The position numbers were made by a program, and so were the translations under genes. Source: Bacillota bacterium (lineage in GTDB: Bacteria > Bacillota > Dehalobacteriia > UBA4068). From it: a stretch of 64,000 nucleotides of DNA. The notes beneath the pieces are model-generated. The model was not told where the DNA came from. It saw only the letters and a list, made by a program, of their open reading frames with translations, and ran no database searches. Of this stretch, positions 1 through 64,000 are shown piece by piece. Positions within the stretch are counted from its first letter, which is position 1; each line of letters starts with the position of its first letter. The stretch spans positions 13,335 to 77,334 of the forward strand of contig JAUNBC010000007.1 of NCBI GenBank assembly GCA_030527285.1, given 5' to 3'.

Positions 1-1424
1 AGCAGCTGCATCCGCTGTGGCCAGCCGAGCGTGGAAAAAGGCCACAACGCGGAGGAGAACCAGGTATCGAGCACATCGGGATCCTGCTCCAAGCGCTGGC
101 CGCCGCATTTGGGGCAAACGCTGGGATCGTCCTTCCGGCAGATCACCTCGCCGCAATCCTGACAATACCAGACCGGGATACGGTGCCCCCACCATAGCTG
201 GCGCGAGATGCACCAGTCGCGGATATTCTCCATCCAGCCGGTGTAGATCTTGGTGAAGCGCGCGGGCACGAACTGCGTCTCGCCGGAGGTCACAACGTCG
301 ATAGCGGGGCCGGCCAGCGGCTGCATCCTGACGAACCATTGCGGCGAGACCAGCGGTTCCACCGCCGTACCGCAGCGATAGCACTCGCCCACCGCATGCT
401 CTAAATCGCTGATATCCTCGAGCAGACCGAGCGAACGGAACTCCTCGACGATCTCCTTGCGGCATTCCAGCAGCTCCATGCCGGCGTATTTGCCGGCGTT
501 CTCGTTCATCCGCCCATCCTTGCCGATAACGGTGACCTGCTCCAAGCCATGACGCAGGCCGATCTCGAAGTCGTTGGGGTCATGGGCGGGCGTGATCTTG
601 ACCGCGCCGGTACCGAACTCCATATCGCAGTACTCGTCGGCGATGATCGGTATCTCCTTGCCGACGATCGGCAGCAGCACCGTCTTGCCTATTTTGCCGG
701 TATAGCGGGCGTCGTCGGGATGCACCGCCACCGCCGTATCGCCGAGCATCGTCTCGGGGCGCGTGGTGGCGACCACCACATAGCCGGAGCCGTCGCTATA
801 GGGGTATTTGAGATGCCAAAGATGGCCGGCATGATTGGTATGCTCGACCTCGATATCGGAGATGGTGGTCTGGCAATGCGAGCACCAGTTGACGATATAA
901 GAGCCGCGATAGATCAGCCCCTTGTTGTACAGCTCGACAAAGGTCTCGCGCACCGCCTCGGAGCAGCCCTCGTCCATAGTGAAGCGCTCATGCTCCCAGT
1001 CGCAGGAAGAACCGAGCATCGATAGCTGCCTGACGATGCGCTCATGGTATTTATGCTTCCACTCCCAGCATTTATCGACAAAGGCCTCGCGCCCCAGCTC
1101 ATCCTTGCTGATGCCTTCCTGAGCCAGCGCCTCCTCGACCTTGGCCTGAGTGGCGATGCCGGCATGATCGGTGCCGGGCAGCCAAAAGGCGCGGCAGCCC
1201 TGCATACGCCGCCAGCGGGTCAGCACGTCTTGCAGGGTATTATCCAGCGCATGACCCATATGCAGCTGCCCGGTAACATTGGGCGGCGGCATGACGATGC
1301 AGAAAGGCTCGCCTTCGGGATTGACGTCGCAGCTGAAATAACCGTTATCCCGCCACAGCGGATACCACTTCTTCTCTACCTCCTGTGGCTTGTACTGGGG
1401 GTCAAGCTGTTTGTTATCTTCCAT
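1..1424 (-). CDS. valS: Valyl-tRNA synthetase, N-terminal ~474 aa (3' end lies off-window)
   Basis: It has no stop in the window, so it is missing from the ORF track. My reverse-complement translation from the ATG at 1424 gives [78 protein letters not shown]. This is the class-I HIGH region and ValRS N-terminal layout. A TGTATAAT extended -10 lies about 45 nt upstream. Confidence 0.85.
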
Positions 1425-1487
1425 AACCAACACTCCAAATCGATGATAATGAATAGCACTATCTATTAATTATACACTTTTTCGCCG

Positions 1488-1724
1488 CTAATACAAGGGT
1501 TTTTCCTCATCATCAGCCTTTTCCTCCAACAGGCGCGCCTTTTTCCACGCCGCCGCGCCGAGCGGGACGAGCGGCGCTAAGACCAGCAGCAGCAGCCACA
1601 ATCCGAACCATAACCGCATATCCGCCACCGCCGGCGCAGCAGCGCGCGCGGCAACGAGCAGCAGCGTCGCCGGTCCGGCCAGCGCGACCAGCGCTACGGC
1701 GGCGATGATCTGCCGTTTGAGCAT
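1488..1724 (-). CDS. Small hydrophobic protein (two predicted TM helices), unknown function
   Basis: 78-aa ORF with two long Ala/Leu/Val-rich stretches and an acidic tail. No recognisable family. Confidence 0.4.
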   Translation of the reverse strand: MLKRQIIAAVALVALAGPATLLLVAARAAAPAVADMRLWFGLWLLLLVLAPLVPLGAAAWKKARLLEEKADDEEKPLY

Positions 1725-1858
1725 GCTCTCACCCCCTTTTCCCTTGACAAACCTTATTCACAGATATAATATTTAATCAATGCCGAAACGAGGGAAAATA
1801 TGCCGCAAAATCTGCTCAAAGAAAGGAGCCGCACCGGATAGCGGCGCTGCGCCAAACG

Positions 1859-2761
1859 ATGCGACATCTGCCGAATAACACGAACATAGCGGTATTGAGC
1901 CTGCTGTTCATCAGCGTCATTTGGGGCGTGCATTTTGCAATACTGAAGATCATGCTCGAAACGCTGCCGCCATTATGGATGACCGCGCTGCGCTATGGCG
2001 GGGCGGCGCTGCTGTTGGCCGTAGTGCTCAACCGGCGGCTGCGCACGATCGACAGGCCTATGCTGGCCGGCTCGCTGCCAATGCTGCTGTTTCTGGTCGC
2101 CGGTATACTGATACAGGCGGTGGGGCTGCAGTTTACGGCGGCGGGCAACGCCTCGTTCATCCTCAGCACCTATGTGGTGCTGACGCCTTTCGTCGCCTAC
2201 TTTTTTGGCAAAAAACTGCTGGGAGCCAATATTTGGGTGGCGCTGGTAACGCTGTTCGGCCTGTTTCTTTTCTCCTATGACCCAAGCAGCACTCTGACCA
2301 AAGGCGATGCGATGATGCTGGCGGTATCGGTATTCTGGGCGCTGCATATCACCTTTTTAGGGCAGGTGGTGCAAAAGCATGACCCGCTGATCATCGGCTT
2401 TTTGCAAGTGGCGGCGGCCTGCGTATGCTCCCTGGCCGGCGCATTGCTCTTGGAAGAGCTGCCACCGCTGGCGGCGGCGACTCCGCGCCTGCTGTGGTCG
2501 CTGCTGTACAGCGTGGTGCTGGCTACCGCGCTCGGCTTTATCATCCAGCCATGGGCGCAGAAATATGTGGCGGCGGCGCCGGCGGCGGTGTTAATGATGA
2601 GCCAATCGGTATTCGGCGCGGTGGCCGGCTGGGTAATGCTGAACGAAATGTTCAGCACCCGCCAGTATATCGGCGCGGCGGTCATCCTGCTGAGCATCGG
2701 CGCGTCGATACTGATCAACACCAGGCACGCGGCAAAAAAACCGGCCGCTGCGGAAAATTAG
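1859..2761 (+). CDS. EamA/DMT-family permease
   Basis: 300 aa, about 10 hydrophobic segments in two similar halves, typical of the drug/metabolite transporter (EamA) fold. Confidence 0.75.
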   Translation: MRHLPNNTNIAVLSLLFISVIWGVHFAILKIMLETLPPLWMTALRYGGAALLLAVVLNRRLRTIDRPMLAGSLPMLLFLVAGILIQAVGLQFTAAGNASFILSTYVVLTPFVAYFFGKKLLGANIWVALVTLFGLFLFSYDPSSTLTKGDAMMLAVSVFWALHITFLGQVVQKHDPLIIGFLQVAAACVCSLAGALLLEELPPLAAATPRLLWSLLYSVVLATALGFIIQPWAQKYVAAAPAAVLMMSQSVFGAVAGWVMLNEMFSTRQYIGAAVILLSIGASILINTRHAAKKPAAAEN

Positions 2762-2762
2762 C

Positions 2763-2791
2763 TTGCAGTTTACGCCGGTTTGAGATATACT
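2763..2791 (+). promoter_or_regulatory. Sigma-70-type promoter for the tRNA-Gly/tRNA-Arg unit
   Basis: TTGCAG (2763-2768), 17-nt spacer, TATACT (2786-2791), about 17 nt before the tRNA 5' end. Confidence 0.5.
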
Positions 2792-2807
2792 AAGTTCTGC
2801 GTTATCT

Positions 2808-2881
2808 GCGGGTGTAGCTCAATGGCAGAGCTCCAGCCTTCCAAGCTGGCCACGTGGGTTCGATTCCCATCACCCGCTCCA
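2808..2881 (+). tRNA. tRNA-Gly (anticodon UCC), CCA encoded
   Basis: Acceptor GCGGGTG/CACCCGC, D-arm GCTC..GAGC, anticodon stem CCAGC/GCTGG with loop CTTCCAA, T-arm GTGGG-TTCGATT-CCCAT, 3' TCCA. Confidence 0.9.
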
Positions 2882-3233
2882 TATCAAAGCCCCTTCGGGG
2901 CTTTGATATGGAGTACGACCGGTGGTGTCCAAGCTGCGGTTTTGCGCAGCAAAAGCCAGCTTCAGACCATCACCCGCTCTACCTCTGAAGCTCTAAAGAG
3001 GCTTTGATATGGAGTGCGACCGGTAGTGTCCAAGCTGCGGTTTTGCGCAGCAAAAGCCAGCTTCAGACCATCACCCGTTCTACCTCTAAATCTCTAAAGA
3101 GGCTTTGATATGGAGTACGATCGGTAGTGTCTGAGCTGCGGTTTTGCGCAGCAAAAGCCAGCTTCAGACCATCACCCGCTCTACCTCTGAAGCTCTAAAG
3201 AGGCTTTGATATGGAGTATGATCTGAATACTAT
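2867..3233 (+). repeat. Tandem array of 3.6 x ~101-bp units. Each unit is a tRNA-Gly 3' fragment, a small hairpin and a 39-nt bulged palindrome.
   Basis: CCATCACCCGCTC occurs at 2867, 2967, 3068 (one C>T) and 3169. Palindrome cores are at 2928-2966, 3029-3067 and 3130-3168. The array ends at the tRNA-Arg 5' end. Confidence 0.9.
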
Positions 3234-3310
<77 letters not shown>

Positions 3311-3395
3311 AACGTATTAAAATCCGAACGCACCCGCTACATCTTCACCGGCGGCGTGTTCGGGGTCGTGATCAAGCGCTGATCCCGACAGCAGC

Positions 3396-3425
3396 AAAAA
3401 GCAGACGCTCGCCGTCTGCTTTTTC
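3396..3425 (+). terminator. Rho-independent terminator after the tRNA pair
   Basis: AAAAAGCAGACG-CTCGC-CGTCTGCTTTTTC: a GC stem flanked by A and T tracts. Confidence 0.7.
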
Positions 3426-3512
3426 TATTATATTCATCGGCGCTCCCGCCGCACGCGCATCGGCGGCGCTTCGTCCGCTTCCGTCATTTTAGCGCATATT
3501 GCCAGTTTATGC

Positions 3513-3541
3513 TTGCCAAACGCGCCATATCCTGCTATACT
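3513..3541 (+). promoter_or_regulatory. Promoter of the hom-thrB-lysC operon
   Basis: TTGCCA (3513-3518), 17-nt spacer, TATACT (3536-3541). Confidence 0.55.
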
Positions 3542-3584
3542 GAAATGTAATATTTACTCAGATCAGGTAAGGGAGCGGGGCAAA

Positions 3585-4895
3585 ATGAAAAAAGACGCGA
3601 TAAATGTCGGCATCATCGGCGCAGGTACGGTCGGCGGCGGCGCCGCGGCCGTGCTGGTAAGAAACGCCGAGCTGATCGCCCATCGTGCGGCGCCGATACG
3701 TCTGGCCGCCATCGCCGAGCTGGATCGCGCGCGCGGCGAGGCTTTATGCAGCGAGCTGTCTCTGCCCTTCGACATACTGACCGACGATTGGCTTACGCTG
3801 GTCGGCGATCCCGATATCGACATCATCGTGGAGACCATCGGCGGCGTGGAGCTGGCTCATCAGATCATCAGCAGCGCGCTCAAGGCCGGCAAATCGGTAG
3901 TCACCGCCAATAAAGACCTGATGGCTACTCATGGCGGCGAGCTGCTGAATATCGCGGGCGAGATGAAGACCGATCTCTTCTTTGAAGCGGCGGTGGCCGG
4001 CGGCATACCAATCATCCAGTCGGTCAAGGAAGGCTTTGCCGGCAACCGTATCGGCCAGATCATGGGCATCGTCAACGGCACTACCAATTATATATTGACC
4101 AGGATGAGCGAAAGCGGCGCGGATTATGCCGAGGCGCTGGCGGAGGCGCAGGCGCTGGGGTACGCCGAGGCCGATCCTACCTCGGACGTGGCCGGACATG
4201 ACGCCGCGCGCAAGATGGCGATATTAGCTTCCATCGCCTTCAACAGCCGCGTCAGCTTCGATATGGTGCCCTGCGAGGGCATAGACAAGATCTCCGCCTG
4301 GGATATCGCCTATGCCGAGCAATTTGGCTATGCGATCAAGATGCTGGGTATCGCGCGCAGCGACGGGCAGCTCATTGACGTGCGCGTGCATCCGCTGATG
4401 ATATCCAAATCGCATCCGCTGGCGGCGGTGCGCGATTCGTATAACGCCATTTTCGTACAGGGCGACGCGCTGGGCAGCGCCATGCTCTACGGACGCGGCG
4501 CGGGCGCTCTGCCCACCGGCAGCGCCATCGCCGGCGATATCATCAACGCCACGCGCAATATCCTGCATGATTCCAAGGCGCGCTGGGGCTGCACCTGCCA
4601 TTTGGAATTGCCGGTGCTGCCGCTGGACGAAACGCTGAGCAAATACTACGTGCGCATTTGCGTCTTTGACCGCATCGGCGTATTTGCCGAGCTGTCCGAG
4701 GCGCTGACCGCCAATAATATCTCCATGGACTCGGTAATGCAGAAACGCCGTCTGACCGACGATAGAGCCGAGATCGTGCTGATCACCCATCAGGTGCGGC
4801 ATGCCGATATGATGGCGGCGCTGAACGATATCGAGCGGCTGGATTGCGTCTGCGAAGTGTCCGACTACATACGCGTGGAGGATGAAAGCATCTGA
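3585..4895 (+). CDS. hom: Homoserine dehydrogenase
   Basis: An internal Met with an AAGGGAG RBS starts MKKDAINVGIIGAGTVGGG (NAD-binding Rossmann motif). The C-terminal ACT-like region is typical of Hom. The upstream part of track ORF 3513.. is taken as non-coding. Confidence 0.9.
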   Translation: MKKDAINVGIIGAGTVGGGAAAVLVRNAELIAHRAAPIRLAAIAELDRARGEALCSELSLPFDILTDDWLTLVGDPDIDIIVETIGGVELAHQIISSALKAGKSVVTANKDLMATHGGELLNIAGEMKTDLFFEAAVAGGIPIIQSVKEGFAGNRIGQIMGIVNGTTNYILTRMSESGADYAEALAEAQALGYAEADPTSDVAGHDAARKMAILASIAFNSRVSFDMVPCEGIDKISAWDIAYAEQFGYAIKMLGIARSDGQLIDVRVHPLMISKSHPLAAVRDSYNAIFVQGDALGSAMLYGRGAGALPTGSAIAGDIINATRNILHDSKARWGCTCHLELPVLPLDETLSKYYVRICVFDRIGVFAELSEALTANNISMDSVMQKRRLTDDRAEIVLITHQVRHADMMAALNDIERLDCVCEVSDYIRVEDESI

Positions 4896-5809
4896 TGCTA
4901 AAGCTGCGTATTCCGGCCGCCACAGCCAACCTGGGCTGCGGTTATGATACCTTTGGCATGGCGCTCGGCTATTATAACTATCTGGAATTTGCCGAGGCGG
5001 AGCAATATGACCTGCGCATCATCGGCGAGGGCGAGGGGCATCTGCCCCGCAACAACGCCAACTTAGTGGTGCGCGCCGCCGCTGCCGCCTATGAGCTGGC
5101 GGGGCGGAGCATGCCGCCGCTGGCGCTGACAGCGCATAATAACATCCCGCTGTCGCGCGGCATGGGCAGCTCCTCGTCGGCGATCGTGGCCGGCATTATG
5201 GCCGCCAACACGCTGATGGGCGATCCGCTGGACCGGCCGGCGCTGTTAGAGCTGGCGGCCAAGCTCGAGGGGCATCCCGATAACGTCGCGCCGGCCATAT
5301 ACGGCGGCTTCACCATCACCGCCCATGAGGGCGGCCGCCTGTACTGCAAAAAGCTGACGCTGCCGCCGCAGCTGCGCGTACTGCTGGCGATACCCTCCTT
5401 TACCGTAGCGACGAAAAAGGCGCGCGCCATCCTGCCGCGGCAGGTAGCGCTGACCGACGCCGTATTTAATATCTCGCATGCGGCCTATATGGCGGCCGCG
5501 CTGGCCGAGGGCGATATACGCGGCTTCGGCGCGATGCTGTTCGACCGCCTGCATCAGCCCTACCGCTATCAGCTGGTCAGAGGCGCGCAGGACGTAGCCG
5601 ACGCAGCAGTCGCCGCCGGAGCTATCGGCTGCGTCTTATCCGGCTCCGGCCCGACCATGGCCGCCTTTTCCGAGGACGACGAGCCGCTGAACGCCGGTAT
5701 CGCCGCCGCGATGAGCGAGGCTTTTGCACGAAACGGCGTAAGCTGCCGTATGATGATACTGAATACCGATAATCGGGGCGCCGCCCTTATGGAGCAGGAG
5801 GAAGAATAA
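4895..5809 (+). CDS. thrB: Homoserine kinase
   Basis: GHMP-kinase motif PLSRGMGSSSSAIVAG. Start overlaps the hom stop (ATGA-type coupling). Confidence 0.9.
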   Translation: MLKLRIPAATANLGCGYDTFGMALGYYNYLEFAEAEQYDLRIIGEGEGHLPRNNANLVVRAAAAAYELAGRSMPPLALTAHNNIPLSRGMGSSSSAIVAGIMAANTLMGDPLDRPALLELAAKLEGHPDNVAPAIYGGFTITAHEGGRLYCKKLTLPPQLRVLLAIPSFTVATKKARAILPRQVALTDAVFNISHAAYMAAALAEGDIRGFGAMLFDRLHQPYRYQLVRGAQDVADAAVAAGAIGCVLSGSGPTMAAFSEDDEPLNAGIAAAMSEAFARNGVSCRMMILNTDNRGAALMEQEEE

Positions 5810-5813
5810 AACC

Positions 5814-7058
5814 ATGTCTATCGTAGTACAGAAATTCGGCGGCTCCTCCGTGGGCAGTCCGGAACGCATGCGGCGCGTGGCGCGGCGTATCGCCGAGACT
5901 GCGGACGCCGGCAACAAGGTAGCGGTGGTAGTATCGGCAATGGGCGATACCACCGACGATCTGATCGCGCTGGCGCAGCAATTGACCACCCGCCCGCCGG
6001 CGCGGGAAATGGATATGCTGCTCTCCACCGGCGAGCAGATCTCGATCTCGCTGCTGGCGATGACATTGCAGGAGATGGGTTATGCGGCGATATCGCTGAC
6101 CGGCAGGCAGGCCGGTTATCATACCTGCGGTACCTACGCCAAGGCCAAGATCGTCGCCATGGATAGCGTGCGCGTGCTCGATGAGCTGAATAAGGGCAAT
6201 ATCGTCATCGTCGCCGGCTTTCAGGGCACCGACAAGCGCGGCGAGATCAATACGCTGGGACGCGGCGGCTCCGACACCTCGGCGGTAGCGCTGGCGGTGG
6301 CCTTGGAGGCCGACGTATGCGAGATATTCACCGACGTGGACGGCGTATTCACCGCCGACCCGCGCGTGGTGCGCAAGGCGTGGAAAATGCCGGAGATATC
6401 ATACGACGAGATGCTGGAAATGGCGGTGATGGGGGCGCTGGTATTGCAGCCGCGCTCGGTGGAATTAGCCAAGCAATACGGCGTTAAGCTGCACGTGCGC
6501 TCCAGCTTCAATCATAGCGAAGGAACCATTGTCAAGGAGGTAGCCTGCATGTATAAGGATCTGGAAAAGGAATTGGTAGTCAGCGGCGTGGCGCATGATA
6601 TGAACGTGCTGAAAACGACGATTTTCGGCGTGCCCGACAGCCCCGGCGTGGCCGGCGAGATCTTTGGCCGGCTGGCGGCGGAGAAGATCAACGTCGATAT
6701 GATCATTCAAAGCGGCAGCCGCGATACCCGGCAGGATATTTCCTTTACCACCGGCCGCGACGAACGGCATAAGATAGAGCGTATTTTGACCGAGATCGTG
6801 CGGCAGCTGCCGGCGGAGAGCTATATGATCATCGACACCATCGCCAAGGTATCGGTGATCGGCGCAGGCATGATCACCAATCCCGGCGTGGCCGCCACCA
6901 CCTTCCGCACGCTGGCCGGTATCGGCTGCAATATCGACATGATCGCCACCTCGGAGATACGTATTTCCTGCATCATCGACGAGACCAAGGTCACCGAGGC
7001 GGCGCTGGCGCTGCATACGGCTTTTGGCTTAGACGCGGCTCCGGCTATTGACAATTAG
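5814..7058 (+). CDS. lysC: Aspartate kinase with C-terminal ACT domains
   Basis: N-terminus MSIVVQKFGGSSVG, then VVVSAMGDTTD, and two ACT-like repeats at the C-terminus. Confidence 0.9.
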   Translation: MSIVVQKFGGSSVGSPERMRRVARRIAETADAGNKVAVVVSAMGDTTDDLIALAQQLTTRPPAREMDMLLSTGEQISISLLAMTLQEMGYAAISLTGRQAGYHTCGTYAKAKIVAMDSVRVLDELNKGNIVIVAGFQGTDKRGEINTLGRGGSDTSAVALAVALEADVCEIFTDVDGVFTADPRVVRKAWKMPEISYDEMLEMAVMGALVLQPRSVELAKQYGVKLHVRSSFNHSEGTIVKEVACMYKDLEKELVVSGVAHDMNVLKTTIFGVPDSPGVAGEIFGRLAAEKINVDMIIQSGSRDTRQDISFTTGRDERHKIERILTEIVRQLPAESYMIIDTIAKVSVIGAGMITNPGVAATTFRTLAGIGCNIDMIATSEIRISCIIDETKVTEAALALHTAFGLDAAPAIDN

Positions 7059-7076
7059 CGCAAATGCGCTTATAAT
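7048..7076 (+). promoter_or_regulatory. Consensus promoter for tRNA-Pro, embedded in the lysC 3' end
   Basis: TTGACA (7048-7053), 17 nt, TATAAT (7071-7076). Confidence 0.5.
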
Positions 7077-7105
7077 AGGCTTTGCCCGCGTTTAGCGGGC
7101 CTTGT

Positions 7106-7183
7106 CGGGGCGTAGCTCAGTTTGGCTAGAGCGCTACCTTGGGGTGGTAGAGGCCGCACGTTCAAGTCGTGTCGCTCCGACCA
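7106..7183 (+). tRNA. tRNA-Pro (anticodon GGG), CCA encoded
   Basis: Acceptor CGGGGCG/CGCTCCG, anticodon stem CTACC/GGTAG with loop TTGGGGT, T-loop TTCAAGT, 3' ACCA. Confidence 0.9.
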
Positions 7184-7214
7184 GAAAACCAGCATCCTGC
7201 GGATGCTGGTTTTC
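7184..7214 (+). terminator. Rho-independent terminator after tRNA-Pro
   Basis: GAAAACCAGCATCC-TGCG-GATGCTGGTTTTC. Confidence 0.7.
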
Positions 7215-7387
7215 TTTCGCCGCGTATTGAAATAAGCACGCACTAATGATAAGCTATGAAGAGGCATGGGAGGATAAACGACGGAGAAAACGGCATTCTT
7301 CCGCATACCGGCGCATGGGCATAAACAAACACATCTTTGCCTCCGCGCGCATATAATTCTACCACTGATACCGCATAAGGAGCGCTC

Positions 7388-8272
7388 ATGACCCGCACGC
7401 CGACACAAATGGCCTATCGTGTATCGATCAAAAGCATGGTGATAAACCTGCTGCTATTCCTGCTCAAAGGAGCTGCCGGACTGTTGGCCGGCTCGATGAG
7501 CCTGCTCGCCGACGCGGTGCATTCGCTGACCGATATTTTCAGCACCGGGCTGGTGATGATCGGCTTCAGGCTCTCCGGCAAGCCCGCCGACCCCGAGCAT
7601 CCGTATGGGCATGAGAAGATCGAATGCGTGATCGCGCTGCTGCTGGGACTGATGCTGTTCGGCGTCGGCGCGGCTATCGGCTATCAGGGCGCGCTCAAGC
7701 TGCGCGACCCCGCCGCCGTCTCCGGCAGTCTGGCGGCGTTTGAATACCTGGCCATGGGAGCGGCCTTGATCTCGATCATTACCAAAGAATGGATGTATCG
7801 CTACACCGTCAAATGCGCGAAACAAATACAATCCCCGTCGCTGACCGCCGACGCCTGGCATCACCGCTCCGACGCGCTGTCCTCTATCGGCAGCCTGACC
7901 GGCGTGACCGGCATCTATTTAGGCTATCCGGTAGTTGACGTTATCGCCTGCTTTATCATCTCGCTGTTCATCTTCAAGGCCGCCTTTGATATATGCGCCG
8001 ACGCTTGCCGCCGCATGATCGACGCCGCCGGCGACAGCTCGAGGATCGACGCGATCAAAAAGGTCATCCTCGACAATCCCGAGGTGCTGTCGCTGGATAT
8101 GATGCGCACGCGCGTCTTTGGCTCCAAGCTGTATGTGGATGTGGAGGTAACGCTTGACAAAAGCATCAGCTTTGAGCAGGCGCATCATATCGCGCATCTG
8201 ATACATGACGGCGTAGAGCGTGATTGCGCGGAGGTCAAGCATTGTATGGTGCACGTCAACCCCTCTGAGTAA
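7388..8272 (+). CDS. Cation diffusion facilitator (CDF) family metal exporter
   Basis: 294 aa, six TM segments. CDF signature HSLTDIF and HHRSDALSS metal-site motifs, plus a C-terminal cytoplasmic domain. Confidence 0.85.
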   Translation: MTRTPTQMAYRVSIKSMVINLLLFLLKGAAGLLAGSMSLLADAVHSLTDIFSTGLVMIGFRLSGKPADPEHPYGHEKIECVIALLLGLMLFGVGAAIGYQGALKLRDPAAVSGSLAAFEYLAMGAALISIITKEWMYRYTVKCAKQIQSPSLTADAWHHRSDALSSIGSLTGVTGIYLGYPVVDVIACFIISLFIFKAAFDICADACRRMIDAAGDSSRIDAIKKVILDNPEVLSLDMMRTRVFGSKLYVDVEVTLDKSISFEQAHHIAHLIHDGVERDCAEVKHCMVHVNPSE

Positions 8273-8279
8273 GCGCCGC

Positions 8280-8714
8280 CTATTCAGCCGTATCCTCCTC
8301 GAGCCGCTTCAACAGCAGCTCGAGGTTTTTTATTGTCCGGGGAGCAAGGAAATGCTCGATCTTCTCCACCTGCTCCAATTCATCCTCGCTGTGATTGAGA
8401 TAGCAGAGAAAACGCTGCAGCACCGCGTGGCGGTACAACAGATAATTACCGGCTTGCAGGCCTTTATCGGTAAGAATGATATCGCCGTATTTCTCGGCCT
8501 GTAAATAACCGGCCGCCGCTAATTGCCGCACCATCTTGGTCACAGACGATGAGCGAACATGCAGCAGCTTGGACAGATTATTGACGCGTATCGGCTGCCC
8601 CGCCAGCGTCAGACGGACCATCATCTCCAGATAATCCTCCATGGCGTTGGTCAGCGGGCTGCTCTGCTGCAAGGAATAACCCTTCATCGTATAAAAGCCC
8701 TGCCGCTCATTCAT
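8280..8714 (-). CDS. DtxR/MntR-family metal-dependent transcriptional regulator
   Basis: 144 aa. N-terminal winged HTH (EDYLEMMVRL..IRVNNLSKLLHVRSSSVTKMVRQL) followed by a dimerisation helix. Divergent from feoAB. Confidence 0.8.
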   Translation of the reverse strand: MNERQGFYTMKGYSLQQSSPLTNAMEDYLEMMVRLTLAGQPIRVNNLSKLLHVRSSSVTKMVRQLAAAGYLQAEKYGDIILTDKGLQAGNYLLYRHAVLQRFLCYLNHSEDELEQVEKIEHFLAPRTIKNLELLLKRLEEDTAE

Positions 8715-8832
8715 TGCCTGTACCTCGTATGTTTCTTGAAGCTATCACCTTTTGGCCGAAGGCGAATATCATATCATAGAGAGTTTCCTCAAACTAAATA
8801 TACTAACAACTTATTCGAAAGGCGTGAGGGTT

Positions 8833-9069
8833 ATGAGTAAACAAACCTGTCTCAATGATATCAAACCCGGTCAATACGGCGTAGTCACGGCGCTGCGCAG
8901 CGGCAATTCGATGCGCCGCCGGCTGCTGGACATCGGGCTGATCGAAAATACCGTGGTCGAATGTCTGGGCCGCAGCCCGGGCGGCGACCCGTCGGCTTTC
9001 CTGATACGCGGCGCGGTGATCGCCATACGCGCCGCCGACGGCGACGGCGTATTGGTGCGCGTATCCTGA
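8833..9069 (+). CDS. feoA: Ferrous iron transport protein A
   Basis: An internal ATG after GTGAGGG begins a 78-aa SH3-like FeoA pattern (GQYGVVTALRSGNSMRRRLLDIGL..G..V). Confidence 0.85.
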   Translation: MSKQTCLNDIKPGQYGVVTALRSGNSMRRRLLDIGLIENTVVECLGRSPGGDPSAFLIRGAVIAIRAADGDGVLVRVS

Positions 9070-11273
9070 TGCGGGCGGCTATGAGCAAGAGCAACGCCGC
9101 CGCCAGCAACGCCGGCCACGGCCTGCGCGATCGCCGCCGTCACCCCGATGACAAGGTGATCGCCTTGGCCGGAAACCCCAACGTCGGCAAAAGCACGCTG
9201 TTCAACGGCTTGACGGGACTCAATCAGCATACCGGCAACTGGCCGGGCAAGACGGTAAGCAATGCCGAGGGCTATTGCCGCGGCAATGATTATAACTACG
9301 TGCTGGTCGATATACCCGGCGCTTATTCGCTGATGGCTCATTCCGCCGAGGAGGAGGTGGCACGCGACTTTATCTGCTTCGGCCAACCAGACGCGGTGAT
9401 CGTGGTCTGCGACGCCACCTGCATGGAGCGCAATCTCAACCTGCTGCTGCAGATCATCGAGGTCACGCCGCGCGTGCTGGTCTGCGTAAACCTGCTCGAC
9501 GAGGCAAAGAAAAAGCGCATCAGCCTCGATCTGCCGCTGCTGCAGCAACGCCTGGGCGTGCCGGTGGTAGGCACGACGGCGCGGCAAAAAAGCAGCCTGC
9601 GGCGTTTACAGCAGGCCATGGAGCAGCTGACGGCGGGAGAAGCCCCATCCGCCCTGCCGTCTGCCGCGGCTGCTCCCGCGCAGTCGGGAGATAAAAGCGG
9701 CGGCGTTTATCAGGTACGCTATGACGCGGCCATCGAGGCGGCGGTGGCGCGCTTGCAGCCGCTGCTGCGGCATAAGTACGGCGGCCGGCTCAACGAGCGC
9801 TGGCTGGCGCTGCGCCTGATCGAGCAGGACGCGGCGCTGACAACGGCCATCGACGCGCATCTGGGCGGCGCGCTGCTGCGCGACGAGCAGCTGCTGAACG
9901 CGCTGGCGCGGGAGCGCGAGCTGTTGGCATTGCTGGGCATCGACGGCGACCGCTACAAGGATCTGCTGGTATCGGCGCTGGTACACAGCGCAGAGGATAT
10001 TTGCCGCGGCGTAGTCGGCTGCGCCGAGCGCCGCTATGACGAGCGCGACCGGCGGCTGGACCGGCTGCTCACCGGCCGGCGCAGCGGCTATCCGCTGATG
10101 CTGGCGCTGTTGGCCTTGATCTTTTGGCTGACCATCAGCGGCGCGAATTATCCCTCGGCGCTGCTGGCCGACGGCCTGTTCTGGCTGCAAGACCGCTTAA
10201 GCGAGCTGTTTATCCGGCTGGGCGCGCCCGACTGGCTGCATGGCGCGCTGGTGCTGGGCGTATATCGGGTGCTGGCCTGGGTGGTATCGGTGATGCTGCC
10301 GCCGATGGCGATATTCTTCCCGCTGTTCACGCTGTTGGAGGACGCGGGCTATCTGCCGCGCATCGCCTATAATCTCGATAAGCCGTTCCAACGCTGCAAC
10401 GCCTGCGGCAAACAGGCGCTGACCATGTGCATGGGCTTTGGCTGCAACGCCGCCGGAGTGATCGGCTGCCGTATCATCGACTCGCCGCGTGAGCGAATGC
10501 TGGCGATACTGACCAACAGCTTCGTCCCCTGCAATGGCCGCTTCCCCACGCTGATCGCGCTGCTTACGATGTTCTTCATCGGTACGGTGGGCGGCCCGCT
10601 GTCGTCATTATTGGCGGCGCTGCTGCTGACGGCGCTGATCGTGCTCGGCGTGGCCATGACCTTGATCATGACGCGGCTGCTGTCGCAGACTCTGCTCAAG
10701 GGGCTGCCCTCCTCGTACACGCTGGAGCTGCCGCCGTATCGCCGGCCGCAGATCGGCAGCGTGATCGTGCGCTCGCTGCTCGACCGCACGCTGTTCGTGC
10801 TGGGGCGGGCGGTATGCGTGGCCGCGCCGGCCGGACTGGTGATCTGGCTGCTGGCCAACGTCAATGCCGGCGAGCTGAGCCTGCTCCAGCATACGGCTGA
10901 TTTCCTCGACCCCGCCGCGCGGCTGCTGGGCATGGACGGCGTGATACTGCTGGCCTTCATCCTCGGCTTCCCCGCCAATGAGATCGTCGTGCCGATCATC
11001 ATTATGACCTACCTGGCGCAGGGCAGCCTGTTAGAGCTGGGCAGCTTGGAGCAAATGCGCGAACTGTTCGTCGCTCATGGCTGGACATGGAGCACAGCCG
11101 TCAGCGTAATGCTGTTTTCGCTGATGCATTGGCCCTGCTCGACCACGCTGCTGACGATCAAAAAGGAAAGCGGAAGCCTGCGCTGGACGGCGTTGGCCGC
11201 GCTTATGCCCACCGCCTGCGGCGTGCTGCTGTGTCTGGCGTTTACGGCGATAGTGCGTTTATGCGGCGGTTAG
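9069..11273 (+). CDS. feoB: Ferrous iron transporter B (GTPase plus permease)
   Basis: Start overlaps the feoA stop (TGATG); 9081 is an alternative start. G1 motif GNPNVGKSTLFN, then a long polytopic membrane domain. The track extension 8961-9068 overlaps feoA and is rejected. Confidence 0.9.
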   Translation: MRAAMSKSNAAASNAGHGLRDRRRHPDDKVIALAGNPNVGKSTLFNGLTGLNQHTGNWPGKTVSNAEGYCRGNDYNYVLVDIPGAYSLMAHSAEEEVARDFICFGQPDAVIVVCDATCMERNLNLLLQIIEVTPRVLVCVNLLDEAKKKRISLDLPLLQQRLGVPVVGTTARQKSSLRRLQQAMEQLTAGEAPSALPSAAAAPAQSGDKSGGVYQVRYDAAIEAAVARLQPLLRHKYGGRLNERWLALRLIEQDAALTTAIDAHLGGALLRDEQLLNALARERELLALLGIDGDRYKDLLVSALVHSAEDICRGVVGCAERRYDERDRRLDRLLTGRRSGYPLMLALLALIFWLTISGANYPSALLADGLFWLQDRLSELFIRLGAPDWLHGALVLGVYRVLAWVVSVMLPPMAIFFPLFTLLEDAGYLPRIAYNLDKPFQRCNACGKQALTMCMGFGCNAAGVIGCRIIDSPRERMLAILTNSFVPCNGRFPTLIALLTMFFIGTVGGPLSSLLAALLLTALIVLGVAMTLIMTRLLSQTLLKGLPSSYTLELPPYRRPQIGSVIVRSLLDRTLFVLGRAVCVAAPAGLVIWLLANVNAGELSLLQHTADFLDPAARLLGMDGVILLAFILGFPANEIVVPIIIMTYLAQGSLLELGSLEQMRELFVAHGWTWSTAVSVMLFSLMHWPCSTTLLTIKKESGSLRWTALAALMPTACGVLLCLAFTAIVRLCGG

Positions 11274-11298
11274 GCGCATTGAGCGCGAACCGCTGCGG

Positions 11299-11739
11299 TT
11301 ACAGATAACGGTAGCACGCGGACGCTAATTCTTTTTCCGTTCGTATCACCTCGCCGATCAATTCCCGCGCGTCAGCGGCGGCGGCGGCGTACTGATTGAG
11401 ATAGCGATGCAGCGATTTAACGCCCATGTCGCAGCCGTCGATCACCAAATCGGCGATGGTCTGATCGGATTTCTCCAAGCTCAGCTTGGCGTTAGTCTTG
11501 ATCCATGACATACCCCTGGCCGCCGGCGCGGGCTCCTTGCCGTCTGCGCCGTAGCGCGCCAGCATTTGCAGCAGCGTATGCTGTAATTGCCGGTGCCGCT
11601 CGCGACTGTGCAGCAAAATTTGCCTGAACTCGCTATCGCCGGCATGCTCCGCCACCTCGTCGATCGCCGCCACGCCCATGCGAATACCGGCGTCGCCCTC
11701 GCGCAATAATTTCACGGTATCCTGTTCGCTCATTGTCAT
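11299..11739 (-). CDS. Hypothetical all-helical protein (ferritin-like/DUF2383-type guess)
   Basis: 146-aa ORF with host-like GC. The helix-rich sequence has no motif I can name firmly. Confidence 0.45.
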   Translation of the reverse strand: MTMSEQDTVKLLREGDAGIRMGVAAIDEVAEHAGDSEFRQILLHSRERHRQLQHTLLQMLARYGADGKEPAPAARGMSWIKTNAKLSLEKSDQTIADLVIDGCDMGVKSLHRYLNQYAAAAADARELIGEVIRTEKELASACYRYL

Positions 11740-11881
11740 ACCCCCTTTGTTTATTCGTCCGTATTATATCCGCTGCCGCTCATAATATGTCTCAGCAGGC
11801 GCGGCGGCTAACTGTTTCACATTTGCCGCGAAATATGGTATAATAATATAGCTAATACGTATATGAGCAGCGGAGGCCAAG

Positions 11882-12235
11882 ATGAACGAAAAAGACTTCA
11901 AGGATAAACCGATCTGCGAGCTGGAGAATGAGATCGAGGCGCAAATACTGGCGCAGGTGCTGGATGAAATGGGCGTAAACTACCGGCTGGAAAGCGCCGA
12001 GGACGGCTATTTTGGCATACTGATGGGGCGCGGCGTGCAAATGATGTCCGGCTGGGGACGCATCTGGGGCTATGCCGGCGACGAAGGCATCATCAAGGCG
12101 ACGCTGGAGGAGGTGCGCCATGCGGCGCTGATCGACCATGACGCAGACGATTATGAGCCGCTATCGGACGATGACGAGGACTGGCAAGCCTCGAACGCCG
12201 GCGGCGGGGACAGCGCGGACAAGGACGAAGCATAG
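11882..12235 (+). CDS. Hypothetical acidic protein
   Basis: 117 aa. Small alpha/beta-looking N-domain and a Asp/Glu-rich tail. A TGGTATAAT promoter lies upstream. Confidence 0.45.
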   Translation: MNEKDFKDKPICELENEIEAQILAQVLDEMGVNYRLESAEDGYFGILMGRGVQMMSGWGRIWGYAGDEGIIKATLEEVRHAALIDHDADDYEPLSDDDEDWQASNAGGGDSADKDEA

Positions 12236-12272
12236 ACCGTACCTGACAGCGGCGTGCAGCGCTAAAAAAGGC

Positions 12273-12301
12273 TTGACATTTTCCGCGGAATAGGTGATAA
12301 T
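12273..12301 (+). promoter_or_regulatory. Promoter of tRNA-Val
   Basis: TTGACA (12273-12278), 17 nt, GATAAT (12296-12301), 12 nt before the tRNA 5' end. Confidence 0.55.
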
Positions 12302-12313
12302 GATTGCGGTCAT

Positions 12314-12390
12314 GGGGTTATAGCTCAGTTGGTTAGAGCGCCACGTTGACATCGTGGAGGTCATTGGTTCGAGCCCAACTAACCCCACCA
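12314..12390 (+). tRNA. tRNA-Val (anticodon GAC), CCA encoded
   Basis: Acceptor GGGGTTA/TAACCCC, anticodon stem CCACG/CGTGG with loop TTGACAT, T-loop TTCGAGC, 3' ACCA. Confidence 0.9.
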
Positions 12391-12635
12391 TAATTAAAAC
12401 CGCCCTTGGGGGCGGTTTTAATTATGACTGGATCAGGAGTGCCTGAGCTGCGGCTCTGCGAAGCAAAGGCCAGCTTCAGGCCAACTAACCCCACCAGAAC
12501 ACAAGGCCGCCTGCAAAGGCGGTCTTGTGTTTTACTATAATCAGGAGTGCCTGAGCTGCGACTCTGCGAAGCAAAGGCCAGCTTCAGGCCAACTAACCCC
12601 ACCATAATTAAAACCGCCCTTGGGGGCGGTTTTTC
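12375..12635 (+). repeat. tRNA-Val-linked units: 16-nt tRNA 3' fragment, terminator hairpin and 39-nt bulged palindrome, 2.3 copies
   Basis: CCAACTAACCCCACCA at 12375, 12481 and 12589. Cores at 12442-12480 and 12550-12588. Hairpin A at 12391-12424 and 12605-12635; hairpin B at 12497-12532. Confidence 0.9.
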
Positions 12636-12872
12636 TTTCGCCGCGGATTTGCCGCTTGCGGCAAAAAACGCTATCGGCAACCGCCTCCGGCAAAACGAGG
12701 GCGACGGCGGAACGAGTTGAAACGTCCATAAGCATATGATAAAATACAGTTGAAACAGCGCCGTCCATAAGCATTTGTTAAAAGGATTGTTTATCAGGCG
12801 TCGTATAGATATATGCTTTACCTCTCAGCGAAAAGCAAAAGTGCTATACTGTTTATATAATAAGACAGGGGT

Positions 12873-13080
12873 GGGAAGATGCATAACGCTTCTTGCTAAA
12901 TAATAAGGCATCATCGGACGCTCGGGGTGCTTAAAGCGCCTGCTTTTGTTGTGCCTATGCAAGAAGGCTGTCATCTTCCCAAACTCTACACATAGGGCTT
13001 CGTCCGGCCTGTGAGCTGGGCTTTGTTCGTTATGCGGGGTGCGGAAAGCTACTTTCTTGCAGCCCACATTTTTTAGGAGG
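12873..13080 (+). promoter_or_regulatory. Candidate leader-peptide attenuator of the ABC-F gene
   Basis: A 6-codon ORF (MHNASC, 12879-12899) lies inside a long-range helix (12873-12896 pairs with 12959-12980). A GC hairpin (13036-13065) and TTTTTT (13069-13074) directly precede the AGGAGG RBS. Confidence 0.4.
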
Positions 13081-13088
13081 ACAAACGT

Positions 13089-14579
13089 ATGTCGCTGATT
13101 AACGTAGATAATTTGACTTTTGCATATCCGGGAAGCTACGATAATATTTTTGAAAACGTCAGCTTTCAAATCGATACAAACTGGAAACTTGGGTTCATTG
13201 GCAGAAACGGCAGAGGCAAAACGACATTTTTAAACCTGCTTCTTGGAAAATATGAATACAACGGCAGTATTTCAGCCTCGGTCAATTTTGAATATTTTCC
13301 TTATATCGTGGCCGACAATACACGAAACACTATTGATATTATCGAGGGCGTCTGTGCGGGCGTCCTGCACTGGGAGCTGCTGCGCGAGCTGTCCCTGCTT
13401 GATGTTCCGGAGGATGTGTTGCCCCGCCCCTTTTTCACGCTATCCAACGGCGAGCAGACCAAGGTTTTGCTTGCCGTCCTGTTTCTGAAAGAAAATAGCT
13501 TTTTGTTAATCGACGAGCCGACAAATCATCTTGATATTACGGCGCGTTCCATCGTGAGCCGCTATCTGAAAAGCAAAAAGGGATTTATATTAGTATCGCA
13601 TGACAGAGCCTTTTTGGACGGCTGCATAGATCATGTTCTGTCCATCAATAAAGCAAATATTGAAATACAAAGAGGCAATTTTTCCTCCTGGCTGATCAAC
13701 AAGGAGCGGCAAGACAGCTTTGAGCTTGCGGAAAACGAGAGATTAAAAAAAGAGGTGAAGCGACTTCAAAAAACCGTAAGGGAAAAAGCAAATTGGGCGG
13801 ACGCGGCGGAGCGCAAAAAGGTGGGCGTCGATCCAAGCGCGACCGATAATCGCAGTATGGGCAAACGTCCCCTGCAAGGGGCTAAATCCAAAAAGCTCAT
13901 GAAAAAGGCCAAAGCCATTGAAAAACGCCGGGAAGCCGCCGTTGAGGAAAAATCCGGGCAGCTCAAAAACATTGAAAACGCCGACCGTCTGAAAATAGCG
14001 CCGCTTTCTTATTTCACGAGCCGCCTGGCGGAGCTTGCCGACGTTTCTATTTATTATGGCTCCAAAACAGCCTGCGCAGGCGTTAGCTTTACGATAGAAT
14101 ACGGCGACCGCATTGCTCTTACGGGCAAAAACGGAAGCGGGAAATCAAGCGTGCTAAAGCTTATCCGCGGCGAGGATATGATTTATACCGGCACTTTAAA
14201 AAAAGGCAGCCGCCTAATCGTTTCCTATGTTTCACAGGACACTTCATTTTTAAGCGGCAGCCTTTCAGACTACGCTTTGCAAAATGGAATTGAGGAGAGC
14301 CTTTTCAAAGCGACCCTGCGCAAGCTGGATTTTTCAAGGGTGCAATTTGAAAAGGATATGCGCGATTTTAGCGGCGGTCAAAAGAAAAAGGTGCTGCTTG
14401 CAAGAAGCCTTTGCGAAAAGGCCCATCTGTACATTTGGGACGAGCCGTTAAATTACATCGACGTGATCTCCCGTATGCAAATTGAAGATATGATCCTGCA
14501 ATTCAAGCCAACCATTTTGTTTGTCGAGCATGATAGTGCGTTTTGCGGAAAAATCGCAACGAAAGAAGTAAGATTATAG
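13089..14579 (+). CDS. Lsa-type ARE ABC-F ribosomal protection protein (two ABC domains, no TM domain)
   Basis: 496 aa. Motifs DTNWKLGFIGRNGRGKTT, WELLRELSLL, GFILVSHDRAF, FELAENE and LYIWDEPLNY, with a charged inter-domain linker. They align well with my memory of Enterococcus Lsa(A). The gene is AT-richer than the host genes. Confidence 0.8.
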   Translation: MSLINVDNLTFAYPGSYDNIFENVSFQIDTNWKLGFIGRNGRGKTTFLNLLLGKYEYNGSISASVNFEYFPYIVADNTRNTIDIIEGVCAGVLHWELLRELSLLDVPEDVLPRPFFTLSNGEQTKVLLAVLFLKENSFLLIDEPTNHLDITARSIVSRYLKSKKGFILVSHDRAFLDGCIDHVLSINKANIEIQRGNFSSWLINKERQDSFELAENERLKKEVKRLQKTVREKANWADAAERKKVGVDPSATDNRSMGKRPLQGAKSKKLMKKAKAIEKRREAAVEEKSGQLKNIENADRLKIAPLSYFTSRLAELADVSIYYGSKTACAGVSFTIEYGDRIALTGKNGSGKSSVLKLIRGEDMIYTGTLKKGSRLIVSYVSQDTSFLSGSLSDYALQNGIEESLFKATLRKLDFSRVQFEKDMRDFSGGQKKKVLLARSLCEKAHLYIWDEPLNYIDVISRMQIEDMILQFKPTILFVEHDSAFCGKIATKEVRL

Positions 14580-14694
14580 CTTCCCCATATGCGGCGCTGT
14601 ATCTGGCTTCGAGTGGGGCTCCGCCCCCTCGAGGCTCCCCCGGACGGTGCGATACCGTGGTTTAGCATCTGCATCTTTTTGTTGGCACATGACA

Positions 14695-14752
14695 TAATTA
14701 AAACCGCCCTTGGGGGCGGTTTTAATTATGACTGGATCAGAAGTGCCTGAGC
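14695..14752 (+). repeat. Half unit: hairpin A plus spacer plus the first 7 nt of the 39-nt core, no tRNA fragment
   Basis: TAATTAAAACCGCCCTTGGGGGCGGTTTTAATTATGACTGGATCAGAAGTGCCTGAGC matches 12391-12448 almost exactly, then homology stops. Confidence 0.75.
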
Positions 14753-14870
14753 CGCGGCGGCGCTTATGGGCAAGCAGACGGCTTGCCTCTGTCCTTTTGG
14801 ACTGGGGCGCATACCTTTATGTCTGAACGCCGCTATGCGACGCTGGCGCCTGCGCTACACTTCACCGCTT

Positions 14871-15656
14871 TTACACGCTCAGGCAGATGCTGCGTTGGTT
14901 TTGCTTGCGGTCGGTGATGGTTACGACCTGCATGGGGATGCCGTAGACCTGCTCCAGACTCTCGTCGGTCAGCACTTGCTGCGGCGGTCCCAGGCTCAGA
15001 GTCTGACCCTCGCGCATCAGTAGCACCTGCGAGGCGATGGCAAAGGGCTGAGCCGGGTTATGCGTCGTGACGATGACGATCTTGCCCGCGCGAGCCAGCT
15101 CGTTGATGGCGTCGTTGATCAGCTGTTGATTGGCAAAGTCCAGACTGGCCGTGGGCTCGTCCATCATCAGGATACAGGTCTTTTGGCAGAGAGCGCGGGC
15201 GATCAGCACCAGCTGGCGCTGGCCGCCGGACATCTTGAAATAGGGGAAATCCGCCAGATGCTGTATCTTTAGCTGGCACAGGCAGTCATAGGCGATCTCG
15301 ATGTCCTCGGGCTTGGGCGTTTGCATATTGCCCAGATAGGCGGAGCGGGCCATGGTCACCATCTCCAACGCCGTATAAGCGAACATGGCCTGGTCGCGCT
15401 GCGGAATATAGGCAAAATAGCGCGCCATCTGGCGGCGGCTGAGGCGATCCACATCCACGCCGCGGCAGATGATGCGGCCCGCGGTCTTGGGGAGGAAGCG
15501 CAGCAGCAGCTTGAGCAGCGTGGATTTGCCGCAGCCGTTCGGACCCAGCAGGCACAATACGTCTCCGGCGGCCAGTCCGAAGGACAGGCCGTGCACCACT
15601 TCTTTTTTACCGTAGCCGCCACGCAGGTCGCTGACCTGTAATTCCAGCTCCGCCAT
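14871..15656 (-). CDS. Iron-siderophore/cobalamin-type ABC transporter ATPase (FecE/FepC-like)
   Basis: Walker A GPNGCGKSTLLK, signature MSGGQRQ, Walker B ILMMDEPT. Confidence 0.85.
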   Translation of the reverse strand: MAELELQVSDLRGGYGKKEVVHGLSFGLAAGDVLCLLGPNGCGKSTLLKLLLRFLPKTAGRIICRGVDVDRLSRRQMARYFAYIPQRDQAMFAYTALEMVTMARSAYLGNMQTPKPEDIEIAYDCLCQLKIQHLADFPYFKMSGGQRQLVLIARALCQKTCILMMDEPTASLDFANQQLINDAINELARAGKIVIVTTHNPAQPFAIASQVLLMREGQTLSLGPPQQVLTDESLEQVYGIPMQVVTITDRKQNQRSICLSV

Positions 15657-16685
15657 TTAAGCCTTCCCCCTTCTCAAGATCAGCATCACAAAGAACGGCG
15701 CGCCGAACAGGGCTGTAAGCACGCCAATCGGTATCTCCAGCGCCATGAGCGAGCGCGCCAAGTCGTCCATGACCAGCAGGAAGCAGCCTCCCATCAGCGC
15801 CGCCACCGGCAGCATGCGCCTGTAATCGGCTCCGGCCAGACCGCGGGCGATATGCGGCACCATCAGCCCCACCCAGCCGATCAGCCCGCCCAGACAGACC
15901 GCGCCGGCTGAAATGATGGTAGCGGCCAGAATGGCGGCCAGCCGCACCTTGCGCGGATCCACGCCGATGGCCATGGCCTCCTCGTCGCCCAGAGTCAGCA
16001 GGTTGAGCCGCCAACGCAGCAGGAACAGCGCCAGCATGCCCAGAGCCATCGGCGTAAGGCTAAACAGCAGGTCCGAGGTATCGACCTTGGATAACGAGCC
16101 CATCAGCCAGTAGGTGATGGCTGGCAGCACGTCGTTGGGGTCGGCCACATACTTGATAACTGTGATAGAGGCGTTGCACAGCTCGCGCAGCATGGTACCA
16201 GCCAGCACCAGACTGACAGCCTGACCGAATTTGGCGCGCGAGCCGATCAGGTAGGTCAAAAACACGGTGACCACGCCGAAGCAAAAAGCTGCGGCCTGCA
16301 CGCCAAAGCTGCTCCAACCCAGCAGCAGAGCCAGACAGGCGCCGAGCCCCGCGCCCTGCGACACGCCGAGAATATCCGGCGAGACGAGCGGGTTCTTGAA
16401 CATGCCCTGATAGGCCGCGCCGGCCACGGCCAGACCGGCGCCGATCAAAAAGGCGGCGGCGATGCGCGGCACGCGGATATTGCGCACGATGACCGGGATA
16501 TTGGGCTCGACCGCCTCCGCTCCGTGCAGCAGATAGGCGTAGATCTGTTGCAGCGTGGCGCCGTAGAAGCCGATATTCAGGGACAGCAGCGGCAGCAGCA
16601 GGCTCAGGGCTATCAGCAGCGGCAGCAGCCAGGGTCGCCGGAGCCGGGCCACGCCCGCCGGCAGCGTTGTTTGATGCTTGCTCAT
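15657..16685 (-). CDS. FecCD/BtuC-family ABC permease
   Basis: About 340 aa from the internal Met MSKHQTTLP. Around 9-10 TM segments with Gly-rich FecCD-type motifs. The upstream 24 codons of the track ORF lack support. Confidence 0.8.
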   Translation of the reverse strand: MSKHQTTLPAGVARLRRPWLLPLLIALSLLLPLLSLNIGFYGATLQQIYAYLLHGAEAVEPNIPVIVRNIRVPRIAAAFLIGAGLAVAGAAYQGMFKNPLVSPDILGVSQGAGLGACLALLLGWSSFGVQAAAFCFGVVTVFLTYLIGSRAKFGQAVSLVLAGTMLRELCNASITVIKYVADPNDVLPAITYWLMGSLSKVDTSDLLFSLTPMALGMLALFLLRWRLNLLTLGDEEAMAIGVDPRKVRLAAILAATIISAGAVCLGGLIGWVGLMVPHIARGLAGADYRRMLPVAALMGGCFLLVMDDLARSLMALEIPIGVLTALFGAPFFVMLILRRGKA

Positions 16686-16796
16686 TTTCACTATAGTCAA
16701 AAAAGAATATTGTTTGCGGGAAATAATTCTTTCTAAGAATAATCTATTTTGCCGCATTTGTCAATCGGCACCCGGATAACTCCATTCAACGTATAG

Positions 16797-16857
16797 TTGA
16801 CAAATCGTGCGCCGCCTATTATACTAATCTCAGAATATATATGTAAGTATATATTCT
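16797..16857 (+). promoter_or_regulatory. Consensus promoter with a perfect 10-6-10 inverted repeat operator or leader hairpin
   Basis: TTGACA (16797-16802), 17 nt, TATACT (16820-16825), then AGAATATATA-TGTAAG-TATATATTCT (16832-16857). Confidence 0.5.
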
Positions 16858-16892
16858 CACGAAAAGAGAATAGAAGAGAGAGGAGAACGAAA

Positions 16893-17981
16893 ATGAAACA
16901 CAAGCTATTGATGCTGCTGCTCTGCCTGCTGCTCAGCCTGTGCCTGCTGGCCGCCTGCGCTCAGACGCAGGAACCGGCGGTTGACGAGCAGGAGCAGGAA
17001 CAGCCTGAGGCGACGACGCGCGAGCTCGTCGACATGGCTGGGCGCACCATCACCCTGCCATCAGAAGTGGCCACCGGTCTTGGCACCGGCGCCATCGGCA
17101 GCTACATGCTCTACACACTGGATCCGGACACCATGGTCGGCGTCAACTATGAGTTCAACGACCAGGAGAAGGCCTATATCCTCGAAGCCTACCATGACCT
17201 GCCCAGCTTTGGCCAGGGCGACGGCTTCAACCTTGAAGCCGTGGTGGCCGCCGCGCCGGATGTGCTGATCAACTACGGCTCCGTCAACGACGCCACCATC
17301 AGCTCGGCTGACGACATTCAGGCTCAGACCGGTATCCCCTGCGTGGTGCTGAACAGCGATATGGAAGAAACGGCAGCCGCCTACCGCATGCTGGGCGAGA
17401 TCTTCGGCATGCCGGAGCGGGCTGAGGAGCTGGCTGTCTATGCTGAAGAAGCCCTGGCCTTCGCGGAGTCCATCGATATCCCCGAAGAAGAACGGGTCAG
17501 CGTCTATTTCGGCAATGGACTGGAAAATCTGGAGACGGCGCCGGTCGGTTCCTGGCACGCTAGCCTGCTGGAGCTGGTTGACGCCATCAACGTGGCCGTG
17601 GTCGAAGGCGAGGTCACGAACCGTATCGACGTCAGCGCTGAGCAGGTCATCGGCTGGAATCCCGAGGTGGTGCTGCTCAACGGCGAACCGACGGAGGATC
17701 TCTCGCCTGTTCAGGCCGTGGAAGCCTTCCTGGCCGATGCGCGCTACCAGAACGTGCAGGCTGTGGTCAACGATCAGGTCTATGCCATCCCTAAATATCC
17801 CTACTCCTGGTTTGACCGTCCTCCCGGACCCAACCGCCTCATCGGCATCTATTGGCTGGCCGAGCTGCTGTATCCGGAGAATTTCGATCTGGATATCAAG
17901 GCTGAGGCGCGCGAATTCTACGCCCTTTATTATCATATGGAGCTCAGCGACGAGCAGCTCGTCGACCTGTTAGGCTACTGA
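16893..17981 (+). CDS. Periplasmic-binding-protein (class III, siderophore/B12-type) lipoprotein
   Basis: An internal ATG after GAGAGGAGAA gives MKHKLLMLLLCLLLSLCLLAAC (lipobox), followed by an acidic linker and a PBP fold. Confidence 0.8.
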   Translation: MKHKLLMLLLCLLLSLCLLAACAQTQEPAVDEQEQEQPEATTRELVDMAGRTITLPSEVATGLGTGAIGSYMLYTLDPDTMVGVNYEFNDQEKAYILEAYHDLPSFGQGDGFNLEAVVAAAPDVLINYGSVNDATISSADDIQAQTGIPCVVLNSDMEETAAAYRMLGEIFGMPERAEELAVYAEEALAFAESIDIPEEERVSVYFGNGLENLETAPVGSWHASLLELVDAINVAVVEGEVTNRIDVSAEQVIGWNPEVVLLNGEPTEDLSPVQAVEAFLADARYQNVQAVVNDQVYAIPKYPYSWFDRPPGPNRLIGIYWLAELLYPENFDLDIKAEAREFYALYYHMELSDEQLVDLLGY

Positions 17982-18070
17982 TCCCCGCTTGAAATAGCGG
18001 TAAAGGTGATTGCCCTTGTTACACACACTGGAGAATAACTGCGTCTTTTTTGCACGCACATGACGCAACA

Positions 18071-18100
18071 AAAAGCCATCCTTTGAGGATGGCTTTTTGC
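18071..18100. terminator. Bidirectional terminator hairpin
   Basis: AAAAAGCCATCC-TTTGA-GGATGGCTTTTT. Confidence 0.6.
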
Positions 18101-18117
18101 TATGGTGATTGGCAGCG

Positions 18118-18278
18118 TCTGAGCTGCGGCTCGGCGAAGCAAAGGCCAGCTTCAGGCCAACTAACCCCACCAGAACACAAGGCCGCCTGCAAAGGCGGTC
18201 TTGTGTTTTACTATAATCAGGAGTGCCTGAGCTGCGGCTCTGCGAAGCAAAGGCCAACTTCAGGCCAACCAACCCCGC
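18118..18278 (+). repeat. Distal tRNA-Val-linked units: core, 16-nt fragment, hairpin B, core, degenerate fragment
   Basis: Cores at 18118-18156 and 18226-18264. CCAACTAACCCCACCA at 18157-18172. Hairpin B at 18173-18208. CCAACCAACCCCGC at 18265-18278. Confidence 0.9.
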
Positions 18279-18441
18279 TTCATCGTTTCGCTGGCCAATT
18301 TCTTGCGTTCCGGCGTGTACCGCTTATTCGGTACTTGCTTTGGAAATAGCGACGCCCCATTTGTTTTTCAGTATGCAATACTGTCAAACGAATAGGGCGC
18401 CATTTATCATTTCTTACATATGTTTATTCTCATTAGGTTCG

Positions 18442-19446
18442 CTAAACTCTGATCAGTTTGAGAATATTACCGGTTTTATGAAAATTCAGCGTTTGTATAT
18501 AAAGATTTCCTTGCTCATCGCCGCAGATCCCATGCGCCATCAAAGGAGAATTTTCATAACCAAGCTGCGATACGATATTCATATCCATATCAAGAATAGT
18601 AATACCGCCGTCCACCTCGCCAACGAAAACATTTTCTGTATTGGCCCAAATATCCGCTGGTTTATAAATCAAATCCTTTATCACGGCAAGTAGTTCGCCT
18701 GCGGTAGAAAAAACTTGTATACGGCTGTTTTCCCTATCTGCTAACCACAGGCGCTCCATCCTATCTATCCATAAACCATGGGGCAAACGAAACTCCCCAT
18801 CATTGTTTCCGGGATTGCCCCATGTCTTGGTCAACGTGCCGTCAGCGGAAAACTTGTGTATCGCGGCATTACCATAGCCATCGGCGGCAAAAAAATCTCC
18901 CGTTGATGATTCTATCATTTTAGCCGGTTGATTAAAGGGCGCTCCGGTACGCTTGATAGTTCTTAATCCATCAACTGGAGAAAAAGCAGCGTTAAAATGT
19001 ATGTCGTTCGGTATCCCATATTCCCTTTTGAGCCAAGAACAAACGTCCTGCTCATATCCGGTATCAGAAGGATGATTTATAACGCCAAAATCGCGCAGCA
19101 GTTGGCCATCAGCATCAATTTCACGCACGATATGCCGCTTTTTATCGGTACACAATACCGTGTTGCGCGGCGTAACAAATATTCCGTGCAAATCATCGCT
19201 AAACAAGCCTTGCCCCAAAGACTGCTGATAATTGCCGTTAGCATCAAAGACGATAATCGGATTGTTTATATCGCGAGTTGATACGTACAAATTGCCGCGG
19301 CAATCAAAACAGCCGGAGACTACCGTACTTTTTCTCAGATATTCGGGCCATTTCGCCCAGCCGCAATCCAATTTATAGGAGAAGCCCCTATTACTAAAAA
19401 CCACATCGGCTTCCGCCGTCCGGTATTTATTACCGTATATGTCCAT
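18442..19446 (-). CDS. NHL-repeat six-bladed beta-propeller, peptidyl-alpha-hydroxyglycine alpha-amidating lyase (PAL)-like
   Basis: 334 aa. The stretch GDFFAADGYGNAAIHKFSADGTLTKTWG..GEFRLPHGLWID..LWLADRENSRIQVF parallels, from my memory of rat PAL, GAVFVSDGYCNSRIVQFSPSGKFVTQWG..GQFSVPHSLAL..LCVADRENGRIQCF. Three HG motifs (H87, H223, H305), DGY191 and ADR238EN. Confidence 0.7.
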   Translation of the reverse strand: MDIYGNKYRTAEADVVFSNRGFSYKLDCGWAKWPEYLRKSTVVSGCFDCRGNLYVSTRDINNPIIVFDANGNYQQSLGQGLFSDDLHGIFVTPRNTVLCTDKKRHIVREIDADGQLLRDFGVINHPSDTGYEQDVCSWLKREYGIPNDIHFNAAFSPVDGLRTIKRTGAPFNQPAKMIESSTGDFFAADGYGNAAIHKFSADGTLTKTWGNPGNNDGEFRLPHGLWIDRMERLWLADRENSRIQVFSTAGELLAVIKDLIYKPADIWANTENVFVGEVDGGITILDMDMNIVSQLGYENSPLMAHGICGDEQGNLYIQTLNFHKTGNILKLIRV

Positions 19447-19617
19447 TCACGTGAACCTCCCGCTTGTTTTCACTAAAAAGAAAGGGCGACGCCTATCTGC
19501 GCCACCCTCCTTTTTAGCTCAGACGCCCTGTTCATCCATAATCTGTGCTTTTCTATCCTATGGAAAAAAGAGGGGACGTATTAAATCAATGAATTTCCGC
19601 AAAACCTTACGGCTAAA

Positions 19618-21015
19618 CTATGCTTTCCTGTTTGCCATATGGCTCCATACCGGCTTGCCCCAATGCTTTGTTCCGCTGGCCTCCGGATCGACCACGCCTT
19701 CATCCATTACTACTTTGCCTCTCAGGATAGTGTAATTAAGCTTGCATCCTAAAATGTCGTCATCGTAGATCTTGGTATTGGGTGTAAACTCACAACGCAT
19801 TTGATCGTGCAAATCAAAAATCACCAGATCGCCATCAGAGCCCGGTTGTATAACCCCTTTTTGCGGATAAATATTGAAGCATTTTGCGGGGTTCTCACAA
19901 CATAGCTGAACTACTCTCTCCAGCGTTATACCACGCTCTCCTTTAACTACTTCGTTTATCATCAGCGGCAACCGCAGGTTTATGCCTTGAAACCCTGATA
20001 TACCCAAGAAAATATTTTCGTTACCTCTTTCATTCTCTTCTCTTGTGTCGTCGCCATGATCGCTGCCGATCCAATCGACAGTTCCGTCTAAGACGTATTC
20101 CCATATGGCGTCGATAGTCTCCTGGTTTCGCAGAGGCGGGTTGCATTTTCCGTAAGCCTTATGCTTGACTACTTCTTCTTCTGTTTTGAGAAGATAATGC
20201 GGGCAAGTCTCCAAGAAAACTTTTTTGTTTTTAGCTTTGGCTTCTTTCGCCATTTGCATAGCTTCCGGCGTAGAGATATGAGCCAGAAGCAGGGCGCAAC
20301 CCGTTGCATCGGCAATCGTCATCAGCTTTTGCACTTCCAAGTATTCAGATATGGGCGGTCTGGACAAAGAATGATACTTTCCGTCCACCTTGCCCTCGCT
20401 GATAAACTTGTTTATCAAACTGCTGATTATATCATTGTTCTCCGCGTGCGAAGCCAGCATTAAGCCTGTTTTGGCGATTTCCGTCATACCCACTAACACT
20501 TCATAATCTGTGGACATGGTCAAGCCAGTAAATTCTTTTTCCCTTCCCGGAAGCGGTTCATGCAAAAATGTCTTATATGCTATCGCGCCCGCCTCCGCTA
20601 AGTCAACGATATTTTCGGGAAACTCTCCGCCGGCAGCCCCATAAAACGCATAGTCTACAACGCTACCGCGCTCTTCAACAACTTTAAACCTGTTCAAAAA
20701 GATATCTTTATTATACGGCGGAGGCGAGGAAACCGGATGCTCAAGAATGGTGGTCGTGCCGCCTCTTGCCGCCAACATCGATTCCGAATCCCATTTAGCC
20801 CGTCCCGGAATGGTGGGATCACGAAAATGGACATGGGGATCGATACCGCCAGGGATAACATATTTACCTTCGGCATCGATCGTTTTCTCCGCTTTCGGTA
20901 AACAACCCGGCTCCGTGATCATCGCAAATTTTTCGTCTTTGATGCCAATGTCGACTTTCTTAAATACTCCGCCAACATATGCCGTACCATTAATGACCGC
21001 AAGATCTAATTCCAT
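19618..21015 (-). CDS. Cyclic amidohydrolase (allantoinase/hydantoinase/dihydropyrimidinase family)
   Basis: 465 aa. Metal ligands in family order: HVHFRD, AYKTF (carbamylated Lys), ASHAE, LAHIS, GSDHG. Confidence 0.8.
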   Translation of the reverse strand: MELDLAVINGTAYVGGVFKKVDIGIKDEKFAMITEPGCLPKAEKTIDAEGKYVIPGGIDPHVHFRDPTIPGRAKWDSESMLAARGGTTTILEHPVSSPPPYNKDIFLNRFKVVEERGSVVDYAFYGAAGGEFPENIVDLAEAGAIAYKTFLHEPLPGREKEFTGLTMSTDYEVLVGMTEIAKTGLMLASHAENNDIISSLINKFISEGKVDGKYHSLSRPPISEYLEVQKLMTIADATGCALLLAHISTPEAMQMAKEAKAKNKKVFLETCPHYLLKTEEEVVKHKAYGKCNPPLRNQETIDAIWEYVLDGTVDWIGSDHGDDTREENERGNENIFLGISGFQGINLRLPLMINEVVKGERGITLERVVQLCCENPAKCFNIYPQKGVIQPGSDGDLVIFDLHDQMRCEFTPNTKIYDDDILGCKLNYTILRGKVVMDEGVVDPEASGTKHWGKPVWSHMANRKA

Positions 21016-21057
21016 TTTTGGCCCCCCGATTCATTTGGTTTCTGCAAACAATCTTTG

Positions 21058-22092
21058 CTATTCCGCATTTAATAGATTAACGTATATCTCATACACTTCG
21101 GGGTCAACATTTTCTTCGATCAACGGCCAAGTGGTTTTTGCCAGATCAGCAAAAGCCTGTCTTTGTTCCTCCGTCAGATCAACAAAGATGATGCCTGCTT
21201 CTTCAAGTAATTCTCTGCTTTCCACCAAGCCCGCATCGGCAAATTCCCTTGACCAGTCAAACGCGACAGCGGCGGCTTCGTTCAGCAGCTGTTGAATATC
21301 CGCCGGCAAAGAATTCCAGAATTCCAGATTGATGATAATCGGGCAGGTAAGATGAATATGACTCGTCATGGTCACGTACTTTTGCTGCTCATAATACTTG
21401 TCGAAATAAATCGATTGCAGCGGATTTTCCTGAGCGTCAACAATCCCTTGCTGCAAAGCCACATAAATCTCACTTCCGGGTATCGGCGTCGGGTTGGCGC
21501 CCATAGCCTGCCAGGCCGCTATATGATACTTATTATCCATCGTTCTAAGAGTTAAGCCGTTCAAATCCTCCGGAGTTTCGATCATTATATTTGAGGACAA
21601 TTCTCTAAAATGCCCGTCAGTAATGCCCATCAACTTAATTCCAGCCGCCTCGTATTTCTCGTTGAGGATGGCTAACAATTCCGGATCAGCGATAACTTCT
21701 CTGGCATGTTCAGCGCTCTTATAAGCAAACGCCATGTCAAAGATCGCCAGATCGGGAATGAAGTTAGCCTGCGCCGCGGCAGTACCCACATGCATGGTAA
21801 CGCTGCCAGTCTGAAGCCCCTCGATGATCTCTCTTTCCGAGCCAAGCTGAGCGTTAGGATATACGCTGACTACAACCCGACCATCGGCATGCTCATCAAT
21901 GTATTCCTTAAACTTGATGCAATACTGCGAAACTGTTGTTTCCTCGGCGCTGCCGGTTGCTAAAATCATTTCATATACGGTCGCATCATCTACAACCGCC
22001 TCACCGCTGTCAGCGGGATCGTCTGTGGCGCAAGCTGCAAATACTAACGCGACCAAGACTAAAGCAAATAATAAGCCAATCATTTTTTTCAT
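21058..22092 (-). CDS. dctP: TRAP transporter substrate-binding protein (DctP family), lipoprotein
   Basis: Start MKKMIGLLFALVLVALVFAAC after GGAAGGTG, followed by a DctP-type fold. Track start 22113 is an alternative. Confidence 0.8.
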   Translation of the reverse strand: MKKMIGLLFALVLVALVFAACATDDPADSGEAVVDDATVYEMILATGSAEETTVSQYCIKFKEYIDEHADGRVVVSVYPNAQLGSEREIIEGLQTGSVTMHVGTAAAQANFIPDLAIFDMAFAYKSAEHAREVIADPELLAILNEKYEAAGIKLMGITDGHFRELSSNIMIETPEDLNGLTLRTMDNKYHIAAWQAMGANPTPIPGSEIYVALQQGIVDAQENPLQSIYFDKYYEQQKYVTMTSHIHLTCPIIINLEFWNSLPADIQQLLNEAAAVAFDWSREFADAGLVESRELLEEAGIIFVDLTEEQRQAFADLAKTTWPLIEENVDPEVYEIYVNLLNAE

Positions 22093-22333
22093 TTTTTTCA
22101 CCTTCCCATACATTATTTTTTGATATTCAATACCGTTTTGCGCTTATGCTTCATCGAATAATCATTTTTCATACCTCCCAGCAAAAATTATTATCCAAAA
22201 TACATCCAGTACCATATAGAATATACGTTCGTTGCAAGCATCAGTTATCTACTTAACAACAACTTTTAACCTGTATCATTATTGCGCACGCTGCGAGGAT
22301 TACACTCAGCGTCTAAGCGCCCCTGACGAGAAA

Positions 22334-23623
22334 TCATTTGAGCAGCACTAAGCTTAATTCCGGAATAAATGTTACGATCAGCAACGCCACAATAAATGAA
22401 ATAATAGCCGGTACAGCTTTTTTGGCAATAGACAGCACCGGTACGTCGCTTATCCTGCTTGCCACAAATAAGTTAGCGCCAATGGGCGGTGTAATGAAGC
22501 CTATGGCAAAAGTAATTACCATTACGACGCCAAAGTGAATCGGGTCTATACCTACTGCGTTTACTATTGGCATACAGATCGGCGCAAGGATCATGATCGC
22601 AACCAGGCCATCCATAAGCATACCCACAATCGTGCAGAAGCCAATGAGTATTAAGAACACTCCAACCGGCGTTGATACCATAGACAGCAAAGTTTCTGTT
22701 AATTGCTGCGGCACCTGCATCAAGGTAAGCACTCTCCCGAAAACCAGTCCCGCAGACATTATCACCATTAACGGACCAATAGAGCATATGGAGTCTTTAG
22801 TAACTCGAATAATGTCCTTGATACTTAACGAACGATAAATAAAGCATCCAACTATCAGAGCATAAACAACTGAAACGTCTGCTGCTTCTGTAGGAGTGAC
22901 GATGCCGCCATAAATACCGCCAAGGATTATTACCGGTGATAATAGCGCCCAAAAACTGTTCTTGAACAGCTGCCAGAAGCTCATCTTTCGTAATTCAACG
23001 TAGTTCTCCAGCAGTTTTTCTTTATCTTCGCCCTTTTTCTTGCAATAGTAATAGGCGTACAGCATCATGCACAAACCCATGATTATGCCCGGAATAATAC
23101 CGGCAATAAACAGGTCGCCCACAGACTCCCCTGTCGCAACACCAAAAACGATAAACGGAATGCTTGGGGGAATGATTACCCCCAAAGAACCAGCGACGGC
23201 TACAATGGCAACTACCCAATTCTTTTCGTACCCGAAATTGACCAAAATCGGGATTGTCATAACGCCGACCGCCGCTACTGTAGCCCCTGCGGAACCACAG
23301 ATAGCGCCATAAAACAAACAGGTGGCAATGATCGCTATCGGCAACCCGCCTGTTTTATTACCGGCAAAATATGCAATAAAATCGAATATCTTTTTTGATA
23401 TACCGCTGGCTGCCATCAGGTTTCCGGATAAAACAAAAAGCGGTATTGCAAGCAAGGTGAACGAATCGATACCTGTTATCATACTGCGGAAAACATATAC
23501 GGCGTCAGCTGCAAATGACGGCAGCACCATAGACGGAACCAGCGAAGATAAGGCTATCGAAATACCAATAGGTACTCCCACCAGTAAAGTAATCAAAAAA
23601 ACCGCAAACACATATGCTGTCAC
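22334..23623 (-). CDS. dctM: TRAP transporter large permease (DctM)
   Basis: 429 aa, about 12 TM segments, typical DctM composition. Start abuts the dctQ stop. Confidence 0.85.
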   Translation of the reverse strand: MTAYVFAVFLITLLVGVPIGISIALSSLVPSMVLPSFAADAVYVFRSMITGIDSFTLLAIPLFVLSGNLMAASGISKKIFDFIAYFAGNKTGGLPIAIIATCLFYGAICGSAGATVAAVGVMTIPILVNFGYEKNWVVAIVAVAGSLGVIIPPSIPFIVFGVATGESVGDLFIAGIIPGIIMGLCMMLYAYYYCKKKGEDKEKLLENYVELRKMSFWQLFKNSFWALLSPVIILGGIYGGIVTPTEAADVSVVYALIVGCFIYRSLSIKDIIRVTKDSICSIGPLMVIMSAGLVFGRVLTLMQVPQQLTETLLSMVSTPVGVFLILIGFCTIVGMLMDGLVAIMILAPICMPIVNAVGIDPIHFGVVMVITFAIGFITPPIGANLFVASRISDVPVLSIAKKAVPAIISFIVALLIVTFIPELSLVLLK

Positions 23624-24111
23624 TAATCCGCCCTCCTTTGACTAAATCTATAAAGCTTTTTAATATATTTCTCAATAAATCTGACTAAAGAAAAGAAAAT
23701 CCCCACCAGAAAAGACAAATATACTAAATACATGGGAATACTGAGGGCGGCGCTGGTTTGATTGCTGTTGATTAGATAATTTATCACTTCTATTCCCGGC
23801 TTTATCATATATACGATAAAAACGACAAATAAGATATCGCCAAATATTAATAAGAATTTTTTTGTTTTCGGGAAAAAAGACTCTACTAAATCCAGCCGGA
23901 TGTGAGTGTTGTTATTGATCCCGTAGCTAAGCGCCAAAAAAGAAAACCAAATGAAAATGTATCTCGACAGTTCGTCAGACCAAGATAAAGATGAATGGAA
24001 AACATACCTCATTATGACAGATATGCCCATGATCAATACTATTGCCCATAAGGCGCTGCCCATAATTATCCCTTCAAAATTATCGTCAATCCATTTTAAG
24101 GCTTTTTTCAT
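23623..24111 (-). CDS. dctQ: TRAP transporter small permease (DctQ)
   Basis: Internal start MKKALKWIDDNFEG after AGGAGGAGAAAA. Four TM segments, about 162 aa. Confidence 0.75.
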   Translation of the reverse strand: MKKALKWIDDNFEGIIMGSALWAIVLIMGISVIMRYVFHSSLSWSDELSRYIFIWFSFLALSYGINNNTHIRLDLVESFFPKTKKFLLIFGDILFVVFIVYMIKPGIEVINYLINSNQTSAALSIPMYLVYLSFLVGIFFSLVRFIEKYIKKLYRFSQRRAD

Positions 24112-24193
24112 TTTTCTCCTCCTGTGCTCAGATCCTGTACTCAGATAATAGCCGCCATTATACAATCAGCACGAGAAATAATTCTGGGGTCCA

Positions 24194-25393
24194 TCAAATA
24201 TCCGCTTCATCGATCCTGATAATAGTTTCCAATAATAAATCAGTTCCTATCTTGATATCTTCCATTGCCGAAAACTCTTCAGGACTATGGCTGACGCCAT
24301 TCTTACTGGGCACAAATATCATTACCGTAGGCACATGCAAGCCAAATTCCTTCGCGTCATGCCCTGCGGAGCTGCCCATGGTTTTATATTTCTGGCCATT
24401 TTCTTTGCATATGCTCTCTACTATGTCTACTAAACGCTCATCCATGGCCACGGCCGGTTTATAAACGTGCAGGTTGTAGCTGATCTTGCATCTGGTTTCT
24501 TTATTAGCTTCCTTCTGTACTTCGCAAATGAATTCTTCCATATTCTTTGAGCTAAAATCTCTAATCGAAAGAGATAATTCCACTCGTCCGGGAATAACAT
24601 TAGACGCATTTGGAAACACGTTTAATTCTCCCACCGTCCATACAAAAGGATGTGGATACTTTTTGGCTATCTCTTCAACTTTACATAGAAACTTGGCCGC
24701 GCACATGACCGCGTCTTTTCTTTTATTCATGGGCGTGCAGCCGGCATGATTGGCTTCGCCAATTATTGTAATATGGTACGTCATGATCCCAACTATGTTA
24801 TTCACAATACCCACCGGGATGCGCTCATCGTCGAGCACTTTCCCTTGCTCGATATGCAGCTCCAAAAAAGCCTTGATTTTGGAAGTATCTGCTCTCAACT
24901 CTAAAACGCGGGGATCAATGCCGAGCTTCTGTAATTCTAACAAAACCTCTTCCGTTTGGGTGTTCTCGCGGCCTAACAAAACCCTGCTGCTGAAGCACCC
25001 GCCTAATTCGGGTAGTTCTTCACAGTTTAAGGCAATTATTTCCAGAGGATGCCGCGTATAGTATGAATTATCATTCAACGTATTAAGACATTCCAACGCC
25101 GCTGCGACGCCTAAGTTGCCGTCAAAAATGCCGCCATTTACAACCGTGTCCAAATGTGAACCTAATACGATCGCCGGCAGATCGTTATTCTTACCCTCTC
25201 TTCTGCCGATTACATTTCCCAGTTCATCCATATGCACCGTCAGATTTGCGGCCTTCATCTGTTGTGCCAAGACTTCTGCGGCTTGATAGTATTCTTTACT
25301 CCAGGCAACTCTGGTAATACCGCCATGCTCGTTTTTGCCGATATTACCTACTGCGTAAAGATTTTTTTCTAATCTAAAAATATTGGTCTCCAT
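24194..25393 (-). CDS. M20-family amidase, allantoate amidohydrolase/N-carbamoyl-amino-acid hydrolase type
   Basis: Start METNIF after AGGAGG. GGITRVAWSKEY..VLGSHLDTVVNGGIFDGNLGV is typical of the AllC/AmaB (hydantoinase/carbamoylase) family. Confidence 0.8.
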   Translation of the reverse strand: METNIFRLEKNLYAVGNIGKNEHGGITRVAWSKEYYQAAEVLAQQMKAANLTVHMDELGNVIGRREGKNNDLPAIVLGSHLDTVVNGGIFDGNLGVAAALECLNTLNDNSYYTRHPLEIIALNCEELPELGGCFSSRVLLGRENTQTEEVLLELQKLGIDPRVLELRADTSKIKAFLELHIEQGKVLDDERIPVGIVNNIVGIMTYHITIIGEANHAGCTPMNKRKDAVMCAAKFLCKVEEIAKKYPHPFVWTVGELNVFPNASNVIPGRVELSLSIRDFSSKNMEEFICEVQKEANKETRCKISYNLHVYKPAVAMDERLVDIVESICKENGQKYKTMGSSAGHDAKEFGLHVPTVMIFVPSKNGVSHSPEEFSAMEDIKIGTDLLLETIIRIDEADI

Positions 25394-25530
25394 TTTTCCT
25401 CCTGCTTTCACGGTATGAATGCGCCATCTTTATTTCGAACACAAACCCGGCAGCAATGAAAGAGCAAATAATTATCTTGGTTATTGACGCCTCAGACAAA
25501 CTATCGAATTAAAGACTCCAAATGCCATTA

Positions 25531-26550
25531 TCATATTTTATATATCCAACCTGCGGGCGCTTCGATATCACCTGTTTGAATACCAAACAGGGTATCATAC
25601 AGCTTGGTAATCACAGGGCCGGCCTCTGTTTCGCTATAAAACACATGCGGATTGCCTCGATACTCCAAACGACCGATAGGAGTTGCAAGCTTAGCCGTTC
25701 CGCATATGCCCGCCTCCGCCAATTGGTCAATTTTATCAATATAAATGTCCGTTTCAAGCGCTTCCATCGCACAATAATCGCGTGCAACTTGCATCAATGA
25801 CATTTTTGTTATACCGGGTAGTATCGACGGCGAGTATGGCGTTACAAACTTGTTGTCCTTGGTAACGCCAAAGAAATTGGCTCCGCCGGCTTCATCAATT
25901 TTTGTATGAGTAACCGGGTCGAGAAACAGGCAACCGGCAAACCCCCTACTCGCAGCCTCAGCATTAGCCTGCAAGCTGGCTGCGTAATTACCGCCGACCT
26001 TTATAGCGCCCGTACCATGCGCAGCCGCCCGATCCTGTTCGGTTACTATATAATTCACGGGACGCAATTTATCTTTATACCCCGACCCGACAGGCAGCAC
26101 AAATATAGAAAAGATATACTCCGACGCAGGTTTAGAACCTATATTATCGCCAATGCCAATAATATAAGGACGCAAATATAAGGTCGCCCCGGAACCATAA
26201 GGGGGGATCCATGCTTCATTCGCCCTTACAACCTGTGCGCAAGCTTCGATGAACTTCTCTGTCGCAACAGTCGGCATTAAAAGCTTTTCGCAGCCTCGCT
26301 GCATACGCTTTGCGTTTTCATCTGGCCGGAATAATTGTATGCCGCCATCTTGTGTGCTATAAGCTTTAAGGCCTTCGAAGCATTCCTGCGCATAATGCAA
26401 ACAGGTCGATCCTTCGCTGATAGTAATTTTATTGTCCTCGACAAGCTGGCCGTCATCCCAGCGGCCGTTTCGCCAATATGAAATATATCTCTTATCTGTT
26501 TTGATATAGCTAAAACCCAATTCCGACCAATCAATGTCTTTTTTTTGCAT
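25531..26550 (-). CDS. ilvE: Branched-chain-amino-acid aminotransferase (fold type IV, long form)
   Basis: 339 aa. Contains CFEGLKAY, YLRPYIIG, GGNYAAS and GITK, which match class-IV BCAT motifs. Confidence 0.8.
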   Translation of the reverse strand: MQKKDIDWSELGFSYIKTDKRYISYWRNGRWDDGQLVEDNKITISEGSTCLHYAQECFEGLKAYSTQDGGIQLFRPDENAKRMQRGCEKLLMPTVATEKFIEACAQVVRANEAWIPPYGSGATLYLRPYIIGIGDNIGSKPASEYIFSIFVLPVGSGYKDKLRPVNYIVTEQDRAAAHGTGAIKVGGNYAASLQANAEAASRGFAGCLFLDPVTHTKIDEAGGANFFGVTKDNKFVTPYSPSILPGITKMSLMQVARDYCAMEALETDIYIDKIDQLAEAGICGTAKLATPIGRLEYRGNPHVFYSETEAGPVITKLYDTLFGIQTGDIEAPAGWIYKI

Positions 26551-26603
26551 ACTGTTCTCCCTTTATATTACCTCTGACATAAAACCCGATATCGGTGTCC
26601 AGA

Positions 26604-27791
26604 TTAACGGCCGTTATAAACAGCCAAAGCCGCTTCAATACCTTGTCCCACGGAAACCTTGAATTTCTGATCTAACAAAGCATCGCTCAAGGCTGCTAAT
26701 AACTGTATAACGTTGTTCCTTTTTGATGATTCTCCCATCAGGCCAACTCTCCATGCCTTGCCCTTGAAATCTCCAAGCCCTCCGCCGATTTCAATGCCGT
26801 ATTTGGTCAGCAAAAAGCTCCGTACCAAAGCATCGTTGACTCCATCGGGAATATTGACCGCGTTTAAGGTAGGCAGCCGGTGTTCTTTATTTTTAACCGT
26901 CATGCTGAGGCCCATTGCCTCGATGCCGGCAACAAAAGCGTCGGAATTCAACTGATGCCTGGCAAAGCGCGCCGTTAGCCCTTCTTCATACACCATCAGC
27001 AAAGCCTCTCTCAGTCCATAAACCATATTGATAGGCGCCGTATGATGATATAATCTCTCCTGGCCCCAATAATTCTTAATCATATTTAGATCAAAATACC
27101 AACTGCTGACTTTAGTTTTTCTATTGCCGATAACCTCCACTGCCTTATCGTTAAAAGTTACTGGAGATAAACCGGGCGGGCAACTCAGAGCCTTCTGCGT
27201 ACCGCTATAACAAGCGTCTATACCCCATTCATCAATTTTTAACTCCACGCCGCCTAAAGAAGTAACCGCATCAACAACAAACAGAGCATTATACTCTTTA
27301 GCGATTTCCGATATCTTCTCCAAGGGCTGTTTAACGCCGGTAGAAGTTTCCGCATGAACAATAGCGACCAATTTGATATCCTTATGCGCTTTAAAAGCCT
27401 CGCGTACTTTTTCCGGATCGATCGCTTCACCCATACTCGCTTCCACGCTAACGACCTTTGCGCCAAACCGCCCGGCCGCATCTCTAAGCCTTTCGCCAAA
27501 AACGCCACACACACAAATAATTACTTTATCCCCTGGTTCTATCAAATTGACCATTACCGTTTCCATACCGGCGCTTCCCGTTCCGGACATCGGTAAAGTC
27601 AGCGCATTTTTTGTTTGAAAAACATATCTTAACAATTCCATGCTTTCATTAGCAATTTCGAAAAAATTGGGATCTAAATGCCCATACAAAGGGTGAGACA
27701 TTGCGCTTAGAACCCGTGGCGATACTTCCACCGGCCCCGGCCCTAATAATAATCTATACTCGGATGATAATTGCGCGTACTGCTTTTTCAA
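26604..27791 (-). CDS. Class V aminotransferase (alanine/serine-glyoxylate, PucG-like)
   Basis: LLLGPGPVEV N-terminus and SGTQKAL (PLP Lys) motif. Best start is a TTG at 27791, 7 nt after GGAGGTG; the track ATG at 27824 is an alternative. Confidence 0.8.
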   Translation of the reverse strand: MKKQYAQLSSEYRLLLGPGPVEVSPRVLSAMSHPLYGHLDPNFFEIANESMELLRYVFQTKNALTLPMSGTGSAGMETVMVNLIEPGDKVIICVCGVFGERLRDAAGRFGAKVVSVEASMGEAIDPEKVREAFKAHKDIKLVAIVHAETSTGVKQPLEKISEIAKEYNALFVVDAVTSLGGVELKIDEWGIDACYSGTQKALSCPPGLSPVTFNDKAVEVIGNRKTKVSSWYFDLNMIKNYWGQERLYHHTAPINMVYGLREALLMVYEEGLTARFARHQLNSDAFVAGIEAMGLSMTVKNKEHRLPTLNAVNIPDGVNDALVRSFLLTKYGIEIGGGLGDFKGKAWRVGLMGESSKRNNVIQLLAALSDALLDQKFKVSVGQGIEAALAVYNGR

Positions 27792-28046
27792 AAGAAACAC
27801 CTCCAAAATAGACGATTTAATCATAGTAAATATACATTTACTGTTATTAAATTATCTATTTCTTCATCTTTGCAAATTCTCCTTCTTTTTCTCAACATTT
27901 TTTGTATTGTGTTTGCCAGTAAGAAAATTACGCGATTGGCACGAAAGCTAAGCGTGTATCAGCATGATCATATATACCTTTTTATTCCGATAGCGTCGGT
28001 TACGCCAATAAACAGTTCACGCTTTGCTCAGCCGGCATTACGCCAT

Positions 28047-28090
28047 AAAAAACAAGTCGGGAAAGCTTTTTTCATCGCTTGCCCGACCGA
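28047..28090 (-). terminator. Terminator after the IclR gene
   Basis: Minus strand: GTCGGGCAAGC-GATGAAAAAA-GCTTTCCCGAC followed by TTGTTTTTT. Confidence 0.5.
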
Positions 28091-28210
28091 TATGTTTTAA
28101 CTAAGTATCTTCGACAGTCTTATCTCCACTTTCGTCATTTCTTTTCATGTCAAGGACTATCGTTTACAGATATGTTGCCCAACAACAATAAGATAAACTA
28201 CGCCATCAAG

Positions 28211-29008
28211 CTAAATCTGCTTATTTATATAACCTAACCTATGCGATAACTCATTTGTCGTATCAATGACATTACTTATTATATTATGCAGATCTTTTTC
28301 CACTAATCTTGAAGTGGGGCCGGCAATACTAATAGCGGCGATAACTTCGCAATTGCAATCAAAAACAGGGGCGGCGACACAAGTAACGCCGACTTCACGC
28401 TCTTCATTATCTAAAGCATAGCCCTTTTTAATTATTGACGCAAACTCTTTTTTTAGATCCTCAGCGGTTACCAGAGTGTTCTTGGTATACTTTTCCATCG
28501 TTGTAGCGCCAATTATATAATCCTGCACCTTTTCCGGTTTGTATGACAGCATAACCTTTCCCGCCCCGGTGCAATAAAATGGAACCCTGGCTCCTAATTG
28601 AGTGAACAGTTTTAGAAGATTACTGCTTTCCGCCTGCGCAATATACACGATATGATTCCCGTCCAATACCGACAAGTTACAAGTCTCGTCAAGCTTATTT
28701 CTCAATTCTTCTAAATATGTCTGCGCAATACTTGCAACAGTACTCTGCTTTTTGGCCATACTGCTAATCTTGAATAATCCAAAACCTATTCTGTATTTCT
28801 TTGTTTTACTATCTTGATCAATAAAACTGGATTGATGCAACGTATTAAGTAAATGATAAGTTGCGCTAACTTTATAATTAAGCTTATTACTGATCTCCGT
28901 GACTCCCAAACCATGCTCCGACTCGGCAAGTACAGTTAGTATTTCCGTTGCCTTTTGCACAGAAGATACGATTTTAGTGCTTTTTATATTCACGGATTTG
29001 TTTGACAT
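28211..29008 (-). CDS. IclR-family transcriptional regulator
   Basis: 265 aa. N-terminal wHTH (VQKATEILTVLAESEHGLGVTEISNKL) and a C-terminal IclR effector domain (CVAAPVFD..AAISIAGP). Confidence 0.85.
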   Translation of the reverse strand: MSNKSVNIKSTKIVSSVQKATEILTVLAESEHGLGVTEISNKLNYKVSATYHLLNTLHQSSFIDQDSKTKKYRIGFGLFKISSMAKKQSTVASIAQTYLEELRNKLDETCNLSVLDGNHIVYIAQAESSNLLKLFTQLGARVPFYCTGAGKVMLSYKPEKVQDYIIGATTMEKYTKNTLVTAEDLKKEFASIIKKGYALDNEEREVGVTCVAAPVFDCNCEVIAAISIAGPTSRLVEKDLHNIISNVIDTTNELSHRLGYINKQI

Positions 29009-29273
29009 ATAGATAATCTCCTTTATTCTATTAACGATAACACCGTATCCCTATTTCATACGCTATACAGAAATAGCTATGATAATGGTTTTTACTTTAC
29101 ATAAACAAATATTATGATTTCTATAGCAAAAAGTCAAATCGTTTTTTGAATTCGCTTTATAAGCATTACATTATGGCAAACTTTTACGAACCCTTCTTCC
29201 GGACATAAAGAGATTTTTCGCATAATCCATCTTCGATCACGTGCTGCGCAACAAGCGTGATAACTTGTGGTTT

Positions 29274-29307
29274 GAAAAATCGGCGGGCAAAAAAGCTACC
29301 CGCCGAT
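29274..29307 (-). terminator. Terminator after the small membrane protein gene
   Basis: Minus strand: ATCGGCGGG-TAGCTTTTTTG-CCCGCCGAT followed by TTTTTC. Confidence 0.5.
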
Positions 29308-29360
29308 GTGCTTAATCGCCCCGACAAAGCGGGTGCTGTCTGATTATTCCACAAGCTCAA

Positions 29361-29591
29361 TTATTTGCTCTCATCCGTTTCATCCTTTTTCAGAGATTCG
29401 ATTTTTTCAAGCACAATCACTGTGCATCCCACGATAATTCCCGAAAGAAGAATAATCCCCGCATAAAGAGGATAAATAAAACTCTGCTCTACTCCTCCGC
29501 CAATGATAGGCTTAAAAATCAGCCCCCAAAATCCACCACATAGAATCATCGCGACAAACATTGCCGTCATGGTTATCAGCACCTTTTTCAT
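29361..29591 (-). CDS. Small two-TM membrane protein, unknown function
   Basis: 76 aa, two hydrophobic helices and an acidic tail. Very AT-rich. Confidence 0.5.
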   Translation of the reverse strand: MKKVLITMTAMFVAMILCGGFWGLIFKPIIGGGVEQSFIYPLYAGIILLSGIIVGCTVIVLEKIESLKKDETDESK

Positions 29592-29673
29592 ACGATCACA
29601 TTCTCCTTATCAAATTCCGATTTACGACATCCCGACAAAAGAGATATTATTGATTAGTGCGATAGAGAAATAA

Positions 29674-30084
29674 TTACTGAATACCTCCGCCGCTCAGGTT
29701 GTAGAGATCGGTAATATCTTCTCCTGCTTCATTATAAAGAATGATACTGTCTCTATCCACATGGTCATCCTCAACGCGATCATCTATTTTTGTATAGCAC
29801 AGGAAATGGTCTCTTGCGCTTCCGTTCTCTAACTCATAGGTCCGGCCGTCAATCATAACCTCAATTTTGCGGATCTGAGCAGGCATATCCCGACCACCAA
29901 ACAGAAAATACTTTTCGCCGTCATTTTCAATGATACCGTCTAAAAAATTCCCATCACCATAGCCAAGGTGAGTAATCCTATACCGTCCGGTCAGGCCTTT
30001 CTCCAATGTCACAGTCCCTAACTGTTCTCCGATTTCAAGCAGATAGTATGCATGCCTTCCGATGCCAACGCCGCCATACAGCAT
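29674..30084 (-). CDS. Hypothetical protein, possibly 5'-truncated
   Basis: 136-aa ORF. The reading frame stays open for 29 further codons upstream (..VTVFAPAPEHIAEHYKQARNVEASPEI-M) with no ATG/GTG/TTG and no SD before the ATG. Confidence 0.35.
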   Translation of the reverse strand: MLYGGVGIGRHAYYLLEIGEQLGTVTLEKGLTGRYRITHLGYGDGNFLDGIIENDGEKYFLFGGRDMPAQIRKIEVMIDGRTYELENGSARDHFLCYTKIDDRVEDDHVDRDSIILYNEAGEDITDLYNLSGGGIQ

Positions 30085-30190
30085 AATTTCAGGAGATGCT
30101 TCAACATTACGCGCCTGCTTGTAATGCTCTGCGATGTGTTCCGGCGCAGGAGCGAAAACCGTGACGATTAATTAATAAAAAAGCGGAACA

Positions 30191-31336
30191 TCACATAGTC
30201 TCTCTATTAGAAGATGTCGGAATCTGCTCACAGTATTCCGCGCAGCACGCGTCAATGTCTAACTCTTTCTCTGTATTAAATGCTCCATTATCGTCATAGG
30301 AAATTATTATATCTTCATCAAGATCTACGCTTTTGCCGAGAATATCGTTGATTCGATCAAAGATATATAGCACCTCATCTTTGTAATTTTCCCCATCATT
30401 ATATTTTTCGAGCACAGTACGCACACAACTATGCTTATTAATGCACTTCATGTATTTGTCGCTCGTTTCGTTTGTATAATTATCTGGATCTGAACAATAA
30501 GTAGCTATTTCATCCTTTATCATTTCGACAGCTAATTGAACACTTTTATCATCTGTAATAATCGTATGAGTTGTAAACTGCATAATACCCAAGGACATTT
30601 TCTGCTTTTTTATCTTGAGTTTATATATTGCCCATATCCTTTCGCATAATCTTGTTGCGTTTGGGCGGCAATAATCCTCATAAATCATAATAGCATAGAC
30701 CAATGGATAGTAAAAATCGTATTTATTATCAGGGATGATATAGTTATCATATTTTTGAGACAGGCGGTGATACTTGTTCTTTATATATGCCAACTTTCTA
30801 TTTCGTGATTTTTCTTCATCGGTAATTATCTTTTGGTCAATGTTGGTCTTCAGCAGTTCATACACAAAAAATATTACAATTAACCATAGTTCCGTTTTTA
30901 TATCTTCCCAACTCACCCAGATATTAACGGAAGACGCTATTAAGGCGTTGTAAATAATACAAGCCAAGGCGCTGCCGATAATTGCAACTGTTATTTCACT
31001 TTTTATGTTTACGAGTTCTTTTCTTCGAAGAATATAAAAAATGTAGAACCATCGAAAAACATAATACCAAATTACCATTAAAAAAATGAGGTGAGGGGTT
31101 GTTTGGAACTTAACATTATAGATGTTGGCTAAAATTAGCATATATATGCTTGGCAAAAACACTCTCAGCCTGATGTTTAAGCCAAACGAAACTGATTCAG
31201 TATCCGCAAAAGAAAAGATTGCATACTCCATTCTGCTAATACCGCACTCTCGCATGTTTTTCCCCAATGCGTTAATCAGAAAAAAAAGAATTATGCCTTC
31301 CCAAAAATACGAAAAATATAAAATCGATAATGCCAT
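30191..31336 (-). CDS. Membrane protein with a C-terminal SLT-like (lytic transglycosylase) motif set
   Basis: 381 aa. The N-terminal ~170 aa has about 5 TM helices. The C-domain carries IMIYEDY.., SLGIMQF and EKYNDGENY, resembling SLT motifs ES / GLMQ / AYNxG. About 35% GC in a sampled line. Confidence 0.45.
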   Translation of the reverse strand: MALSILYFSYFWEGIILFFLINALGKNMRECGISRMEYAIFSFADTESVSFGLNIRLRVFLPSIYMLILANIYNVKFQTTPHLIFLMVIWYYVFRWFYIFYILRRKELVNIKSEITVAIIGSALACIIYNALIASSVNIWVSWEDIKTELWLIVIFFVYELLKTNIDQKIITDEEKSRNRKLAYIKNKYHRLSQKYDNYIIPDNKYDFYYPLVYAIMIYEDYCRPNATRLCERIWAIYKLKIKKQKMSLGIMQFTTHTIITDDKSVQLAVEMIKDEIATYCSDPDNYTNETSDKYMKCINKHSCVRTVLEKYNDGENYKDEVLYIFDRINDILGKSVDLDEDIIISYDDNGAFNTEKELDIDACCAEYCEQIPTSSNRETM

Positions 31337-31377
31337 ATGAGTACCTCATCATCCAAGTACTAACAGGAGAGTCTTTC

Positions 31378-31758
31378 TTACATCACATCTTTCAGCGTCT
31401 CCGCGCGGCAACCCTTGGCGGCGTAGTATTCCAGCACATCCGGGAGCTTACGCTTGTCGTAGTTGGTGATGCGGCTAACCGTCACGCCCAGCAGCTCGGC
31501 ATGTTTTACGACTCGCTGCGATATGTCTTCCCGGGCTGTCTCGGCAAGCGCTTTGATCTCTCTGTCGGTAAAGGCGGACGACTGCTTCGCTTGCTGTTCC
31601 TTCGCCATGCCCAAATGCTTTTCGATCCAGCCGGACTTTTCCGTCAGGAAGCGTTCTATATCTTTGTTTGCCGTCCGTAGCGGCGCGCGGACGATCACAC
31701 GCAAATCACTTTTGACTTCCACGGCTATAACTGCCCGTTTCCCAGAGTTCATAGACAT
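31378..31758 (-). pseudogene. Truncated DUF45/YgjP-type (M48-like) metallohydrolase fragment lacking the HExxH half
   Basis: 126 aa. The N-terminal layout (V..R..RVIVRAP..DIERFLTEKSGWIEKHL..LLGVTVSRIT) resembles DUF45. The ORF ends before any HExxH, 42 nt from the next gene. Confidence 0.45.
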
Positions 31759-31840
31759 CCTCCCAGCTCATCTGTTCAAATATATACTTCCTCTGTTCTT
31801 TTTTGCGCTTTTCCGGCTTCAATTACTGCTGACAGCAGAA

Positions 31841-32611
31841 TCAATCCATATATAATTGCTGCTCGCCCCAATACGCAAAATGAAATGGGTGATCTTCGCT
31901 CAGGTACTCATCGGAATATAGAAAAGTGATGATATCCATGTCATCAAACAGGTCAAAGACCCAATCCTTTGAGTTCTCAAAATCATCAGGGTTATCTGTG
32001 TCTGAGCCGAGCTCGATAAGCACCTGAGCTTCTTCATTACAGAGATAAATAATCAATTCTTCTAAAATGCTGTGCGCAGTCATTGCCATGCCATGTTTTG
32101 CCCGCCCTCGTAATTGGATAAGTGCGCACTTCATTTGATAAAGAAAGACATAATCATACCGCATCAGGAACTGCTCCGGAAGCTCTGGAGAAATAAATGA
32201 TGTAGGTAATTGACCAATATGAGCTCCAGCCGGCATAGACGCAAGATCTGATTGATCCTGTTTAATGTAATCGAGCAGCATATCGCTGCCTGCCGCAAAA
32301 GCCGCGGCGGCTCCGAGACCGTAGTTATCCGCAAGATACTGAGACCAAGCTTCGTGATCCCGGTATTCTTCAACCAGAGATTTTTTCTCAACATCACTTT
32401 CGCTATCGGGAAAAACACGCCAGTTTAGTGCTTTACAAATTCCTCTGCATTTGTCCCGGCGAATGGATTCGCCCGTCTCATAACGGCTCCAAGTTTTTGT
32501 ACCCACCCCAGCTCGCAAGGCAGCTTCTTCGATTGTCAGATTTAGTTCGTTGCGTCTAAGCCTAATCTTTTTCGCAAGTTCTTGATTGCCTTTAATACTT
32601 CTTTGAGCCAT
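31841..32611 (-). CDS. XRE-family HTH regulator with an unknown C-terminal domain
   Basis: N-terminus LAKKIRLRRNELNLTIEEAALRAGVGTKTWSRYETG (Cro/C1 HTH). About 180 aa of acidic C-domain with no recognisable family. Confidence 0.75.
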   Translation of the reverse strand: MAQRSIKGNQELAKKIRLRRNELNLTIEEAALRAGVGTKTWSRYETGESIRRDKCRGICKALNWRVFPDSESDVEKKSLVEEYRDHEAWSQYLADNYGLGAAAAFAAGSDMLLDYIKQDQSDLASMPAGAHIGQLPTSFISPELPEQFLMRYDYVFLYQMKCALIQLRGRAKHGMAMTAHSILEELIIYLCNEEAQVLIELGSDTDNPDDFENSKDWVFDLFDDMDIITFLYSDEYLSEDHPFHFAYWGEQQLYMD

Positions 32612-32635
32612 TTTGTTCCCCCTCCCTTACTATAT

Positions 32636-32700
32636 TGACATGTCACTATATAGCCATTATGTCATAAATGAAATAATATGTCAATATCAATATTTGATTT
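32636..32700 (-). promoter_or_regulatory. Promoter/operator region of the XRE gene with repeated TGACAT half-sites
   Basis: Perfect palindrome TGACATGTCA (32636-32645) between the -10 and the RBS. Upstream on the minus strand: TTGACAT..17 nt..CATAAT and ATGACAT. Confidence 0.45.
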
Positions 32701-32795
32701 ATACCCAGATAATATCAGCAAATATCTTTGTTAGAAACAAACAGCCGGATATAACCTAACCGTATGCTTTGTTTTTTGTGTTAGTCGCCATAACT

Positions 32796-32848
32796 TTTTC
32801 TGCCAAACAAAAATACCCCATCAAAAACCGATGGGGTATTTTTGTTTG
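32796..32848 (-). repeat. Distal copy of the 53-nt tRNA-Ser terminator block
   Basis: Identical, by my alignment, to 33210-33262 (TTTTCTGCCAAACAAAAATACCCCATCAAAAACCGATGGGGTATTTTTGTTTG). The proximal copy overlaps the last 2 nt of tRNA-Ser. Confidence 0.85.
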
Positions 32849-33068
32849 TGAGGGCAGATGAGAATGGATGCGACCGCACATAAGAACGAACTCTCGTCCC
32901 CGCAAAAAGTTGGTAGTGCAGCGGAGGCGTCGCGAGCGCGTTTACAAGCGAGCAGCCGCAGCAAACGCGACTTTTTGCGGAAAAGGAGGAGCAAGGAAGC
33001 GTGCAGATGACGTTTTTGTTGCCGAAGGCATAAAAAGCGTCGGAGCAAAGCATACCTTGCTCCGACGC

Positions 33069-33085
33069 GGCGGAGAGGGCGGGAT
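33069..33085 (-). repeat. Displaced copy of the tRNA-Ser 3' end (17 nt) with its own terminator hairpin (33032-33068)
   Basis: GGCGGAGAGGGCGGGAT equals 33262-33278 inside tRNA-Ser. It is followed on the minus strand by GCGTCGGAGCAAGGTATGCTTTGCTCCGACGCTTTTT. Confidence 0.85.
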
Positions 33086-33260
33086 AATGGGCACGGGACA
33101 AGTTTTGTCCTCGGGTATTACCGCTGATGTGAGAGCTACGCCGCTCAGCGCGTGGTTCGCGCAAACATGCCACCGGCATGTTTGCGCTCCCATTCGAATC
33201 CCTACGATCTTTTCTGCCAAACAAAAATACCCCATCAAAAACCGATGGGGTATTTTTGTT

Positions 33261-33349
33261 TGGCGGAGAGGGCGGGATTCGAACCCGCGTGGGATTGCTC
33301 CCAAACTGATTTCGAGTCAGCCCCGTTATGACCACTTCGATACCTCTCC
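33261..33349 (-). tRNA. tRNA-Ser (anticodon CGA), long variable arm, CCA encoded
   Basis: Minus strand: GGAGAGG..anticodon stem GCTGA/TCAGT with loop CTCGAAA..variable arm TTGGGAGCAATCCCAC..GGGTTCGAATCCC..CCTCTCCGCCA. Confidence 0.9.
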
Positions 33350-33430
33350 AAGCGATATTGCACAGCTAATATATCATACTTCGGCGGGAGGGGCAAGAGA
33401 TTTCTTGTCGCTCCCGCCGGACATTACCTT

Positions 33431-34867
33431 TTACTCGGACAGCGCCTTGAGCATAAACTCCCTGACCATATTGGGATTGGCCTGTCCCTTGGTCTCCTTC
33501 ATCACCTGCCCGATCAAGAAGCCGATCGCGGCCTGTTTGCCGCCTTTGAAATCGGCTACCGGCTGCGGATTGGCGGCGATGATCTTGGCCACCGCTTCCT
33601 CAAGGAAGGAGCTGTCCGATATCTGCGCAAAGCCGCGCGCGGCGATGATATCGGCCGGTTTGCCGCCTGTGGCAAACATTTCCGCCAATACTTCCTTGCC
33701 GCTGTTATTGTTGATCGCGCCGGACTTGACCTCATCCAGCAGCGCAGCGAAATCCGCCGCCGTAAAGGGCAGCGGCTGATCGGGGTTGAGCAGCCGTGCC
33801 ACGTCGCCCAACAGCCAGTTGGCGCACATCTTGGGCTCCGCGCCCAGGCCGACCGCCTCATCGAACAGCAGCGCCAAGGCCGGTACCGCCACCAGCTGCG
33901 CGCTGTCATAGTCGGATAAGCCCAGCTCGCTGCGTAAACGGTTGACGCGCTGATCGGGCATTTCCGGCATCGTGGCGGCGATCTCCCGCACCCACTCCGG
34001 CGAGACGATCACCGGCGGCAGGTCCGGCTCGGGGAAATAGCGATAGTCGTGGCTGTCCTCCTTAGAGCGCATCGGGCGCGTCTCGCCGAGCGCGTCATTC
34101 CATAGCCGCGTTTCCTGTATCAGCTTCTCGCCGTATTCCAGCGCTTCGGCCTGCCGCATTTCCTCGTAGCAAATGGCGCGATGCACGGCGCGGAAGCTGT
34201 TCAGATTTTTGATCTCGACCTTGACCCCCAGCGGATCGCTTTCCCTGGCGCGGATGGAGATATTGACGTCGCAGCGCAGCGAGCCCTGCTCCATACGCAC
34301 GTCCGATACGCCCGCGTATTCGAGCGTCAGCTTCAGCTTCTCGCCGAAGGCCTTGGCCTCGTCGGCGGAGCTGATATCCGGCTCGGTGACGATCTCGATC
34401 AGCGGCACGGCGGCGCGATTATAATCGGGCAGCGAATAGTCGGAATTACCGATATTATCGCCGCTATGCACCAGCTTGCCGGCGTCCTCCTCCATATGGA
34501 TGCGGTTGATGCGCACCTTTTTCGCCTGACCGGCCGCATCCTCGATCTCCAGCCAGCCGTTTTTGCAGATCGGCAGCGGGAATTGCGTCACCTGATAGCC
34601 CTTGGGCAGATCGGGATAAAAATAATTCTTGCGGTCGAATTTGCTGTACTCGGAGATCTGGCAATTCAGCGCCAGTCCCGCCTTGACCGCTAACTCCACC
34701 GCATGCTTGTTCAGCACCGGCAGCACGCCGGGCAGGCCGAGGCATACCGGGCAGACGTGGGTGTTGGGCGCGGCGGCAAAATCGGTAGGGCAGGAGCAGA
34801 AAATCTTGGTTTTGGTCTTCATCTCGGCATGGAATTCCAGCCCGATAGTGGTGATATAATCACTCAT
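33431..34867 (-). CDS. gatB: Asp/Glu-tRNA amidotransferase subunit B
   Basis: Internal start MSDYITTIGLEFHAEMKTKTKIFC, the canonical GatB N-terminus. The 61-codon track extension overlaps gatA and is rejected. Confidence 0.9.
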   Translation of the reverse strand: MSDYITTIGLEFHAEMKTKTKIFCSCPTDFAAAPNTHVCPVCLGLPGVLPVLNKHAVELAVKAGLALNCQISEYSKFDRKNYFYPDLPKGYQVTQFPLPICKNGWLEIEDAAGQAKKVRINRIHMEEDAGKLVHSGDNIGNSDYSLPDYNRAAVPLIEIVTEPDISSADEAKAFGEKLKLTLEYAGVSDVRMEQGSLRCDVNISIRARESDPLGVKVEIKNLNSFRAVHRAICYEEMRQAEALEYGEKLIQETRLWNDALGETRPMRSKEDSHDYRYFPEPDLPPVIVSPEWVREIAATMPEMPDQRVNRLRSELGLSDYDSAQLVAVPALALLFDEAVGLGAEPKMCANWLLGDVARLLNPDQPLPFTAADFAALLDEVKSGAINNNSGKEVLAEMFATGGKPADIIAARGFAQISDSSFLEEAVAKIIAANPQPVADFKGGKQAAIGFLIGQVMKETKGQANPNMVREFMLKALSE

Positions 34868-34878
34868 GGTCGCTCCTC

Positions 34879-36336
34879 CTATAAACCGCTCGGCACTAAG
34901 CGCGCGCTCTCGATGGCGCTGCCGGCGGTGAACAGTTTTTCCTCGGCGAAGGGCGCGCCGATCAGCTGCAGGCCCAGCGGCAAGCCCTGATGCAACGCCA
35001 CCGGTACGACGATGGCGGGCAAACCGGCCAGATTGACCGGCACGGTGCAAACGTCCTGCAAATACATCGTCAGCGGATCGTCGACCTTCTCCCCTAACCT
35101 GAAGGCCTGCGAGGGCGCGGGCGGCGTGAGCAAAGCGTCAAAGCCGTCGGCGAACACCCGGTCATAATCCTGCTTGATCAGCGTGCGTACCTGCAGGGTC
35201 TTATTGTAATACGCGTCATAATAGCCCGACGACAGCGCATAAGTGCCGAGCATGATGCGCCGCTTGACCTCCGCGCCGAAACCGGCGGAACGGCTGGCGG
35301 CAAACATATCATAGACATTGTCGGCGGCCTCGCGCAGGCCGTAGCGCACGCCGTCATAACGCGCCAAATTGCTCGACGCCTCGGCGCAGGCCAGCACATA
35401 GTAGACGGGCAGCGCATAGGGCGTATGCGGCAGCGATACCTCCTCGACCGCAGCGCCCTGGGCGCGCAGCTTATCCACCGCCGCCCACAGCTCGTCCAAT
35501 ATCGCGCTCTGCACGCCCTCGCCGCAAAACTCGCGCGGCACGCCGATGCGCATACCCGCGACCGAACGCCCGCAAGCCTCGCGGTAAGCGCCGACCGGCT
35601 GCGGAGCGGAGGTGGAATCCATGCGATCCTGACCCGACGCTATTTCCAGCACCGTCGCCGCGTCATAGCAGCTCTTGGCCAAGACGCCCGCCTGGTCGAG
35701 CGAGCTGGCATAGGGGATGATACCATAGCGCGAGATGCGGCCGTAGGTGGGCTTGATACCGACCACGCCGCAAAAATGCGCCGGCTGACGCACGCTGCCG
35801 CCGGTATCGGTGCCCAGCGTATAGGCGGCCAGATCCGCCGCCACCGCCGCCGCCGAGCCGCCGGAGCTGCCGCCCGGCACATAGTCGGGGTCAAAGGGAT
35901 TATGCGTCACGCCATAGGCGGAGTTTTCGGTGGAGCTGCCCATGGCGAATTCGTCCATATTACATTTGCCGAGCAGCACCGCTCCGCCGGCCTTGAGCTT
36001 AGCCCAGCAGGTCGCGTCATAGGGCGGCTGATAATTGTACAATATCTTGCTGGCGCAGGTGGTGACGACGCCCTCGGAGCAGAAAATATCCTTCAGCGCC
36101 ATCGGCACGCCGTCGATCGCGGACAGGCATTGTCCGGCGGCGCGGCGGCTGTCGGCCGCATCCGCGTCGGCTAAGGCCTGCTCCGGCGTGACCTTGATAT
36201 AGGCGTGCAGGCGCGGCTCGATTTTCTCGATGCGCCGCAAATAGGCCTCGGTCAACTCGCGGCTGGACAGCTGCTTATCATCGAGCAGGACGCGGATCTC
36301 AGCCATGCTCATCTGCGTATAAGTCAAATAGCTCAC
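34879..36336 (-). CDS. gatA: Glutamyl-tRNA(Gln) amidotransferase subunit A
   Basis: Amidase signature GGSSGGSAAAVA and the catalytic Ser-cisSer-Lys context. 485 aa. Confidence 0.9.
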   Translation of the reverse strand: MSYLTYTQMSMAEIRVLLDDKQLSSRELTEAYLRRIEKIEPRLHAYIKVTPEQALADADAADSRRAAGQCLSAIDGVPMALKDIFCSEGVVTTCASKILYNYQPPYDATCWAKLKAGGAVLLGKCNMDEFAMGSSTENSAYGVTHNPFDPDYVPGGSSGGSAAAVAADLAAYTLGTDTGGSVRQPAHFCGVVGIKPTYGRISRYGIIPYASSLDQAGVLAKSCYDAATVLEIASGQDRMDSTSAPQPVGAYREACGRSVAGMRIGVPREFCGEGVQSAILDELWAAVDKLRAQGAAVEEVSLPHTPYALPVYYVLACAEASSNLARYDGVRYGLREAADNVYDMFAASRSAGFGAEVKRRIMLGTYALSSGYYDAYYNKTLQVRTLIKQDYDRVFADGFDALLTPPAPSQAFRLGEKVDDPLTMYLQDVCTVPVNLAGLPAIVVPVALHQGLPLGLQLIGAPFAEEKLFTAGSAIESARLVPSGL

Positions 36337-36372
36337 CTCTTTAATATACTTAAGCCCCGCTGCTCACGCGGC

Positions 36373-36669
36373 TCAGATGATCTTCGGCACCTTGAAATAA
36401 GCGCCGTCCTTATCCGGCGCATTGGCAAGGGCGCTGCTGTTGCTCAGGCTCTCGCCGACCGCGTCCTCGCGAAACACGTTGGTCAGCTCCAGCACATGCG
36501 TGGTAGCCGCCACGCCGGTGACGTCGATGGCGTTGAGCTGCTGCATATACTCCAGTATCGCGCCCAGCTTGACGGCGGTCTCGGCCTTTTCGGCCTCGTC
36601 GAAGCGCAGATTTGCCAGCTTGGCCACATACTCAACGTCAGCGGCGGTGATGATCTTATTCTCGCTCAT
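36373..36669 (-). CDS. gatC: Asp/Glu-tRNA amidotransferase subunit C
   Basis: Internal start MSENKIITAADVEYVAKLANLRFDEAE. About 98 aa, directly upstream of gatA. Confidence 0.85.
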   Translation of the reverse strand: MSENKIITAADVEYVAKLANLRFDEAEKAETAVKLGAILEYMQQLNAIDVTGVAATTHVLELTNVFREDAVGESLSNSSALANAPDKDGAYFKVPKII

Positions 36670-36812
36670 GCTCCCGCTCCTTTGCGTATAATGATTTATT
36701 GTACTATAACCGGCGCTTTTTAACAAGGAAATTTCACAAAAAGGCTTTAACAATACGCCGCTCGTCCAAAAACGGACGGCTTGCGCCTATATTCTGAATA
36801 CTCGCTCTGCAA

Positions 36813-36841
36813 TTGACATTTAGGCGCTTGCGTTATATCAT
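36813..36841 (+). promoter_or_regulatory. Promoter of the mutAB operon
   Basis: TTGACA (36813-36818), 17 nt, TATCAT (36836-36841). Confidence 0.5.
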
Positions 36842-36937
36842 TATAATACGGTTTTATGGGTCAACATATTTTTTTTGCTCTTGATTTTGCTTCAAAATAT
36901 TAGAAGTATCATTCTCAATGCAGAAAGGATGTTGTAG

Positions 36938-39006
36938 ATGGAAAAAGACAAAAAGCCCGCTCTACCGCAGCCCGTCAGCTTTGACGAGTTTGCACCGACC
37001 TCGTATGACGCGTGGAAGGAAGAAGCGACGGCCAGTCTCAAGGGCGCTCCCTTTGAGAAAAAGCTGCTCTCCAAGACCTATGAGGGCATCGTCTTGCAGC
37101 CGCTGTACACCAAGGATGACGCCGAGTCCTTTGCCCAGAAGAACAGCTTCCCCGGCGCGATGGATTATCTGCGCGGCGTTAAGGCCGGCGGCTACCTGCA
37201 GCAGCCGTGGGTGATCGCCCAAGGCAGCGACGCGGTATTACCGGCGGAGGCTAATCAGCTGTTCCTCCAGGAGCTGCAAGCCGGCGGTAACGGTATCAGC
37301 TTTGACGCTGAGAATGGCCTGTATCTGGAGAATATCGACGATATGCAGGCTCTGCTCAAGGATATCTGCCTCAAGGTCAGCCAGCCAAACGTTTTCTGCG
37401 GCGCTTCCGCCGCCGCCTTCCTCGGCCTGCTGCAGACGCGCAATGAGCAAAACGGCTATCCGCTGGACGGCATCGTTGGCGCCGCCGGCGCCGACCCGAT
37501 CGGCGTTTACGCCCGCGACGGCAAGCTTGACGCTTCGCTGGACAATTATTTTGAGCAAATGGCTGCCTGCCTGCGCTGGGCCTCCAAGAACACGCCGCAG
37601 CTCAAGACCATCTACATTCAGGGCTCCGTTTATCATAATGCCGGCGCCAACGCCGTTCAAGAGATCGCCGCCGCCATGACCACGGCCATCGCCTATATCG
37701 ACGCGCTGCAGCAGCGCGGCTTCGCTATCGACGAGATCGCCAAGGCCATCCGCTTCGAGTTCTCGATCGGCGCTAACTTCTTCATGGAGATCGCCAAGCT
37801 GCGCGCCGTCCGCGTGATCTGGGCGCAGTTGATCAAAGCCTACGGCGGCTCCGCCGAGGCGGCCAAGATCGACGTCGCCGCCCGCACCTCCGCCTTCACC
37901 GCCACCGTCTACGACCCCTACGTCAACATTCTCCGCACGACCACGCAGGCTTTCTCCGGCGTTGTCGGCGGCGTGAACGCCATGAACGTCGCGCCCTTCG
38001 ACGCGGCGGTGCGCAAGTCGGACGAGCTGTCGCGCCGTGTGGCCCGCAATATCCAGATCATGATGCAGGAGGAGTTCAATCTGCTTTCGCCGGTGGATCC
38101 GGCGGGCGGCTCCTATTACATCGAGACGCTGACCGGTCAATTGGCCGAAGCCGCGTGGAAGCAATTGCAGGACATCGAAGCCAAGGGCGGCATCATCGCC
38201 GCGCTCGCCGACGGCAGCCTGCAAGACGCTGTCGCCGCCGTACTGGCCGACCGCTTCAAGAAATTAGCCGTGCGCGCCGACAAGGCCGTCGGCTCCAATA
38301 TGTATCCCAACACCGCCGAGCAGCCGCTGGACAAGCATTGCCGCCGCGAGGAGATCAAGCAGGCGCGCGCGCAAGCCGCCGCCGCCTTTGCCGGCAAACG
38401 CGATCAGGCCGCCGTCGATAAGGCGCTATCCGAGATAGACTGCTGCATCTGCACCGTCGCCGCCGCTTTTGCCGCCGGCGCTACCGTGGCCGAAGTCAAG
38501 GCCAAGCTCAATGCCGGTTCCGCCGCGCCGGTCAAAGCCATGCCGGCGCATCGCTGGACCGAGCAATTCGAGGCGCTGCGCGGCGCTACCGAAGCCGCCG
38601 TGGCTGCCGGTAAGCCGAATATCAAGGTCTTCCTCGCCAATATGGGGCCGATACCGCAGCATAAGGCGCGCGCCGATTTTGCCGCCGGCTTTATGGAGGT
38701 AGCCGCCTTCAAGGTGCTGAAAAACAACGGCTTCCCCACCGCCGACGAAGCGATCAAGGCCGCCTTGGACAGCAAGGCCGAGGTCGTGGTCATCTGCTCC
38801 ACCGACGATACCTACCCCGAGCTGGCTCCGGCCATCGCCAAGGGCGTCAAGGCCGCATCTCCGCAAACCAAGGTGCTGCTGGCCGGCGCTCCCGCCGCCG
38901 AGTACAAGGACGCCTATATCGCCGCCGGTATCGACGACTTCATCCATGTGAAGGCCGACTGCCTGAGCATACTTACCACTATCCAAAAAGAAAGGGGGTT
39001 ATGCTA

Positions 39007-39007
<1 letters not shown>
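36938..39007 (+). CDS. mutA: Methylmalonyl-CoA mutase small (beta) subunit
   Basis: 689 aa. MCM-fold TIM-barrel region plus a C-terminal flavodoxin-like domain without the DxHxxG His ligand. Immediately precedes the large subunit. Confidence 0.8.
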
Positions 39008-41187
<2,180 letters not shown>

Positions 41188-41197
41188 AACAAAAGCT

Positions 41198-41229
41198 GCG
41201 GGGCGGGCCAACGCCCGCCCCGCCGTTTT
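41198..41229 (+). terminator. GC-rich hairpin with a short T tract between mutB and meaB
   Basis: GCGGGGCGGG-CCAACG-CCCGCCCCGC, then CGTTTT. Confidence 0.45.
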
Positions 41230-41252
41230 ATCAACATCAAACAGAGGACGAT

Positions 41253-42401
41253 ATGGCGGATAAAGAACAATACGATACTTATAAGCCCGAATGGATAGAC
41301 GAGGATAAAAAGGCGGATAAAAAATACGCCAGCTTCGTCATGACCGGCATCGAAGAAGGCGGCGCCGCCGAGCACCGCATCGCCGCTCATGCCACCAATG
41401 CGGCGCGGCCGCCCAAGCTGACGCTCGACGACTACGTGCAGGGCATACTCAATTTCGACCGCATGGTATTATCCCGCGCCATCACCGTCATCGAGAGCAA
41501 TGCCGAGAAGCATTTTGAGCTGGGGCAGGAAATAGTGCAGCGCATACTGCCCTATACCGGCCGCGCGGTGCGCGTCGGCATCACCGGCGTGCCCGGCGCG
41601 GGCAAAAGCTCGCTGATCGAGACGCTGGGCACGATGCTGTGCCGGCGCGGGCATAAGGTCGCGGTGCTGGCCGTAGACCCGTCCTCCACCGTATCGCGCG
41701 GCTCGCTGCTCGGCGACAAGACGCGCATGGAGCAGCTCTCCAAAGAGCCGAACGCCTTCATCCGTCCCTCGCCCAGCTCCGGCACCCTGGGCGGCGTAAC
41801 GCGCAAAAGCCGCGAGACGCTGCTGCTGGCCGAGGCCGCCGGCTTTGACGTGATATTAGTAGAGACGGTGGGCGTGGGTCAAAGCGAGACTACCGTGCGC
41901 TCGATGGTCGATTTCTTCATGACGGTAGTGATCACCGGCGCGGGCGACGACCTGCAAGGGCTGAAAAAAGGCATACTCGAATTGGCGGACGCGATCGTCG
42001 TCAACAAAGCCGACGGCGATAACAAGCAAAAGGCGCTGGTAACGCGCACCGACTACGAGCAGATACTCCATTATCTGCGCCCCGCTACCGAGGGCTGGGT
42101 CACTCATGCCTACACCTGCTCGGCGCTGACCGCGGAAGGCGTAGCCGAATTATGGGCGACGGTCGAGGACTTCATGGCGCAAATGCGCGAAAGCGGCCTG
42201 CTGGAGCAGCGCCGCCAGCAGCAAAACCTCACCTGGGTGCGCGAGATGACCGACGACTATGTGCATAATCTGATCTACCGCAATCCACAGATCGCCGGAC
42301 CGATGCAGAGCATCGAGCAGCAGGTGCTAGACGGACAAATCTCGCCGACCGGCGCGCTTAGGCAATTGATCGAGCTGATCGAAAAGACGCTTTATCAATA
42401 A
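41253..42401 (+). CDS. meaB: Methylmalonyl-CoA mutase-associated GTPase (MeaB/ArgK)
   Basis: P-loop GVPGAGKSS, ETVGVGQSE and NKADG motifs in MeaB order. Confidence 0.85.
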   Translation: MADKEQYDTYKPEWIDEDKKADKKYASFVMTGIEEGGAAEHRIAAHATNAARPPKLTLDDYVQGILNFDRMVLSRAITVIESNAEKHFELGQEIVQRILPYTGRAVRVGITGVPGAGKSSLIETLGTMLCRRGHKVAVLAVDPSSTVSRGSLLGDKTRMEQLSKEPNAFIRPSPSSGTLGGVTRKSRETLLLAEAAGFDVILVETVGVGQSETTVRSMVDFFMTVVITGAGDDLQGLKKGILELADAIVVNKADGDNKQKALVTRTDYEQILHYLRPATEGWVTHAYTCSALTAEGVAELWATVEDFMAQMRESGLLEQRRQQQNLTWVREMTDDYVHNLIYRNPQIAGPMQSIEQQVLDGQISPTGALRQLIELIEKTLYQ

Positions 42402-42480
42402 TCTTTATCGTTACCGCTTTACAGCTGCCGCCGGCAAGTGATATAATAATAGTGGTGCAAAAGGAGCTGAATAGCTTCTT

Positions 42481-43407
42481 TTGCTATGGGAGAACACCGT
42501 GACGGAAATCACCGCTTTGATCAGCAATATCCAAAAATACTCGATACATGACGGCCCGGGCATCCGCACCACCGTCTTTTTCAAGGGCTGCCCGCTGTTA
42601 TGCGCCTGGTGCCACAATCCGGAAACGCAGGTGTTCAACGCCGAGATCAAATGGCAGGGCGATAAATGCATCGGCTGCCTGTCCTGCGTCGCCGCCTGTC
42701 CCAAGCAGGCGATCAGCGCCGCGGCGGACGGCGTCGCCATCGACCCCGAGCTATGCGGCGTTTGCGGCGCTTGCGCCAATATTTGCCCGTCGCTGGCTAT
42801 GGAGCTGCTGGGCAAGAGCTATACGCCAAAGCAACTCTATGCCGAGATCATCAAGGACGCGCTCTTTTATCAGCAATCGGGCGGCGGCGTGACGCTGTCC
42901 GGCGGCGAGCCGCTGAGCCATGACGCATTCGCGCTGGCGCTGCTGCAAAGGCTCAAGGCCGACGGCATCCATACCGCCGTCGATACCGCCGGTTTTGTGC
43001 CGTGGCGAGTGTTTGAGCAGCTTGATCCATACATCGACCTTTACCTCTACGATATCAAGCATTTGGATAGCGATATCCATGAGCAATATACGCGCGTGCC
43101 CAATCAGCCGATACTCGATAATTTGCAGAAGCTGTCGCAGCTCGCCCGCGAGATCTGGCTGCGCATACCGCTGATACCGGGCGTCAACGACGACCCCGGG
43201 CATATACGGCGTATCGGCGAGCTGGCGCGGCGGCTGGGGCTGAGAGAGATCTACCTGCTGCCCTATCATCGCATGGCCGCCGCCAAGTACGCCCGCCTGC
43301 AGCTGCCCTATACGCTGGGCGCGCTGGAAGAACCGCAGCAGCAACAGTTGGAAGAACTGGCGGATATACTGTCCGCCACGGGAGCTAATGCACATATAGG
43401 AGGATGA
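42481..43407 (+). CDS. Glycyl-radical enzyme activating protein (radical SAM with two extra ferredoxin-type clusters)
   Basis: CPLLCAWC (Cx3Cx2C), CIGCLSCVAACP and CGVCGACANICP. The start is uncertain: TTG at 42481, or GTG at 42499 with GGGAGA 5 nt upstream. Confidence 0.85.
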   Translation: MLWENTVTEITALISNIQKYSIHDGPGIRTTVFFKGCPLLCAWCHNPETQVFNAEIKWQGDKCIGCLSCVAACPKQAISAAADGVAIDPELCGVCGACANICPSLAMELLGKSYTPKQLYAEIIKDALFYQQSGGGVTLSGGEPLSHDAFALALLQRLKADGIHTAVDTAGFVPWRVFEQLDPYIDLYLYDIKHLDSDIHEQYTRVPNQPILDNLQKLSQLAREIWLRIPLIPGVNDDPGHIRRIGELARRLGLREIYLLPYHRMAAAKYARLQLPYTLGALEEPQQQQLEELADILSATGANAHIGG

Positions 43408-43411
43408 TCGT

Positions 43412-45829
43412 ATGAGAACAGTTTGCGGCGCCGGAGCCGTGCAGCGGGAGACGACCCGCGTGCTCGGCATGAACGAGCGCATCCAAAAACAGCGCGCCGA
43501 AAGCGTCGGCACGATGCCCACCCTATCCATCGAGCGGGCGCTGCTGATCACCGAGGCCTACAAACAATGGCAGGGCAAGGTCTCGATACCGGTATTGCGC
43601 GCCAAGAGCTTCTATCACCTGATGACGCATAAGGCGCTGCCGATATTAGAGGGCGAGCTGATCGTCGGCGAGCGCGGGCCTGCGCCGCAGGCCGCTCCCA
43701 CCTATCCGGAGCTATGCTGCCATTCGCCGGAGGATTTCGACGTTATCGACCAGCGCGAGAAGATCTTTTTCCAGGTCACGCCGGAGACCAAGCGTACTCA
43801 CGTCGAGCAGATCATCCCCTTCTGGCAGGGCAAATCCATGCGCGATCTGATGCTCGCGCAGATGACTCCCGAATGGCGGGACGCCTATGAATCCGGCATT
43901 TTCACCGAATTCATGGAGCAGCGCGCGCCCGGCCATACGGTGATGGATGGCAAAATCTATGAGCGCGGCTTCCTCGATTTCAAGGAAGATATCGCCGCCG
44001 AGCTGGCAAAGCTCGACTACGTACACGACATGGACGCCTATGATAAGCAGCAGGCGCTGTTATCCTTCGACATTGCCTGCGACGCGATCATCGCCTATGC
44101 GCATCGTTACCGCGACGCGCTGCGCGAAGCAGCCGCCGCCGCGAGCGACGCCAAACGCCGCGCCGAATTGGAGAAGATGGCCGACATTTGCGACTGGGTA
44201 CCCGCCCATGCGCCGCGCACCTTCCATGAGGCGCTGCAAATGTACTGGTTCGTGCATCTGGGCGTGATCAGCGAGCTCAACACCTGGGACGCTTTCAACC
44301 CCGGCAAGCTGGATCAGCATCTCTACCCCTTCTACAAACGCGAGCTTGAGGCCGGCACGCTGACCCGCGAGCAGGCCAAGGAGCTGCTGGAGAGCTTCTG
44401 GATCAAGTTCAATAATCAGCCCGCACCGCCCAAGGTCGGCATCACGCTGCAGGAGAGCGGCACTTATACCGACTTCTGCAATATCAATATCGGCGGCGTG
44501 GCTAAAGACGGCTCCGACGGCGTGAACGACGTATCGTATCTGCTGCTGGAAGTGATCGAGGATATGCGCATTTTGCAGCCCTCGACCAATGTGCAGATCA
44601 GCCGCAAGAACCCCGACAAATTCGTCATCGAGGCGGCGCGCGTGATCCGCGAGGGCATGGGCTTCCCCAGCGTCTTCAATACCGACACCGTCATCGAGCA
44701 ACTGCTGCGTCAGGGCAAGAGCATCGAGGACGCGCGTCAGGGCGGCACCTCCGGCTGCGTCGAAGTCGGCTGCTTCGGCAAGGAGTCCTATATCCTCACC
44801 GGCTATTTCAACACGGTGAAAATACTCGATCTGACCCTGCATAACGGCGTGGACACGCGCACCGGCAAGCAGTTGGGCTTAAAGACCGGCGACGCGCGCG
44901 ACTTCAAGAGCTGGGATGAGCTGATGGACGCTTTCAAAAAACAGATCGCCTATTTCATCGACGTCGACATTCGCGGCAACAATATCATCGAGACGCTGTT
45001 TTCCCAGCTGATGCCCGCGCCCTTCATGTCGGTGATCATCGACGACTGCATCAAGAAGGCGCGCGATTACAATAACGGCGGCGCGCGTTATCACAGCCGC
45101 TATATCCAGTTCGTCGGCCTTGGCAGCATCACCGACAGCTTCTCCTCGATCAAGAAGCACGTCTTTGACGACAAGACGATGACCATGGATCAGCTGCTCA
45201 AGGCCATCGACGCTGATTTCGAGGGCTATGAGAAGGAGCGGCAGATCTTCCTCAACAAAACGCCCAAGTACGGCAATGACGACGACGAGGCGGACAGCCT
45301 GATCCGCGGGATGTTCGAGATCATCTATGAGCTGGTCAACGGCCGTCCCACCCCCACCGGCGGCACCTATCGCGTAGAAATGCTGCCCACCACCTGCCAT
45401 GTGTGGTTCGGTAAAGTCACCGGCGCTATGCCCGATGGACGCAAGGCCGGCGTCGCGCTGTCCGAGGGCATTTCCCCGGTACAGGGCGCGGATAAGAACG
45501 GCCCGACGGCGGTGATCAAATCCGCCGCCAAGCTCGACCATCAGCGCACCGGCGGCGCGCTGCTCAATCAGAAGTTCACCCCCGGCGTGCTGGCCGGCGA
45601 GACCGGCCTGGCCGGACTGAAGGATCTGATCCGCACCTATTTCCGCATGGACGGCCAGCATATTCAGTTCAACGTCGTAGACAGCGATATGCTGCGCGAC
45701 GCGCAAAAGCATCCGGAGAATTACAACGACCTGATCGTGCGCGTGGCCGGTTATTCCGATTACTTCAATAACCTCACCCCGGCGCTGCAAGACGAGATCA
45801 TTCTCCGCACCGAGCAGCAGGGCTTTTAG
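43412..45829 (+). CDS. PFL-fold glycyl radical enzyme, dehydratase/lyase-type Cys loop, substrate unassigned
   Basis: Glycyl motif RVAGYSDYF near the C-terminus. Cys loop GGTSGCVEVG (Cys, with Glu two residues on). AGGAGG lies 8 nt before 43412; an alternative Met is at 43469. Confidence 0.85.
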   Translation: MRTVCGAGAVQRETTRVLGMNERIQKQRAESVGTMPTLSIERALLITEAYKQWQGKVSIPVLRAKSFYHLMTHKALPILEGELIVGERGPAPQAAPTYPELCCHSPEDFDVIDQREKIFFQVTPETKRTHVEQIIPFWQGKSMRDLMLAQMTPEWRDAYESGIFTEFMEQRAPGHTVMDGKIYERGFLDFKEDIAAELAKLDYVHDMDAYDKQQALLSFDIACDAIIAYAHRYRDALREAAAAASDAKRRAELEKMADICDWVPAHAPRTFHEALQMYWFVHLGVISELNTWDAFNPGKLDQHLYPFYKRELEAGTLTREQAKELLESFWIKFNNQPAPPKVGITLQESGTYTDFCNINIGGVAKDGSDGVNDVSYLLLEVIEDMRILQPSTNVQISRKNPDKFVIEAARVIREGMGFPSVFNTDTVIEQLLRQGKSIEDARQGGTSGCVEVGCFGKESYILTGYFNTVKILDLTLHNGVDTRTGKQLGLKTGDARDFKSWDELMDAFKKQIAYFIDVDIRGNNIIETLFSQLMPAPFMSVIIDDCIKKARDYNNGGARYHSRYIQFVGLGSITDSFSSIKKHVFDDKTMTMDQLLKAIDADFEGYEKERQIFLNKTPKYGNDDDEADSLIRGMFEIIYELVNGRPTPTGGTYRVEMLPTTCHVWFGKVTGAMPDGRKAGVALSEGISPVQGADKNGPTAVIKSAAKLDHQRTGGALLNQKFTPGVLAGETGLAGLKDLIRTYFRMDGQHIQFNVVDSDMLRDAQKHPENYNDLIVRVAGYSDYFNNLTPALQDEIILRTEQQGF

Positions 45830-45873
45830 ATAACGGTAAAGCAAGGCCAAAGCGCCGTTCGCCGACGGCCTGC

Positions 45874-45909
45874 AGCTCCCCGAAAACGATTGTTTTTCGG
45901 GGAGCTTTA
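45874..45909 (+). terminator. Rho-independent terminator after the GRE gene
   Basis: AGCTCCCCGAAAA-CGATTG-TTTTTCGGGGAGCT followed by TT. Confidence 0.6.
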
Positions 45910-45985
45910 TAATACAATGAAAAGGCGGATAGTATTCGCCGTCGGCCAAGCCAACCGCTAAACCAGCCGCTAAACAGGAGACGCA

Positions 45986-46522
45986 ATGTTTGATTCCGAA
46001 CAAAACTATATACATAACCGCCGGTTATCGCTATCCGTGGCCGAGGATAATAACGGATTGATAATCCATCAGCGGCGGCTGCGCGGCTGGCGCTTCGGCG
46101 CGCATGGCAGCGACTATAACGGCTGCGGCTGGATCGCCGCCTACAATGCGCTGCTGCTGCTGGGCCGTCCGGCTGACGCGGCGGAGCTGATACGCGAATT
46201 AGAGGGCGGGCTGCTGATCGGCGGCACGCTCGGCGTAGCGCCCTCCGCCCTGACGCGATTGCTGCGGCGGCACGGCTGCACGGTGCGCACCAGCTACGGC
46301 CTGCGTCATGCCGCGCCCCCGCGCACGGGACGGGTGTTGATCTACGGCTTTCTGCGGCGCGGCCTGGGCGGCGGGCATTTCGTGGCCGCCCAACGGCGCG
46401 ACGGCGCATACAGCTTCTATAACGACCGCGGCGTCTTTCACGGCGGCTGGGATCAATTCGCCGCGCGCGAGCCTGCGCGCGCTCATGCGCTGCTGCTGAT
46501 CGACGCGGAGGGCGCGCGATGA
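45986..46522 (+). CDS. Papain-like (C39/BtrH-like) cysteine peptidase-fold protein
   Basis: 178 aa. Candidate Cys (YNGCGWIAAYNAL) and His (GGGHFVAA) dyad in the order and spacing of C39-like folds. The assignment is tentative. Confidence 0.5.
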   Translation: MFDSEQNYIHNRRLSLSVAEDNNGLIIHQRRLRGWRFGAHGSDYNGCGWIAAYNALLLLGRPADAAELIRELEGGLLIGGTLGVAPSALTRLLRRHGCTVRTSYGLRHAAPPRTGRVLIYGFLRRGLGGGHFVAAQRRDGAYSFYNDRGVFHGGWDQFAAREPARAHALLLIDAEGAR

Positions 46523-47151
46523 GCGCCCGCCTCTATATCGCCGACTTGCGGCGGCTGGACGAGGGAGCGCGGCTGCCGACGGGCTTCCCTGAGCGCTATC
46601 AGCGGCGGCTGGAGCATTGCCCGCATGCCGCGGGACGGCGGCAGCTGATCGGCGGGGCGCTGCTGCTGGCGGCGGCGCTGGGCGCGGATATCGGCGCGCG
46701 TCTGCGCTATGACGAACGCGGCAAGCCCTATGCCGAAAGCGGGCCGCGCTTCAACCTCAGCCATTCCGGCCGGCTGCTGGCGTTGGCGGTGGCCGACGCG
46801 GCGGTGGGCGTGGATATCGAGCAATACCGCGCGCTCGACTATCTGCGGCTGGCGCGGCGCTGTTTCAGCGCCGGCGAGCTGGAGCTGCTGGAGCAGGCGG
46901 CGGATAAACAGGCGGCCTTCTTCGCCCTGTGGACGCTGCGCGAAAGCTACGTCAAATCCCGCGGCCTTGCTCTGCCCTGGGGCAATACCTGCTTTGAGGT
47001 CTATACCGACGCCGCGCGGCAGCCGCAGGCGCGCCTTAACGGCTGCAGCTTCTTTCGCTATCAGCATATCCCCGGCTATGCGCTGGCGCTATGCCTGCAA
47101 GCAGACAACGCCGCGCCGCCTGTATTGCAGTATATCGACGTCGGCGCATAA
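46519..47151 (+). CDS. 4'-phosphopantetheinyl transferase (Sfp type)
   Basis: FNLSHSG..VGVDIE..WTLRESYVK motifs. Start overlaps the upstream stop (ATGA). Confidence 0.8.
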   Translation: MSARLYIADLRRLDEGARLPTGFPERYQRRLEHCPHAAGRRQLIGGALLLAAALGADIGARLRYDERGKPYAESGPRFNLSHSGRLLALAVADAAVGVDIEQYRALDYLRLARRCFSAGELELLEQAADKQAAFFALWTLRESYVKSRGLALPWGNTCFEVYTDAARQPQARLNGCSFFRYQHIPGYALALCLQADNAAPPVLQYIDVGA

Positions 47152-47210
47152 AAAAACCCCGTCTTGAGGCGGCGCAGCTTAAAAAGGCGCGCTGCCTAAG
47201 ACGGGGCTTT
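47151..47210. terminator. Bidirectional terminator hairpin
   Basis: AAAAAACCCCGTCTT..(inner stem)..AAGACGGGGCTTT. Confidence 0.55.
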
Positions 47211-47227
47211 GGTTCGCGGTGACAGGG

Positions 47228-47380
47228 CTATTGCCGCGGCTGTTCGGGCGGCTGCTCGCCCTCGTGGAAGCGGCAGGCGGCCAGCGTGCATTTGCCGTTC
47301 TCATCGGCGAACATGCAGGAATCCAAATACTGAATGCAAAAGCCCCAGCCGTCGTCGGCCTTGACAAAAGCGCGATTCAT
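47228..47380 (-). CDS. Small Cys-rich protein (50 aa), unannotated in the track
   Basis: My translation gives MNRAFVKADDGWGFCIQYLDSCMFADENGKCTLAACRFHEGEQPPEQPRQ. AGGAGGGG lies 5 nt upstream of the ATG. The overlapping 62-aa track ORF (other frame) has no RBS. Confidence 0.45.
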   Translation of the reverse strand: MNRAFVKADDGWGFCIQYLDSCMFADENGKCTLAACRFHEGEQPPEQPRQ

Positions 47381-47529
47381 CTTATCCCCTCCTATACGCC
47401 GTATTACCTGCCCATCATAGCAAAAATGCCGGCAAAAAGCAAGAATAAAAAGATTTGCCTTTTATGTCATAATAAGATAGAATTGAATTGCTGTGAATAC
47501 TCAGTAAAAAATCATCAGGAGGTTCTATA

Positions 47530-47886
47530 ATGGCTGATAAAAACATCAACAAAAAATTACTCAAGGGTTTGCTCGGCAATCTCGATCTGGACGATCTGGG
47601 CTCGCTGACCGATCTGCTGGGCGGCGAAAAGGAAGCAAGCGCCTCCGCCGCCAAGGAGCAGGGTTTGCAAATATCCGACCTGCTGGACGGCATCGACCTC
47701 AAGGATCTCAAAGCCCTGCTCGATAAAGACGGCGACGGCGATATCGACGTCGATCTCGATAATATACCGATGCTCAAGGGCAAAAACCTTGACGCCGTGG
47801 TCGAGATGCTCGCCAAACTGGTCGGCAAAAAAGAGGGCAAGAGCTCCGGCGACGTGCTGGGAAAATTGCTGAGCAATATTTTTTAG
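47530..47886 (+). CDS. Acidic hypothetical protein with a DKDGDGDID calcium-loop-like motif
   Basis: 118 aa. AGGAGG RBS, with promoter TTGCCT-17-TAGAAT upstream. Confidence 0.5.
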   Translation: MADKNINKKLLKGLLGNLDLDDLGSLTDLLGGEKEASASAAKEQGLQISDLLDGIDLKDLKALLDKDGDGDIDVDLDNIPMLKGKNLDAVVEMLAKLVGKKEGKSSGDVLGKLLSNIF

Positions 47887-47944
47887 TCCCTGCCCACCGG
47901 CGCTATGCGCCGCTAAAGCTCACCGGCGAGCAAGGAGCAGCGTC

Positions 47945-48613
47945 ATGGAGTATCATCTGCTGGAACATATCACCTTCAAACCCGACAGCGAGACTTTCTT
48001 TGCCGAGATGCGTCTGTCCGCCGACTCCCCGCGCCACGCCGCCTGCCGCCGCCTGCTCGACGAGGCGGCCACGCTGGCGCGTCCGCGCGCCATATGGCTG
48101 CAAGCCGATATCAAGCAGCTCGACGGCAGCGGTATGACGCTGGGCGGCCAGCGCTTCCATAGCAGTTTGTTCAGCCGGCAATTTCAGCCGGGGCAAACCG
48201 TGTACCCCTTCCTCGCCAGCTGCGGGCCGGAGATCGACGCCTGGCAGGAAAGCTATCGCGGCGAGCTGCTGCGGCAATTCTGGGCGGACGCTATCGCCGA
48301 GAAGGCGCTGCGCACAGCCGTCGCCGCGCTGGAGGACAAGATAACGAAGCTGGTAGAAAACCGCTATCTGGCCTCCTATAATCCCGGTTCGCTGCCCGTC
48401 TGGCCGCTGGAGGAGCAAAAACCGCTGTTCGCGCTGTTCGGCAAGGCGGCGGAAGAGGTCGGCGTGCAACTGACCGAATACTGCATGATGCGGCCGCAAA
48501 AGAGCGTATCGGGTATATATTTCAGCTCCCCGGCCGAATACAACAACTGCCAATTCTGCCCGCGCCTGCGCTGCCCCTCGCGTAAGGCTGAATTCAGCGG
48601 CGCCTGCTGCTGA
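47945..48613 (+). CDS. Methionine-synthase activation-domain-like protein (Met_synt_B12 family)
   Basis: 222 aa. GxxxPGS-type core and a C-terminal Cys cluster (CQFCPRLRCPSRK..CC), as in stand-alone clostridial homologues. Confidence 0.65.
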   Translation: MEYHLLEHITFKPDSETFFAEMRLSADSPRHAACRRLLDEAATLARPRAIWLQADIKQLDGSGMTLGGQRFHSSLFSRQFQPGQTVYPFLASCGPEIDAWQESYRGELLRQFWADAIAEKALRTAVAALEDKITKLVENRYLASYNPGSLPVWPLEEQKPLFALFGKAAEEVGVQLTEYCMMRPQKSVSGIYFSSPAEYNNCQFCPRLRCPSRKAEFSGACC

Positions 48614-48684
48614 CAGCGCGGCGGCAATAGCGGTGCCATACCCGGCGTCCAATATGACTGCATACCCAGATTATCATAAGGAGG

Positions 48685-49971
48685 ATGAACATGAAATATT
48701 CTGAGCTTGACCGAGCGCAACTGCTGCGATTACAGGAGCAATTACGCGCCGACTATCAGCAATTCGCCGCCCGCGACCTGCATCTGGATATGTCGCGCGG
48801 CAAGCCCTCCGGCGAGCAGCTCGATCTGTCGCTGCCGCTGCTGCATGTGCTCGACGATCACAACTTCATCGCCGAAAACGGCATGGACGTGCGCAATTAC
48901 GGCGAATACCGCGGCATACCCGAGGCGCGGCGGCTGTTCGCGCAGATCTTCGACGTGCCGGCGGAGCAGGTGCTGGTCGGCGGCAATTCCAGCATCAACA
49001 TGATCTGCGACGCGCTCAAACGCTGCTTCCTCAACGGCGCGCTGCCGGGAGATACGCCCTGGGCCAAGCTGGATAAGGTCAAATTCATCTGCCCCGTACC
49101 CGGCTATGACTGGCATTTTCATATCTGCGAAACCTTTGGCATCGAGATGATAGCGGTGGAGATGGATGAGCATGGCCCGCTGATGGACGAGGTAGAGCGG
49201 CTGGTTGCCGCCGACCCGTCGATCAAGGGCATGATCACCGTACCGATGTACTCCAACCCCAGCGGCGTCACCTATTCCGACGAGGTGGTGCGCCGTCTGG
49301 CCGCCATGCCTGCCGCCGCGCATGATTTCCGGCTGATCTGGGATAACGCCTATTGCCTGCATCATCTGTACGACGACAAGCGCGACCGTTTAGCGAACAT
49401 TTACACCGCCTGCGAGCAGGCCGGTCATGCCGACCGCGTGCTGATGTTCACCTCCACCTCCAAGATCACCACCGCCGGCAGCGGCATCTGCGCGATGGCC
49501 GCCTCGCCCGCTAATATCGAATACGCCGCCTCGCTGATCATGTATCAGCTGGTCTGCTATGACAAACTCAATCAGCTGCGCCATTGCCGCTTCCTGCCCG
49601 ATCTGGCGGCGGTAGAGGCGCATATGCGCCGTCACGCGGCGATATTGCGCCCCAAATTCGACACGGTGCTGGACACGCTGGACAAAGAGATCGCGCCGCT
49701 GGGCATCGCCCATTGGCATCGCCCGCTGGGCGGCTATTTTGTCTGCTTTTATGCGCCGGACGGCTGCGCCAAACGCATCGTGCAGCTATGCAAGGACGCC
49801 GGCGTGACCCTGACTCCGGCCGGCGCTCCTTATCCGCATGGTATCGACCCGCATGATAACACCATCCGCATCGCGCCCACCTATCCGCCGCTCGAGGAAT
49901 TGCGGCAGGTGATGGTGCTGTTCGTCATCGCCGTCAAGTTGGCGGCGGTGGAGAAGCTGCTGAACGAATGA
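48685..49971 (+). CDS. PLP-dependent aminotransferase (fold type I)
   Basis: 428 aa. NPSG, DNAY and the STSKIT (PLP Lys) motifs in class I/II order. Confidence 0.8.
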   Translation: MNMKYSELDRAQLLRLQEQLRADYQQFAARDLHLDMSRGKPSGEQLDLSLPLLHVLDDHNFIAENGMDVRNYGEYRGIPEARRLFAQIFDVPAEQVLVGGNSSINMICDALKRCFLNGALPGDTPWAKLDKVKFICPVPGYDWHFHICETFGIEMIAVEMDEHGPLMDEVERLVAADPSIKGMITVPMYSNPSGVTYSDEVVRRLAAMPAAAHDFRLIWDNAYCLHHLYDDKRDRLANIYTACEQAGHADRVLMFTSTSKITTAGSGICAMAASPANIEYAASLIMYQLVCYDKLNQLRHCRFLPDLAAVEAHMRRHAAILRPKFDTVLDTLDKEIAPLGIAHWHRPLGGYFVCFYAPDGCAKRIVQLCKDAGVTLTPAGAPYPHGIDPHDNTIRIAPTYPPLEELRQVMVLFVIAVKLAAVEKLLNE

Positions 49972-50253
49972 TTGACGGCGCGGCCGTCGTCCATAGCTGA
50001 AGAAAGCGGGCGAACAAATAGTTCGCCCGCTTTTTGCCGTATGGCGCGCCCTTTTTTTCTTAATCCAACACCGCCGCCTGCGCCGCGCGCCCGATACGCG
50101 CATGCGCTATTTTTTTATCCGCGGAACTATGCACTATCTTTTTATTCTCGGGCATGCTATAATGTAAAATACAAGGTTTTTGCTGCAATCAGGCAGCCGC
50201 CTCCGCAACGGCGTGCAGCCGCATCAGCATGGCATGAGAAAGGAGCAACTGTT

Positions 50254-53200
50254 TTGAAAAAGAAAAAAAATCTGCGCAAATGGATAATCGGTATAGTTAT
50301 CGCGGCGGTACTGCTGTTTACGGCGCTGATCCGCTTCATCACCGATTATTTGTGGTTCAAGGAATTAGGCTATGTGAGCGTGTTTTTCAAAGAGCTGGTC
50401 ACGCAGCTGGAATTCGGCATACCGGCCTTCATCGTCATCACCGCCATCGCCTTTTTCTATCTGCTGGGGCTGAAAAAAGGCTACTATAAAAAGGTAGACA
50501 TTGAAGACATGAGCGCCACGCCGGAGAAGCGCGTCAACTTTGCCGCGCTGGGCGTGTCGATGGTTTTCGGTCTGATCGTCGCCATTGCGGTGGCCGGTTC
50601 GCTGTGGTTCCAGATATTGCAGTACATCAACAGCACCGATTTCGGCATCGCCGATCCCATCTTTGACCGCGACGTTTCCTTCTATATCTTCAAACTCGAA
50701 TTCATCACCCGCGTCAACGGCCTGCTGATCGGCATCCTGCTCGGCTTTGCCGCCGTGATCGTCGTCTTCTACTTGATACTGCTGGTGATGCGCAAGCCCC
50801 GGCTGTATAGCGAGGGCGAGGCCAGCTCGCCTGATGACGGCGAGCCGCAGCGCAACTGGCAATCCGCGCAGAACAATCTCGGCGATATGTTCGGCGGTAT
50901 GTTCAGCGGTATGTTCGGCGGAGCAGCCGCGCCGCCGCGCCCGCCCAAACAGCAACCGCGGCAAATGGACAAGGGCACGATGAAGGAGCTGCTCGGCATC
51001 GCCTCCAATCAGCTCAAGGTGCTGGGCGTGCTGTTCTTCCTCGCCGTCGGCTTCAACTTCTTCCTCAAGCAATACACCCTGCTATATACCAGCAGCTCCG
51101 GCGTGGTTTACGGCGCCGGCTTCGCCAATATCAACGTCACGCTGTGGATGTACAGGCTGCTGGTCGTGCTGGCGCTGGTGGCGGCGGTAATGTTCGTGAT
51201 CGGCGTGAGCAAGCGCAAGCTGCGCACCACCTTGATCGCGCCGCTGGCAATGATAGCGGTGCTGATCCTGGGCGGCGTGGCTACCTCATTGGTGCAGAAC
51301 CTGATCGTCGATCCCGATGAGATCAACAAGGAATATGAGTATTTGGAGAATAATATCGCCTTTACCCGCTATGCCTATGACTTGCAGGACATCACGATAC
51401 GCGAGTTTGCCGCCACCAACGACCTGTCGCTCGAGGACGTGCTGAATAATGCCGAGACTATCGCCAATATCCGCATCAACGACTATGAGCCGGCGGAGAA
51501 ATTTTACAATCAGACACAGTCGATACGCCTCTACTACAAGTTTACCGACGTAGACGTGGATCGCTATATGGTGGACGGCGATTATACGCAGGTATTCCTC
51601 TCGGCGCGTGAGATCGACGAGGCGGCGATCACCGATCAATGGCTGTCCACGCATCTCAAATATACGCATGGCTACGGCATCACGCTGTCGCGCGTGGACA
51701 AGGTCACCGAGTCCGGCCAGCCGGATATGCTGATCGACAGCATCCCGCCCATCTCCGACGTGCCGGAGATCCAGATCACCCGTCCGGAGATATACTTCGG
51801 CGAGAATACCGATAACTATATCATCGTCAATACCGACGAGCTGGAATTCGACTATCCCTCCGGCGATAACAACGTCTACTCCACCTATGAGGGCAATGCC
51901 GGTATCAAGCTCAATCTGTTCAACCGCCTGCTGTTCGCCATCCGCGAGGGCAGCATCAAGCTGCTGGTATCGACGAATATCAACGCCGATTCCAATATCA
52001 TCATCAACCGCAATATCGTTGACCGCGTGCAGCAGATCGCGCCCTTCCTCAGCTACGACGACGATCCCTATATCGTCTCGGCGGACGGCGGCCTGTACTG
52101 GATCATCGACGCTTATACCATATCCAGCTACTACCCCTATTCCGAGCCGTACACCCTCGGCAGCTCGGTCAATTATATACGCAACTCGGTCAAGGTCGTG
52201 ATCGACGCTTATAACGGCGATACCAATTTCTATCTGGTGGACGATAGCGACCCGATCGCGGTAACGCTGCAAAAGATCTATCCTTCGCTGTTCAAGGATT
52301 TCTCCGCGATGCCGGAAGGGCTGCAAAGCCATATCCGTTACCCGAATACGCTGTTCACCATCCAGGCCAACGTCTACACCAAGTATCATATGACCGACGT
52401 TAACGTCTTCTATCAGAACGAGGACGGCTGGGATATCGCCACCGAGGTCTACGGTACCGAGACCACGACCATGACCCCCAACTACTATATCATGAAGCTG
52501 CCCGGCGAACAGGACGCGGAATTCATCAATTCCGTACCCTATACGCCTACCGGCAAATTCAATATGACGGCGCTGCTGATCGCCCGCAACGACGGCGAGA
52601 ATTACGGCGAGCTGGTGCTGTTCCAGCTGCCCAAGGATCGCATCATCTACGGGCCGCAGCAGATCGAGGCGCAGATCAATCAGCATACGGAGATCGCGCA
52701 GGACTTCACGCTGTGGAGCTCGGCCGGTTCCACCTATACGCGCGGCAATCTGTTCGTCGTGCCGATAGAGACCTCGCTGATGTACGTCGAGCCGATCTAT
52801 CTCGAATCCGCCAATTCCTCGCTGCCCGAGGTCAAGCGCGTGATCATCTACTACGATGAGCGCATCGCCTATGCGGAAACGCTGGCCGAGGCTCTTGAGG
52901 ATATGTTCGGCGAAGGCGCCAGCGCCGTGCTCAGCGATACCAGCCTGCAGGTCGAGGACGTGCTGGAGCAGTTAGCGCAAAACGGCGGCGAAAGCGGCGG
53001 CATCAGCGACGGCGAGGACACGGAAGGCACCGCCGTCGTGACGCCGGAATTGAGCTTTGACGAGCTGGCGCAAAAGGCCAACGAGGCCTATGAAAGCGCC
53101 GTCTCCGCGCAGCGAAACGGCGACTGGGCCGCCTATGGCCGCTATTTGCAGCAATTGGAGGAATACCTGCGGCAATTAGTCGGCGAGGAGGAAACGGCGG

Positions 53201-53271
53201 AGGATCAAGAGGCAGCGCTGACCACCGATATCAACACCGCGCTGCCGCAAGACGCCGGTAGCGCCGAGTAG
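50254..53271 (+). CDS. UPF0182-family large membrane protein
   Basis: TTG start 8 nt after AAAGGAG. N-terminus LKKKKNLRKWIIGIV..YLWFKELGYVSVF, seven or more TM segments, then a large extracytoplasmic domain. The track extension 49972-50253 is rejected. Confidence 0.8.
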   Translation: MKKKKNLRKWIIGIVIAAVLLFTALIRFITDYLWFKELGYVSVFFKELVTQLEFGIPAFIVITAIAFFYLLGLKKGYYKKVDIEDMSATPEKRVNFAALGVSMVFGLIVAIAVAGSLWFQILQYINSTDFGIADPIFDRDVSFYIFKLEFITRVNGLLIGILLGFAAVIVVFYLILLVMRKPRLYSEGEASSPDDGEPQRNWQSAQNNLGDMFGGMFSGMFGGAAAPPRPPKQQPRQMDKGTMKELLGIASNQLKVLGVLFFLAVGFNFFLKQYTLLYTSSSGVVYGAGFANINVTLWMYRLLVVLALVAAVMFVIGVSKRKLRTTLIAPLAMIAVLILGGVATSLVQNLIVDPDEINKEYEYLENNIAFTRYAYDLQDITIREFAATNDLSLEDVLNNAETIANIRINDYEPAEKFYNQTQSIRLYYKFTDVDVDRYMVDGDYTQVFLSAREIDEAAITDQWLSTHLKYTHGYGITLSRVDKVTESGQPDMLIDSIPPISDVPEIQITRPEIYFGENTDNYIIVNTDELEFDYPSGDNNVYSTYEGNAGIKLNLFNRLLFAIREGSIKLLVSTNINADSNIIINRNIVDRVQQIAPFLSYDDDPYIVSADGGLYWIIDAYTISSYYPYSEPYTLGSSVNYIRNSVKVVIDAYNGDTNFYLVDDSDPIAVTLQKIYPSLFKDFSAMPEGLQSHIRYPNTLFTIQANVYTKYHMTDVNVFYQNEDGWDIATEVYGTETTTMTPNYYIMKLPGEQDAEFINSVPYTPTGKFNMTALLIARNDGENYGELVLFQLPKDRIIYGPQQIEAQINQHTEIAQDFTLWSSAGSTYTRGNLFVVPIETSLMYVEPIYLESANSSLPEVKRVIIYYDERIAYAETLAEALEDMFGEGASAVLSDTSLQVEDVLEQLAQNGGESGGISDGEDTEGTAVVTPELSFDELAQKANEAYESAVSAQRNGDWAAYGRYLQQLEEYLRQLVGEEETAEDQEAALTTDINTALPQDAGSAE

Positions 53272-53384
53272 CGTCGTCTGAATAAAAGCCGTTCTGCGGG
53301 GAGATGCTGAACAAGCATGCCTTGGCAGGACGGCTTTTTTGCGCTATAATGATAGCGACGGCAAACAAAAACGGAGGAACGCCG

Positions 53385-54611
53385 ATGTTAGAGGTACAAA
53401 GCGCCGCGCAGGTGCTGCAACTGATAGCTGAGCGTCTGCGGCCGCTGGGCGCGGACGAGCGTCCGCTGCCGCTGGCGCAGGCGGTGGGCCGCGTCAGCGC
53501 CGCCGCGCTGTTCAGCGCCGAGGATATACCCGCCTTTGACCGCAGCACCGTCGACGGCTACGCCCTGCGCGCCGCCGACAGCTACGGCTGCTCGGAAGCG
53601 CTGCCGGCGCGCTTCAAGCTGCTGGGCGCGGTGGAGATGGGCGCGGACAGCGCCTACGCCGTGGGCGAAGGCGAGGCCGTCTACGTGCCGACCGGCGGCG
53701 TGATCCCCGCCGGCTGTGACGCGGCGGCGATGCTCGAATACGCCGAGGAGCCGGGCGACGGCTACGTGTATATACGCAAGCCCGTCGCGCCGGGCAATAA
53801 TCTCATCTACCGCGGCGACGATATCTCCGCCGGCGCAATGCTGCTGCCGGCTCATACGCGCCTGCACGCGCATCATATCGGGCTGCTGGCCGCCGCCGGT
53901 ATCACCGAGCTCGACTGCCTGCGTCTGCCGCGCGTGGCTATCATCTCCAGCGGCGACGAATTGATACCGCCCGGCGAGCAGCCCGCCATCGGGCAAATAC
54001 GCGACGTCAACAGCCACTTCCTCGCGGCGGCGCTGCGCGCGCGCGGCATCGAGGCCAAGCTATGCGGCATCGTGCGCGACGATTATCAGGCGCTGCTGCA
54101 AGCCTCCGCGCAGGCGCTGGCCAAGGCCGATATGCTGCTGATCTCCGGCGGCTCCTCGGTCGGCGTAAAGGATAACACCGCGCGCGTGATCGAGGCGCTG
54201 CCCGGTATGCGATTGCTGGTGCATGGCGTGGCGGTCAAGCCGGGCAAGCCGACGCTGCTCGGCGTCAGCGACGATAATAAGATCGTCTTTGGCCTGCCGG
54301 GTCATCCGCTGTCCGCCTATTTCATCTATCTGCTGTTCGTCGAGGCGGCGCTGGCCAGGCTGAGCGGCGCGCCCGCTGTCCCGCCCGCCCGCCGCACGGC
54401 GCGCATGGCGGTCAATTATCCGAGCAACAGCGGCCGCGAGGAATACGTGCCGGTGACGCTCAGCGACGTTGACGGACAGCTGACGGCGCGGCCCATTTTC
54501 GCCAAAAGCGGGCTGATCGGCCTGCTGTCCGCCGCCGACGGCTATATCCGCATCAGCCGCGAGCAAGAGGGCGCGGCCAAAGGGCAAGCGGTAGAAGTGA
54601 CGCTGTTTTAA
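53385..54611 (+). CDS. moeA: Molybdopterin molybdenumtransferase
   Basis: Start MLEVQSA after GGAGG. MoeA domain order with the FDRSTVDGYA motif and a C-terminal beta-barrel. Confidence 0.85.
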   Translation: MLEVQSAAQVLQLIAERLRPLGADERPLPLAQAVGRVSAAALFSAEDIPAFDRSTVDGYALRAADSYGCSEALPARFKLLGAVEMGADSAYAVGEGEAVYVPTGGVIPAGCDAAAMLEYAEEPGDGYVYIRKPVAPGNNLIYRGDDISAGAMLLPAHTRLHAHHIGLLAAAGITELDCLRLPRVAIISSGDELIPPGEQPAIGQIRDVNSHFLAAALRARGIEAKLCGIVRDDYQALLQASAQALAKADMLLISGGSSVGVKDNTARVIEALPGMRLLVHGVAVKPGKPTLLGVSDDNKIVFGLPGHPLSAYFIYLLFVEAALARLSGAPAVPPARRTARMAVNYPSNSGREEYVPVTLSDVDGQLTARPIFAKSGLIGLLSAADGYIRISREQEGAAKGQAVEVTLF

Positions 54612-54645
54612 CATAGCTTGCGGCCTATCCGCACAAGGAGGAAAT

Positions 54646-56562
54646 ATGGCTTATCAATATCTGGAGAATATCACGCTGGAGCAGGCGGTAGACGACTTTT
54701 GCAGCGCCGCCGCCGCCGCGCATGGCAGGCTGACCGGCGAATTGATCGCTGTTGACGAGCGGGCGCTGGGCCGCGTCAACTGCAAAATACTCACCGCCGC
54801 CGCCAATGCGCCTCATTATAATGCCTGCGCCATGGACGGCGTCGCCCTCAACGCCGCGCTCACCGCCGGCGTTACCGATACCACGCCGCTGACCCTGCAT
54901 AGCGGCCAGTATGTATGGGTCGATACCGGCGACGCGCTGCCCGAGGGCTGCGACGCGGTGGTGATGGTCGAGGACGTGGTCGAGGGGGAGGCCGAGGGCG
55001 AGCTGACCTTGTATGCCGCCGCCGCGCCGTGGCAGCATGTGCGGCAGATCGGCGAGGACGTTTGCGTCGGCGAGATGATATTGCCCGCCAACAGCGTCAT
55101 CACTCCCGCCGCCATCGGCGCGCTGCTCGCTACCGGCATACAGCAGATCGAGGTATATAAGCGGCCGCTGGTCGGCGTCATCCCCACCGGCGATGAGATC
55201 GTCAGCCCGCGTCCCGCGCCGGCAGCCGGCGAGATCATCAATTTCAATACGCCGACCTTTGCCGCGATGATCAAACAATGGGGCGGCGAGCCGCGGCCCT
55301 ACGACATCGTGCGCGATGATCTGACGGCGATCAAACAGGCGCTGCTCGACGCCTGCAGCGAATGCGACGTGGTGCTGATCAACGCCGGCTCCTCCGCCGG
55401 ACGCGAGGACTATTCCGCCGCCGCCATCGCCGAGCTGGGCACGGTGCTGCATCACGGTATCGCGATCCGCCCCGGCAAGCCGACGATCCTGGGGCTGATC
55501 GGCAATACGCCGGTGCTGGGCGTGCCCGGCTATCCGGTATCAGGCATCATCGTCCTGCGCGAGCTGCTGCGTCCGCTGTTGGCGGCGCTGTGCGGCATGG
55601 CGCCCTCGACCGACGAGCAGGCCGACGCGGTGCTGTCGCGCGCCATCGTCTCCGGGCTGAAGTACCGCGAATTCGTGCGCATCAAGCTGGGGCGCGTCGG
55701 CGACCGGCTGATCGCCACCCCGCTCGATCGCGGCGCGGGCGTGATCACCAGCTTCCTCAAGGCCGACGCGCTGCTCGATCTGCCGCAAAACTGCGAGGGC
55801 TATGAAGCCGGACAGACGGTGCGCGTGGAGCTGCTGCGCCCACGCGGTCAGATCGAGAACACGCTGACCATCATCGGCAGCCACGACCCGCTGATCGACA
55901 ATATCGCCGATATCATGCACCGCCGCTATCCGCGCTCCTATATCGCCTCGGCGCATGTCGGCTCGATGGGCGGCATCAGCGCGATCAAGCGCTGCGAGGC
56001 GCATCTGGCGGGCATTCATCTGCTCGATGAGCAGGACGGCAGCTACAACTTCTCCTATTTGCGCCAGCATTTCCCCGACGGCGGCGTGGCGCTGATACGC
56101 GGCTTCAAACGCATACAAGGGCTGATGGTGGCCAAGGGCAATCCGCTGGGGCTCGGCGGTATCGGCGACTTGCAGCGCGAGGGTCTGCGTTACGTCAACC
56201 GCCAGCGCGGCGCGGGTACGCGCATCCTGCTCGATTATCTGCTCAAACAGCGCGGTATGTCTTCGACCGCCGTTTACGGCTACAACCGCGAGGAGCCGAC
56301 GCATATCGCCGTAGCTACGCAGATCGCCAGCGGCAGCGCCGATTGCGGCCTCGGCATCTACGCGGCGGCGCAAGCCTGCGGGCTGGACTTTCTGCCCATT
56401 TGCGATGAGGAATATGACTTTCTGATCGACGCGCGCTTCCTTGAGCTGGATCTGGTGCGGCAATTTCTGGCGGTGCTGACCGGCGAGGAATTCGCCGCGC
56501 AAGCTGCCGCCGCGGGAGGCTATGATTTAGACGGAGCAGGGCGAATTATCAGCGAGTTCTAA
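54646..56562 (+). CDS. MoeA-like protein fused to a C-terminal periplasmic-binding-protein-like domain
   Basis: The first ~400 aa are MoeA-like (CAMDGVAL, PTGDEIV). The last ~230 aa (LTIIGSHDPLID..GYNREEPTHIAVA) resemble a type-2 PBP/molybdate-binding fold. Confidence 0.75.
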   Translation: MAYQYLENITLEQAVDDFCSAAAAAHGRLTGELIAVDERALGRVNCKILTAAANAPHYNACAMDGVALNAALTAGVTDTTPLTLHSGQYVWVDTGDALPEGCDAVVMVEDVVEGEAEGELTLYAAAAPWQHVRQIGEDVCVGEMILPANSVITPAAIGALLATGIQQIEVYKRPLVGVIPTGDEIVSPRPAPAAGEIINFNTPTFAAMIKQWGGEPRPYDIVRDDLTAIKQALLDACSECDVVLINAGSSAGREDYSAAAIAELGTVLHHGIAIRPGKPTILGLIGNTPVLGVPGYPVSGIIVLRELLRPLLAALCGMAPSTDEQADAVLSRAIVSGLKYREFVRIKLGRVGDRLIATPLDRGAGVITSFLKADALLDLPQNCEGYEAGQTVRVELLRPRGQIENTLTIIGSHDPLIDNIADIMHRRYPRSYIASAHVGSMGGISAIKRCEAHLAGIHLLDEQDGSYNFSYLRQHFPDGGVALIRGFKRIQGLMVAKGNPLGLGGIGDLQREGLRYVNRQRGAGTRILLDYLLKQRGMSSTAVYGYNREEPTHIAVATQIASGSADCGLGIYAAAQACGLDFLPICDEEYDFLIDARFLELDLVRQFLAVLTGEEFAAQAAAAGGYDLDGAGRIISEF

Positions 56563-56822
56563 TTGAGACGGCTATAACTGCGCCATAGCCGCACCCCGCC
56601 CGTCGGCAACTTTGCTGTGCGCCGTGCGGGGATAGCTTGACGCGGGAGCGGGTAACAGAATAAGCTCAGGCATATTACCCAAACAAGAAACGGGTCGGCG
56701 CTGTGATGAACAGCAGCGGCCCGTTTTTGCCGTCAATATAATGCTACTGCATTATTATGGAATTCGCCGCCCTCAGCGCGAGGCCGCAACACGGCATGGC
56801 ACAGCTCCAAGACGGCTTATCG

Positions 56823-59800
56823 CTACGCTTCTATGCGAATACTGCTCCCGGCGCTCCCCTTGCTGACGATCAGCTTGCGTTCGATGCGCTGCCGCAGCGT
56901 ATCAACATGGGAGATAATGCCGACCAAACGCTGCGCCGTCCGCAGCTGATCCAAGGCGTCGATGGCCTTATCCAGCGATTCGCCGGACAAACTGCCGAAG
57001 CCCTCGTCGATAAACATCGCGTCCAGCTGCACGCCGCCCGCGTGCTGCTGTATCACGTCCGAAAGGCCGAGCGCCAAGGCCAGCGAAGCCTTGAACGATT
57101 CGCCGCCGGACAGGGTGCGCACGTCGCGCCGTTTGCCGGTATGATAATCGTGCACGTCCAGATCCAGCCCCATCTGCGCGCGACCCGCGCCCTCCTCGCG
57201 GCGCAGCAGCTGATACTGGCCGTCGGTCATGGCGCGCAGACGCTTATTAGCCTCGTTGATTATCTGATCAAAATAAGCGGCCTGTATATATCGCTCAAAG
57301 GACAGCTTGCGCCTGGCGTTCAAATTGCCGTTGGCCGTGCGCGCCAGATCGTCATAGCGCAGATACACCGCTGTTTTTTTCTCCAACTGCCGCTGCTCGG
57401 CTGCGATACGGCTGCCGATATCGCGATTAGCGCTCAAGCGGCTGTGCAGCTGCTTATCGCTTTGCTCCAACTGCCGCCGCCGCTCCTGCAACTGCTGCTT
57501 CTGCTGCTGTAATTGCTGCGTATCGCCGCGCGTCTTGCCCGCGACGTTAGCCCGATGGCTGTCGGCGGCGGCCTGCGCCGCCGTCAGCTGCTGCCGCTGC
57601 TCGTCCAGCTGCGCGCGCAGCTGCTCGATGGCCTCCGCCTCCATATACGCCTGCTGATAAGCGCCCGGCGCGGCTAAGCCCGCCGCCTCGGCCTGCAGCC
57701 GGTACTCGTCCATAGCCTCGGCCTGCTGCTGTATCGTTTGCTGCAATTGCCGCTGCCTTTCGCCAAGCAGCGCCCGCTGTTCCTGCAATTCCCCCTGCTT
57801 GGCGGCGATATCGTCATTGATGCGCGCGCTCTCGCGTTCATGCTGCTCGCTCTGCGTTTGCAAGCGCAGTATCTCCGCCTCAGCTTCCTCGCGGCTATCG
57901 TAAGGCAAAGCCTGCCGCATCGTGCTTAGACGCACGGAAACGCTCTCAGCCGCCAACGCTTGCTGCTCGCGCTGCTGCCGCGCCTGCTGTAATTGCTGCT
58001 CGCATAAACGCTGCTGCTCGCTCAACTGCACCGTCAGCTGCTGCTGCTCCGTATCGTCAAGCTTATCCGGCAATTCGTCTTGCCCGGCGCGCAAACGGCT
58101 GCACGCCTCCTCCGCCGCTGCGATCAGTTGCGGCAGCTCCTGCTGCCGCGCCGCGCCGTCCAGCCCGCTTGCGTCGAGCGCAAGCTGCAATGCTTGCAGC
58201 TCGGCTTCGGCGGCGGCGGCGTTATTGCTGCTCAGCTCGGCGGTCTGCCGCGCCTGCTCGGCCTGCTCGCGCGCCGTATCGACCTCGGCCTGACTATAGC
58301 GCTCGCCGCTGCGCTCGGCCGGTTGCGGGTGCTCGAGCGCGCCGCATACCGGACAAGGCGCGCCGTCGCGCAAGCCCTCGGCCAGCACGCCGGCCTGATC
58401 GCGCAGGAAGGCCGACAGCATTTGCGCATATTGCTCATTCAGGCGGCTGAAGGCGGCGATATCCTGCTCCGCCGTCTGCCGCGCCTGCTCGTATAGCTGC
58501 TGCTGCCGCCGGTATTTGTTCAGCGTCTGCTGCTGCGCGCGCAGGGCTTCGGCCATGCTCTCGGCCTGCTGTAATTCGCTCTTGATCCGCTCATATTGCA
58601 GCTTATCCGCCGCGATCTGCATGATCTCGTCGTTTGCCGCCTGTAATTGCTGCGCCAAGGTTTCCCGCTGTTGCTCCAGCTCGCTCAGCTCCCGCTCGGC
58701 GGCGCTCAATCGCCGCTGCGCGGCCTGCTGCTCGTCGAGCAGCGGCTGCAATCCGTCATAGCTTGGCAAATGGCTGTTTAAGGCCGCCAGCCGCGCCGCC
58801 CACTCTTTGAGCAGCGGCTGCTGCTCGCGGCAGCGCTTTTGCTCGTCAAGCAGCGCATTGAGCGCGTCCGACAGCTCGGCCAGCTGCCGCTGCCCCTGCT
58901 CGATCTCGCTCTCGCTCTCCTGCTGCCGCCGCCGCAATTCCCCGATCTTCTCCCGCGCCGGACGCAACTGCGCCGCCTGCATCGCCGCCTGCAAACGCCG
59001 TTCCGCGGCTGCTTGCTGCGGCTGCCGCGCCTGCAATTGCCGCAACTGCAGCTCCGCCTGCTCCAACTGCGCGAATTGGCCGTTGATCTCGTCGATCGTG
59101 GCGATACGCCCCTCCAGCGCAGCTGATTGCTGATCCAGCGCCGCCATTTGCTGCGTCAGCTGCCGCTGCTGCTGTTCGTCGCTGACGCTCAGCCGTTGCA
59201 GCAGCTCGATCAGCCGCGCGCTGTGATCGGCGTGCGCGGCTTTTTGCACCTCGGCCAACAGCTGCTGTCCCGGCTGATCGTCAGCCGGACAGGCGATACC
59301 CGCCGCGTACTGGCGGATAGCCGCATAATGGCCGTCCAATTCATCGAGCAAGGCCTTGGCTTGCGCCGACAATTCTTCCTCCAGGCGGCGGTAAAGCTCG
59401 GTGTCGAAGATGCGACGAAAGATAGCGCTGCGCTCGTCTGTCTTGGCCTGTATCAGTTTGAGAAAATCGCCCTGCGCGATCATCGCGATCTGCGTATATT
59501 GCTCGTAATTGACGCCCATCAGCTGCTCGATACGCTCGTTCACCGCCGTCAGCGAGGCGATCACCGCGCCGTCGGGCAGCTTGAGCCAGGCATTGGCCAG
59601 CGTCTGCGCCATGCCCTCGCCGCGCAGCTTGCGCCGCATATAGCTGGGGTTGCGGTGCACGGTATAGCTCTGCCCCTGATAGCTGAATTCCAGCTCGACA
59701 AAGGTCTCGGTGGCCGCATCGGCATAATCGCTGCGCAGCATTTGCGGCTTGCGCACGCTGCCGCTCGATTCGCCGTACAGGGCGAAGGTGATAGCGTCGA

Positions 59801-59933
59801 AGATCGTAGTCTTGCCCGCGCCGGTAGCGCCGGTGATGAGGAACAGGCCGCTATCGCCGAACAAGCTAAAATCGACCTCGGTTCGCTCGGAAAAGGGGCC
59901 GAAGGCGCTCATCGTCAGTTTAAGCGGCCGCAT
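56823..59933 (-). CDS. sbcC: SbcC-family ATPase (nuclease SbcCD subunit C)
   Basis: Walker A GATGAGKTT, long Gln/Leu/Ala coiled coil, zinc hook CPVCG, and C-terminal LSGGE and IDEGFGSL. Confidence 0.9.
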   Translation of the reverse strand: MRPLKLTMSAFGPFSERTEVDFSLFGDSGLFLITGATGAGKTTIFDAITFALYGESSGSVRKPQMLRSDYADAATETFVELEFSYQGQSYTVHRNPSYMRRKLRGEGMAQTLANAWLKLPDGAVIASLTAVNERIEQLMGVNYEQYTQIAMIAQGDFLKLIQAKTDERSAIFRRIFDTELYRRLEEELSAQAKALLDELDGHYAAIRQYAAGIACPADDQPGQQLLAEVQKAAHADHSARLIELLQRLSVSDEQQQRQLTQQMAALDQQSAALEGRIATIDEINGQFAQLEQAELQLRQLQARQPQQAAAERRLQAAMQAAQLRPAREKIGELRRRQQESESEIEQGQRQLAELSDALNALLDEQKRCREQQPLLKEWAARLAALNSHLPSYDGLQPLLDEQQAAQRRLSAAERELSELEQQRETLAQQLQAANDEIMQIAADKLQYERIKSELQQAESMAEALRAQQQTLNKYRRQQQLYEQARQTAEQDIAAFSRLNEQYAQMLSAFLRDQAGVLAEGLRDGAPCPVCGALEHPQPAERSGERYSQAEVDTAREQAEQARQTAELSSNNAAAAEAELQALQLALDASGLDGAARQQELPQLIAAAEEACSRLRAGQDELPDKLDDTEQQQLTVQLSEQQRLCEQQLQQARQQREQQALAAESVSVRLSTMRQALPYDSREEAEAEILRLQTQSEQHERESARINDDIAAKQGELQEQRALLGERQRQLQQTIQQQAEAMDEYRLQAEAAGLAAPGAYQQAYMEAEAIEQLRAQLDEQRQQLTAAQAAADSHRANVAGKTRGDTQQLQQQKQQLQERRRQLEQSDKQLHSRLSANRDIGSRIAAEQRQLEKKTAVYLRYDDLARTANGNLNARRKLSFERYIQAAYFDQIINEANKRLRAMTDGQYQLLRREEGAGRAQMGLDLDVHDYHTGKRRDVRTLSGGESFKASLALALGLSDVIQQHAGGVQLDAMFIDEGFGSLSGESLDKAIDALDQLRTAQRLVGIISHVDTLRQRIERKLIVSKGSAGSSIRIEA

Positions 59934-61078
59934 CAGCGCTCACCCCGCAATCTTTGCAGCAATTCGCTGACGATGATCTCTTTTTCCGGCTCGAGGTCGA
60001 TGTTCTGCTGTAATTTATAAAAGTCGCGGAACAGCTGCTCGGCGCTTTTCTCCGTGACCGCGTCGGCGGCGGTGCTGCTCTTGATCTCCGCATAGCGGGA
60101 ATTATCATAATCCAGGCGCATGATGTTCGGATAAACGGCGCGCAGCACGCCCAGCGGGTCGAGCAGATCGGCTTCGTCGGTCAGCGTAACATGCAGATAA
60201 TCGGCGGTATCGGCCTGCTGATAGACCTCGGGCTGCGTCAGCTGCTCCAGGCTGCCGCGTATCTCGCGCAAATCGCGGCGCGGCGTAAGCGGCAGCAGCT
60301 CGATGCGCGGCTCGGCGCCATAATGCAGCTCCACCTCGGTCAGCGACTTTTGCTGCGTCGCCTCGGAAAACGAATACTTGAGCGGCGAACCGGCATAGCG
60401 GATATGCGGCGCGCCGATAGATTGCGCGCGATGCAAATGCCCGAGCGCCACGTAATCATAGCCGCAAAACGCGCCGGCGTCGATATTATCCAGCCCGCCG
60501 ACGCTGATCTGCTCCGAGTCCGAGCGCTCGGGCTGCAGGCCGGCGGCGGTAACGAATTGATGCGCGACCAGCACGTTCAACCGCCCGCTTACGGGCGGCG
60601 TGGCTTGCAGCACCGTGCGCAGCGCCTCGTCATAGCTGTCGATGCGCTGCTCGGGATAATAGCGCCGCACCTGCGCGGGGCGGACGAACGGCAACAGCCA
60701 GAACAGCGTCTCGCCCTCGCCGTCGGCGATGGCTACCCGCTCCGCCGTACCGCTGAACACGCCGGCAATATGCACGTTTTGCGCGGCCATGATGCGGCTG
60801 CCGCAGCCCAGACGCTCCGGCGAATCATGGTTGCCGCTGATCAGCAGCAGCGGCTGGTCGAGGCGCGCCAGCTCGGTTATGAACTGGTCGTAAAGGCTGT
60901 AAGCCTCGGCAGCAGGCGCAGCCTTGTCATAAACGTCGCCCGCGATCACTATCGCCTGCGGACGGCGCTCTGCCGCCAGCTCGATGATCTGCCGCAATAT
61001 ATGCTGCTGATCGTCCAGCAGCTCAAACTCATTGAGCCGCTTGCCGATATGCAGATCGGCTAAATGGAAAAAGCGCAT
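59933..61078 (-). CDS. sbcD: Nuclease SbcCD subunit D (Mre11-type phosphoesterase)
   Basis: MRFFHLADLHIGK, AGDVYD, GNHD and GHLH motifs. Confidence 0.9.
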   Translation of the reverse strand: MRFFHLADLHIGKRLNEFELLDDQQHILRQIIELAAERRPQAIVIAGDVYDKAAPAAEAYSLYDQFITELARLDQPLLLISGNHDSPERLGCGSRIMAAQNVHIAGVFSGTAERVAIADGEGETLFWLLPFVRPAQVRRYYPEQRIDSYDEALRTVLQATPPVSGRLNVLVAHQFVTAAGLQPERSDSEQISVGGLDNIDAGAFCGYDYVALGHLHRAQSIGAPHIRYAGSPLKYSFSEATQQKSLTEVELHYGAEPRIELLPLTPRRDLREIRGSLEQLTQPEVYQQADTADYLHVTLTDEADLLDPLGVLRAVYPNIMRLDYDNSRYAEIKSSTAADAVTEKSAEQLFRDFYKLQQNIDLEPEKEIIVSELLQRLRGER

Positions 61079-61130
61079 ATCCTGCCCTCGCCGCTTGCCC
61101 GCATGAAACCGCCGTGCTCAAACACGCCGC

Positions 61131-62324
61131 CTACTCGTCGGCATAATTATCGAAATAGCCCTGGATCAGGATCATCGGCGTACCTTTATCGCCGCTGCCG
61201 GAGATCAGATCGGACAGCGAACCGAGCAGGTCGGTGAGGCGGCGCGGCGTAGTGCCCTGCGTCTCCATCTTGCCCGTCAGGTCGGCGTCCTTATGCTCGA
61301 TCTCGCGCTTGATCGCCTGGCGTAATTCCTCGCCCCGTAAACCGGCGAATTTATTATCGGCCAGGTATTTGAGCTTCAGCTCATTGGGCTGCCCCTCCAG
61401 CCCCGGGGTATAGCCGGGCGATACCACCGGATCGGCCAGCTCCCAGATCTTGCCCACCGGGTCCTTGAACGCGCCGTCGCCGTATACCATCACTTGCAGC
61501 GTCACGCCGCTTTTCTCATAGATGAGTTTTTGCAGCCGTTCGGCAAACTCGGCGCAATCGCGGGGGAACAGCTTGAGCGTCTGCTCATCGGACTTATTGG
61601 AGCCGAGCAGGCCGTAGTCGGCATTATAGCCGCTGCCGCCGCGCGGCGCGCGCATCACGTCGTCCAGCGCGTACACGCTCTTGGCGCCGGCTGCCGCAAG
61701 CAAGCGCTTGGAGCGGGCGCGGCTATGTATATCGGCGCACAGTACATGCGGCGTGAATTGCAGTATCCGCCGCGCGTCGTTGGCAAAGACGATCTCGATC
61801 TCGCAGCCGTTAGCAGCGGCGATCTGCTTATAGTATTCGACGTAGTCGATTGCGGTGAAGGTATGCGTGCGATAGCCGAACAGCTCGCGATAGCGCGCCT
61901 CGCTCAGCACGTCGCGGCAGGGGTCGATACCGGCCGCGTCCACGTCGTCGATGCTGATCAGATGATTACCCACCTCGTCGGCGGGATAGGAGAGCATCAG
62001 CCACACCTTGTTCAGCCCGCGCGTGACGCCGGAAAAGACGATGGCGAAACGATTGCGGCTGAGGATAGGAAAGATCACGCCGGCCTCGCCGCCGGGGAAT
62101 TTGTCGCGGATATCGGCGGCCACGTCGTCGACGCTGACATAATTGCCCTGCGCCCGCGCCACCACCGACTCGGTGATGGTGAAAATATCATTGTCGCGCA
62201 GCGTGATCTGCTCGGCGGTCACCGCCTCGATCAGCGTATCCGCCGCGATGCGCGCCAAATCGTCGCCGCTGCGGATGATCGGCGCGCGCAGGCCGCGCGC
62301 CACCGTACCGAAATATCTGCTCAT
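61131..62324 (-). CDS. CofE-like (F420-0:gamma-glutamyl ligase family) domain protein
   Basis: N-terminus GLRAPIIRSGDDL..DNDIFTITESVVARAQGNYV resembles the CofE fold signature. The assignment is from memory only. Confidence 0.55.
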   Translation of the reverse strand: MSRYFGTVARGLRAPIIRSGDDLARIAADTLIEAVTAEQITLRDNDIFTITESVVARAQGNYVSVDDVAADIRDKFPGGEAGVIFPILSRNRFAIVFSGVTRGLNKVWLMLSYPADEVGNHLISIDDVDAAGIDPCRDVLSEARYRELFGYRTHTFTAIDYVEYYKQIAAANGCEIEIVFANDARRILQFTPHVLCADIHSRARSKRLLAAAGAKSVYALDDVMRAPRGGSGYNADYGLLGSNKSDEQTLKLFPRDCAEFAERLQKLIYEKSGVTLQVMVYGDGAFKDPVGKIWELADPVVSPGYTPGLEGQPNELKLKYLADNKFAGLRGEELRQAIKREIEHKDADLTGKMETQGTTPRRLTDLLGSLSDLISGSGDKGTPMILIQGYFDNYADE

Positions 62325-62357
62325 AATACCCTCCGTAATAAATATTCGCGAGCCGCC

Positions 62358-63491
62358 TTACAGCAAGCCCTGCTCCTGCAAGTAGGCAATAGCCGCGCCG
62401 AGATGCGGATTGCGTTCAGCGTCGGTGGAATAATAATCGTCGGAGCTGATATCCTCCGTCGTTTCGACAACGATATCCGGCTCGAGGCCCACCTCATGTA
62501 GCGAGAAACCGGACGGCGTATAGTAGATGCTGCGCGTATAGCGCAGGCCGCCGCCGCTGGACAAGGGGATGATGCTCTGCGCGATGCCCTTACCGAAGCT
62601 GGTAGTGCCGATCAGCAGCGCGCCGCAGCTATCCTTGAGCGCGCCGATCAGCACCTCCGAGGCGGAGGCCGTATATTCGTTTTGCAGCAATATCAGCCGC
62701 AGCGAATTGAGCTGACCGTTATCGCCGACGCTCGCAGTCTCGCCAAAAGCCGTCTTCTCAGTAACGATCACCGAGCCCGCCGGCACGAATAGATTGGCGA
62801 TATTTATCGCCGCCGGCAGCGCGCCGCCGCCATTGGTACGCAGATCAATGATCAGCGTTTCGATCGGCCGCTCGGCGTACAGGCGGTTGAAGGTATCGGC
62901 AAATTCGGCGAAGGTATTCTCGGCGAAGCTTTCTATCTCGATATAGGCCACGCCGTAATACTCGGGCAGATTTTCGCCGGTGATATTTGTCACCTCGATG
63001 ATCTCGCGCGTCATGGTAAAGCTGTGCTGCTCGCCGTCGCGGCTGACGGTCAGCGAGACCGTGCTGCCCTCATCGCCGCGTATCATCTTTGCCGCCTGCT
63101 CGGTATCGTCGCCCGGCACAGGCACGCCATCGACGCTGATGATGATATCGCCGGCGAGCAGGCCGGCGCGCTCCGCCGGCGAATCAGCAAACAGCCCATA
63201 GATGACAACGCCGCCGTTCTCGTTGATCATGCGAATACCGATGCCGCCGAATTCGCCGTAATAATCCTCAAAGATCATCCGATAATCGTCCTCGTCAAAA
63301 TAGGCGGCATAGAGGTCGAAATTCTCCTCCATAAGCGCGGCCAACGCGCCGTCCAGCTCGTCCGCATAAGCGGCGACGCTGGGCGCGGGTCCGCTGTGAA
63401 CCAGCGTCAGGCCGCTGCCGCAAGCAGTCAACGGCAACGCTATGCATATCAATAACAGCAGCAAGGCTCTTTTCACATGATTACCCTCCAA
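62358..63491 (-). CDS. S41 C-terminal processing peptidase with PDZ domain, lipoprotein signal
   Basis: Signal LLLLICIALPLTAC. PDZ (GLLAGDIIISVDG). Peptidase core LRTNGGG..ASASE..GTTSFGKG. Confidence 0.85.
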   Translation of the reverse strand: MEGNHVKRALLLLLICIALPLTACGSGLTLVHSGPAPSVAAYADELDGALAALMEENFDLYAAYFDEDDYRMIFEDYYGEFGGIGIRMINENGGVVIYGLFADSPAERAGLLAGDIIISVDGVPVPGDDTEQAAKMIRGDEGSTVSLTVSRDGEQHSFTMTREIIEVTNITGENLPEYYGVAYIEIESFAENTFAEFADTFNRLYAERPIETLIIDLRTNGGGALPAAINIANLFVPAGSVIVTEKTAFGETASVGDNGQLNSLRLILLQNEYTASASEVLIGALKDSCGALLIGTTSFGKGIAQSIIPLSSGGGLRYTRSIYYTPSGFSLHEVGLEPDIVVETTEDISSDDYYSTDAERNPHLGAAIAYLQEQGLL

Positions 63492-63606
63492 CTATATAAT
63501 TATATTTTACCGCCGCCCAATATGCAAGAAAAAAAAGCCGCCCTATTAGGCGGCGCGCTTTTGGCAGCCTGTTAATGAATGGGATTGCGCTCGATAACCG
63601 CGCAGC

Positions 63607-64000
63607 TTAATAAGAGAGGTAGTTGCCGGGGTCGGTGTGGCTGCCGTTCAATCTCACTTCAAAATGCAAATGATTGCCGGTGGAATTGCCGGTAGTGCCG
63701 ACATAACCGATAATATCTACCGCGCCGATCACATAATCGCCGACGCTGAAGCCGCCGTAGGCCGACATATGCGCGTACAGGGTCACCAGCCCGTCGCCAT
63801 GATCGACCATCACCGTTTGCCCATAGCCGCCCAGCCAGCCGACATAGATGATCTTGCCGTCGCCGGCGGCATAGATGGGCGAGCCGCCGTCCGCGCCGAT
63901 ATCAATGCCGCTATGCGTATGATAAACGCCGGTGATCGGATGATTGCGCCCGCCATAGGGCGAGGTGATATTGAAATAGCCCGGCGTGGGCCAGTACAGA
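63607..64000 (-). CDS. M23-family metallopeptidase, C-terminal part (5' end off-window)
   Basis: My translation of the minus strand gives ..GSPIYAAGDGKIIYVGWLGGYGQTVMVDHGDGLVTLYAHMS..GNSTGNHLHFEV, which carries the M23 HxxxD / HxH motifs. Confidence 0.8.
   Translation of the reverse strand, partial: LYWPTPGYFNITSPYGGRNHPITGVYHTHSGIDIGADGGSPIYAAGDGKIIYVGWLGGYGQTVMVDHGDGLVTLYAHMSAYGGFSVGDYVIGAVDIIGYVGTTGNSTGNHLHFEVRLNGSHTDPGNYLSY

Follow-up and report, generated by a model that had tools for sequence, protein, structure and literature searches.

Tandem modules in a Bacillota tRNA-Gly/tRNA-Arg spacer belong to a dispersed palindromic repeat family joined to tRNA 3' ends

A 64-kb stretch of one contig (the window) was analysed from the metagenome-assembled genome (MAG) of a Bacillota bacterium, and the spacer array and repeat family described here are known from this contig. 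ARAGORN and Rfam place tRNA-Gly(TCC) and tRNA-Arg(TCT) at either end of a spacer filled by 3.2 tandem 101-bp units, each ending in CCATCACCCGYTC (Table 1). TRF returned a single array at 2899-3218 with a period of 101, 3.2 copies, 94% matches and zero indels, and a repeat search recovered three 117-nt copies with 96-97% identity. The variants that distinguish the units are distributed as a mosaic. CCATCACCCGCTC occurs at 2867, 2967, 3068 (with one mismatch, CGTTC) and 3169 and at no other site in the 64 kb; 0.17 matches are expected by chance, and 0 of 100 shuffles reached four. These results confirm the initial annotation of the spacer as tandem 101-bp units that each end in a copy of the tRNA-Gly 3' end. 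The first repeat, which lies inside tRNA-Gly, departs from the other repeats past position 74.

Folding agreed with the proposed anatomy of a unit as tRNA fragment, hairpin and 39-nt bulged palindrome, and all three palindromes (P in Table 1) fold into bulged hairpins. Single units fold moderately better than shuffled sequences (z = -1.8 to -2.4, units 2 and 3), and the whole precursor reaches -207 kcal/mol with z = -5.95. GGCTTTGATATGGAGT occurs four times on the + strand and once inverted with one mismatch; the inverted copy is the left arm of the perfect 17-bp hairpin H0, which takes in the CTCCA end of tRNA-Gly. In the Gly array, every tRNA fragment is flanked by a perfect 9-bp inverted repeat, AGCTTCAGA...TCTGAAGCT, which creates mutually exclusive pairings. 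The array is non-coding, as had been stated, with stop codons in six of six frames and a unit length that is not divisible by 3, and the near-identity of the units throughout agrees with the earlier view that it has no unique spacers. A candidate fifth Gly fragment, CACCCGCTaCAT at 3331-3342 past tRNA-Arg, was marginal (54 of 2000 shuffles) and was rejected.

Table 1. Features of the tRNA-Gly/tRNA-Arg array and of the related loci in the 64-kb window.
Feature	Position	Strand	Evidence or remark
Putative promoter-like TTGCAG-17-TATACT 5' of tRNA-Gly	2763-2791	+	read by eye; under promoter-scan threshold (3/6 + 5/6)
tRNA-Gly(TCC), CCA encoded	2808-2881	+	69.7 bits
H0, perfect 17-bp hairpin, left arm from C72-U73-CCA of tRNA-Gly, weak UUUGAUAU tail	2877-2913	+	100% complementary; -32.5 kcal/mol, z = -8.8
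Core copy 1: linker ..GTGG-TG, palindrome P 2928-2966, CCA	2914-2969	+	nhmmer 2.9e-18
tRNA-Gly 3' fragment copy 1 (tRNA positions 62-74)	2967-2979	+	sequence match
h', degenerate hairpin segment; left half unlike H0, holds TCTGAAGCT, the exact complement of the P 3' arm	2980-3014	+	
Core copy 2: ..GTAG-TG, P 3029-3067, CCA	3015-3070	+	
tRNA-Gly 3' fragment copy 2, CGTTC variant	3068-3080	+	
Core copy 3: ..GTAG-TG, P 3130-3168 with family-consensus start TCTGAGCTG, CCA	3116-3171	+	best nhmmer match, 4.6e-20
tRNA-Gly 3' fragment copy 3	3169-3181	+	
Truncated fourth unit: h' and linker start, abuts tRNA-Arg	3182-3233	+	
tRNA-Arg(TCT)	3234-3310	+	ARAGORN, Rfam
Intrinsic terminator of the Gly-array-Arg unit, 12-bp stem and T run	3396-3433	+	
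tRNA-Val(GAC)	12314-12390	+	promoter-like TTGACA-17-GATAAT at 12273-12301
Val array, H1 hairpin to H1 terminator with T-tract	12389-12640	+	
Truncated copy between convergent genes: H1, linker, first ~13 nt of P	14693-14758	+	97% identical to 12389-12454
X locus, no tRNA gene nearby, two cores	18104-18281	+	97.5% identical to 12443-12600 over 158 nt
tRNA-Ser(CGA) locus without P	32796-33349	-	tRNA 33261-33349, then terminator T1

The sole strong terminator (3396-3424) lies past tRNA-Arg, which makes the earlier proposal that the array is co-transcribed with both tRNAs probable on sequence grounds. One promoter-like site occurs within the array; it ends at 3233, too near the tRNA-Arg 5' end (3234) to serve that gene. 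Expression of tRNA-Arg seems to require read-through from the tRNA-Gly promoter, and the array would thus be carried in the primary transcript as a passenger. RNase P cleavage at the tRNA-Arg 5' end and 3' maturation of tRNA-Gly would cut the array off as a highly structured by-product of ~350 nt, comparable to the rtT RNA of Escherichia coli. The suggestion that RNase P/Z releases ~100-nt units was not supported: the units lack a tRNA-like fold at E <= 10, and no CCA follows the fragment. The absence of a tRNA match in the units at this threshold also led us to reject an array of tRNA pseudogenes. Rfam cmscan of positions 2600-3600 at E <= 10 returned the two tRNAs and noise, with no rtT match, and a gathering-level Rfam scan of the whole window returned tRNAs only.

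The palindromes belong to a repeat family with a conserved core of ~56 nt, which consists of an unpaired G-N-R-G tag plus YG, the 39-nt bulged palindrome and CCA, and whose pattern was written as GCTGCGNNNNNGCNNAGCAAANGCCANCTTCAG. Eight core copies, seven of them full and one truncated, occur at four loci in the window, where zero are expected by chance; all are on the + strand, and every copy is oriented head-to-tail. Gly-type cores share 83-85% identity with Val-type cores over ~53 nt, and their flanking hairpins are unrelated. The P hairpin has 16 pairs in 39 nt, and 91.7% of cells are paired across copies. Between the Gly and Val types, two pairs have both partners altered, which represents one Gly/Val split and effectively two events. 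This pairing pattern indicates that the P hairpin is maintained across the core copies. The tags of the Gly copies are GTGG (one) and GTAG (two), and the others are GGAG (three) and GCAG (one), thus three of seven fit GT[AG]G. CCA directly follows P in all seven cores, yet it cannot be told apart from the first bases of the tRNA T-stem strand.

Membership in this family changes how the units are read. The start of the palindrome in units 1 and 2 had been described as identical to part of the tRNA-Gly anticodon arm; the palindrome does not derive from that arm and is a member of a family with the consensus start YCTGAGCTG, from which TCCAAGCTG differs by two substitutions that weaken the stem. 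The match of TCCAAGCTG to tRNA-Gly over 9 nt is marginal (16 of 2000 shuffles). The linker plus palindrome was also considered as a decayed tRNA 3' half and rejected, since Val alignments are no better than shuffles and Gly aligns only at this 9-mer. The pairing of GGTGGTG with CATCACC that was thought to lock the tRNA-derived strand into a stem is not conserved, and Val-type copies set GGAGTG against CCAACTAA, which is non-complementary. The resemblance of unit 3 to the tRNA-Val copies stands; what had been missed is its consequence, that the module occurs elsewhere with the 3' end of another tRNA.

The core is always located just 3' of a terminator-type hairpin, and its 3' end abuts a tRNA fragment at the T-loop/T-stem boundary. 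The joined fragments are the last 13-16 nt of a nearby tRNA, and all tRNA 3' fragments (Gly, Val and Ser) begin at tRNA positions 59-62 and stop at 74-76. Fragment identity follows the nearest tRNA gene: the Gly 3' end is present at 2967, 3068 and 3169, and that of Val at 12481, 12589 and 18157 and, in degenerate form, at 18265. Counted as direct repeats of a tRNA 3' end with one member inside the intact gene, there are three for Gly, four for Val and one for Ser. The Val array runs H1, core (P 12442-12480), Val fragment (12481-12496) and H2, followed by core (P 12550-12588), Val fragment (12589-12604) and the H1 terminator, and a 48-nt direct repeat pairs 12372-12419 with 12586-12633. The X locus has its cores ~5.8 kb from tRNA-Val in the order core (P 18118-18156), Val fragment (18157-18172), H2, core (P 18226-18264) and degenerate Val fragment; the period is 108 bp at both loci. 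The tRNA-Ser locus has a 17-nt copy of the tRNA-Ser 3' end at 33070-33086 with a second terminator after it, and an exact 53-nt copy of T1 at 32796-32848. The presence of the module with another tRNA's 3' end, after terminator-like hairpins and between convergent genes points to an origin at the DNA level.

These loci coincide with changes in base composition. The window backbone has a GC content of ~0.58-0.65. The segment at 12.64-14.69 kb has a GC content of ~0.47, contains an ABC-F gene and has H1 copies on both flanks. The segment at 18.28-32.80 kb (GC 0.37-0.47) extends from immediately past the final Val fragment to the exact 53-nt copy of the tRNA-Ser terminator. Inserted segments are flanked by direct repeats of 48, 53 and 158 nt. 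Foreign-composition DNA borders the Val/X and Ser loci, and the Gly units carry no cargo. By position and composition, the modules mark the borders of inserted DNA. The window has 53 ORFs of at least 90 aa, and a Pfam scan of 49 of these found no integrase, transposase, RAYT, TnpB or Cas gene; IscB, Cas12k and Tn7-type genes were also absent from the window. The nearest hom and gatB homologues in relatives are only 69-72% identical. Relatives have his genes or spoIVA 5' of hom and no tRNA-Ser after gatB, and the synteny common to them is hom-thrB-lysC-tRNA-Pro only.

A pattern of the core with 24 specified bases had 0 matches in JGI metagenomes and IMG/VR, and a core search of phages and plasmids matched nothing relevant. 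A search of genome contigs with the 15-mer GGCTTTGATATGGAG gave, among the matches listed, chance single matches only, and BLAST and nhmmer searches there found nothing related. The antisense open frame over the Val array was searched as a spurious ORF in other genomes and had no scoring match.

Logan contigs, an independent assembly of the same run (SRR24915838), end at ~2837 and resume at ~3412, flanking the Gly array on both sides, so the copy number comes from a single assembly. This break, the MAG source and a 101-bp period near a common read length would fit a mis-assembly of the repeat, or of strain variants in the metagenome, as the source of the tandem copies or their number. We consider such an artefact very unlikely. 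The differences between Gly units are scattered and the longest identical stretch is ~50 nt, so ordinary k-mers are able to order the units. The same architecture is found at two further loci with a 108-bp period, and the contig is unbroken across the conserved operons to either side.

The nearest known parallel is the E. coli tyrT/tyrV repeat (rttR/rtT RNA, tpr), which has the same layout without sequence or Rfam homology. Both consist of tandem units in a tRNA operon that each end in a tRNA 3'-end copy, and in both a unit also occupies the stretch separating two tRNA genes; the E. coli repeat is 178 bp x 3.1 at 95% compared to 101 bp x 3.2 at 94% for the Gly array. The E. coli unit ends in AATCCTTCCCCCACCACCA, has an upstream complementary stretch, GGGGAAGGAT, and contains internal palindromes, as in the Gly array. 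It yields a processed RNA (rtT), to which the Gly array has no sequence or covariance-model similarity (E <= 10). The E. coli unit retains a variable-arm/T-arm remnant, whereas the Gly unit is tRNA-derived in its last 13 nt only. The Gly array further differs in that its non-tRNA core is common to arrays with another tRNA's 3' end and to a tRNA-less locus; to our knowledge, a core common to the arrays of different tRNAs is not known for tyrT. A further E. coli comparison is the 3' external transcribed spacer of leuZ, which is an sRNA sponge. By analogy, the Gly array may likewise give a non-tRNA RNA from a tRNA operon via tRNA processing; unlike it, spacers of the leuZ type are short and unique with defined sRNA-pairing sites.

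Attachment-site scars offer a DNA-level comparison. Elements flanked by att sites but lacking an integrase are known (CIMEs, accretion), and integrases typically recognise a single tRNA. Element integration leaves partial tRNA copies as a pervasive outcome (PMC9897764). The modules share with att scars the direct repeats of a tRNA 3' part with one copy in the intact gene, the serial arrangement and, around the Val/X and Ser loci, foreign-composition DNA between or beside the repeats. They differ in that no recombinase gene lies in the 64 kb, the 101-bp Gly units are cargo-less, one non-tRNA arm is joined to two tRNAs, and the identity block begins after the T-loop, excluding it. REP sequences provide a second comparison, although we know of none joined to tRNA 3' ends. 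REPs have a GTAG tag and a CCA tail, and the survey that describes them makes no mention of Firmicutes (PMC3733652). The core resembles the GTAG/CGTC superfamilies as an extragenic imperfect palindrome of ~40 nt that is clustered and 3' of genes; an unpaired GTAG or GTGG tag precedes it in the three Gly copies, and the CCA that follows P in all seven overlaps the tRNA fragment. REP stems are 5-13 bp compared to 16 bp with bulges in the core, four of seven core tags are GGAG or GCAG, and the window has no RAYT gene. REPs are many and dispersed, mostly as head-to-head or tail-to-tail dimers, whereas the core copies are head-to-tail at four loci only. CRISPR and type III toxin-antitoxin RNA repeats were rejected on the near-identical units, the downstream tRNA and the absence of cas or toxin families (Pfam, window). 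Group II intron domain V, integron attC, a casposon or MITE with TSD, and CAST/TnpB guides were rejected for want of matching ends, Rfam matches or genes, and on the departure of the repeat inside the tRNA from the other repeats past position 74.

We judge it probable, if not strongly so, that the Gly-Arg array represents a single locus within a small, dispersed family of DNA repeats, a recombination module at tRNA 3' ends that was locally amplified and is transcribed as a passenger, and is no purpose-built RNA gene. The modules would arise through recombination at tRNA 3' ends, either by site-specific integration or accretion that leaves att-like scars or through cleavage and joining by a hairpin-recognising REP/RAYT-type enzyme; both routes are compatible with the data. 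Unequal crossing-over or replication slippage between direct repeats may then have raised the cargo-less module to 3.2 copies. Several observations were counted against this explanation. The 101-bp units are far below the size of an element, and the same core is found at two tRNA types, contrary to the one-tRNA specificity of typical integrases. No recombinase or transposase gene was among the 49 ORFs scanned, all copies run head-to-tail, three of seven tags fit GT[AG]G, CCA merges with the tRNA fragment, the compensatory changes amount to two events, and all of the evidence comes from one MAG contig. A functional structured spacer RNA in the rtT or tRNA-spacer sponge sense, selected for the action of the transcript, is unlikely. 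Such a transcript would buffer or pace the maturation of tRNA-Gly/Arg, titrate an RNA or a protein, or display the strand derived from the tRNA. The spacer would have to be transcribed for tRNA-Arg production, and the folding of the whole precursor, the compensatory changes in P, the mutually exclusive pairings around each Gly fragment and the rtT precedent are as expected of such an RNA. The module is also found after the tRNA-Val terminator-like hairpins and between convergent genes far from tRNAs, which argues against a role in tRNA processing. The pairing of 5' flank and fragment is absent from Val-type copies, single units only moderately outperform their shuffles, no Rfam family matches at E <= 10, and the core is absent from the JGI metagenome, IMG/VR, phage and plasmid searches.

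Local slippage, with the array as a strain-private tandem duplication of the tRNA-Gly trailer and the Val resemblance as one chance transfer of the palindrome, is improbable. Hairpins and short direct repeats are classic slippage substrates, and the array has hairpins and 13-nt direct repeats, units 94-97% identical with zero indels, and the mosaic variants that unequal exchange predicts. Slippage leaves unexplained why the palindrome has the same T-loop/T-stem joint for two tRNAs, why tRNA-Ser has a 3'-end copy, and why the modules coincide with compositional borders. We give equally little credence to the idea that the core is the recognition hairpin of an HUH/RAYT-like or integrase-like recombinase that joins DNA to the T-loop/T-stem boundary of several tRNAs. 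If it were, tRNA 3' ends would be a cassette-accretion platform in this Bacillota lineage with the 101-bp units as empty cassettes, and the repeats would be a REP-like family targeting tRNA ends. Modules that pair a hairpin with a 13-16-nt tRNA-end 'guide', in the style of TnpB/IscB omega-RNA or type V-K homing crRNA, are extremely unlikely. The hairpin, tRNA match and terminator do resemble a scaffold-guide-terminator layout, and the two copies of one pair are separated from their tRNA by kilobases and are located at the far end of inserted DNA. Known guide-RNA scaffolds are much longer than the ~56-nt core, the 'guides' within one array are all identical, and there is no Rfam match and no TnpB, IscB, Cas12k or Tn7-type gene in the window.

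Repeats with tRNA 3' ends located downstream of tRNA genes have been on record since E. coli tyrT, and the same architecture is now found in an unrelated Bacillota lineage. The new twist is that one palindromic core is attached at the same joint to two different tRNA tails and sits at foreign-DNA borders, an arrangement that would tie tyrT-type arrays to recombination at tRNA genes. Annotation of tRNAs, delimitation of islands and assembly are all likely to be confused by arrays of this kind. Two unrelated metagenome contigs have analogous single units, which were counted for the repeat/recombination reading. One (L136) has tRNA-Gly(TCC), hairpins and a T-arm plus 3'-end copy, then tRNA-Arg(TCT), and the other (L137) has tRNA-Gly(CCC), two hairpins and ACATCACCCGCTC, then a terminator.

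The spacer between tRNA-Gly(TCC) and tRNA-Arg(TCT) holds one strong tandem array with a period of 101, 3.2 copies, 94% matches and 0 indels (Tandem Repeats Finder). The 13-mer CCATCACCCGCTC corresponds to tRNA-Gly positions 62-74; it spans the 3' strand of the acceptor stem and part of that of the T-stem, together with the discriminator and the first C of CCA. Only four sites in the window carry it, 2867, 2967, 3068 (as a CGTTC variant) and 3169, with 0.17 occurrences expected. These results bear out the initial annotation of tandem 101-bp units ending in copies of the tRNA-Gly 3' end, and the array is non-coding, as was also proposed. Every unit contains GGCTTTGATATGGAGT and a 39-nt bulged palindrome. 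A perfect 17-bp hairpin (H0) directly 3' of the true tRNA-Gly takes in its CTCCA end, and its left half is swapped for unrelated sequence in the later units. The source is a MAG contig. In the Logan contigs of run SRR24915838, an independent assembly of the same run, one contig stops inside tRNA-Gly (~2837) and the next starts inside the terminator after tRNA-Arg (~3412), and the array region is absent.

Self-comparison of the window showed that the palindrome is not confined to this spacer. Eight copies, seven of them full and one truncated, were located with an nhmmer profile and a degenerate pattern, and all are on the + strand. The conserved core (~56 nt) consists of a short linker, the palindrome and CCA, and Gly-type and Val-type cores are 83-85% identical. 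The hairpins on its 5' side (H0 or its degenerate counterpart h' in later Gly units, H1 and H2 of the tRNA-Val array, or a gene's own terminator) share no sequence relation. The decisive observation is that the sequence 3' of the core differs by locus: the tRNA-Gly 3' end follows it in the Gly array, and the 3'-terminal 16 nt of tRNA-Val (CCAACTAACCCCACCA) follow it in the Val and 18-kb copies. Every tRNA fragment starts within tRNA positions 59-62 and ends within 74-76. The Gly array is a member of a dispersed palindrome-plus-tRNA-tail family. No 3'-end copies of tRNA-Arg or tRNA-Pro were found in the window. tRNA-Ser(CGA) has no palindrome, and its own 3' end is copied ~175 nt downstream.

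Positions of the tRNA-associated repeats and neighboring segments in the window
Feature	Position	Strand	Description
tRNA-Gly(TCC)	2808-2881		ARAGORN and Rfam
Hairpin H0	2877-2913
Tandem array	2899-3218
tRNA-Arg(TCT)	3234-3310		ARAGORN and Rfam
Terminator	3396-3424		sole strong terminator of the Gly-Arg unit
Core copies, Gly array		+	n = 3
Core copies after tRNA-Val(GAC)	palindromes 12442-12480, 12550-12588	+
Low-GC segment	12.64-14.69 kb		~0.47 GC; ABC-F-type ATPase gene (13089-14579); H1 copies on both flanks
Truncated core copy	14693-14758	+
Core copies, 18-kb locus	palindromes 18118-18156, 18226-18264	+	without tRNA gene
Low-GC block	18282-32795 (14.5 kb)		0.37-0.47 GC; left edge, last tRNA-Val fragment; right edge, exact tRNA-Ser terminator copy
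tRNA-Ser locus	32796-33349	minus	tRNA, terminator, ~150 nt with further palindromes and tRNA-like scraps (e.g. GCGGCGTAGCTC), 17-nt 3'-end copy and second terminator, 53-nt exact duplicate of first terminator
tRNA-Ser(CGA)	33261-33349	minus

The palindrome folds as a 16-pair hairpin with bulges, and 91.7% of cells are paired over six distinct palindrome sequences. Pairs 1-39 and 13-27 switch between U-A and C-G from the Gly to the Val type, which is evidence, from one lineage split, that the hairpin is kept. Palindromes of the family begin with the consensus YCTGAGCTG; Gly units 1-2 have the derived variant TCCAAGCTG, which makes the stem weaker. The TCCAAGCTG start had been equated with the tRNA-Gly anticodon arm; the identity is marginal (16/2000 shuffles) and, because TCCAAGCTG is derived, would most simply be coincidence or micro-conversion. 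The complementarity of GGTGGTG to CATCACC in the tRNA fragment, also noted initially, is real in the Gly units but missing from the Val-type units. TCTGAAGCT, private to Gly units, lies directly after the first and third fragment copies (at 2984 and 3186) and is the exact complement of the palindrome 3' arm. In the Gly array alone, a perfect 9-bp inverted repeat, AGCTTCAGA / TCTGAAGCT, encloses the 17 nt of the fragment and TACC (2958-2992 and 3160-3194); the middle unit has a degenerate form, TCTAAATCT. Because of this complementarity, a 9-bp stem could loop out the fragment as an alternative to the palindrome, in competition with the palindrome's own 5' arm.

A promoter-like site was read by eye upstream of tRNA-Gly. 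One promoter-like match within the array ends at 3233, 1 base before the tRNA-Arg 5' end, and therefore cannot serve tRNA-Arg. With no usable promoter in the array and the only strong terminator after tRNA-Arg, this gene probably relies on read-through across the array. The Val copies, in contrast, are located beyond the terminator-like hairpins (H1 and H2) that come after tRNA-Val; by direct reading their array closes with H1 and a TTTTTCTTT tract, a site that the rule of the terminator scan does not flag. Convergent genes flank the copies at 14.7 kb and 18.1 kb.

The composition of the window is strikingly mosaic, with a backbone GC of ~0.58-0.65. The H1 copies around the ABC-F-type gene are 100% identical (12603-12633 and 14693-14723), and the second runs on into the truncated core (to 14758). 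The 14.5-kb block encodes an NHL-repeat protein, an amidohydrolase, a TRAP transporter (DctPQM), an M20 peptidase, two aminotransferases, an IclR regulator and an XRE-type HTH protein; several of its proteins had no Pfam match and no integrase was found in it. Lying between the convergent genes for tRNA-Val and tRNA-Ser, the block probably represents a genomic island. Inserted stretches are flanked by direct repeats of 48, 53 and 158 nt. The window has 53 ORFs with a length of 90 aa or more, and the 49 that were scanned against Pfam gave no match to any integrase, transposase, RAYT, TnpB or Cas family.

Single-unit versions occur on two metagenome contigs, in unrelated organisms, so the tRNA-end repeat phenomenon recurs. 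L136 (10505-10830) carries tRNA-Gly(TCC), two hairpins, a copy of the T-arm and 3' end (19-nt direct repeat CCATCACCCGCTCCATTAC) and tRNA-Arg(TCT)-His-Gln-Lys; L137 (468-720) carries tRNA-Gly(CCC), two hairpins, the second abutting ACATCACCCGCTC, and a terminator. Searches of JGI metagenomes, IMG/VR, plasmids and phages gave no match to the core. In the relatives closest at the protein level (69-72% identity), synteny is absent at the Gly and Ser loci. These relatives keep hom-thrB-lysC followed by tRNA-Pro(GGG) (window 3585-7183), with the sequenced 3' part of tRNA-Pro identical, whereas upstream of hom they have the his operon or spoIVA where the window has EamA, tRNA-Gly, the array and tRNA-Arg.

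In Escherichia coli K-12 tyrT-tyrV, 178-bp repeats (x3.1) each close with the tRNA-Tyr 3' end, carry a complement of this fragment further upstream and have internal palindromes. The spacer separating the two tRNA genes is occupied by one unit, and the locus is annotated with rttR/rtT RNA and tpr. These repeats and the Gly array are the same kind of object without homology, as the rtT model has no match at the Gly array. The Gly array is tyrT-like as a tRNA-end repeat array, and we tie it to recombination at tRNA genes, which revises the earlier interpretation in part.

We infer that the core-fragment module arose by DNA recombination at tRNA 3' ends because one core joins the tails of two tRNAs at the same boundary, occurs where tRNA processing is unneeded and coincides with insertion borders. 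Partial tRNA copies are a textbook footprint of element integration (PMC9897764). The enzyme would be integrase-type or hairpin-recognizing (RAYT-like), and the tiny units, the head-to-tail orientation of all copies and the two tRNA targets keep either model from fitting perfectly; neither gene is in the window. REP elements share the layout of the core, with an unpaired tag and a stem-loop that has a CCA tail (PMC3733652); the three Gly copies of the core have GTAG or GTGG as the tag, and the other copies GGAG or GCAG. There is a small chance that the family reveals a REP-like system targeting tRNA ends. The 3.2-copy Gly array would be a secondary amplification of a cargo-less module, produced when its direct repeats underwent slippage or unequal exchange; the mosaic of variants among the units fits this. 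It is possible that the array RNA has a function of its own, since the whole precursor folds well (z -5.95). Most economically, the RNA would be a passenger, removed when RNase P cleaves at tRNA-Arg and the 3' end of tRNA-Gly matures.

After tRNA-Arg, 3331-3375 reads CACCCGCTaCAT then TTCGGGG..TGAT, a marginal likeness to the tRNA-Gly 3' end plus H0 (54/2000 shuffles) that may be an older, decayed copy bracketing tRNA-Arg. Trailers of different tRNA genes have sequence in common: the T-tract and tail of the tRNA-Pro terminator (GTTTTCTTTCGCCGCG, 7209-7224) recur with one mismatch at 12630-12645, past the final hairpin of the tRNA-Val array, with 0 expected by chance.

Follow-up and report, generated by a model that had tools for sequence, protein, structure and literature searches.

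The closest described systems are the tRNA-linked repeats (TLRs) of E. coli, which were described in 1978 (Egan & Landy 1978; Rudd 1999) and include RtT/rttR of the tyrT operon and rrA, rrB and rrF behind 5S rRNA (PMC8144298). There are 22 units at ten loci, with one to five units per locus. They are transcribed and processed; the three TLRs behind 5S rRNA are processed small RNAs between two terminators, and three TLRs bind Hfq and CsrA (PMC8144298). Still, no origin and no general function of TLRs has been accepted, and most of them have no known function (PMC8144298). As far as we found in the literature, they have apparently been studied in enterobacteria only. Repeated tRNA or tmRNA gene ends are also known from integrated elements. 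The ssrA islands of Dehalococcoides have a conserved motif of the element end (TTCAGRSMGMRKCCA) in front of each 20-bp repeat and a junction in the T-loop (PMC3146451), and the tandem accretion of CIMEs in the ICESt1 family has been reviewed (PMC5704250).

Here we analysed a window of 64,000 nt (64 kb) of a contig from a metagenome-assembled Bacillota bacterium, in which tandem copy numbers are as assembled. The feature under study has the architecture of tRNA-linked repeats, which is already known, but the family itself is new, not homologous to that of E. coli and located in a distant phylum. Its units are built on a cassette of ~90 nt, which is made up of a hairpin or terminator whose first bases are the CA of the CCA end, an arm of ~11 nt and a bulged hairpin of 41 nt (the core). 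Each cassette is flanked on both sides by the last 13-16 nt of the preceding tRNA gene (Table 1). With moderate confidence, we consider that these units are best explained as a lineage-specific family of tRNA-linked repeats, in which a non-coding cassette of this size was placed at tRNA 3′ ends. A sequence-only reading of the same DNA had found it surprising that one module carries the end of the nearest tRNA each time; this is a known property of the E. coli TLRs and is not unprecedented.

Table 1. Features of the tRNA-associated arrays in the 64-kb window. Arm+core matches and the truncated core copy are those of the covariance model.
Feature	Position	Strand	Remarks
tRNA-Gly(UCC)	2808..2881	+	Anchor of Gly-type array; ARAGORN, Rfam
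First hairpin 3′ of tRNA-Gly	2877..2914	+	-32.4 kcal/mol; overlaps CTCCA end; without U-tract
Gly unit 1: arm + 41-nt core hairpin (2917-2966) + tRNA-Gly end CCATCACCCGCTC (2967-2979)	2917..2979	+	Arm+core match 2917-2968; core hairpin starts at about 2927
Gly unit 2: arm + core + tRNA-Gly end, one mismatch	3018..3080	+	Arm+core match 3018-3069; core hairpin starts at about 3028
Gly unit 3: arm + core + tRNA-Gly end	3119..3181	+	Arm+core match 3119-3170; core hairpin starts at about 3129
tRNA-Arg	3234-3310		Preceded by partial fourth Gly repeat
tRNA-Val(GAC)	12314..12390	+	Anchor of Val-type array; ARAGORN; Rfam 65.9 bits
Terminator A (hairpin A)	12391..12424	+	-26.2 kcal/mol
Val unit A: arm + core (12431-12480) + 16-nt tRNA-Val end (12481-12496)	12431..12496	+	Arm+core match 12431-12482; core hairpin starts at 12441
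Terminator B (hairpin B)	12497..12532	+	-29.1 kcal/mol
Val unit B: arm + core + 16-nt tRNA-Val end	12539..12604	+	Arm+core match 12539-12590; core hairpin starts at 12549
Truncated terminator A	12605..12633	+	Left copy of 31-nt direct repeat bracketing lsa segment
Low-GC insert with Lsa-family ABC-F resistance gene (13089-14579) and leader	12634..14692	+	NCBIfam NF000167, 712 bits
Partial unit: CA + terminator A + arm + first 12 nt of core, then unrelated DNA	14693..14757	+	Truncated core copy 14735-14794
Val unit X: variant arm + core + 16-nt tRNA-Val end	18107..18172	+	Arm+core match 18107-18158; core hairpin starts at 18117
Second copy of terminator B	18173..18208	+
Second Val unit B: arm + core + degenerate fragment CCAACCAACCCCGCTT	18215..18280	+	Arm+core match 18215-18266; core hairpin starts at 18225; match stops after AACCCC, where low-GC island starts
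tRNA-Ser(CGA) (33261-33349) + terminator + ~125-nt structured unit + 17-nt tRNA-Ser end copy (33069-33085)	33069..33349	-

The units within each locus are near-identical tandem copies (95-98% identity within the Gly or the Val array), with a period of 101 nt in the Gly array and of 106/108 nt in the Val array. In the metagenome assembly three copies lie behind tRNA-Gly, two behind tRNA-Val and two in a third, Val-type cluster at 18.1 kb. The covariance model of arm and core matched seven full copies (73-82 bits) and one truncated copy, in agreement with the seven cores counted earlier, and nothing beyond these in the 64 kb. All copies are on one strand, the full ones at three clusters of tRNA fragments, and the chance expectation for the core is 0.00. 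The 16-mer of the tRNA-Val end (CCAACTAACCCCACCA) occurs four times, at 12375, 12481, 12589 and 18157, with a chance expectation of 0.02; all 16 of 16 nt have thus been copied three times. The sequence-only reading had pointed out the repeats at 12481 and 12589, to which the copy at 18157 is now added. The two 68-nt Val copies (ATCAGGAGTG, hairpin and fragment) are 97% identical, and 18119-18276 is 97.5% identical to 12443-12600. In the Gly array, CCATCACCCGCTC equals the 13 nt preceding the terminal CA of tRNA-Gly and is found directly 3′ of every Gly-type core. These fragments lack CCA, as they end in …GCTCTACC and not in …GCTCCA. In all arrays the fused fragment stems from the array's own tRNA, over 13 nt for Gly and 16 nt for Val.

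Arm and core of the Gly and Val types are ~85% identical, and their similarity stops abruptly at the T-loop/T-stem boundary, where the tRNA-specific fragment starts. The hairpin after the CCA of tRNA-Gly aligns to terminator A with a score that was exceeded by none of 2000 shuffles. Since the whole unit is homologous at both tRNAs and the flanking duplicate is always the local one, it appears that a cassette was placed and not a large island, and that this happened at tRNA 3′ ends at least twice (Gly and Val loci). The homologous units behind the two tRNAs bear out the proposal of the sequence-only reading that a ~90-nt module, and not a large island, is the repeated unit.

The units might also be decayed tandem tRNA copies, in which the 5′ two-thirds degenerated while gene conversion held the 3′ end identical. 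Tandem tRNA genes are common, and the core closes with GCTTCAGR, which has a weak likeness to a T-loop. However, the same core stands behind the unrelated tRNAs for Gly and Val, its boundary is abrupt and not gradual, and ARAGORN and the Rfam tRNA model (E values up to 10) found no tRNA in the units. This very improbable reading is close to refuted. An assembly artefact or chance repeat is hardly credible at all. The source is a metagenome-assembled contig, and independent Logan contigs of the same sample break near the tRNA loci, but the copies are told apart by point substitutions and by having either terminator A or terminator B, divergence between the Gly and Val types is 15% and includes compensatory changes, and both the 16-mer and the core are far outside the chance expectations given above. 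In these short-read contigs (SRR24915838) the breaks are located within tRNA-Val (contig end) and about 100 nt 3′ of tRNA-Arg (contig start), which is consistent with repeats at tRNA loci breaking the assembly. Arrays of this type break short-read assemblies, and island finders based on fragments of tRNA genes would be misled by them.

The core differs between the Gly and Val types at six positions. Four of the five differing stem positions form two compensatory pairs, both from U-A to C-G. In a simulation, six random substitutions gave at least two compensatory pairs with P about 0.004, and the core hairpin has therefore been kept as a structure. Both strands of the core fold equally well and the tally of wobble pairs is mixed, so an assignment of the functional strand from wobble pairs or stability was dropped. 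That the core is an intrinsic terminator was ruled out, since neither strand has a U-tract.

For comparison, five TLR loci of E. coli K-12 were re-examined. The extra copies of the tRNA end number four for Tyr, three for Arg and five for Lys, and the Tyr, Arg, Lys and 5S units have a common core, AACGTTGC-NNNN-GCAACGGCCCGAAGGGCGA, which is followed by a locus-specific end. The Bacillota units resemble these TLRs in several ways. Firstly, like the TLR units of about 100-180 nt, they lie directly behind a tRNA gene (in E. coli a tRNA or rRNA gene) and are co-oriented with it (here in the Gly-Arg spacer and behind tRNA-Val), and in both organisms some units are found between tRNA genes of one operon. 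Secondly, each unit closes with the duplicated 3′ end of the gene that precedes it. Thirdly, one hairpin core is used across loci with different tRNA ends, in one to five tandem units (here three, two and two). The rrnB arrangement, 5S end-T1-core-5S end-T2, matches the Val arrangement, and both families have units between two terminators (rrnB T1-TLR-T2 and lysQ-terminator-TLR in E. coli).

The two families also differ. The copied end is 13-16 nt here compared to 18-19 nt in E. coli. Unlike in E. coli, the Gly copies lack CCA, and inserted genes (5.5 kb) have come to lie between one cluster and its tRNA. Complementarity of the 5′ arm to the copied end is significant in E. coli (3-26 of 5000 shuffles), whereas here it was not better than with shuffled arms. 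The phylum differs as well, as the present family belongs to an uncultured Bacillota. Rfam models including RtT (RF00391) had no match in the units at E values up to 10, a model of the E. coli TLR core matched no module in the window, and the covariance model of the module matched none of the E. coli TLRs (best 11.5 bits, E 0.9). At 15 of 16 positions the Val core has the same apical hairpin (CTGCGAAGCAAAGGCC, 12455-12470) as the rrnB TLR (TTGCGAAGCAACGGCC, 365-380 of the rrnB sequence), but this match, TGCGAAGCAA(C/A)GGCC, is not significant, and homology was rejected with the models in both directions. A second family with the same architecture and unrelated sequence in a distant phylum indicates that the design recurs. 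It provides a comparative handle on the origin of the units, be it att identity, target-site duplication or RNA selection.

The units are delimited by direct repeats of the tRNA 3′ end, with the junction at the T-loop/3′ part, and could accordingly be seen as ordinary attL/attI/attR scars. Larger elements of the ICE, IME or prophage type would then have integrated serially at tRNA-Gly and tRNA-Val and decayed to their arms, where the hairpin is the P′ arm and arm plus core the P arm, and the recombinase would be lost or located elsewhere in the genome. Such integration classically leaves direct repeats of a tRNA 3′ end beginning at the T-loop/T-stem boundary, the cores end in GCTTCAGR right before the fragment, which can be compared to the TTCAG motif in Dehalococcoides, and accretion of decayed cis-mobilizable elements is documented. 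The stretch 12605-18156 holds cargo between two fragments, a low-GC island abuts the fragment at 18277 and a tRNA-Ser fragment adjoins this island. The likeness to ssrA islands and CIMEs comprises serial 3′-end repeats, a T-loop junction, a conserved motif starting with TTCAG directly upstream of each repeat, units that persist without an integrase, and resistance or metabolic cargo between repeats.

However, ssrA islands are multi-kb elements, many of which have a recombinase module beside attL, whereas six of the seven units here consist of only ~90 nt of hairpins and contain no ORF, and it is unlikely that independent deletion led to the same minimal extent twice. There is no integrase or mobility-gene remnant in the 64 kb: a Pfam search of about 52 ORFs, which comprise housekeeping and transport genes, found no recombinase or transposase domain, and the earlier statement that the window has no recombinase stands. 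The Gly units are situated inside a tRNA-Gly/tRNA-Arg pair only 352 nt apart, and E. coli TLRs of the same design are found behind 5S rRNA too. No larger element carrying the core was found in GTDB representatives, JGI metagenomes, IMG/VR, PLSDB and INPHARED (one 22-nt pattern; BLAST). We conclude that the units are not ordinary att scars in the simple sense, and consider that reading rather unlikely. The units do not fit REP/BIME or IS200/IS605-derived hairpin repeats, since the core is found on one strand only, at the three clusters of tRNA fragments and in one truncated copy, and the window encodes no Y1 transposase. Integron attC sites and IS200/IS605 ends were rejected as well, because no integrase or transposase is present and the copies lie only beside tRNA fragments. 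By eye, neither an R-box nor terminal inverted repeats were seen on the units.

The Val locus contains, in this order, tRNA-Val, terminator A, arm plus core, fragment, terminator B, arm plus core, fragment, truncated terminator A, the lsa segment, a partial unit, a siderophore-type ABC transporter and the cluster at 18107-18280. Of the two alternating hairpins described by the sequence-only reading, both are present and A does recur after the second fragment, but this recurrence is truncated (12605-12633). Terminator A recurs also at 14693-14727. The third cluster lies about 5.5-5.7 kb from tRNA-Val, displaced by inserted genes. The lsa segment (2.06 kb, 47% GC) has a 31-nt direct repeat of terminator A at both sides (12603-12633 and 14693-14723). 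The nearest Lsa relatives are 82% and 77% identical and have only the leader and the gene in common with it, while the flanks differ. Since these flanks contain neither terminator A nor the module, the modules are not part of an lsa unit, and that possibility was ruled out.

The lsa gene encodes an Lsa-family ABC-F ribosomal-protection protein of the lincosamide/streptogramin A type. Its leader contains a 22-nt direct repeat, CGTCCATAAGCAT.TG.TAAAA (12723-12744 and 12762-12783; 91% identical, 39 nt apart), that overlaps a promoter-like site at 12717-12745 and may be a duplicated promoter or operator. A 15-mer, TTTTCTTTCGCCGCG, is found at 7210-7224, behind tRNA-Pro, and at 12631-12645, at the left edge of the lsa segment, both times after a terminator stem; with a BLAST E value of 0.01-0.025, it may be due to chance or be a trace of a common downstream context.

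A block of ~15 kb (about 18280-33200) with 37-47% GC, compared to 57-65% in the backbone, extends from the last Val fragment to the 3′ end of tRNA-Ser, which is encoded on the opposite strand. All its genes are on the minus strand and encode an NHL protein, an amidohydrolase, a TRAP transporter, an M20 peptidase, aminotransferases and IclR, as well as a 381-aa protein without assignment and an HTH protein. The block resembles a genomic island that has neither an integrase nor matching repeats at its ends; no partial Val fragment was found at its far end. Breakpoints of foreign DNA lie inside units at 12633/4, 14692/3, 14757/8 and 18276/7, so the arrays are either prone to recombination or tolerant of insertions. 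They are the lodging site of an lsa-type resistance gene and of the 15-kb island.

In the lineage-specific family that we favour, placement would be a duplicative recombination at the T-loop/3′ end of a tRNA gene. Two routes may be envisaged. In the first, a site-specific recombinase would use a short identity (att) to the tRNA end; in the second, insertion would duplicate 13-16 bp of the target. The placing enzyme would be encoded elsewhere or now be lost. The second route recalls casposons, which reportedly integrate at the 3′ ends of tRNA genes and produce target-site duplications of 14-15 bp. Here, too, an insertion at a tRNA 3′ end would be flanked by a target duplicate of 13-16 bp, and a casposon-like target duplication would explain why each copy has the end of the local tRNA. 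However, no Cas1 or polymerase gene was found, the cassette has ~90 nt while casposons have several kb, and we know of no miniature casposon derivative of this kind. Two arguments speak against a moving cassette: for most transposases, 13-16 bp would be a long duplication, and a circle of 100 bp is a poor substrate for an integrase. Moreover, parallel deletions in larger elements could have given rise to both the Gly and the Val units. For the att route, the Dehalococcoides ssrA islands would offer good precedent (PMC3146451).

The arrays would be built and remodelled by unequal crossing-over and by serial insertion at the additional tRNA ends. Serial insertion would explain the alternation of A and B units, for which unequal crossing-over would not be enough by itself. 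Because of their additional tRNA ends and hairpins, the arrays may have become recombination-prone, and in this way the lsa segment and the island could have become lodged there. We further considered, as a speculative extension that is probably wrong, that the cassette is a miniature non-autonomous mobile element which inserts at the tRNA CCA end and duplicates its last 13-19 nt, and that the E. coli TLRs are an independent product of the same mechanism. If this were true, tRNA-linked repeats would be a general, convergently arising class of bacterial mobile DNA, and it would be explained why each copy carries the end of the gene before it.

Relatives of the family were searched for in several collections. 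The core pattern GCGNAGCAAANGCCAGCTTCAG, a single 22-nt pattern that diverged relatives could escape, gave only chance matches in coding DNA among GTDB species representatives, JGI metagenomes and IMG/VR. In plasmids (PLSDB) and phages (INPHARED), BLAST with the Val array gave nothing relevant, and no relative was found in protein collections. When spurious ORFs that cross the arrays were used as baits, only the body of a tRNA-Val in another contig, which is a decayed tRNA fragment, and two long repetitive proteins matched. Of the proteins that were looked up, none had a relative of >90% identity among about 15 billion sequences, and the nearest relatives of the homoserine dehydrogenase (69% identity) lack the tRNA-Gly/Arg neighbourhood. 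Since no relative was found in these collections, mobility is deduced from two loci in one MAG, and with a family from one contig every conclusion on mobility is limited to that extent.

The orientation and position of the units raise the question of whether they act as RNA. Since the units contain no promoter-like site and the Gly spacer is free of terminators, they are probably transcribed passively, which would happen only by read-through from the tRNA promoter, as in E. coli TLRs. A functional small RNA of the tRNA operon could arise if the read-through transcript were cut at the copied end and a stable hairpin with a regulatory, decoy or protein-binding role were released, in parallel to RtT and RrA/B/F in E. 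coli. In favour of this, the hairpin is maintained by compensatory changes, every unit has the orientation of the tRNAs, the Gly units occupy a tRNA-tRNA spacer that has no terminator, and the Val units lie between two terminators, like rrB between T1 and T2 of rrnB. Transcription and processing of E. coli TLRs and the binding of three of them to Hfq and CsrA, as mentioned above, would fit as well (PMC8144298). Still, we consider such a role improbable. Terminator A is strong and the Val units would need read-through, pairing between arm and fragment does not exceed chance, the two strands do not differ in how well they fold, CCA is absent from the Gly fragments and there is no Rfam match. Moreover, conservation of the family does not extend to any other sampled organism, and most E. 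coli TLRs have no known function either (PMC8144298).

The sequence-only reading had also suggested an RNA that mimics a tRNA. Folding of the Gly type gave a 7-bp in-register stem between the arm and the copied tRNA end, but the duplex energies were no better than those of shuffles. Pairing of arm and fragment had a p of about 0.4 compared to shuffled arms, and swapped Gly/Val combinations pair as well. Since arm pairing is at chance level, the tRNA-mimic reading has no statistical support in the window. ARAGORN and the Rfam tRNA models are blind to the units, and a tRNA-like minihelix was rejected as unsupported after the shuffle and swap controls.

Before tRNA-Arg, at 3206-3233, there is a promoter-like site (TTGATA-16-TACTAT), which is built on a repeated segment, GCTTTGATATGGAGTA. 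The same segment opens each Gly unit, where arm and core replace the -10 part.

Lastly, the tRNA-Ser locus at the other border of the island looks like a tRNA-linked unit with a different core. The copy of the tRNA-Ser end lies 176 nt downstream of tRNA-Ser and is followed by a second terminator. The structured unit that precedes this copy has a 13-bp perfect hairpin (z -2.5), and its core differs from the Gly/Val core. The terminator region of tRNA-Ser (53 nt) is duplicated exactly 414 nt further on (region 32796-33349, minus strand). The ~180 nt after the tRNA-Ser fragment (33067-32894, minus strand) are 81% identical to a stretch upstream of an lsa homologue in another MAG of the same sample, GCA_030527165.1 (at 104-282 of the compared sequence), and may be a small dispersed intergenic element common to different organisms.

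Follow-up and report, generated by a model that had tools for sequence, protein, structure and literature searches.

A family of short bulged hairpins in the MAG of an uncultured Bacillota relative of the Oscillospiraceae is joined to 3′ pieces of two different tRNA genes, tRNA-Val and tRNA-Gly, at the same structural position, and belongs to larger modules that are most likely scars of site-specific insertion and that resemble the tRNA-linked repeats (TLRs) of E. coli rather than a new type of system. In the 64-kb window (the whole stretch of DNA that was analysed) most of the stacked modules are empty, with a length of about 101-108 bp, and two retain cargo.

The hairpin family and its fold

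Seven full copies of the 39-nt hairpin and one stub were found in the window, all on the + strand (Table 1). The Val-type copies show 0-2 mismatches to that at 12442, and the Gly-type copies comprise one with TCTGAG and two TCCAAG variants; the stub is the tail of a 66-nt copy of 12389-12454. Dinucleotide-preserving shuffles gave an expectation of 0 matches for the 39-nt Val-type sequence, and a search of the 64 kb with a profile of the seven copies revealed no further hairpin. Matching, shuffles and profile search together confirmed the positions reported in the preliminary description for every copy and for the stub, and showed a single orientation relative to the tRNAs rather than equal frequencies of both.

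Fold prediction gave an 18-3-18 bulged palindrome with the irregularities that had been described earlier, namely a bulged T34 and unpaired C10, G12 and G28. A C15.A25 mismatch is confined to the Val-type hairpin, and the T bulge is lost through a register shift in the Gly copies at 2928 and 3029. The − strand is predicted to fold about as well as the + strand, or better. Six positions distinguish the Val from the Gly consensus, and comparison of the two bore out the compensatory changes from C-G to T-A that had been noticed at 1/39 and 13/27; of the other differences, that at position 15 repairs the mismatch and that at position 20 lies in the loop. The probability of two compensated pairs among six random changes was 0.002, or 0.019 if only transitions were allowed. 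In a formal count of pairs, 2 of 16 covaried, nine were invariant and five departed through unpaired cells alone, and the observed covariation score was reached by 9 of 500 shuffles. The covariation is therefore thin, as the preliminary description had conceded, and since no relatives were found it is not extendable past the two families. Within the families, the variants T16G, G32A and T3C+G4A mostly break pairs. These results indicate that the hairpin is genuine and has been retained between the Val and Gly families, and that single copies are in decay.

Two local peculiarities of the Gly copies were observed. The hairpins at 2928-2936 and 3029-3037 begin TCCAAGCTG rather than TCTGAGCTG and so match, over 9 nt, the tRNA-Gly gene about 90 nt upstream, in which these letters span the anticodon loop and the 3′ strand of its stem (2840-2848); this start breaks two hairpin pairs and abolishes the T bulge, and may reflect short-patch conversion or chance. 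The terminator-like T′ that follows the Gly pieces contains TCTGAAGCT (2984-2992, 3085-3093 and 3186-3194; TCTAAATCT in the middle copy), and the 3′ foot of the hairpin, AGCTTCAGA, which lies 17 nt upstream, has exactly the reverse-complementary sequence. TCTGAAGCT and AGCTTCAGA thus make a 9-bp inverted repeat around the Gly tRNA piece that is absent from the Val type; a check for MITE-like ends showed a 9-bp terminal inverted repeat restricted to the Gly T′ units.

Junctions, module anatomy and cargo

In all seven full copies the 3′ foot of the hairpin directly contacts the tRNA piece, as had been claimed, whichever of the two tRNAs supplies it and including the copy whose piece, at 18265, is degenerate. 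The tRNA-Val piece starts with the first base of the T-stem 3′ strand, position 61 (CCAAC TAACCCC A CCA), and the tRNA-Gly piece one base later, at position 62. The repeat start is accordingly the first base past the T-loop, and the hairpin foot shares just TTC of the loop; with the loop itself outside the identity, the modules do not agree with a classic 7-bp overlap there. The tRNA-Val pieces at 12481, 12589 and 18157 are identical in 16/16 nt, CCA included, and that at 18265 in 12/16 nt, the latter being probably the displaced original tRNA-Val end. The pieces in the Gly units match the tRNA-Gly end in 13-14 of 15 nt, with CTA replacing CCA. The observation from which the work started, that one conserved hairpin is joined to 3′ pieces of two tRNAs, thus held, and the evidence supports a recombination junction at this point rather than chance or a tRNA-like fold. 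A tRNA-like fold or RNase P minihelix was rejected, as the leader shows no complementarity to the 3′ strand of the acceptor stem and no partial tRNA was matched.

The 39-nt unit of the preliminary description proved to be a correctly recognised hairpin within a larger module, sometimes with cargo, that had been missed. A leader of about 20 nt before the hairpin is conserved across the families (TATG, 2-6 nt, GAYYRGNRGYG), and a terminator-like hairpin precedes every 39-nt hairpin and follows every tRNA piece, so that the repeating module consists of a tRNA piece (15-16 nt), a terminator, a leader and a hairpin, in that order and in head-to-tail stacks. It spans 108 bp at tRNA-Val and 101 bp at tRNA-Gly, and on either side of every module stands a 15-16-nt copy of the tRNA 3′ end, in direct orientation. 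Terminators T1 and T2 are strong, and a search for promoters inside the modules returned weak -10-like boxes, none of them convincing. Successive Val modules carry the unrelated terminators T1, T2 and T3 and hence represent insertions that took place separately rather than a simple tandem duplication. Among the three Gly modules the similarity is 96-97%; they have the CTA change in common, and together with the native downstream sequence they share the right half of the terminator and the start of the leader, beyond the tRNA piece. The Gly locus runs from tRNA-Gly through three modules to a fourth tRNA piece that continues into the promoter-like site of tRNA-Arg. At the Val locus, tRNA-Val is followed by two empty modules, a 5.6-kb filled stretch, one empty module and the degenerate piece at 18265, and cargo has moved two of the Val units 5.7 kb away from the gene.

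Table 1. Features of the tRNA-Gly and tRNA-Val arrays, with positions in the window.
Feature	Position	Strand	Details
tRNA-Gly(UCC)	2808..2881	+	last 15 nt (2867-2881) = repeated piece; anticodon loop/stem TCCAAGCTG at 2840-2848
Gly module 1	2882..2927	+	17-bp perfect hairpin including tRNA end (T0), then leader ...TATGGAGTACGACCGGTGGTG
Gly-type hairpin	2928..2966	+	TCCAAG variant
tRNA-Gly piece, terminator-like T′, leader	2967..3028	+	piece CCATCACCCGCTCTA at 2967-2981; TCTGAAGCT at 2984-2992
Gly-type hairpin	3029..3067	+	TCCAAG variant
tRNA-Gly piece, T′, leader	3068..3129	+	piece at 3068-3082
Gly-type hairpin	3130..3168	+	TCTGAG
Last tRNA-Gly piece and T′	3169..3233	+	piece at 3169-3183; runs into promoter-like site of tRNA-Arg (3234-3310)
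tRNA-Val(GAC)	12314..12390	+	promoter-like site 12273-12301; last 16 nt (12375-12390) = repeated piece
Terminator T1, leader L1	12391..12441	+	T1 at 12391-12424
Val-type hairpin	12442..12480	+	reference copy
tRNA-Val piece, terminator T2, leader L2	12481..12549	+	piece at 12481-12496; T2 unlike T1; L2 ACTATAATCAGGAGTG
Val-type hairpin	12550..12588	+	G12A
tRNA-Val piece, second T1 copy	12589..12633	+	piece at 12589-12604
Cargo 1	12634..14667	+	47% GC; Lsa-like ABC-F gene 13089-14579
Module end: X motif, T1, L1, stub	14668..14758	+	X motif at 14668-14693; stub at 14746-14758, 5′ arm only
Cargo 2	14759..18038		~60% GC; ABC ATPase 14871-15656 (−), FecCD permease 15657-16757 (−), binding protein 16797-17981 (+)
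X′ motif, terminator T3, diverged leader L3	18039..18117	+	X′ at 18039-18064; T3 at 18070-18098
Val-type hairpin	18118..18156	+	C1T + T16G
tRNA-Val piece, T2, L2	18157..18225	+	piece at 18157-18172
Val-type hairpin	18226..18264	+	G32A; also end of independent Logan contig
Degenerate tRNA-Val piece	18265..18280	+	CCAACCAACCCCGCTT; GC ~45% from here on

Both cargo segments have a foreign base composition in a genome with a GC content of 58-65%. The first (12.6-14.7 kb; 47% GC) carries an Lsa-like ABC-F ribosomal-protection gene, which scored 471 bits with NF000355 (cut-off 380) and 712.6 with the Lsa model, just under the cut-off of 750; the second (14.8-18.0 kb; ~60% GC) encodes a FecCD-type (iron/B12-type) ABC importer. 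A homologous block of about 115 nt, made up of X motif, terminator, leader and hairpin, ends both segments. Apart from a 3.36-kb importer segment, 14693-18280 is equivalent to 12389-12604, so that the two appear as the filled and the empty version of one site; such internal paralogues, from one genome, are no more than suggestive of integration or excision.

Several further observations were made in and around the cargo. The X motif, CTGCRTCTTTTT(T)G...GCACATGAC, lies at 14668-14693 and 18039-18064, just before the cargo-end terminators, and has no copy elsewhere in the window. The ABC-F gene is preceded by a promoter-like site and by a 22-nt sequence that occurs twice in direct orientation (12723-12744 and 12762-12783), and these are possibly its regulatory leader. 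The stub (14746-14764 region) has the 5′ arm only, and after it comes the importer segment with a complete hairpin at its end (18118-18136); stub and hairpin possibly share the G16 variant (CGGCG), and stub and shared G16 together suggest a break or crossover near the hairpin apex. A serine recombinase with its crossover at the apex is a possible reading of the stub, for which the indications are limited to the G16 variant and a 6/7-nt similarity. Finally, TTTTCTTTCGCCGCG[T/G]ATT occurs in nearly identical form after two unrelated terminator stems, at 7205-7228 after tRNA-Pro and at 12626-12649 after the third tRNA-Val piece.

Beyond the Val array, an island of 37-47% GC (18281-33000) lies between the 3′ ends of the convergent tRNA-Val and tRNA-Ser genes. 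It encodes an NHL protein, an amidohydrolase, a TRAP transporter, an M20 peptidase, two aminotransferases, an IclR and an HTH regulator. A search for an integrase in the island was negative, and a 381-aa ORF at 30191-31336 (−) had no Pfam, PHROG or NCBIfam match. In the Logan assembly of SRR24915838, which represents the same organism, the island forms a separate, repeat-bounded contig of 14.7 kb, and a contig ends in the 18226 hairpin joined to the island. The 18226 junction is consequently not peculiar to one assembly. The tRNA-Ser(CGA) gene on the other side (− strand; region 32797-33349) has the same kind of scar with another filler and without the 39-nt hairpin family: its last 16 nt recur, from the T-stem 3′ strand and with one mismatch, at 33068-33083, a degenerate third copy lies at about 32847-32858, and the terminator occurs twice (33211-33260 and 32797-32846). 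This region also contains a perfect hairpin of 13 bp, at 33159-33187.

Proposed integration at tRNA genes and the alternatives

We give about an even chance to the explanation that site-specific integration at the T-loop region has left the modules as its junctions and that the hairpin is the arm on the element side. From the layout we infer a circle, a recombinase and an order of events. Small integrative modules would form a family in which the hairpin, with its leader of about 20 nt, makes up the right-hand arm, and in the circular form this arm would stand beside a tRNA piece and so make an attP-like site. A site-specific recombinase, encoded elsewhere or lost, would insert the circle into tRNA-Val or tRNA-Gly where T-loop and T-stem meet; the gene would be completed by the incoming tRNA piece and terminator, and the native 3′ end would be displaced downstream, where it would abut the hairpin as an attR-type junction. 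Stacks could then grow as more elements entered that site and as modules crossed over unequally or lost internal sequence, and a deletion between the two T1 copies would turn the ABC-F module into the empty module at 12375-12480. The hairpin would most simply be an imperfect palindrome bound by the recombinase, its arms kept complementary via compensatory change.

In favour of integration, identity starts at the same junction position in two tRNAs (61 in Val, 62 in Gly), direct repeats of the tRNA end surround every module, and the Val modules differ in their terminators. Val pieces and hairpins also lie 5.7 kb from the gene, behind cargo of 47% and 60% GC, one end block of about 115 nt is found on both cargo segments, and one site occurs in empty and filled versions (12389-12604 and 14693-18280). 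The tRNA-Ser scar, at the same T-stem 3′ strand and with a duplicated terminator and different filler, argues in the same direction, as does the recovery of the 18226 junction in an independent Logan contig. Against integration, no recombinase lies within the 64 kb, empty modules of about 100 bp are far below the known size of CIMEs, the 18-3-18 palindrome is unlike known tyrosine-recombinase core sites, and the sharing beyond the tRNA piece in the Gly modules also fits local duplication.

Neither a recombinase nor a relative was present in what was searched. No sizeable ORF scanned in the 64 kb had an integrase, transposase or HUH domain. Degenerate hairpin patterns gave 26, 41 and 41 matches in GTDB representatives (596 Gb of representative genomes), JGI metagenomes and IMG/VR, respectively, all of them due to chance, apparently within coding sequence and without hairpin or tRNA piece; blastn of PLSDB and INPHARED returned no match to the hairpin family, and six-frame unit peptides had no match among 5.8 billion proteins at E up to 10. 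The Rfam models detected only tRNAs, whether applied to the window at the gathering threshold or, with E up to 5, to 2750-3350 and 12250-12700, where the arrays lie next to their tRNA genes. The nearest FeoB relatives are Oscillibacter-like (~70% identity), with no synteny and no tRNA nearby, and relatives of the importer binding protein (73-79%) belong to the same 3-gene module in other contexts, without hairpin or X motif. A CRISPR-like array, type III antitoxin repeats, a retron and a casposon or MITE were rejected, there being no associated genes in the window. These results indicate that the repeat family is real and lineage-restricted; as no relatives were found, its mobility is unproven.

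The TLRs of E. coli (RF00391, RtT; rrA/rrB/rrF; Egan and Landy, 1978; Rudd, 1999), a class with this architecture that the preliminary description had overlooked, comprise 22 units at ten loci. They stand just downstream of different tRNA or rRNA genes, 1-5 to a locus, and each carries at its end a copy of the final 18-19 nt of the gene that it follows. In MG1655 the tyrT units end ...GAAGCGCGCAGCGCTGAGTAA|TCCTTCCCCCACCACCA, with identity beginning in the T-loop (AATCCTTCCCCCACCACCA), and rrnB has the order 5S end, T1, a body ending GGCGGGCAGGACGCCCGCC ATAA, repeated 5S end and T2; a GC-rich hairpin stands 3-4 nt before the repeated piece, and a terminator follows each piece. The arrays described here are similar in that three units stand behind tRNA-Gly and two behind tRNA-Val in the same + orientation, that the 3′ end of the unit is the end of the upstream tRNA (15-16 nt, slightly shorter than the 18-19 nt of E. 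coli) and that each repeated piece has its terminator. However, their body is about 60 nt long as against 100-150 nt, the tRNA piece follows the hairpin immediately, without a spacer, some units bracket kilobases of foreign cargo, and the organism belongs to another phylum, with no homology in sequence or structure. The RtT model scored 133-138 bits on the tyrT units, yet in the same search it matched nothing in the window at the gathering threshold (the only setting used for the stub and the 18.0-18.3 kb array), nor at E up to 5 in 2750-3350 and 12250-12700. The two families are thus analogous, not homologous. As for a match to a repeat already described, the architecture of the TLRs was found here without their sequence model, and neither attC nor REP agreed.

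This likeness raises the alternative of an RNA role of TLR type, in which the transcript would be ended by the next terminator and the stacks would have formed via unequal crossing-over. We regard it as unlikely, although it is compatible with an integrative origin. The succession of gene end, terminator, hairpin body, repeated gene end and second terminator is that of rrnB T1-T2 and of tyrT, and for rrnB read-through transcripts and processing beside the repeat have been published; compensatory change maintains the hairpin, and three Val pieces have kept 16/16 nt with their CCA. However, the terminators T1 and T2 are strong and the modules contain no convincing promoter, the Gly pieces have CTA and not CCA, the copies at 18.1 kb come after a protein operon rather than a tRNA, within-family variants break pairs, no Rfam family including RtT matched the window at the gathering threshold, and the cargo and the stub are left unexplained. 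It is very improbable that the arrays reflect no dedicated mobility at all, having come about by local duplication or slippage round a palindromic spacer or by mis-assembly of the metagenome. The 96-97% likeness of the Gly modules and their common CTA change would agree with this, and the source is a MAG, with short-read contigs that break at these repeats; but the same hairpin occupies the same structural position in two different tRNAs 9 kb apart, the terminators of the Val modules are unrelated, the GC of the cargo is foreign, and the 18226 junction was found in a separate assembly.

The preliminary description had likened the hairpin to recombination sites that act as folded single strands, namely integron attC, IS200/IS605 ends and REP/RAYT. 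The recombination junction stood; the folded-strand models were not supported, as neither boxes nor guide pairing was found, nor an enzyme in the window. A site of attC or HUH type, cut at the 3′ foot and joined to the tRNA T-loop boundary as its attI to build a cassette array, is improbable in our estimation. It could account for the irregularities that recur in the bulged hairpins of both families, for a junction exactly at the hairpin foot in 7/7 copies, for the cassette-like layout of gene(s) followed by a site, with empty units besides, for two cargo segments of different origin with the same end block, and for the location of every copy on one strand. This orientation is forced by the tRNA piece, however, and hence uninformative on strand; moreover, the − strand folds equally well or better, the T bulge is removed by the register shift in two Gly copies, and the covariation is equally expected from a double-stranded palindrome bound by a dimer. 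Like attC sites, the hairpin is bulged and imperfect and would stand at the 3′ end of a cassette, the sequence past the crossover derives from the partner site, and arrays without a nearby integrase exist as CALINs. Integron attC sites are 57-141 nt long, compared with 39 nt here; a search of all arrays on both strands revealed no RYYYAAC/GTTRRRY boxes (R″/R′), a tRNA gene takes the place of the docking site, and the window has no IntI or Phage_integrase-type match. With IS200/IS605 and REP elements the hairpins have in common a subterminal imperfect hairpin with a bulged T and a putative cut point near the foot. Pairing between leader and target was at chance, however, the duplex energy of the leader with its cognate tRNA piece being no better than in shuffles (P 0.28-0.84) and often worse than with non-cognate ends, and modules are flanked by 15-16-nt direct repeats whereas IS200/IS605 make none. 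REP-like dispersal or inverted pairs were not seen in the 64 kb, where copies occur in tRNA-linked stacks only and in one orientation; the bases before the foot are GGAGTG, GGTGGTG, GGTAGTG and GCAGCG, with GTAG 2 nt before the foot in just 2/7 copies, and the window has no TnpA (Y1), TnpB, RAYT or other HUH gene. The anatomy allows a folded single-strand mechanism without giving it positive support, and its likelihood is small; we attach as little probability to the fuller version in which a trans-acting recombinase would cut the folded strand at the foot and use the T-loop boundary of the tRNA as a dock, the result being an integron-like cassette array that would have captured the Lsa-like ABC-F gene and the metal/corrinoid importer.

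Returning to site-specific integration, the arrays share with CIMEs, tycheposon remnants and ssrA islands the partial tRNA 3′ ends around inserted DNA and the pushing outward of older elements by newer ones. Partial tRNAs flank published stacked elements and their remnants, and integrases with a T-loop sublocation in tRNA genes have been published; published CIMEs are integrase-less, keep both att sites and grow by accretion, and here too no recombinase domain was found in the ORFs scanned and both flanking repeats are retained. A conserved element-side motif beside the repeat, which is known from the ssrA islands of Dehalococcoides, and cargo of atypical composition are further points of similarity. 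The arrays differ from stacked elements in their empty units of about 100 bp, in having no integrase in 64 kb, in the 18-3-18 bulged palindrome at the junction and in an identity that starts after the T-loop.

Significance

The hairpin modules are best filed with tRNA-linked repeats or integrase-less integration modules, and they are not evidence for a new class of recombination site. Coming from one genome, with no recombinase and no relatives, they constitute a lead and not a discovery, one that is of interest also since the modules bracket a resistance-type ABC-F gene. The TLRs of E. coli have been known since 1978 without an accepted origin or function, and the modules are a non-homologous counterpart of them in a distant phylum. 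If the folded-site reading were true, it could by the same reasoning account for how the E. coli TLRs arose. The cargo bracketed by module ends points to TLR-type repeats as footprints, or still usable sites, of site-specific gene capture at tRNA genes. If confirmed, this would provide a testable origin for TLRs and a type of small integrase-less module that annotation pipelines have overlooked.

Follow-up and report, generated by a model that had tools for sequence, protein, structure and literature searches.

Organization of the tRNA-Val locus

The window analyzed here, a 64-kb stretch of DNA, contains a tRNA-Val(GAC) gene that is preceded by a promoter-like site (12273-12301) and followed by an array of ~107-nt units (Table 1). 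Each unit consists of a terminator-like hairpin, a spacer, a conserved 40-nt hairpin, called the core, and T', the last 16 nt of the tRNA (12375-12390), which are copied in every unit. The 15-mer at the 3' end of the tRNA, CCAACTAACCCCACC, was found in exact copies at 12481, 12589, and 18157 and with three mismatches at 18265; none of 100 shuffles reached five matches. Two cargo-free units come first in the array, and an AT-rich ABC-F block, a truncated unit, and a fec operon then lead to the last two units.

Hairpin A has a perfect 17-bp stem that takes in the final CA of tRNA-Val. Downstream of its short-stem version, hairpin A', comes TTTCTTTCGCCGCG, a sequence found after the tRNA-Pro terminator as well. 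The half unit between the two cargo blocks, described in the original prediction, was real, with 14695-14758 being 96.9% identical to 12391-12454, and the motif GCATCTTTTTGTTGGCACATGAC lies before it. What had been read as a partial core before 18157 was instead part of a third complete unit, unit C, with its own hairpin, which would also serve as the terminator of the binding-protein gene. Unit C is preceded by the motif GCGTCTTTTTTGCACGCACATGAC (18041-18064), and its spacer contains GGTGATTGG, which resembles GGTCATTGG of tRNA-Val. The degenerate fragment at the outer edge, CCAACCAACCCCGCTT (18265-18280), was found as predicted. An independent short-read contig, L002, was 100% identical over 18227-29446, which confirms the junction of unit B' with the downstream island.

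Table 1. Features of the tRNA-Val array and of the related tRNA arrays in the window
Feature	Position	Strand	Basis or details
Sister array behind tRNA-Gly(TCC)	2882-3233	+	3.6 tandem copies of a 101-nt unit; three full units
tRNA-Val(GAC), array anchor	12314-12390	+	ARAGORN; Rfam tRNA 65.9 bits
Unit A	12391-12496	+	hairpin A 12389-12426, spacer 12427-12440, core 12441-12480, T' 12481-12496
Long direct repeat, left copy (core, T', unit B)	12441-12604	+	156/164 to 18117-18280
Unit B	12497-12604	+	hairpin B 12498-12531, spacer 12532-12548, core 12549-12588, T' 12589-12604
Hairpin A', short-stem version, then T-run	12603-12638	+	ordinary terminator shape
lsa promoter-like site and leader	12717-13088	+	promoter-like site 12717-12745
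ABC-F ribosomal-protection-type gene, Lsa-like, 496 aa	13089-14579	+	NCBIfam
Half unit	14693-14758	+	full hairpin A 14693-14730, spacer 14731-14744, first 14 nt of core 14745-14758
FecE-type ATPase	14871-15656	-	GC3 0.81
FecCD-type permease	15657-16757	-	GC3 0.79
Substrate-binding lipoprotein (Peripla_BP_2)	16893-17981	+	
Unit C	18065-18172	+	hairpin C 18065-18100, spacer 18101-18116, core 18117-18156, T' 18157-18172
Long direct repeat, right copy	18117-18280	+	blastn, module comparison
Unit B'	18173-18280	+	hairpin B 18174-18207, spacer, core 18225-18264, outermost tRNA fragment
Analogous array behind tRNA-Ser(CGA)	32796-33260	-	built from a different repeat

Cargo genes

The gene in the first cargo block scored 471 bits against the NCBIfam ribo_prot_ABC_F model (cut-off 380) and 712.6 bits against the Lsa family, which is under the cut-off of 750. 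Its nearest homologues were 82% and 77% identical, and the family is common in Clostridia, many of which carry it on long chromosomal contigs. Given the Lsa score and the common chromosomal occurrence in Clostridia, "resistance gene on a mobile circle" is too strong a description. The gene is AT-rich (GC 0.46, GC3 0.53) and, judged by composition, is foreign. Its leader contains a uORF (MHNASC*, 12879-12899) and, downstream of it, two terminator-like hairpins (12925-12941 and 13002-13021). The uORF is kept in the homologous loci L023 (MRIISC*) and L024 (MLNLSC*), with which DNA homology begins at ~12863. The AT-richer piece with its own leader was real, but it covers only ~12717-14582 and makes no contact with the repeat units.

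The GC-rich FecCDE-type importer was also present as described, with divergent promoter-like sites at 16736-16825. The true start of the binding protein is likely the ATG at 16893, with a lipoprotein signal peptide. Composition in the segment was mosaic, with GC3 values of 0.53 for the lsa-like gene, 0.74-0.81 for fec, and 0.74-0.83 for the backbone, and by codon composition the fec operon looks native. The whole stretch between the convergent tRNA-Val and tRNA-Ser genes (12.4-33.3 kb) is a compositional patchwork inside a backbone of ~60% GC. No integrase, serine recombinase, or transposase was identified among ~45 ORFs of the window in Pfam, NCBIfam, or PHROGs scans, and the searched collections contained no relative close enough for a presence/absence comparison.

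Direct repeats around the segment

The original prediction placed direct repeats around the ABC-F gene and the iron importer, and this was borne out just 3' of the tRNA-Val gene: 12481-12588 and 18157-18264 were identical at 106 of 108 positions, the two mismatches being those named (12561 A versus 18237 G, and 12581 G versus 18257 A). The repeats are longer than these 108 nt. Module-by-module comparison showed 156 of 164 positions identical between 12441-12604 and 18117-18280, with a start-to-start spacing of 5676. blastn aligned 12443-12600 with 18119-18276 (97.5% over 158 nt), and a repeat search paired 12431-12600 with 18107-18276 at 95%. They are not a dedicated pair of ends but members of a multi-copy unit family that also occurs behind tRNA-Gly.

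Two direct repeats of ~160 nt with 95-97% identity, enclosing 5.7 kb of mosaic cargo beside a tRNA gene, make loss or circularization of the segment by recombination physically plausible, and in this respect the predicted geometry was right. However, other repeats are nested within the array. Perfect 31-nt copies (12603-12633 and 14693-14723) enclose the lsa block alone, and a 45-nt repeat (T plus hairpin A) encloses the two empty units, so the whole segment is only one of several possible recombination products. No recombinase gene was identified locally, and any mobility of the segment at present is conjectural.

Arrays at other tRNA genes and the core hairpin

The unit family was also found 9 kb away, behind tRNA-Gly. 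Each unit there has a hairpin, a spacer, a homologous core, and a copy of the tRNA-Gly 3' end, CCATCACCCG(C/T)TCT; the array is free of cargo, extends up to tRNA-Arg, and lies in a housekeeping context. The analogous array behind tRNA-Ser contains a 51-nt terminator block twice (33210-33260 and 32796-32846) and a 17-nt copy of the tRNA 3' end at 33069-33085. The repeat between these blocks belongs to a structured family different from the core, and 32894-33067 shares 81% identity with repeats that lie in tandem in L024. In all three arrays (Val, Gly, and Ser) the copied fragment runs from the boundary of the T-loop and the 3' side of the T-stem to the 3' end of the tRNA.

Seven full cores and one half core were found in the window, all of them linked to a tRNA, on the + strand, and co-oriented with it; ~50 other intergenic regions of the window contained none. 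A core lies immediately 5' of every tRNA copy in the tRNA-Val and tRNA-Gly arrays. The inner core hairpin showed compensatory changes, a conserved bulge, and a purine-purine mismatch. It matched no Rfam family, and the unit matched no known RNA or mobile-element family. Elsewhere, in Peptococcaceae, other Bacillota MAGs, and metagenome contigs, the inner hairpin is a dispersed repeat that often occurs in tandem and breaks assemblies. These relatives are REP-like and adjoin neither a tRNA fragment nor an integrase; one adjoins an IS110-family transposase.

Origin of the array

The reading that we favor, tentatively, is that the segment may be the inner part of an array, devoid of an integrase, that grew by accretion at a tRNA serving as an integration hotspot. 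Repeated insertions at the 3' end of tRNA-Val would each have supplied a copy of its last 16 nt, so that the tRNA gene stayed intact, along with a terminator hairpin and, just 5' of the tRNA copy, the core, which might be a recombinase-binding arm. Older copies would have been displaced outward, the outermost decaying. The blocks would be integrase-less remnants comparable to cis-mobilizable elements, and the ~160-nt repeats would be two copies of one core-T'-unit B block, produced either when a circle with one copy recombined with the resident copy or by unequal exchange within the array. RecA-type recombination between the 164-nt repeats could remove the segment, and exchange between the 31-nt repeats could remove the lsa block by itself; excision at specific sites would depend on a recombinase gene located elsewhere in the genome.

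Several observations favor accretion. The intact tRNA-Val is followed by exact copies of its last 15-16 nt in the same orientation, the outermost being the most diverged, and the fragment boundary is alike in Val, Gly, and Ser although Ser has another accompanying repeat. The core is a conserved element-side motif directly 5' of each tRNA copy, and in Dehalococcoides ssrA islands such a motif likewise lies directly upstream of the repeats (PMC3146451). Units separate cargo blocks that differ in composition, within the larger tRNA-Val to tRNA-Ser patchwork. Tandem arrays with decayed, integrase-less members are a documented outcome of site-specific accretion (PMC5704250, PMC3146451). Against accretion, no recombinase gene was identified among the scanned ORFs of the window, and ~100-nt units of equal architecture at two tRNAs are not easily accounted for as remnants of random deletions. 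The first hairpin after tRNA-Val recurs after the last complete tRNA copy of the left block, and this 45-nt repeat speaks more for local duplication than for independent elements. The fec operon sits within the array yet has native codon composition, the lsa block does not touch the units, the most foreign DNA (18.3-32.8 kb) lies beyond the outermost tRNA-Val fragment, and core-like hairpins in other genomes have the REP-like character noted above.

The main rival, only somewhat less likely, is that the units are REP/BIME-like structured intergenic repeats whose arrays expanded in place through tandem duplication, unequal crossing-over, and gene conversion. The core would then be a palindromic repeat of the kind found after terminators, with the tRNA 3' fragment and terminator swept into the duplicated unit; lsa and fec would be chromosomal genes caught between copies, and occasional homologous deletion or duplication would be the sole mobility. 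Such an origin is consistent with the dispersed, structurally conserved core relatives that have no tRNA fragment, the plain tandem repeat at tRNA-Gly, the local duplications of 45 nt and 51 nt (T plus hairpin A, and the tRNA-Ser terminator), the tandem occurrence in another genome of the second structured repeat, from the tRNA-Ser array, the native-looking fec operon, and the lack of a recombinase in the window. It does not fit the strict tRNA linkage and orientation of the cores in the window, the same structural start of the fragment in three tRNAs, one of which has an unrelated repeat, or tRNA-Val fragments 5.7 kb from the tRNA, beyond the fec operon. In addition, the unrelated hairpins A, B, and C stand beside cores that are 96-98% identical in one array, which is not the product of simple duplication.

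We consider it improbable that the units are miniature (~100 nt) non-autonomous insertion modules that home to tRNA 3' ends, in an integron-like cassette array with the recombinase encoded elsewhere. The recombination site would be a long hairpin of spacer, core, and tRNA copy, possibly as folded single-stranded DNA, and since each insertion would recreate the target, arrays would build up and could trap gene blocks. Unit architecture and size are equal at two tRNAs, with cores 85-88% identical, tRNA-specific ends, and unrelated terminator hairpins, and both cargo blocks end alike, with genes, a shared ~23-nt motif, terminator hairpin, spacer, and core. The first bases of the tRNA copy could pair with the spacer 5' of the core (GGTGGT/ATCACC in Gly, GGTG..ATTGG / CCAA..CACC in unit C), and the hairpin would thereby extend into the tRNA copy, but this complementarity is short. 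The absence of a match to known families also suits such modules, whereas the recombinase is neither known nor found in the window, the compositional edges of the lsa block differ from the unit edges, and the tRNA-linked form occurs in one genome only. An assembly artefact, in which the 160-nt repeats made the metagenome assembler join non-contiguous pieces such as a foreign AT-rich lsa contig, is very improbable. An independent short-read assembly of SRR24915838 does break at 12362, 14711, and 18227 (in the tRNA or inside repeats), no independent contig carries the exact lsa or binding-protein gene, and the same sample holds a different lsa homologue from another organism. However, independent contigs with 100% identity cross the junctions of the half unit with fec (14711-16199) and of unit B' with the island, GC-rich sequence and perfect hairpin A copies, which a chimeric join would not create, lie on both sides of the lsa block, and the unit family recurs behind tRNA-Gly.

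Comparison with known systems

The array was compared with tandem tRNA/tmRNA islands, namely the Dehalococcoides ssrA-specific islands (PMC3146451), Islander/TIGER-type tDNA islands, and Prochlorococcus tycheposon arrays (bioRxiv 10.1101/2020.12.28.424599). As in these, the target gene is intact and its 3' end recurs several times behind it as a direct repeat, a conserved motif derived from the element lies directly 5' of each repeat, the insertion point is at or beside the T-loop, and the cargo varies in composition by block, with some members lacking an integration module. It departs from them in that an integrase is missing from every member, several "islands" measure only ~100 nt, arrays at two tRNAs share the element-side motif, a structured hairpin of 40 nt, and the first hairpin after the tRNA is duplicated distally. 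Cis-mobilizable elements (CIMEs) and site-specific accretion (ICESt1/ICESt3 family; reviewed in PMC5704250) have in common with the array that att-like repeats flank DNA without recombination or transfer genes and that several such pieces are lined up in tandem behind a conserved gene, at its 3' end. The array differs from them in having no visible descent from an ICE or IME and no known helper element, and fec looks native rather than imported.

The core resembles REP/BIME sequences in being a short imperfect palindrome with a conserved bulge and mismatch, in its extragenic position after terminators, in tandem clusters that alternate with other short motifs, and in having relatives dispersed in other genomes, one beside an IS110-family transposase, but every copy in the window is joined to a 3' fragment of a tRNA and has the same orientation as that tRNA, and no RAYT was found here. 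As in integron cassette arrays and CALINs (attC clusters without an integrase), structured imperfect hairpin sites lie between promoter-bearing or promoterless gene blocks, no integrase is nearby, and some units are empty. Unlike in integrons, there are no R''/L''/L'/R' boxes, GTTRRRY motif, IntI, or attI, a tRNA gene anchors the array, and part of the cargo is a three-gene operon that has divergent promoters of its own. SCCmec-type composite islands and pdif modules likewise carry resistance-type cargo between repeated recombination sites usable in different pairs, in modules that themselves lack a recombinase. Site type, target, and taxa differ, and whereas none is known for the tRNA-Val array, the enzymes that act on those modules in trans are known (Ccr and XerCD).

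Direct repeats and hairpin units downstream of tRNA-Val

The last 15 nt of tRNA-Val were found again as exact copies (15-16 nt) at 12481, 12589 and 18157, and at 18265 as a degenerate copy that has three mismatches; these matches far exceed chance expectation. The two 108-nt segments that the original prediction identified as flanking direct repeats agreed at 106 of 108 positions; both differences were the ones it had named. The pair is longer than predicted, extending leftward so that 12441-12604 and 18117-18280 match at 156 of 164 positions. The half unit, found at 14695-14758, is real, with 97% identity to 12391-12454. The observation of direct repeats is confirmed and extended.

Downstream of tRNA-Val the sequence has a modular order, built from units of approximately 107 nt and two gene blocks, one with an Lsa-like ABC-F gene (lsa) and one with an importer (fec). 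From this order it follows that the stretch before 18157, previously described as a partial core, is a complete third kind of unit, unit C. Three pairs of direct repeats are nested within the region. The lsa and fec blocks share the same end layout, in which a motif of about 23 nt (GCRTCTTTTT..GCACATGAC) is followed by a terminator hairpin, a spacer and the core. A 15-nt sequence, TTTTCTTTCGCCGCG, is identical at 7210-7224 and 12631-12645, after the terminator hairpins of tRNA-Pro and truncated hairpin A, and may be a common native post-terminator motif or a chance match.

Features of the tRNA-linked arrays and related repeats (T', last 16 nt of tRNA-Val; L-numbers, external loci retrieved for comparison)
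Feature	Position	Description
tRNA-Gly(TCC)	2808-2881	followed by tandem array, 2882-3233
tRNA-Val(GAC)	12314-12390	intact tRNA gene at one end of segment
Val module 1		unit A: hairpin A, spacer, 40-nt core, 16-nt T'
Val module 2		unit B: hairpin B, spacer, core, T'
Val module 3		short terminator-shaped version of hairpin A
Val module 4	13089-14579 (gene)	lsa block
Val module 5		full hairpin A, spacer, first 14 nt of core
Val module 6	14871-17981 (genes)	fec operon: FecE-type ATPase, FecCD permease, lipoprotein binding protein; divergent promoter-like sites
Val module 7		unit C: hairpin C, spacer, core, T'
Val module 8		second unit B, with degenerate T'
Nested pair 1		45 nt (T + hairpin A); encloses units A and B
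Nested pair 2		perfect 31 nt (hairpin A); encloses lsa alone; spacing 2090
Nested pair 3		about 160 nt; encloses lsa and fec; spacing 5676
tRNA-Ser(CGA)	33261-33349 (minus)	array, 32796-33260
Tandem two-hairpin arrays	L014:1030-1213, L006:5252-5364, L010:1-140, L016:7270-7522	other Bacillota MAGs and metagenome contigs

An artefact of assembly is most improbable as the source of this arrangement. Short-read contigs from SRR24915838, 100% identical to the window, confirm the junctions within 14711-16199 and 18227-29446, while the lsa junctions lie outside this independent contig support. The contigs break at the tRNA or within repeats, and the arrays account for the breaks that short-read assemblies of this organism show at its tRNA genes.

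Genes of the tRNA-Val segment

In profile searches the only genes of the segment were those for the ABC-F protein and the fec transporter. The original prediction had a resistance-type gene carried on a mobile segment; the ABC-F gene is no recognised mobile Lsa allele. The protein came just under the curated NCBIfam cut-off for the Lsa family (NF000167), scoring 712.6 bits against 750; it passed NF000355, 'ribosomal protection-like ABC-F' (471, cut-off 380). The two closest relatives of the protein show 82% and 77% identity, and homologues with 68-75% identity number in the thousands, on long chromosomal contigs of Clostridia. Hairpin A, the core and the tRNA-Val copy were all missing from the sequences flanking the closest homologues of lsa (L023-L025), and the exact lsa and binding-protein sequences matched nothing in public assemblies besides the window's own contig. 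As it stands, the segment is no evidence of a mobile resistance gene.

The GC3 of lsa is 0.53, compared to 0.74-0.83 in backbone genes. The AT-rich block spans only about 12717-14582, with GC-rich sequence between it and the units. The gene is preceded by a promoter-like site and a leader, in which a 6-codon uORF, MHNASC* (12879-12899), is followed by terminator-like hairpins. The Ser-Cys-stop ending is kept in the uORFs of the two closest loci, MRIISC* (L023:832-852) and MLNLSC* (L024:852-872), whose genes are 77-82% identical. The combination of uORF and hairpins fits ribosome-mediated attenuation and makes this a likely attenuation leader. The promoter region (12723-12783) also contains a pair of 22-nt direct repeats (CGTCCATAAGCATATGATAAAA and CGTCCATAAGCATTTGTTAAAA), one overlapping the promoter-like site and the other just downstream; the pair could serve as an operator or reflect a duplicated promoter.

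The fec genes look native, with a GC3 of 0.74-0.81 like that of the backbone. The mechanical ORF start of the binding protein was too far upstream (16797-16892); the protein, with a predicted lipoprotein signal, MKHKLLMLLLCLLLSLCLLAAC, most likely begins at ATG 16893. The mechanical start of FeoB was also too far upstream (8961-9080), the database protein having 730 rather than 770 amino acids. The closest FeoB relatives reach about 70% identity at most, their neighborhoods are not syntenic, and tRNA-Val was not found downstream of FeoB in these ~70%-identical relatives. The 117-aa protein encoded beside tRNA-Val was an orphan in the synteny search.

Arrays at tRNA-Gly and tRNA-Ser

The tRNA-Gly array consists of about 3.6 tandem 101-nt units, each with a hairpin, a spacer, a core and a copy of the tRNA-Gly 3' end that reads CTA instead of CCA. 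Its core is 85-88% identical to that of the Val units, and a 9-bp inverted repeat (AGCTTCAGA/TCTGAAGCT) brackets the tRNA copy in units 2-4. The array carries no cargo and sits between eamA and tRNA-Arg/hom-thrB-lysC, filling the gap up to tRNA-Arg.

At tRNA-Ser, the 51-nt terminator block is present in two copies with 100% identity (33210-33260 and 32796-32846), and 17 nt of the tRNA 3' end are repeated at 33069-33085. The intervening repeat (32894-33067) differs from the Val and Gly units; tandem repeats that precede an lsa homologue in a Clostridia MAG (GCA_030527165.1, L024:1-282) match it at 81% identity. In all three tRNAs, Val, Gly and Ser, the copied fragment starts at the boundary of the T-loop and T-stem.

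The outermost fragments of tRNA-Val and tRNA-Ser are separated by a 14.5-kb block of low GC (18281-32795; GC 0.43, GC3 0.37-0.51) in a genome of approximately 0.60 GC. Its products are an NHL-repeat protein, a hydantoinase/allantoinase-like amidohydrolase, a DctPQM TRAP transporter, an M20 peptidase, two aminotransferases, IclR, a YgjP-like fragment and an XRE-type HTH protein; a 381-aa ORF there, which is very rich in AT, matched no family. No integrase was found within it.

The core hairpin and its distribution

Seven full cores and a half core were counted in the window, every one of them on the plus strand and adjoining a tRNA fragment; the half core (14740-14758) was the only additional diverged core detected there with nhmmer. 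The wider core region forms a 17-pair consensus hairpin, in which the Gly and Val versions differ by compensatory changes. The inner 30-32-nt hairpin has 13 pairs; across 15 variants, pairing holds in 95% of cells, two pairs show compensatory changes, and a bulge and a purine-purine mismatch are conserved. The covariation score was reached by none of 500 shuffles.

Searches with the core pattern gave hits in five metagenome contigs and at ten loci, the latter spread over three GTDB MAGs (two uncultured Peptococcaceae and one Bacillota); in the genome scan the ten loci were matches to a looser generic pattern, and the Val-specific pattern gave none. Outside the window the core hairpin is part of a two-hairpin repeat of about 81-85 nt (about 81-95 nt in the tandem arrays), which is dispersed, often tandem, mostly at contig ends, and carries no attached tRNA fragment in other genomes. 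Within one MAG the stem is kept by two-sided changes (AGCTG...CAGCT and ACCTG...CAGGT). One copy lies approximately 500 nt from a gene for an IS110-family transposase (DEDD_Tnp_IS110 and Transposase_20, L005:579-1751), an arrangement that recalls the IS110-family elements that target REP sequences; the neighbors of the remaining copies are ordinary genes. Permissive Rfam searches with the Val array, the Gly array and the metagenome loci matched only tRNAs, BLAST against plasmids and phages, for near and distant matches alike, found only a generic terminator stem, and two core patterns had no match in IMG/VR.

Origin of the arrays

Several known classes of element were considered and rejected. 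Integron cassettes have attC hairpins with R''-L''...L'-R' boxes and GTTRRRY, along with intI and attI; neither GTTRRRY nor other box motifs occur beside the hairpin on either strand, and neither an integrase nor an Rfam match was present. The Val units lack the terminal inverted repeats of a MITE, the only inverted repeat being the 9-bp one of the amplified Gly units, and the duplications (16, 31, 45 and 164 nt) are not short target-site duplications of fixed length. Varying duplication length, along with the absence of terminal inverted repeats and Cas1, also speaks against a casposon-like 14-15-bp duplication. A composite transposon does not fit flanking repeats that are 164 nt of non-coding hairpin units with no IS or transposase. 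In an IS200/IS605 (PATE-like) element there would be no room for a left-end guide, as the hairpin abuts the tRNA end, and Y1 transposase is absent. The units have no tRNA-like fold (no ARAGORN calls; no 5' acceptor strand), and T-loop microhomology as the duplication junction suits Val and Gly (TTCAGR and TTCGA) but fails for Ser.

The best-supported reading, which we favor tentatively, is that repeated site-specific insertion at the 3' end of the tRNA has built an accretion array whose members may have lost an integrase or may never have had one. Serial insertion accounts for the exact tRNA copies, the common start of the fragment in three tRNAs, the decayed outermost copy, the conserved motif on the element side and the blocks of differing composition. 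However, the 100-nt units are free of cargo and constant in design, a native terminator is duplicated, the fec operon looks native, and the core behaves like a REP in other genomes. The main rival is local amplification of REP/BIME-like repeats, which is possible if rather doubtful. As in REP/BIME families, the core is a short imperfect palindrome with conserved structure. Its copies are dispersed in other MAGs; the 7.5 copies in the window are all linked to tRNAs, and no RAYT was seen.

It is also conceivable, though improbable, that the ~100-nt units are an undescribed class of miniature, recombinase-less insertion modules that home to tRNA 3' ends and build gene-capturing, cassette-like arrays through a trans-acting recombinase. 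In each module a terminator would precede a conserved, bulged hairpin joined to a 3' fragment specific to the tRNA, and every insertion would recreate its target; the blocks captured would include the predicted antibiotic-responsive ABC-F gene, and the recombinase might work on folded single-stranded DNA. For the segment as a whole, loop-out or loss had been predicted. On its geometry this is plausible as a prediction: homologous recombination between the repeats could delete the segment, and site-specific excision would require an enzyme encoded elsewhere in the genome.

Should the units prove to be genuine recombination sites, tRNA genes of this uncultured Oscillospiraceae-like lineage would be cassette-collecting platforms without a resident integrase, and a predicted antibiotic-responsive ABC-F gene would sit in a module open to loss or transfer. 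Even if they are only REP-like, a conserved, covarying hairpin that several Bacillota lineages share and Rfam lacks may represent a new repeat family.

No recombinase, integrase or transposase was identified among the roughly 45 ORFs of the window (Pfam, NCBIfam, PHROGs), and no related integrase-bearing element was found, searches of viral, plasmid and phage collections having turned up nothing comparable. As in tRNA-targeting genomic islands, an intact tRNA gene is accompanied by direct repeats of its 3' end; as in CIMEs, attL/attR-type repeats flank a segment devoid of integration and transfer genes. The features of the arrays match those of tandem tRNA/tmRNA islands and CIMEs (PMC3146451, PMC5704250), and the tRNA-linked hairpin units are a new variation on the tRNA-island theme.
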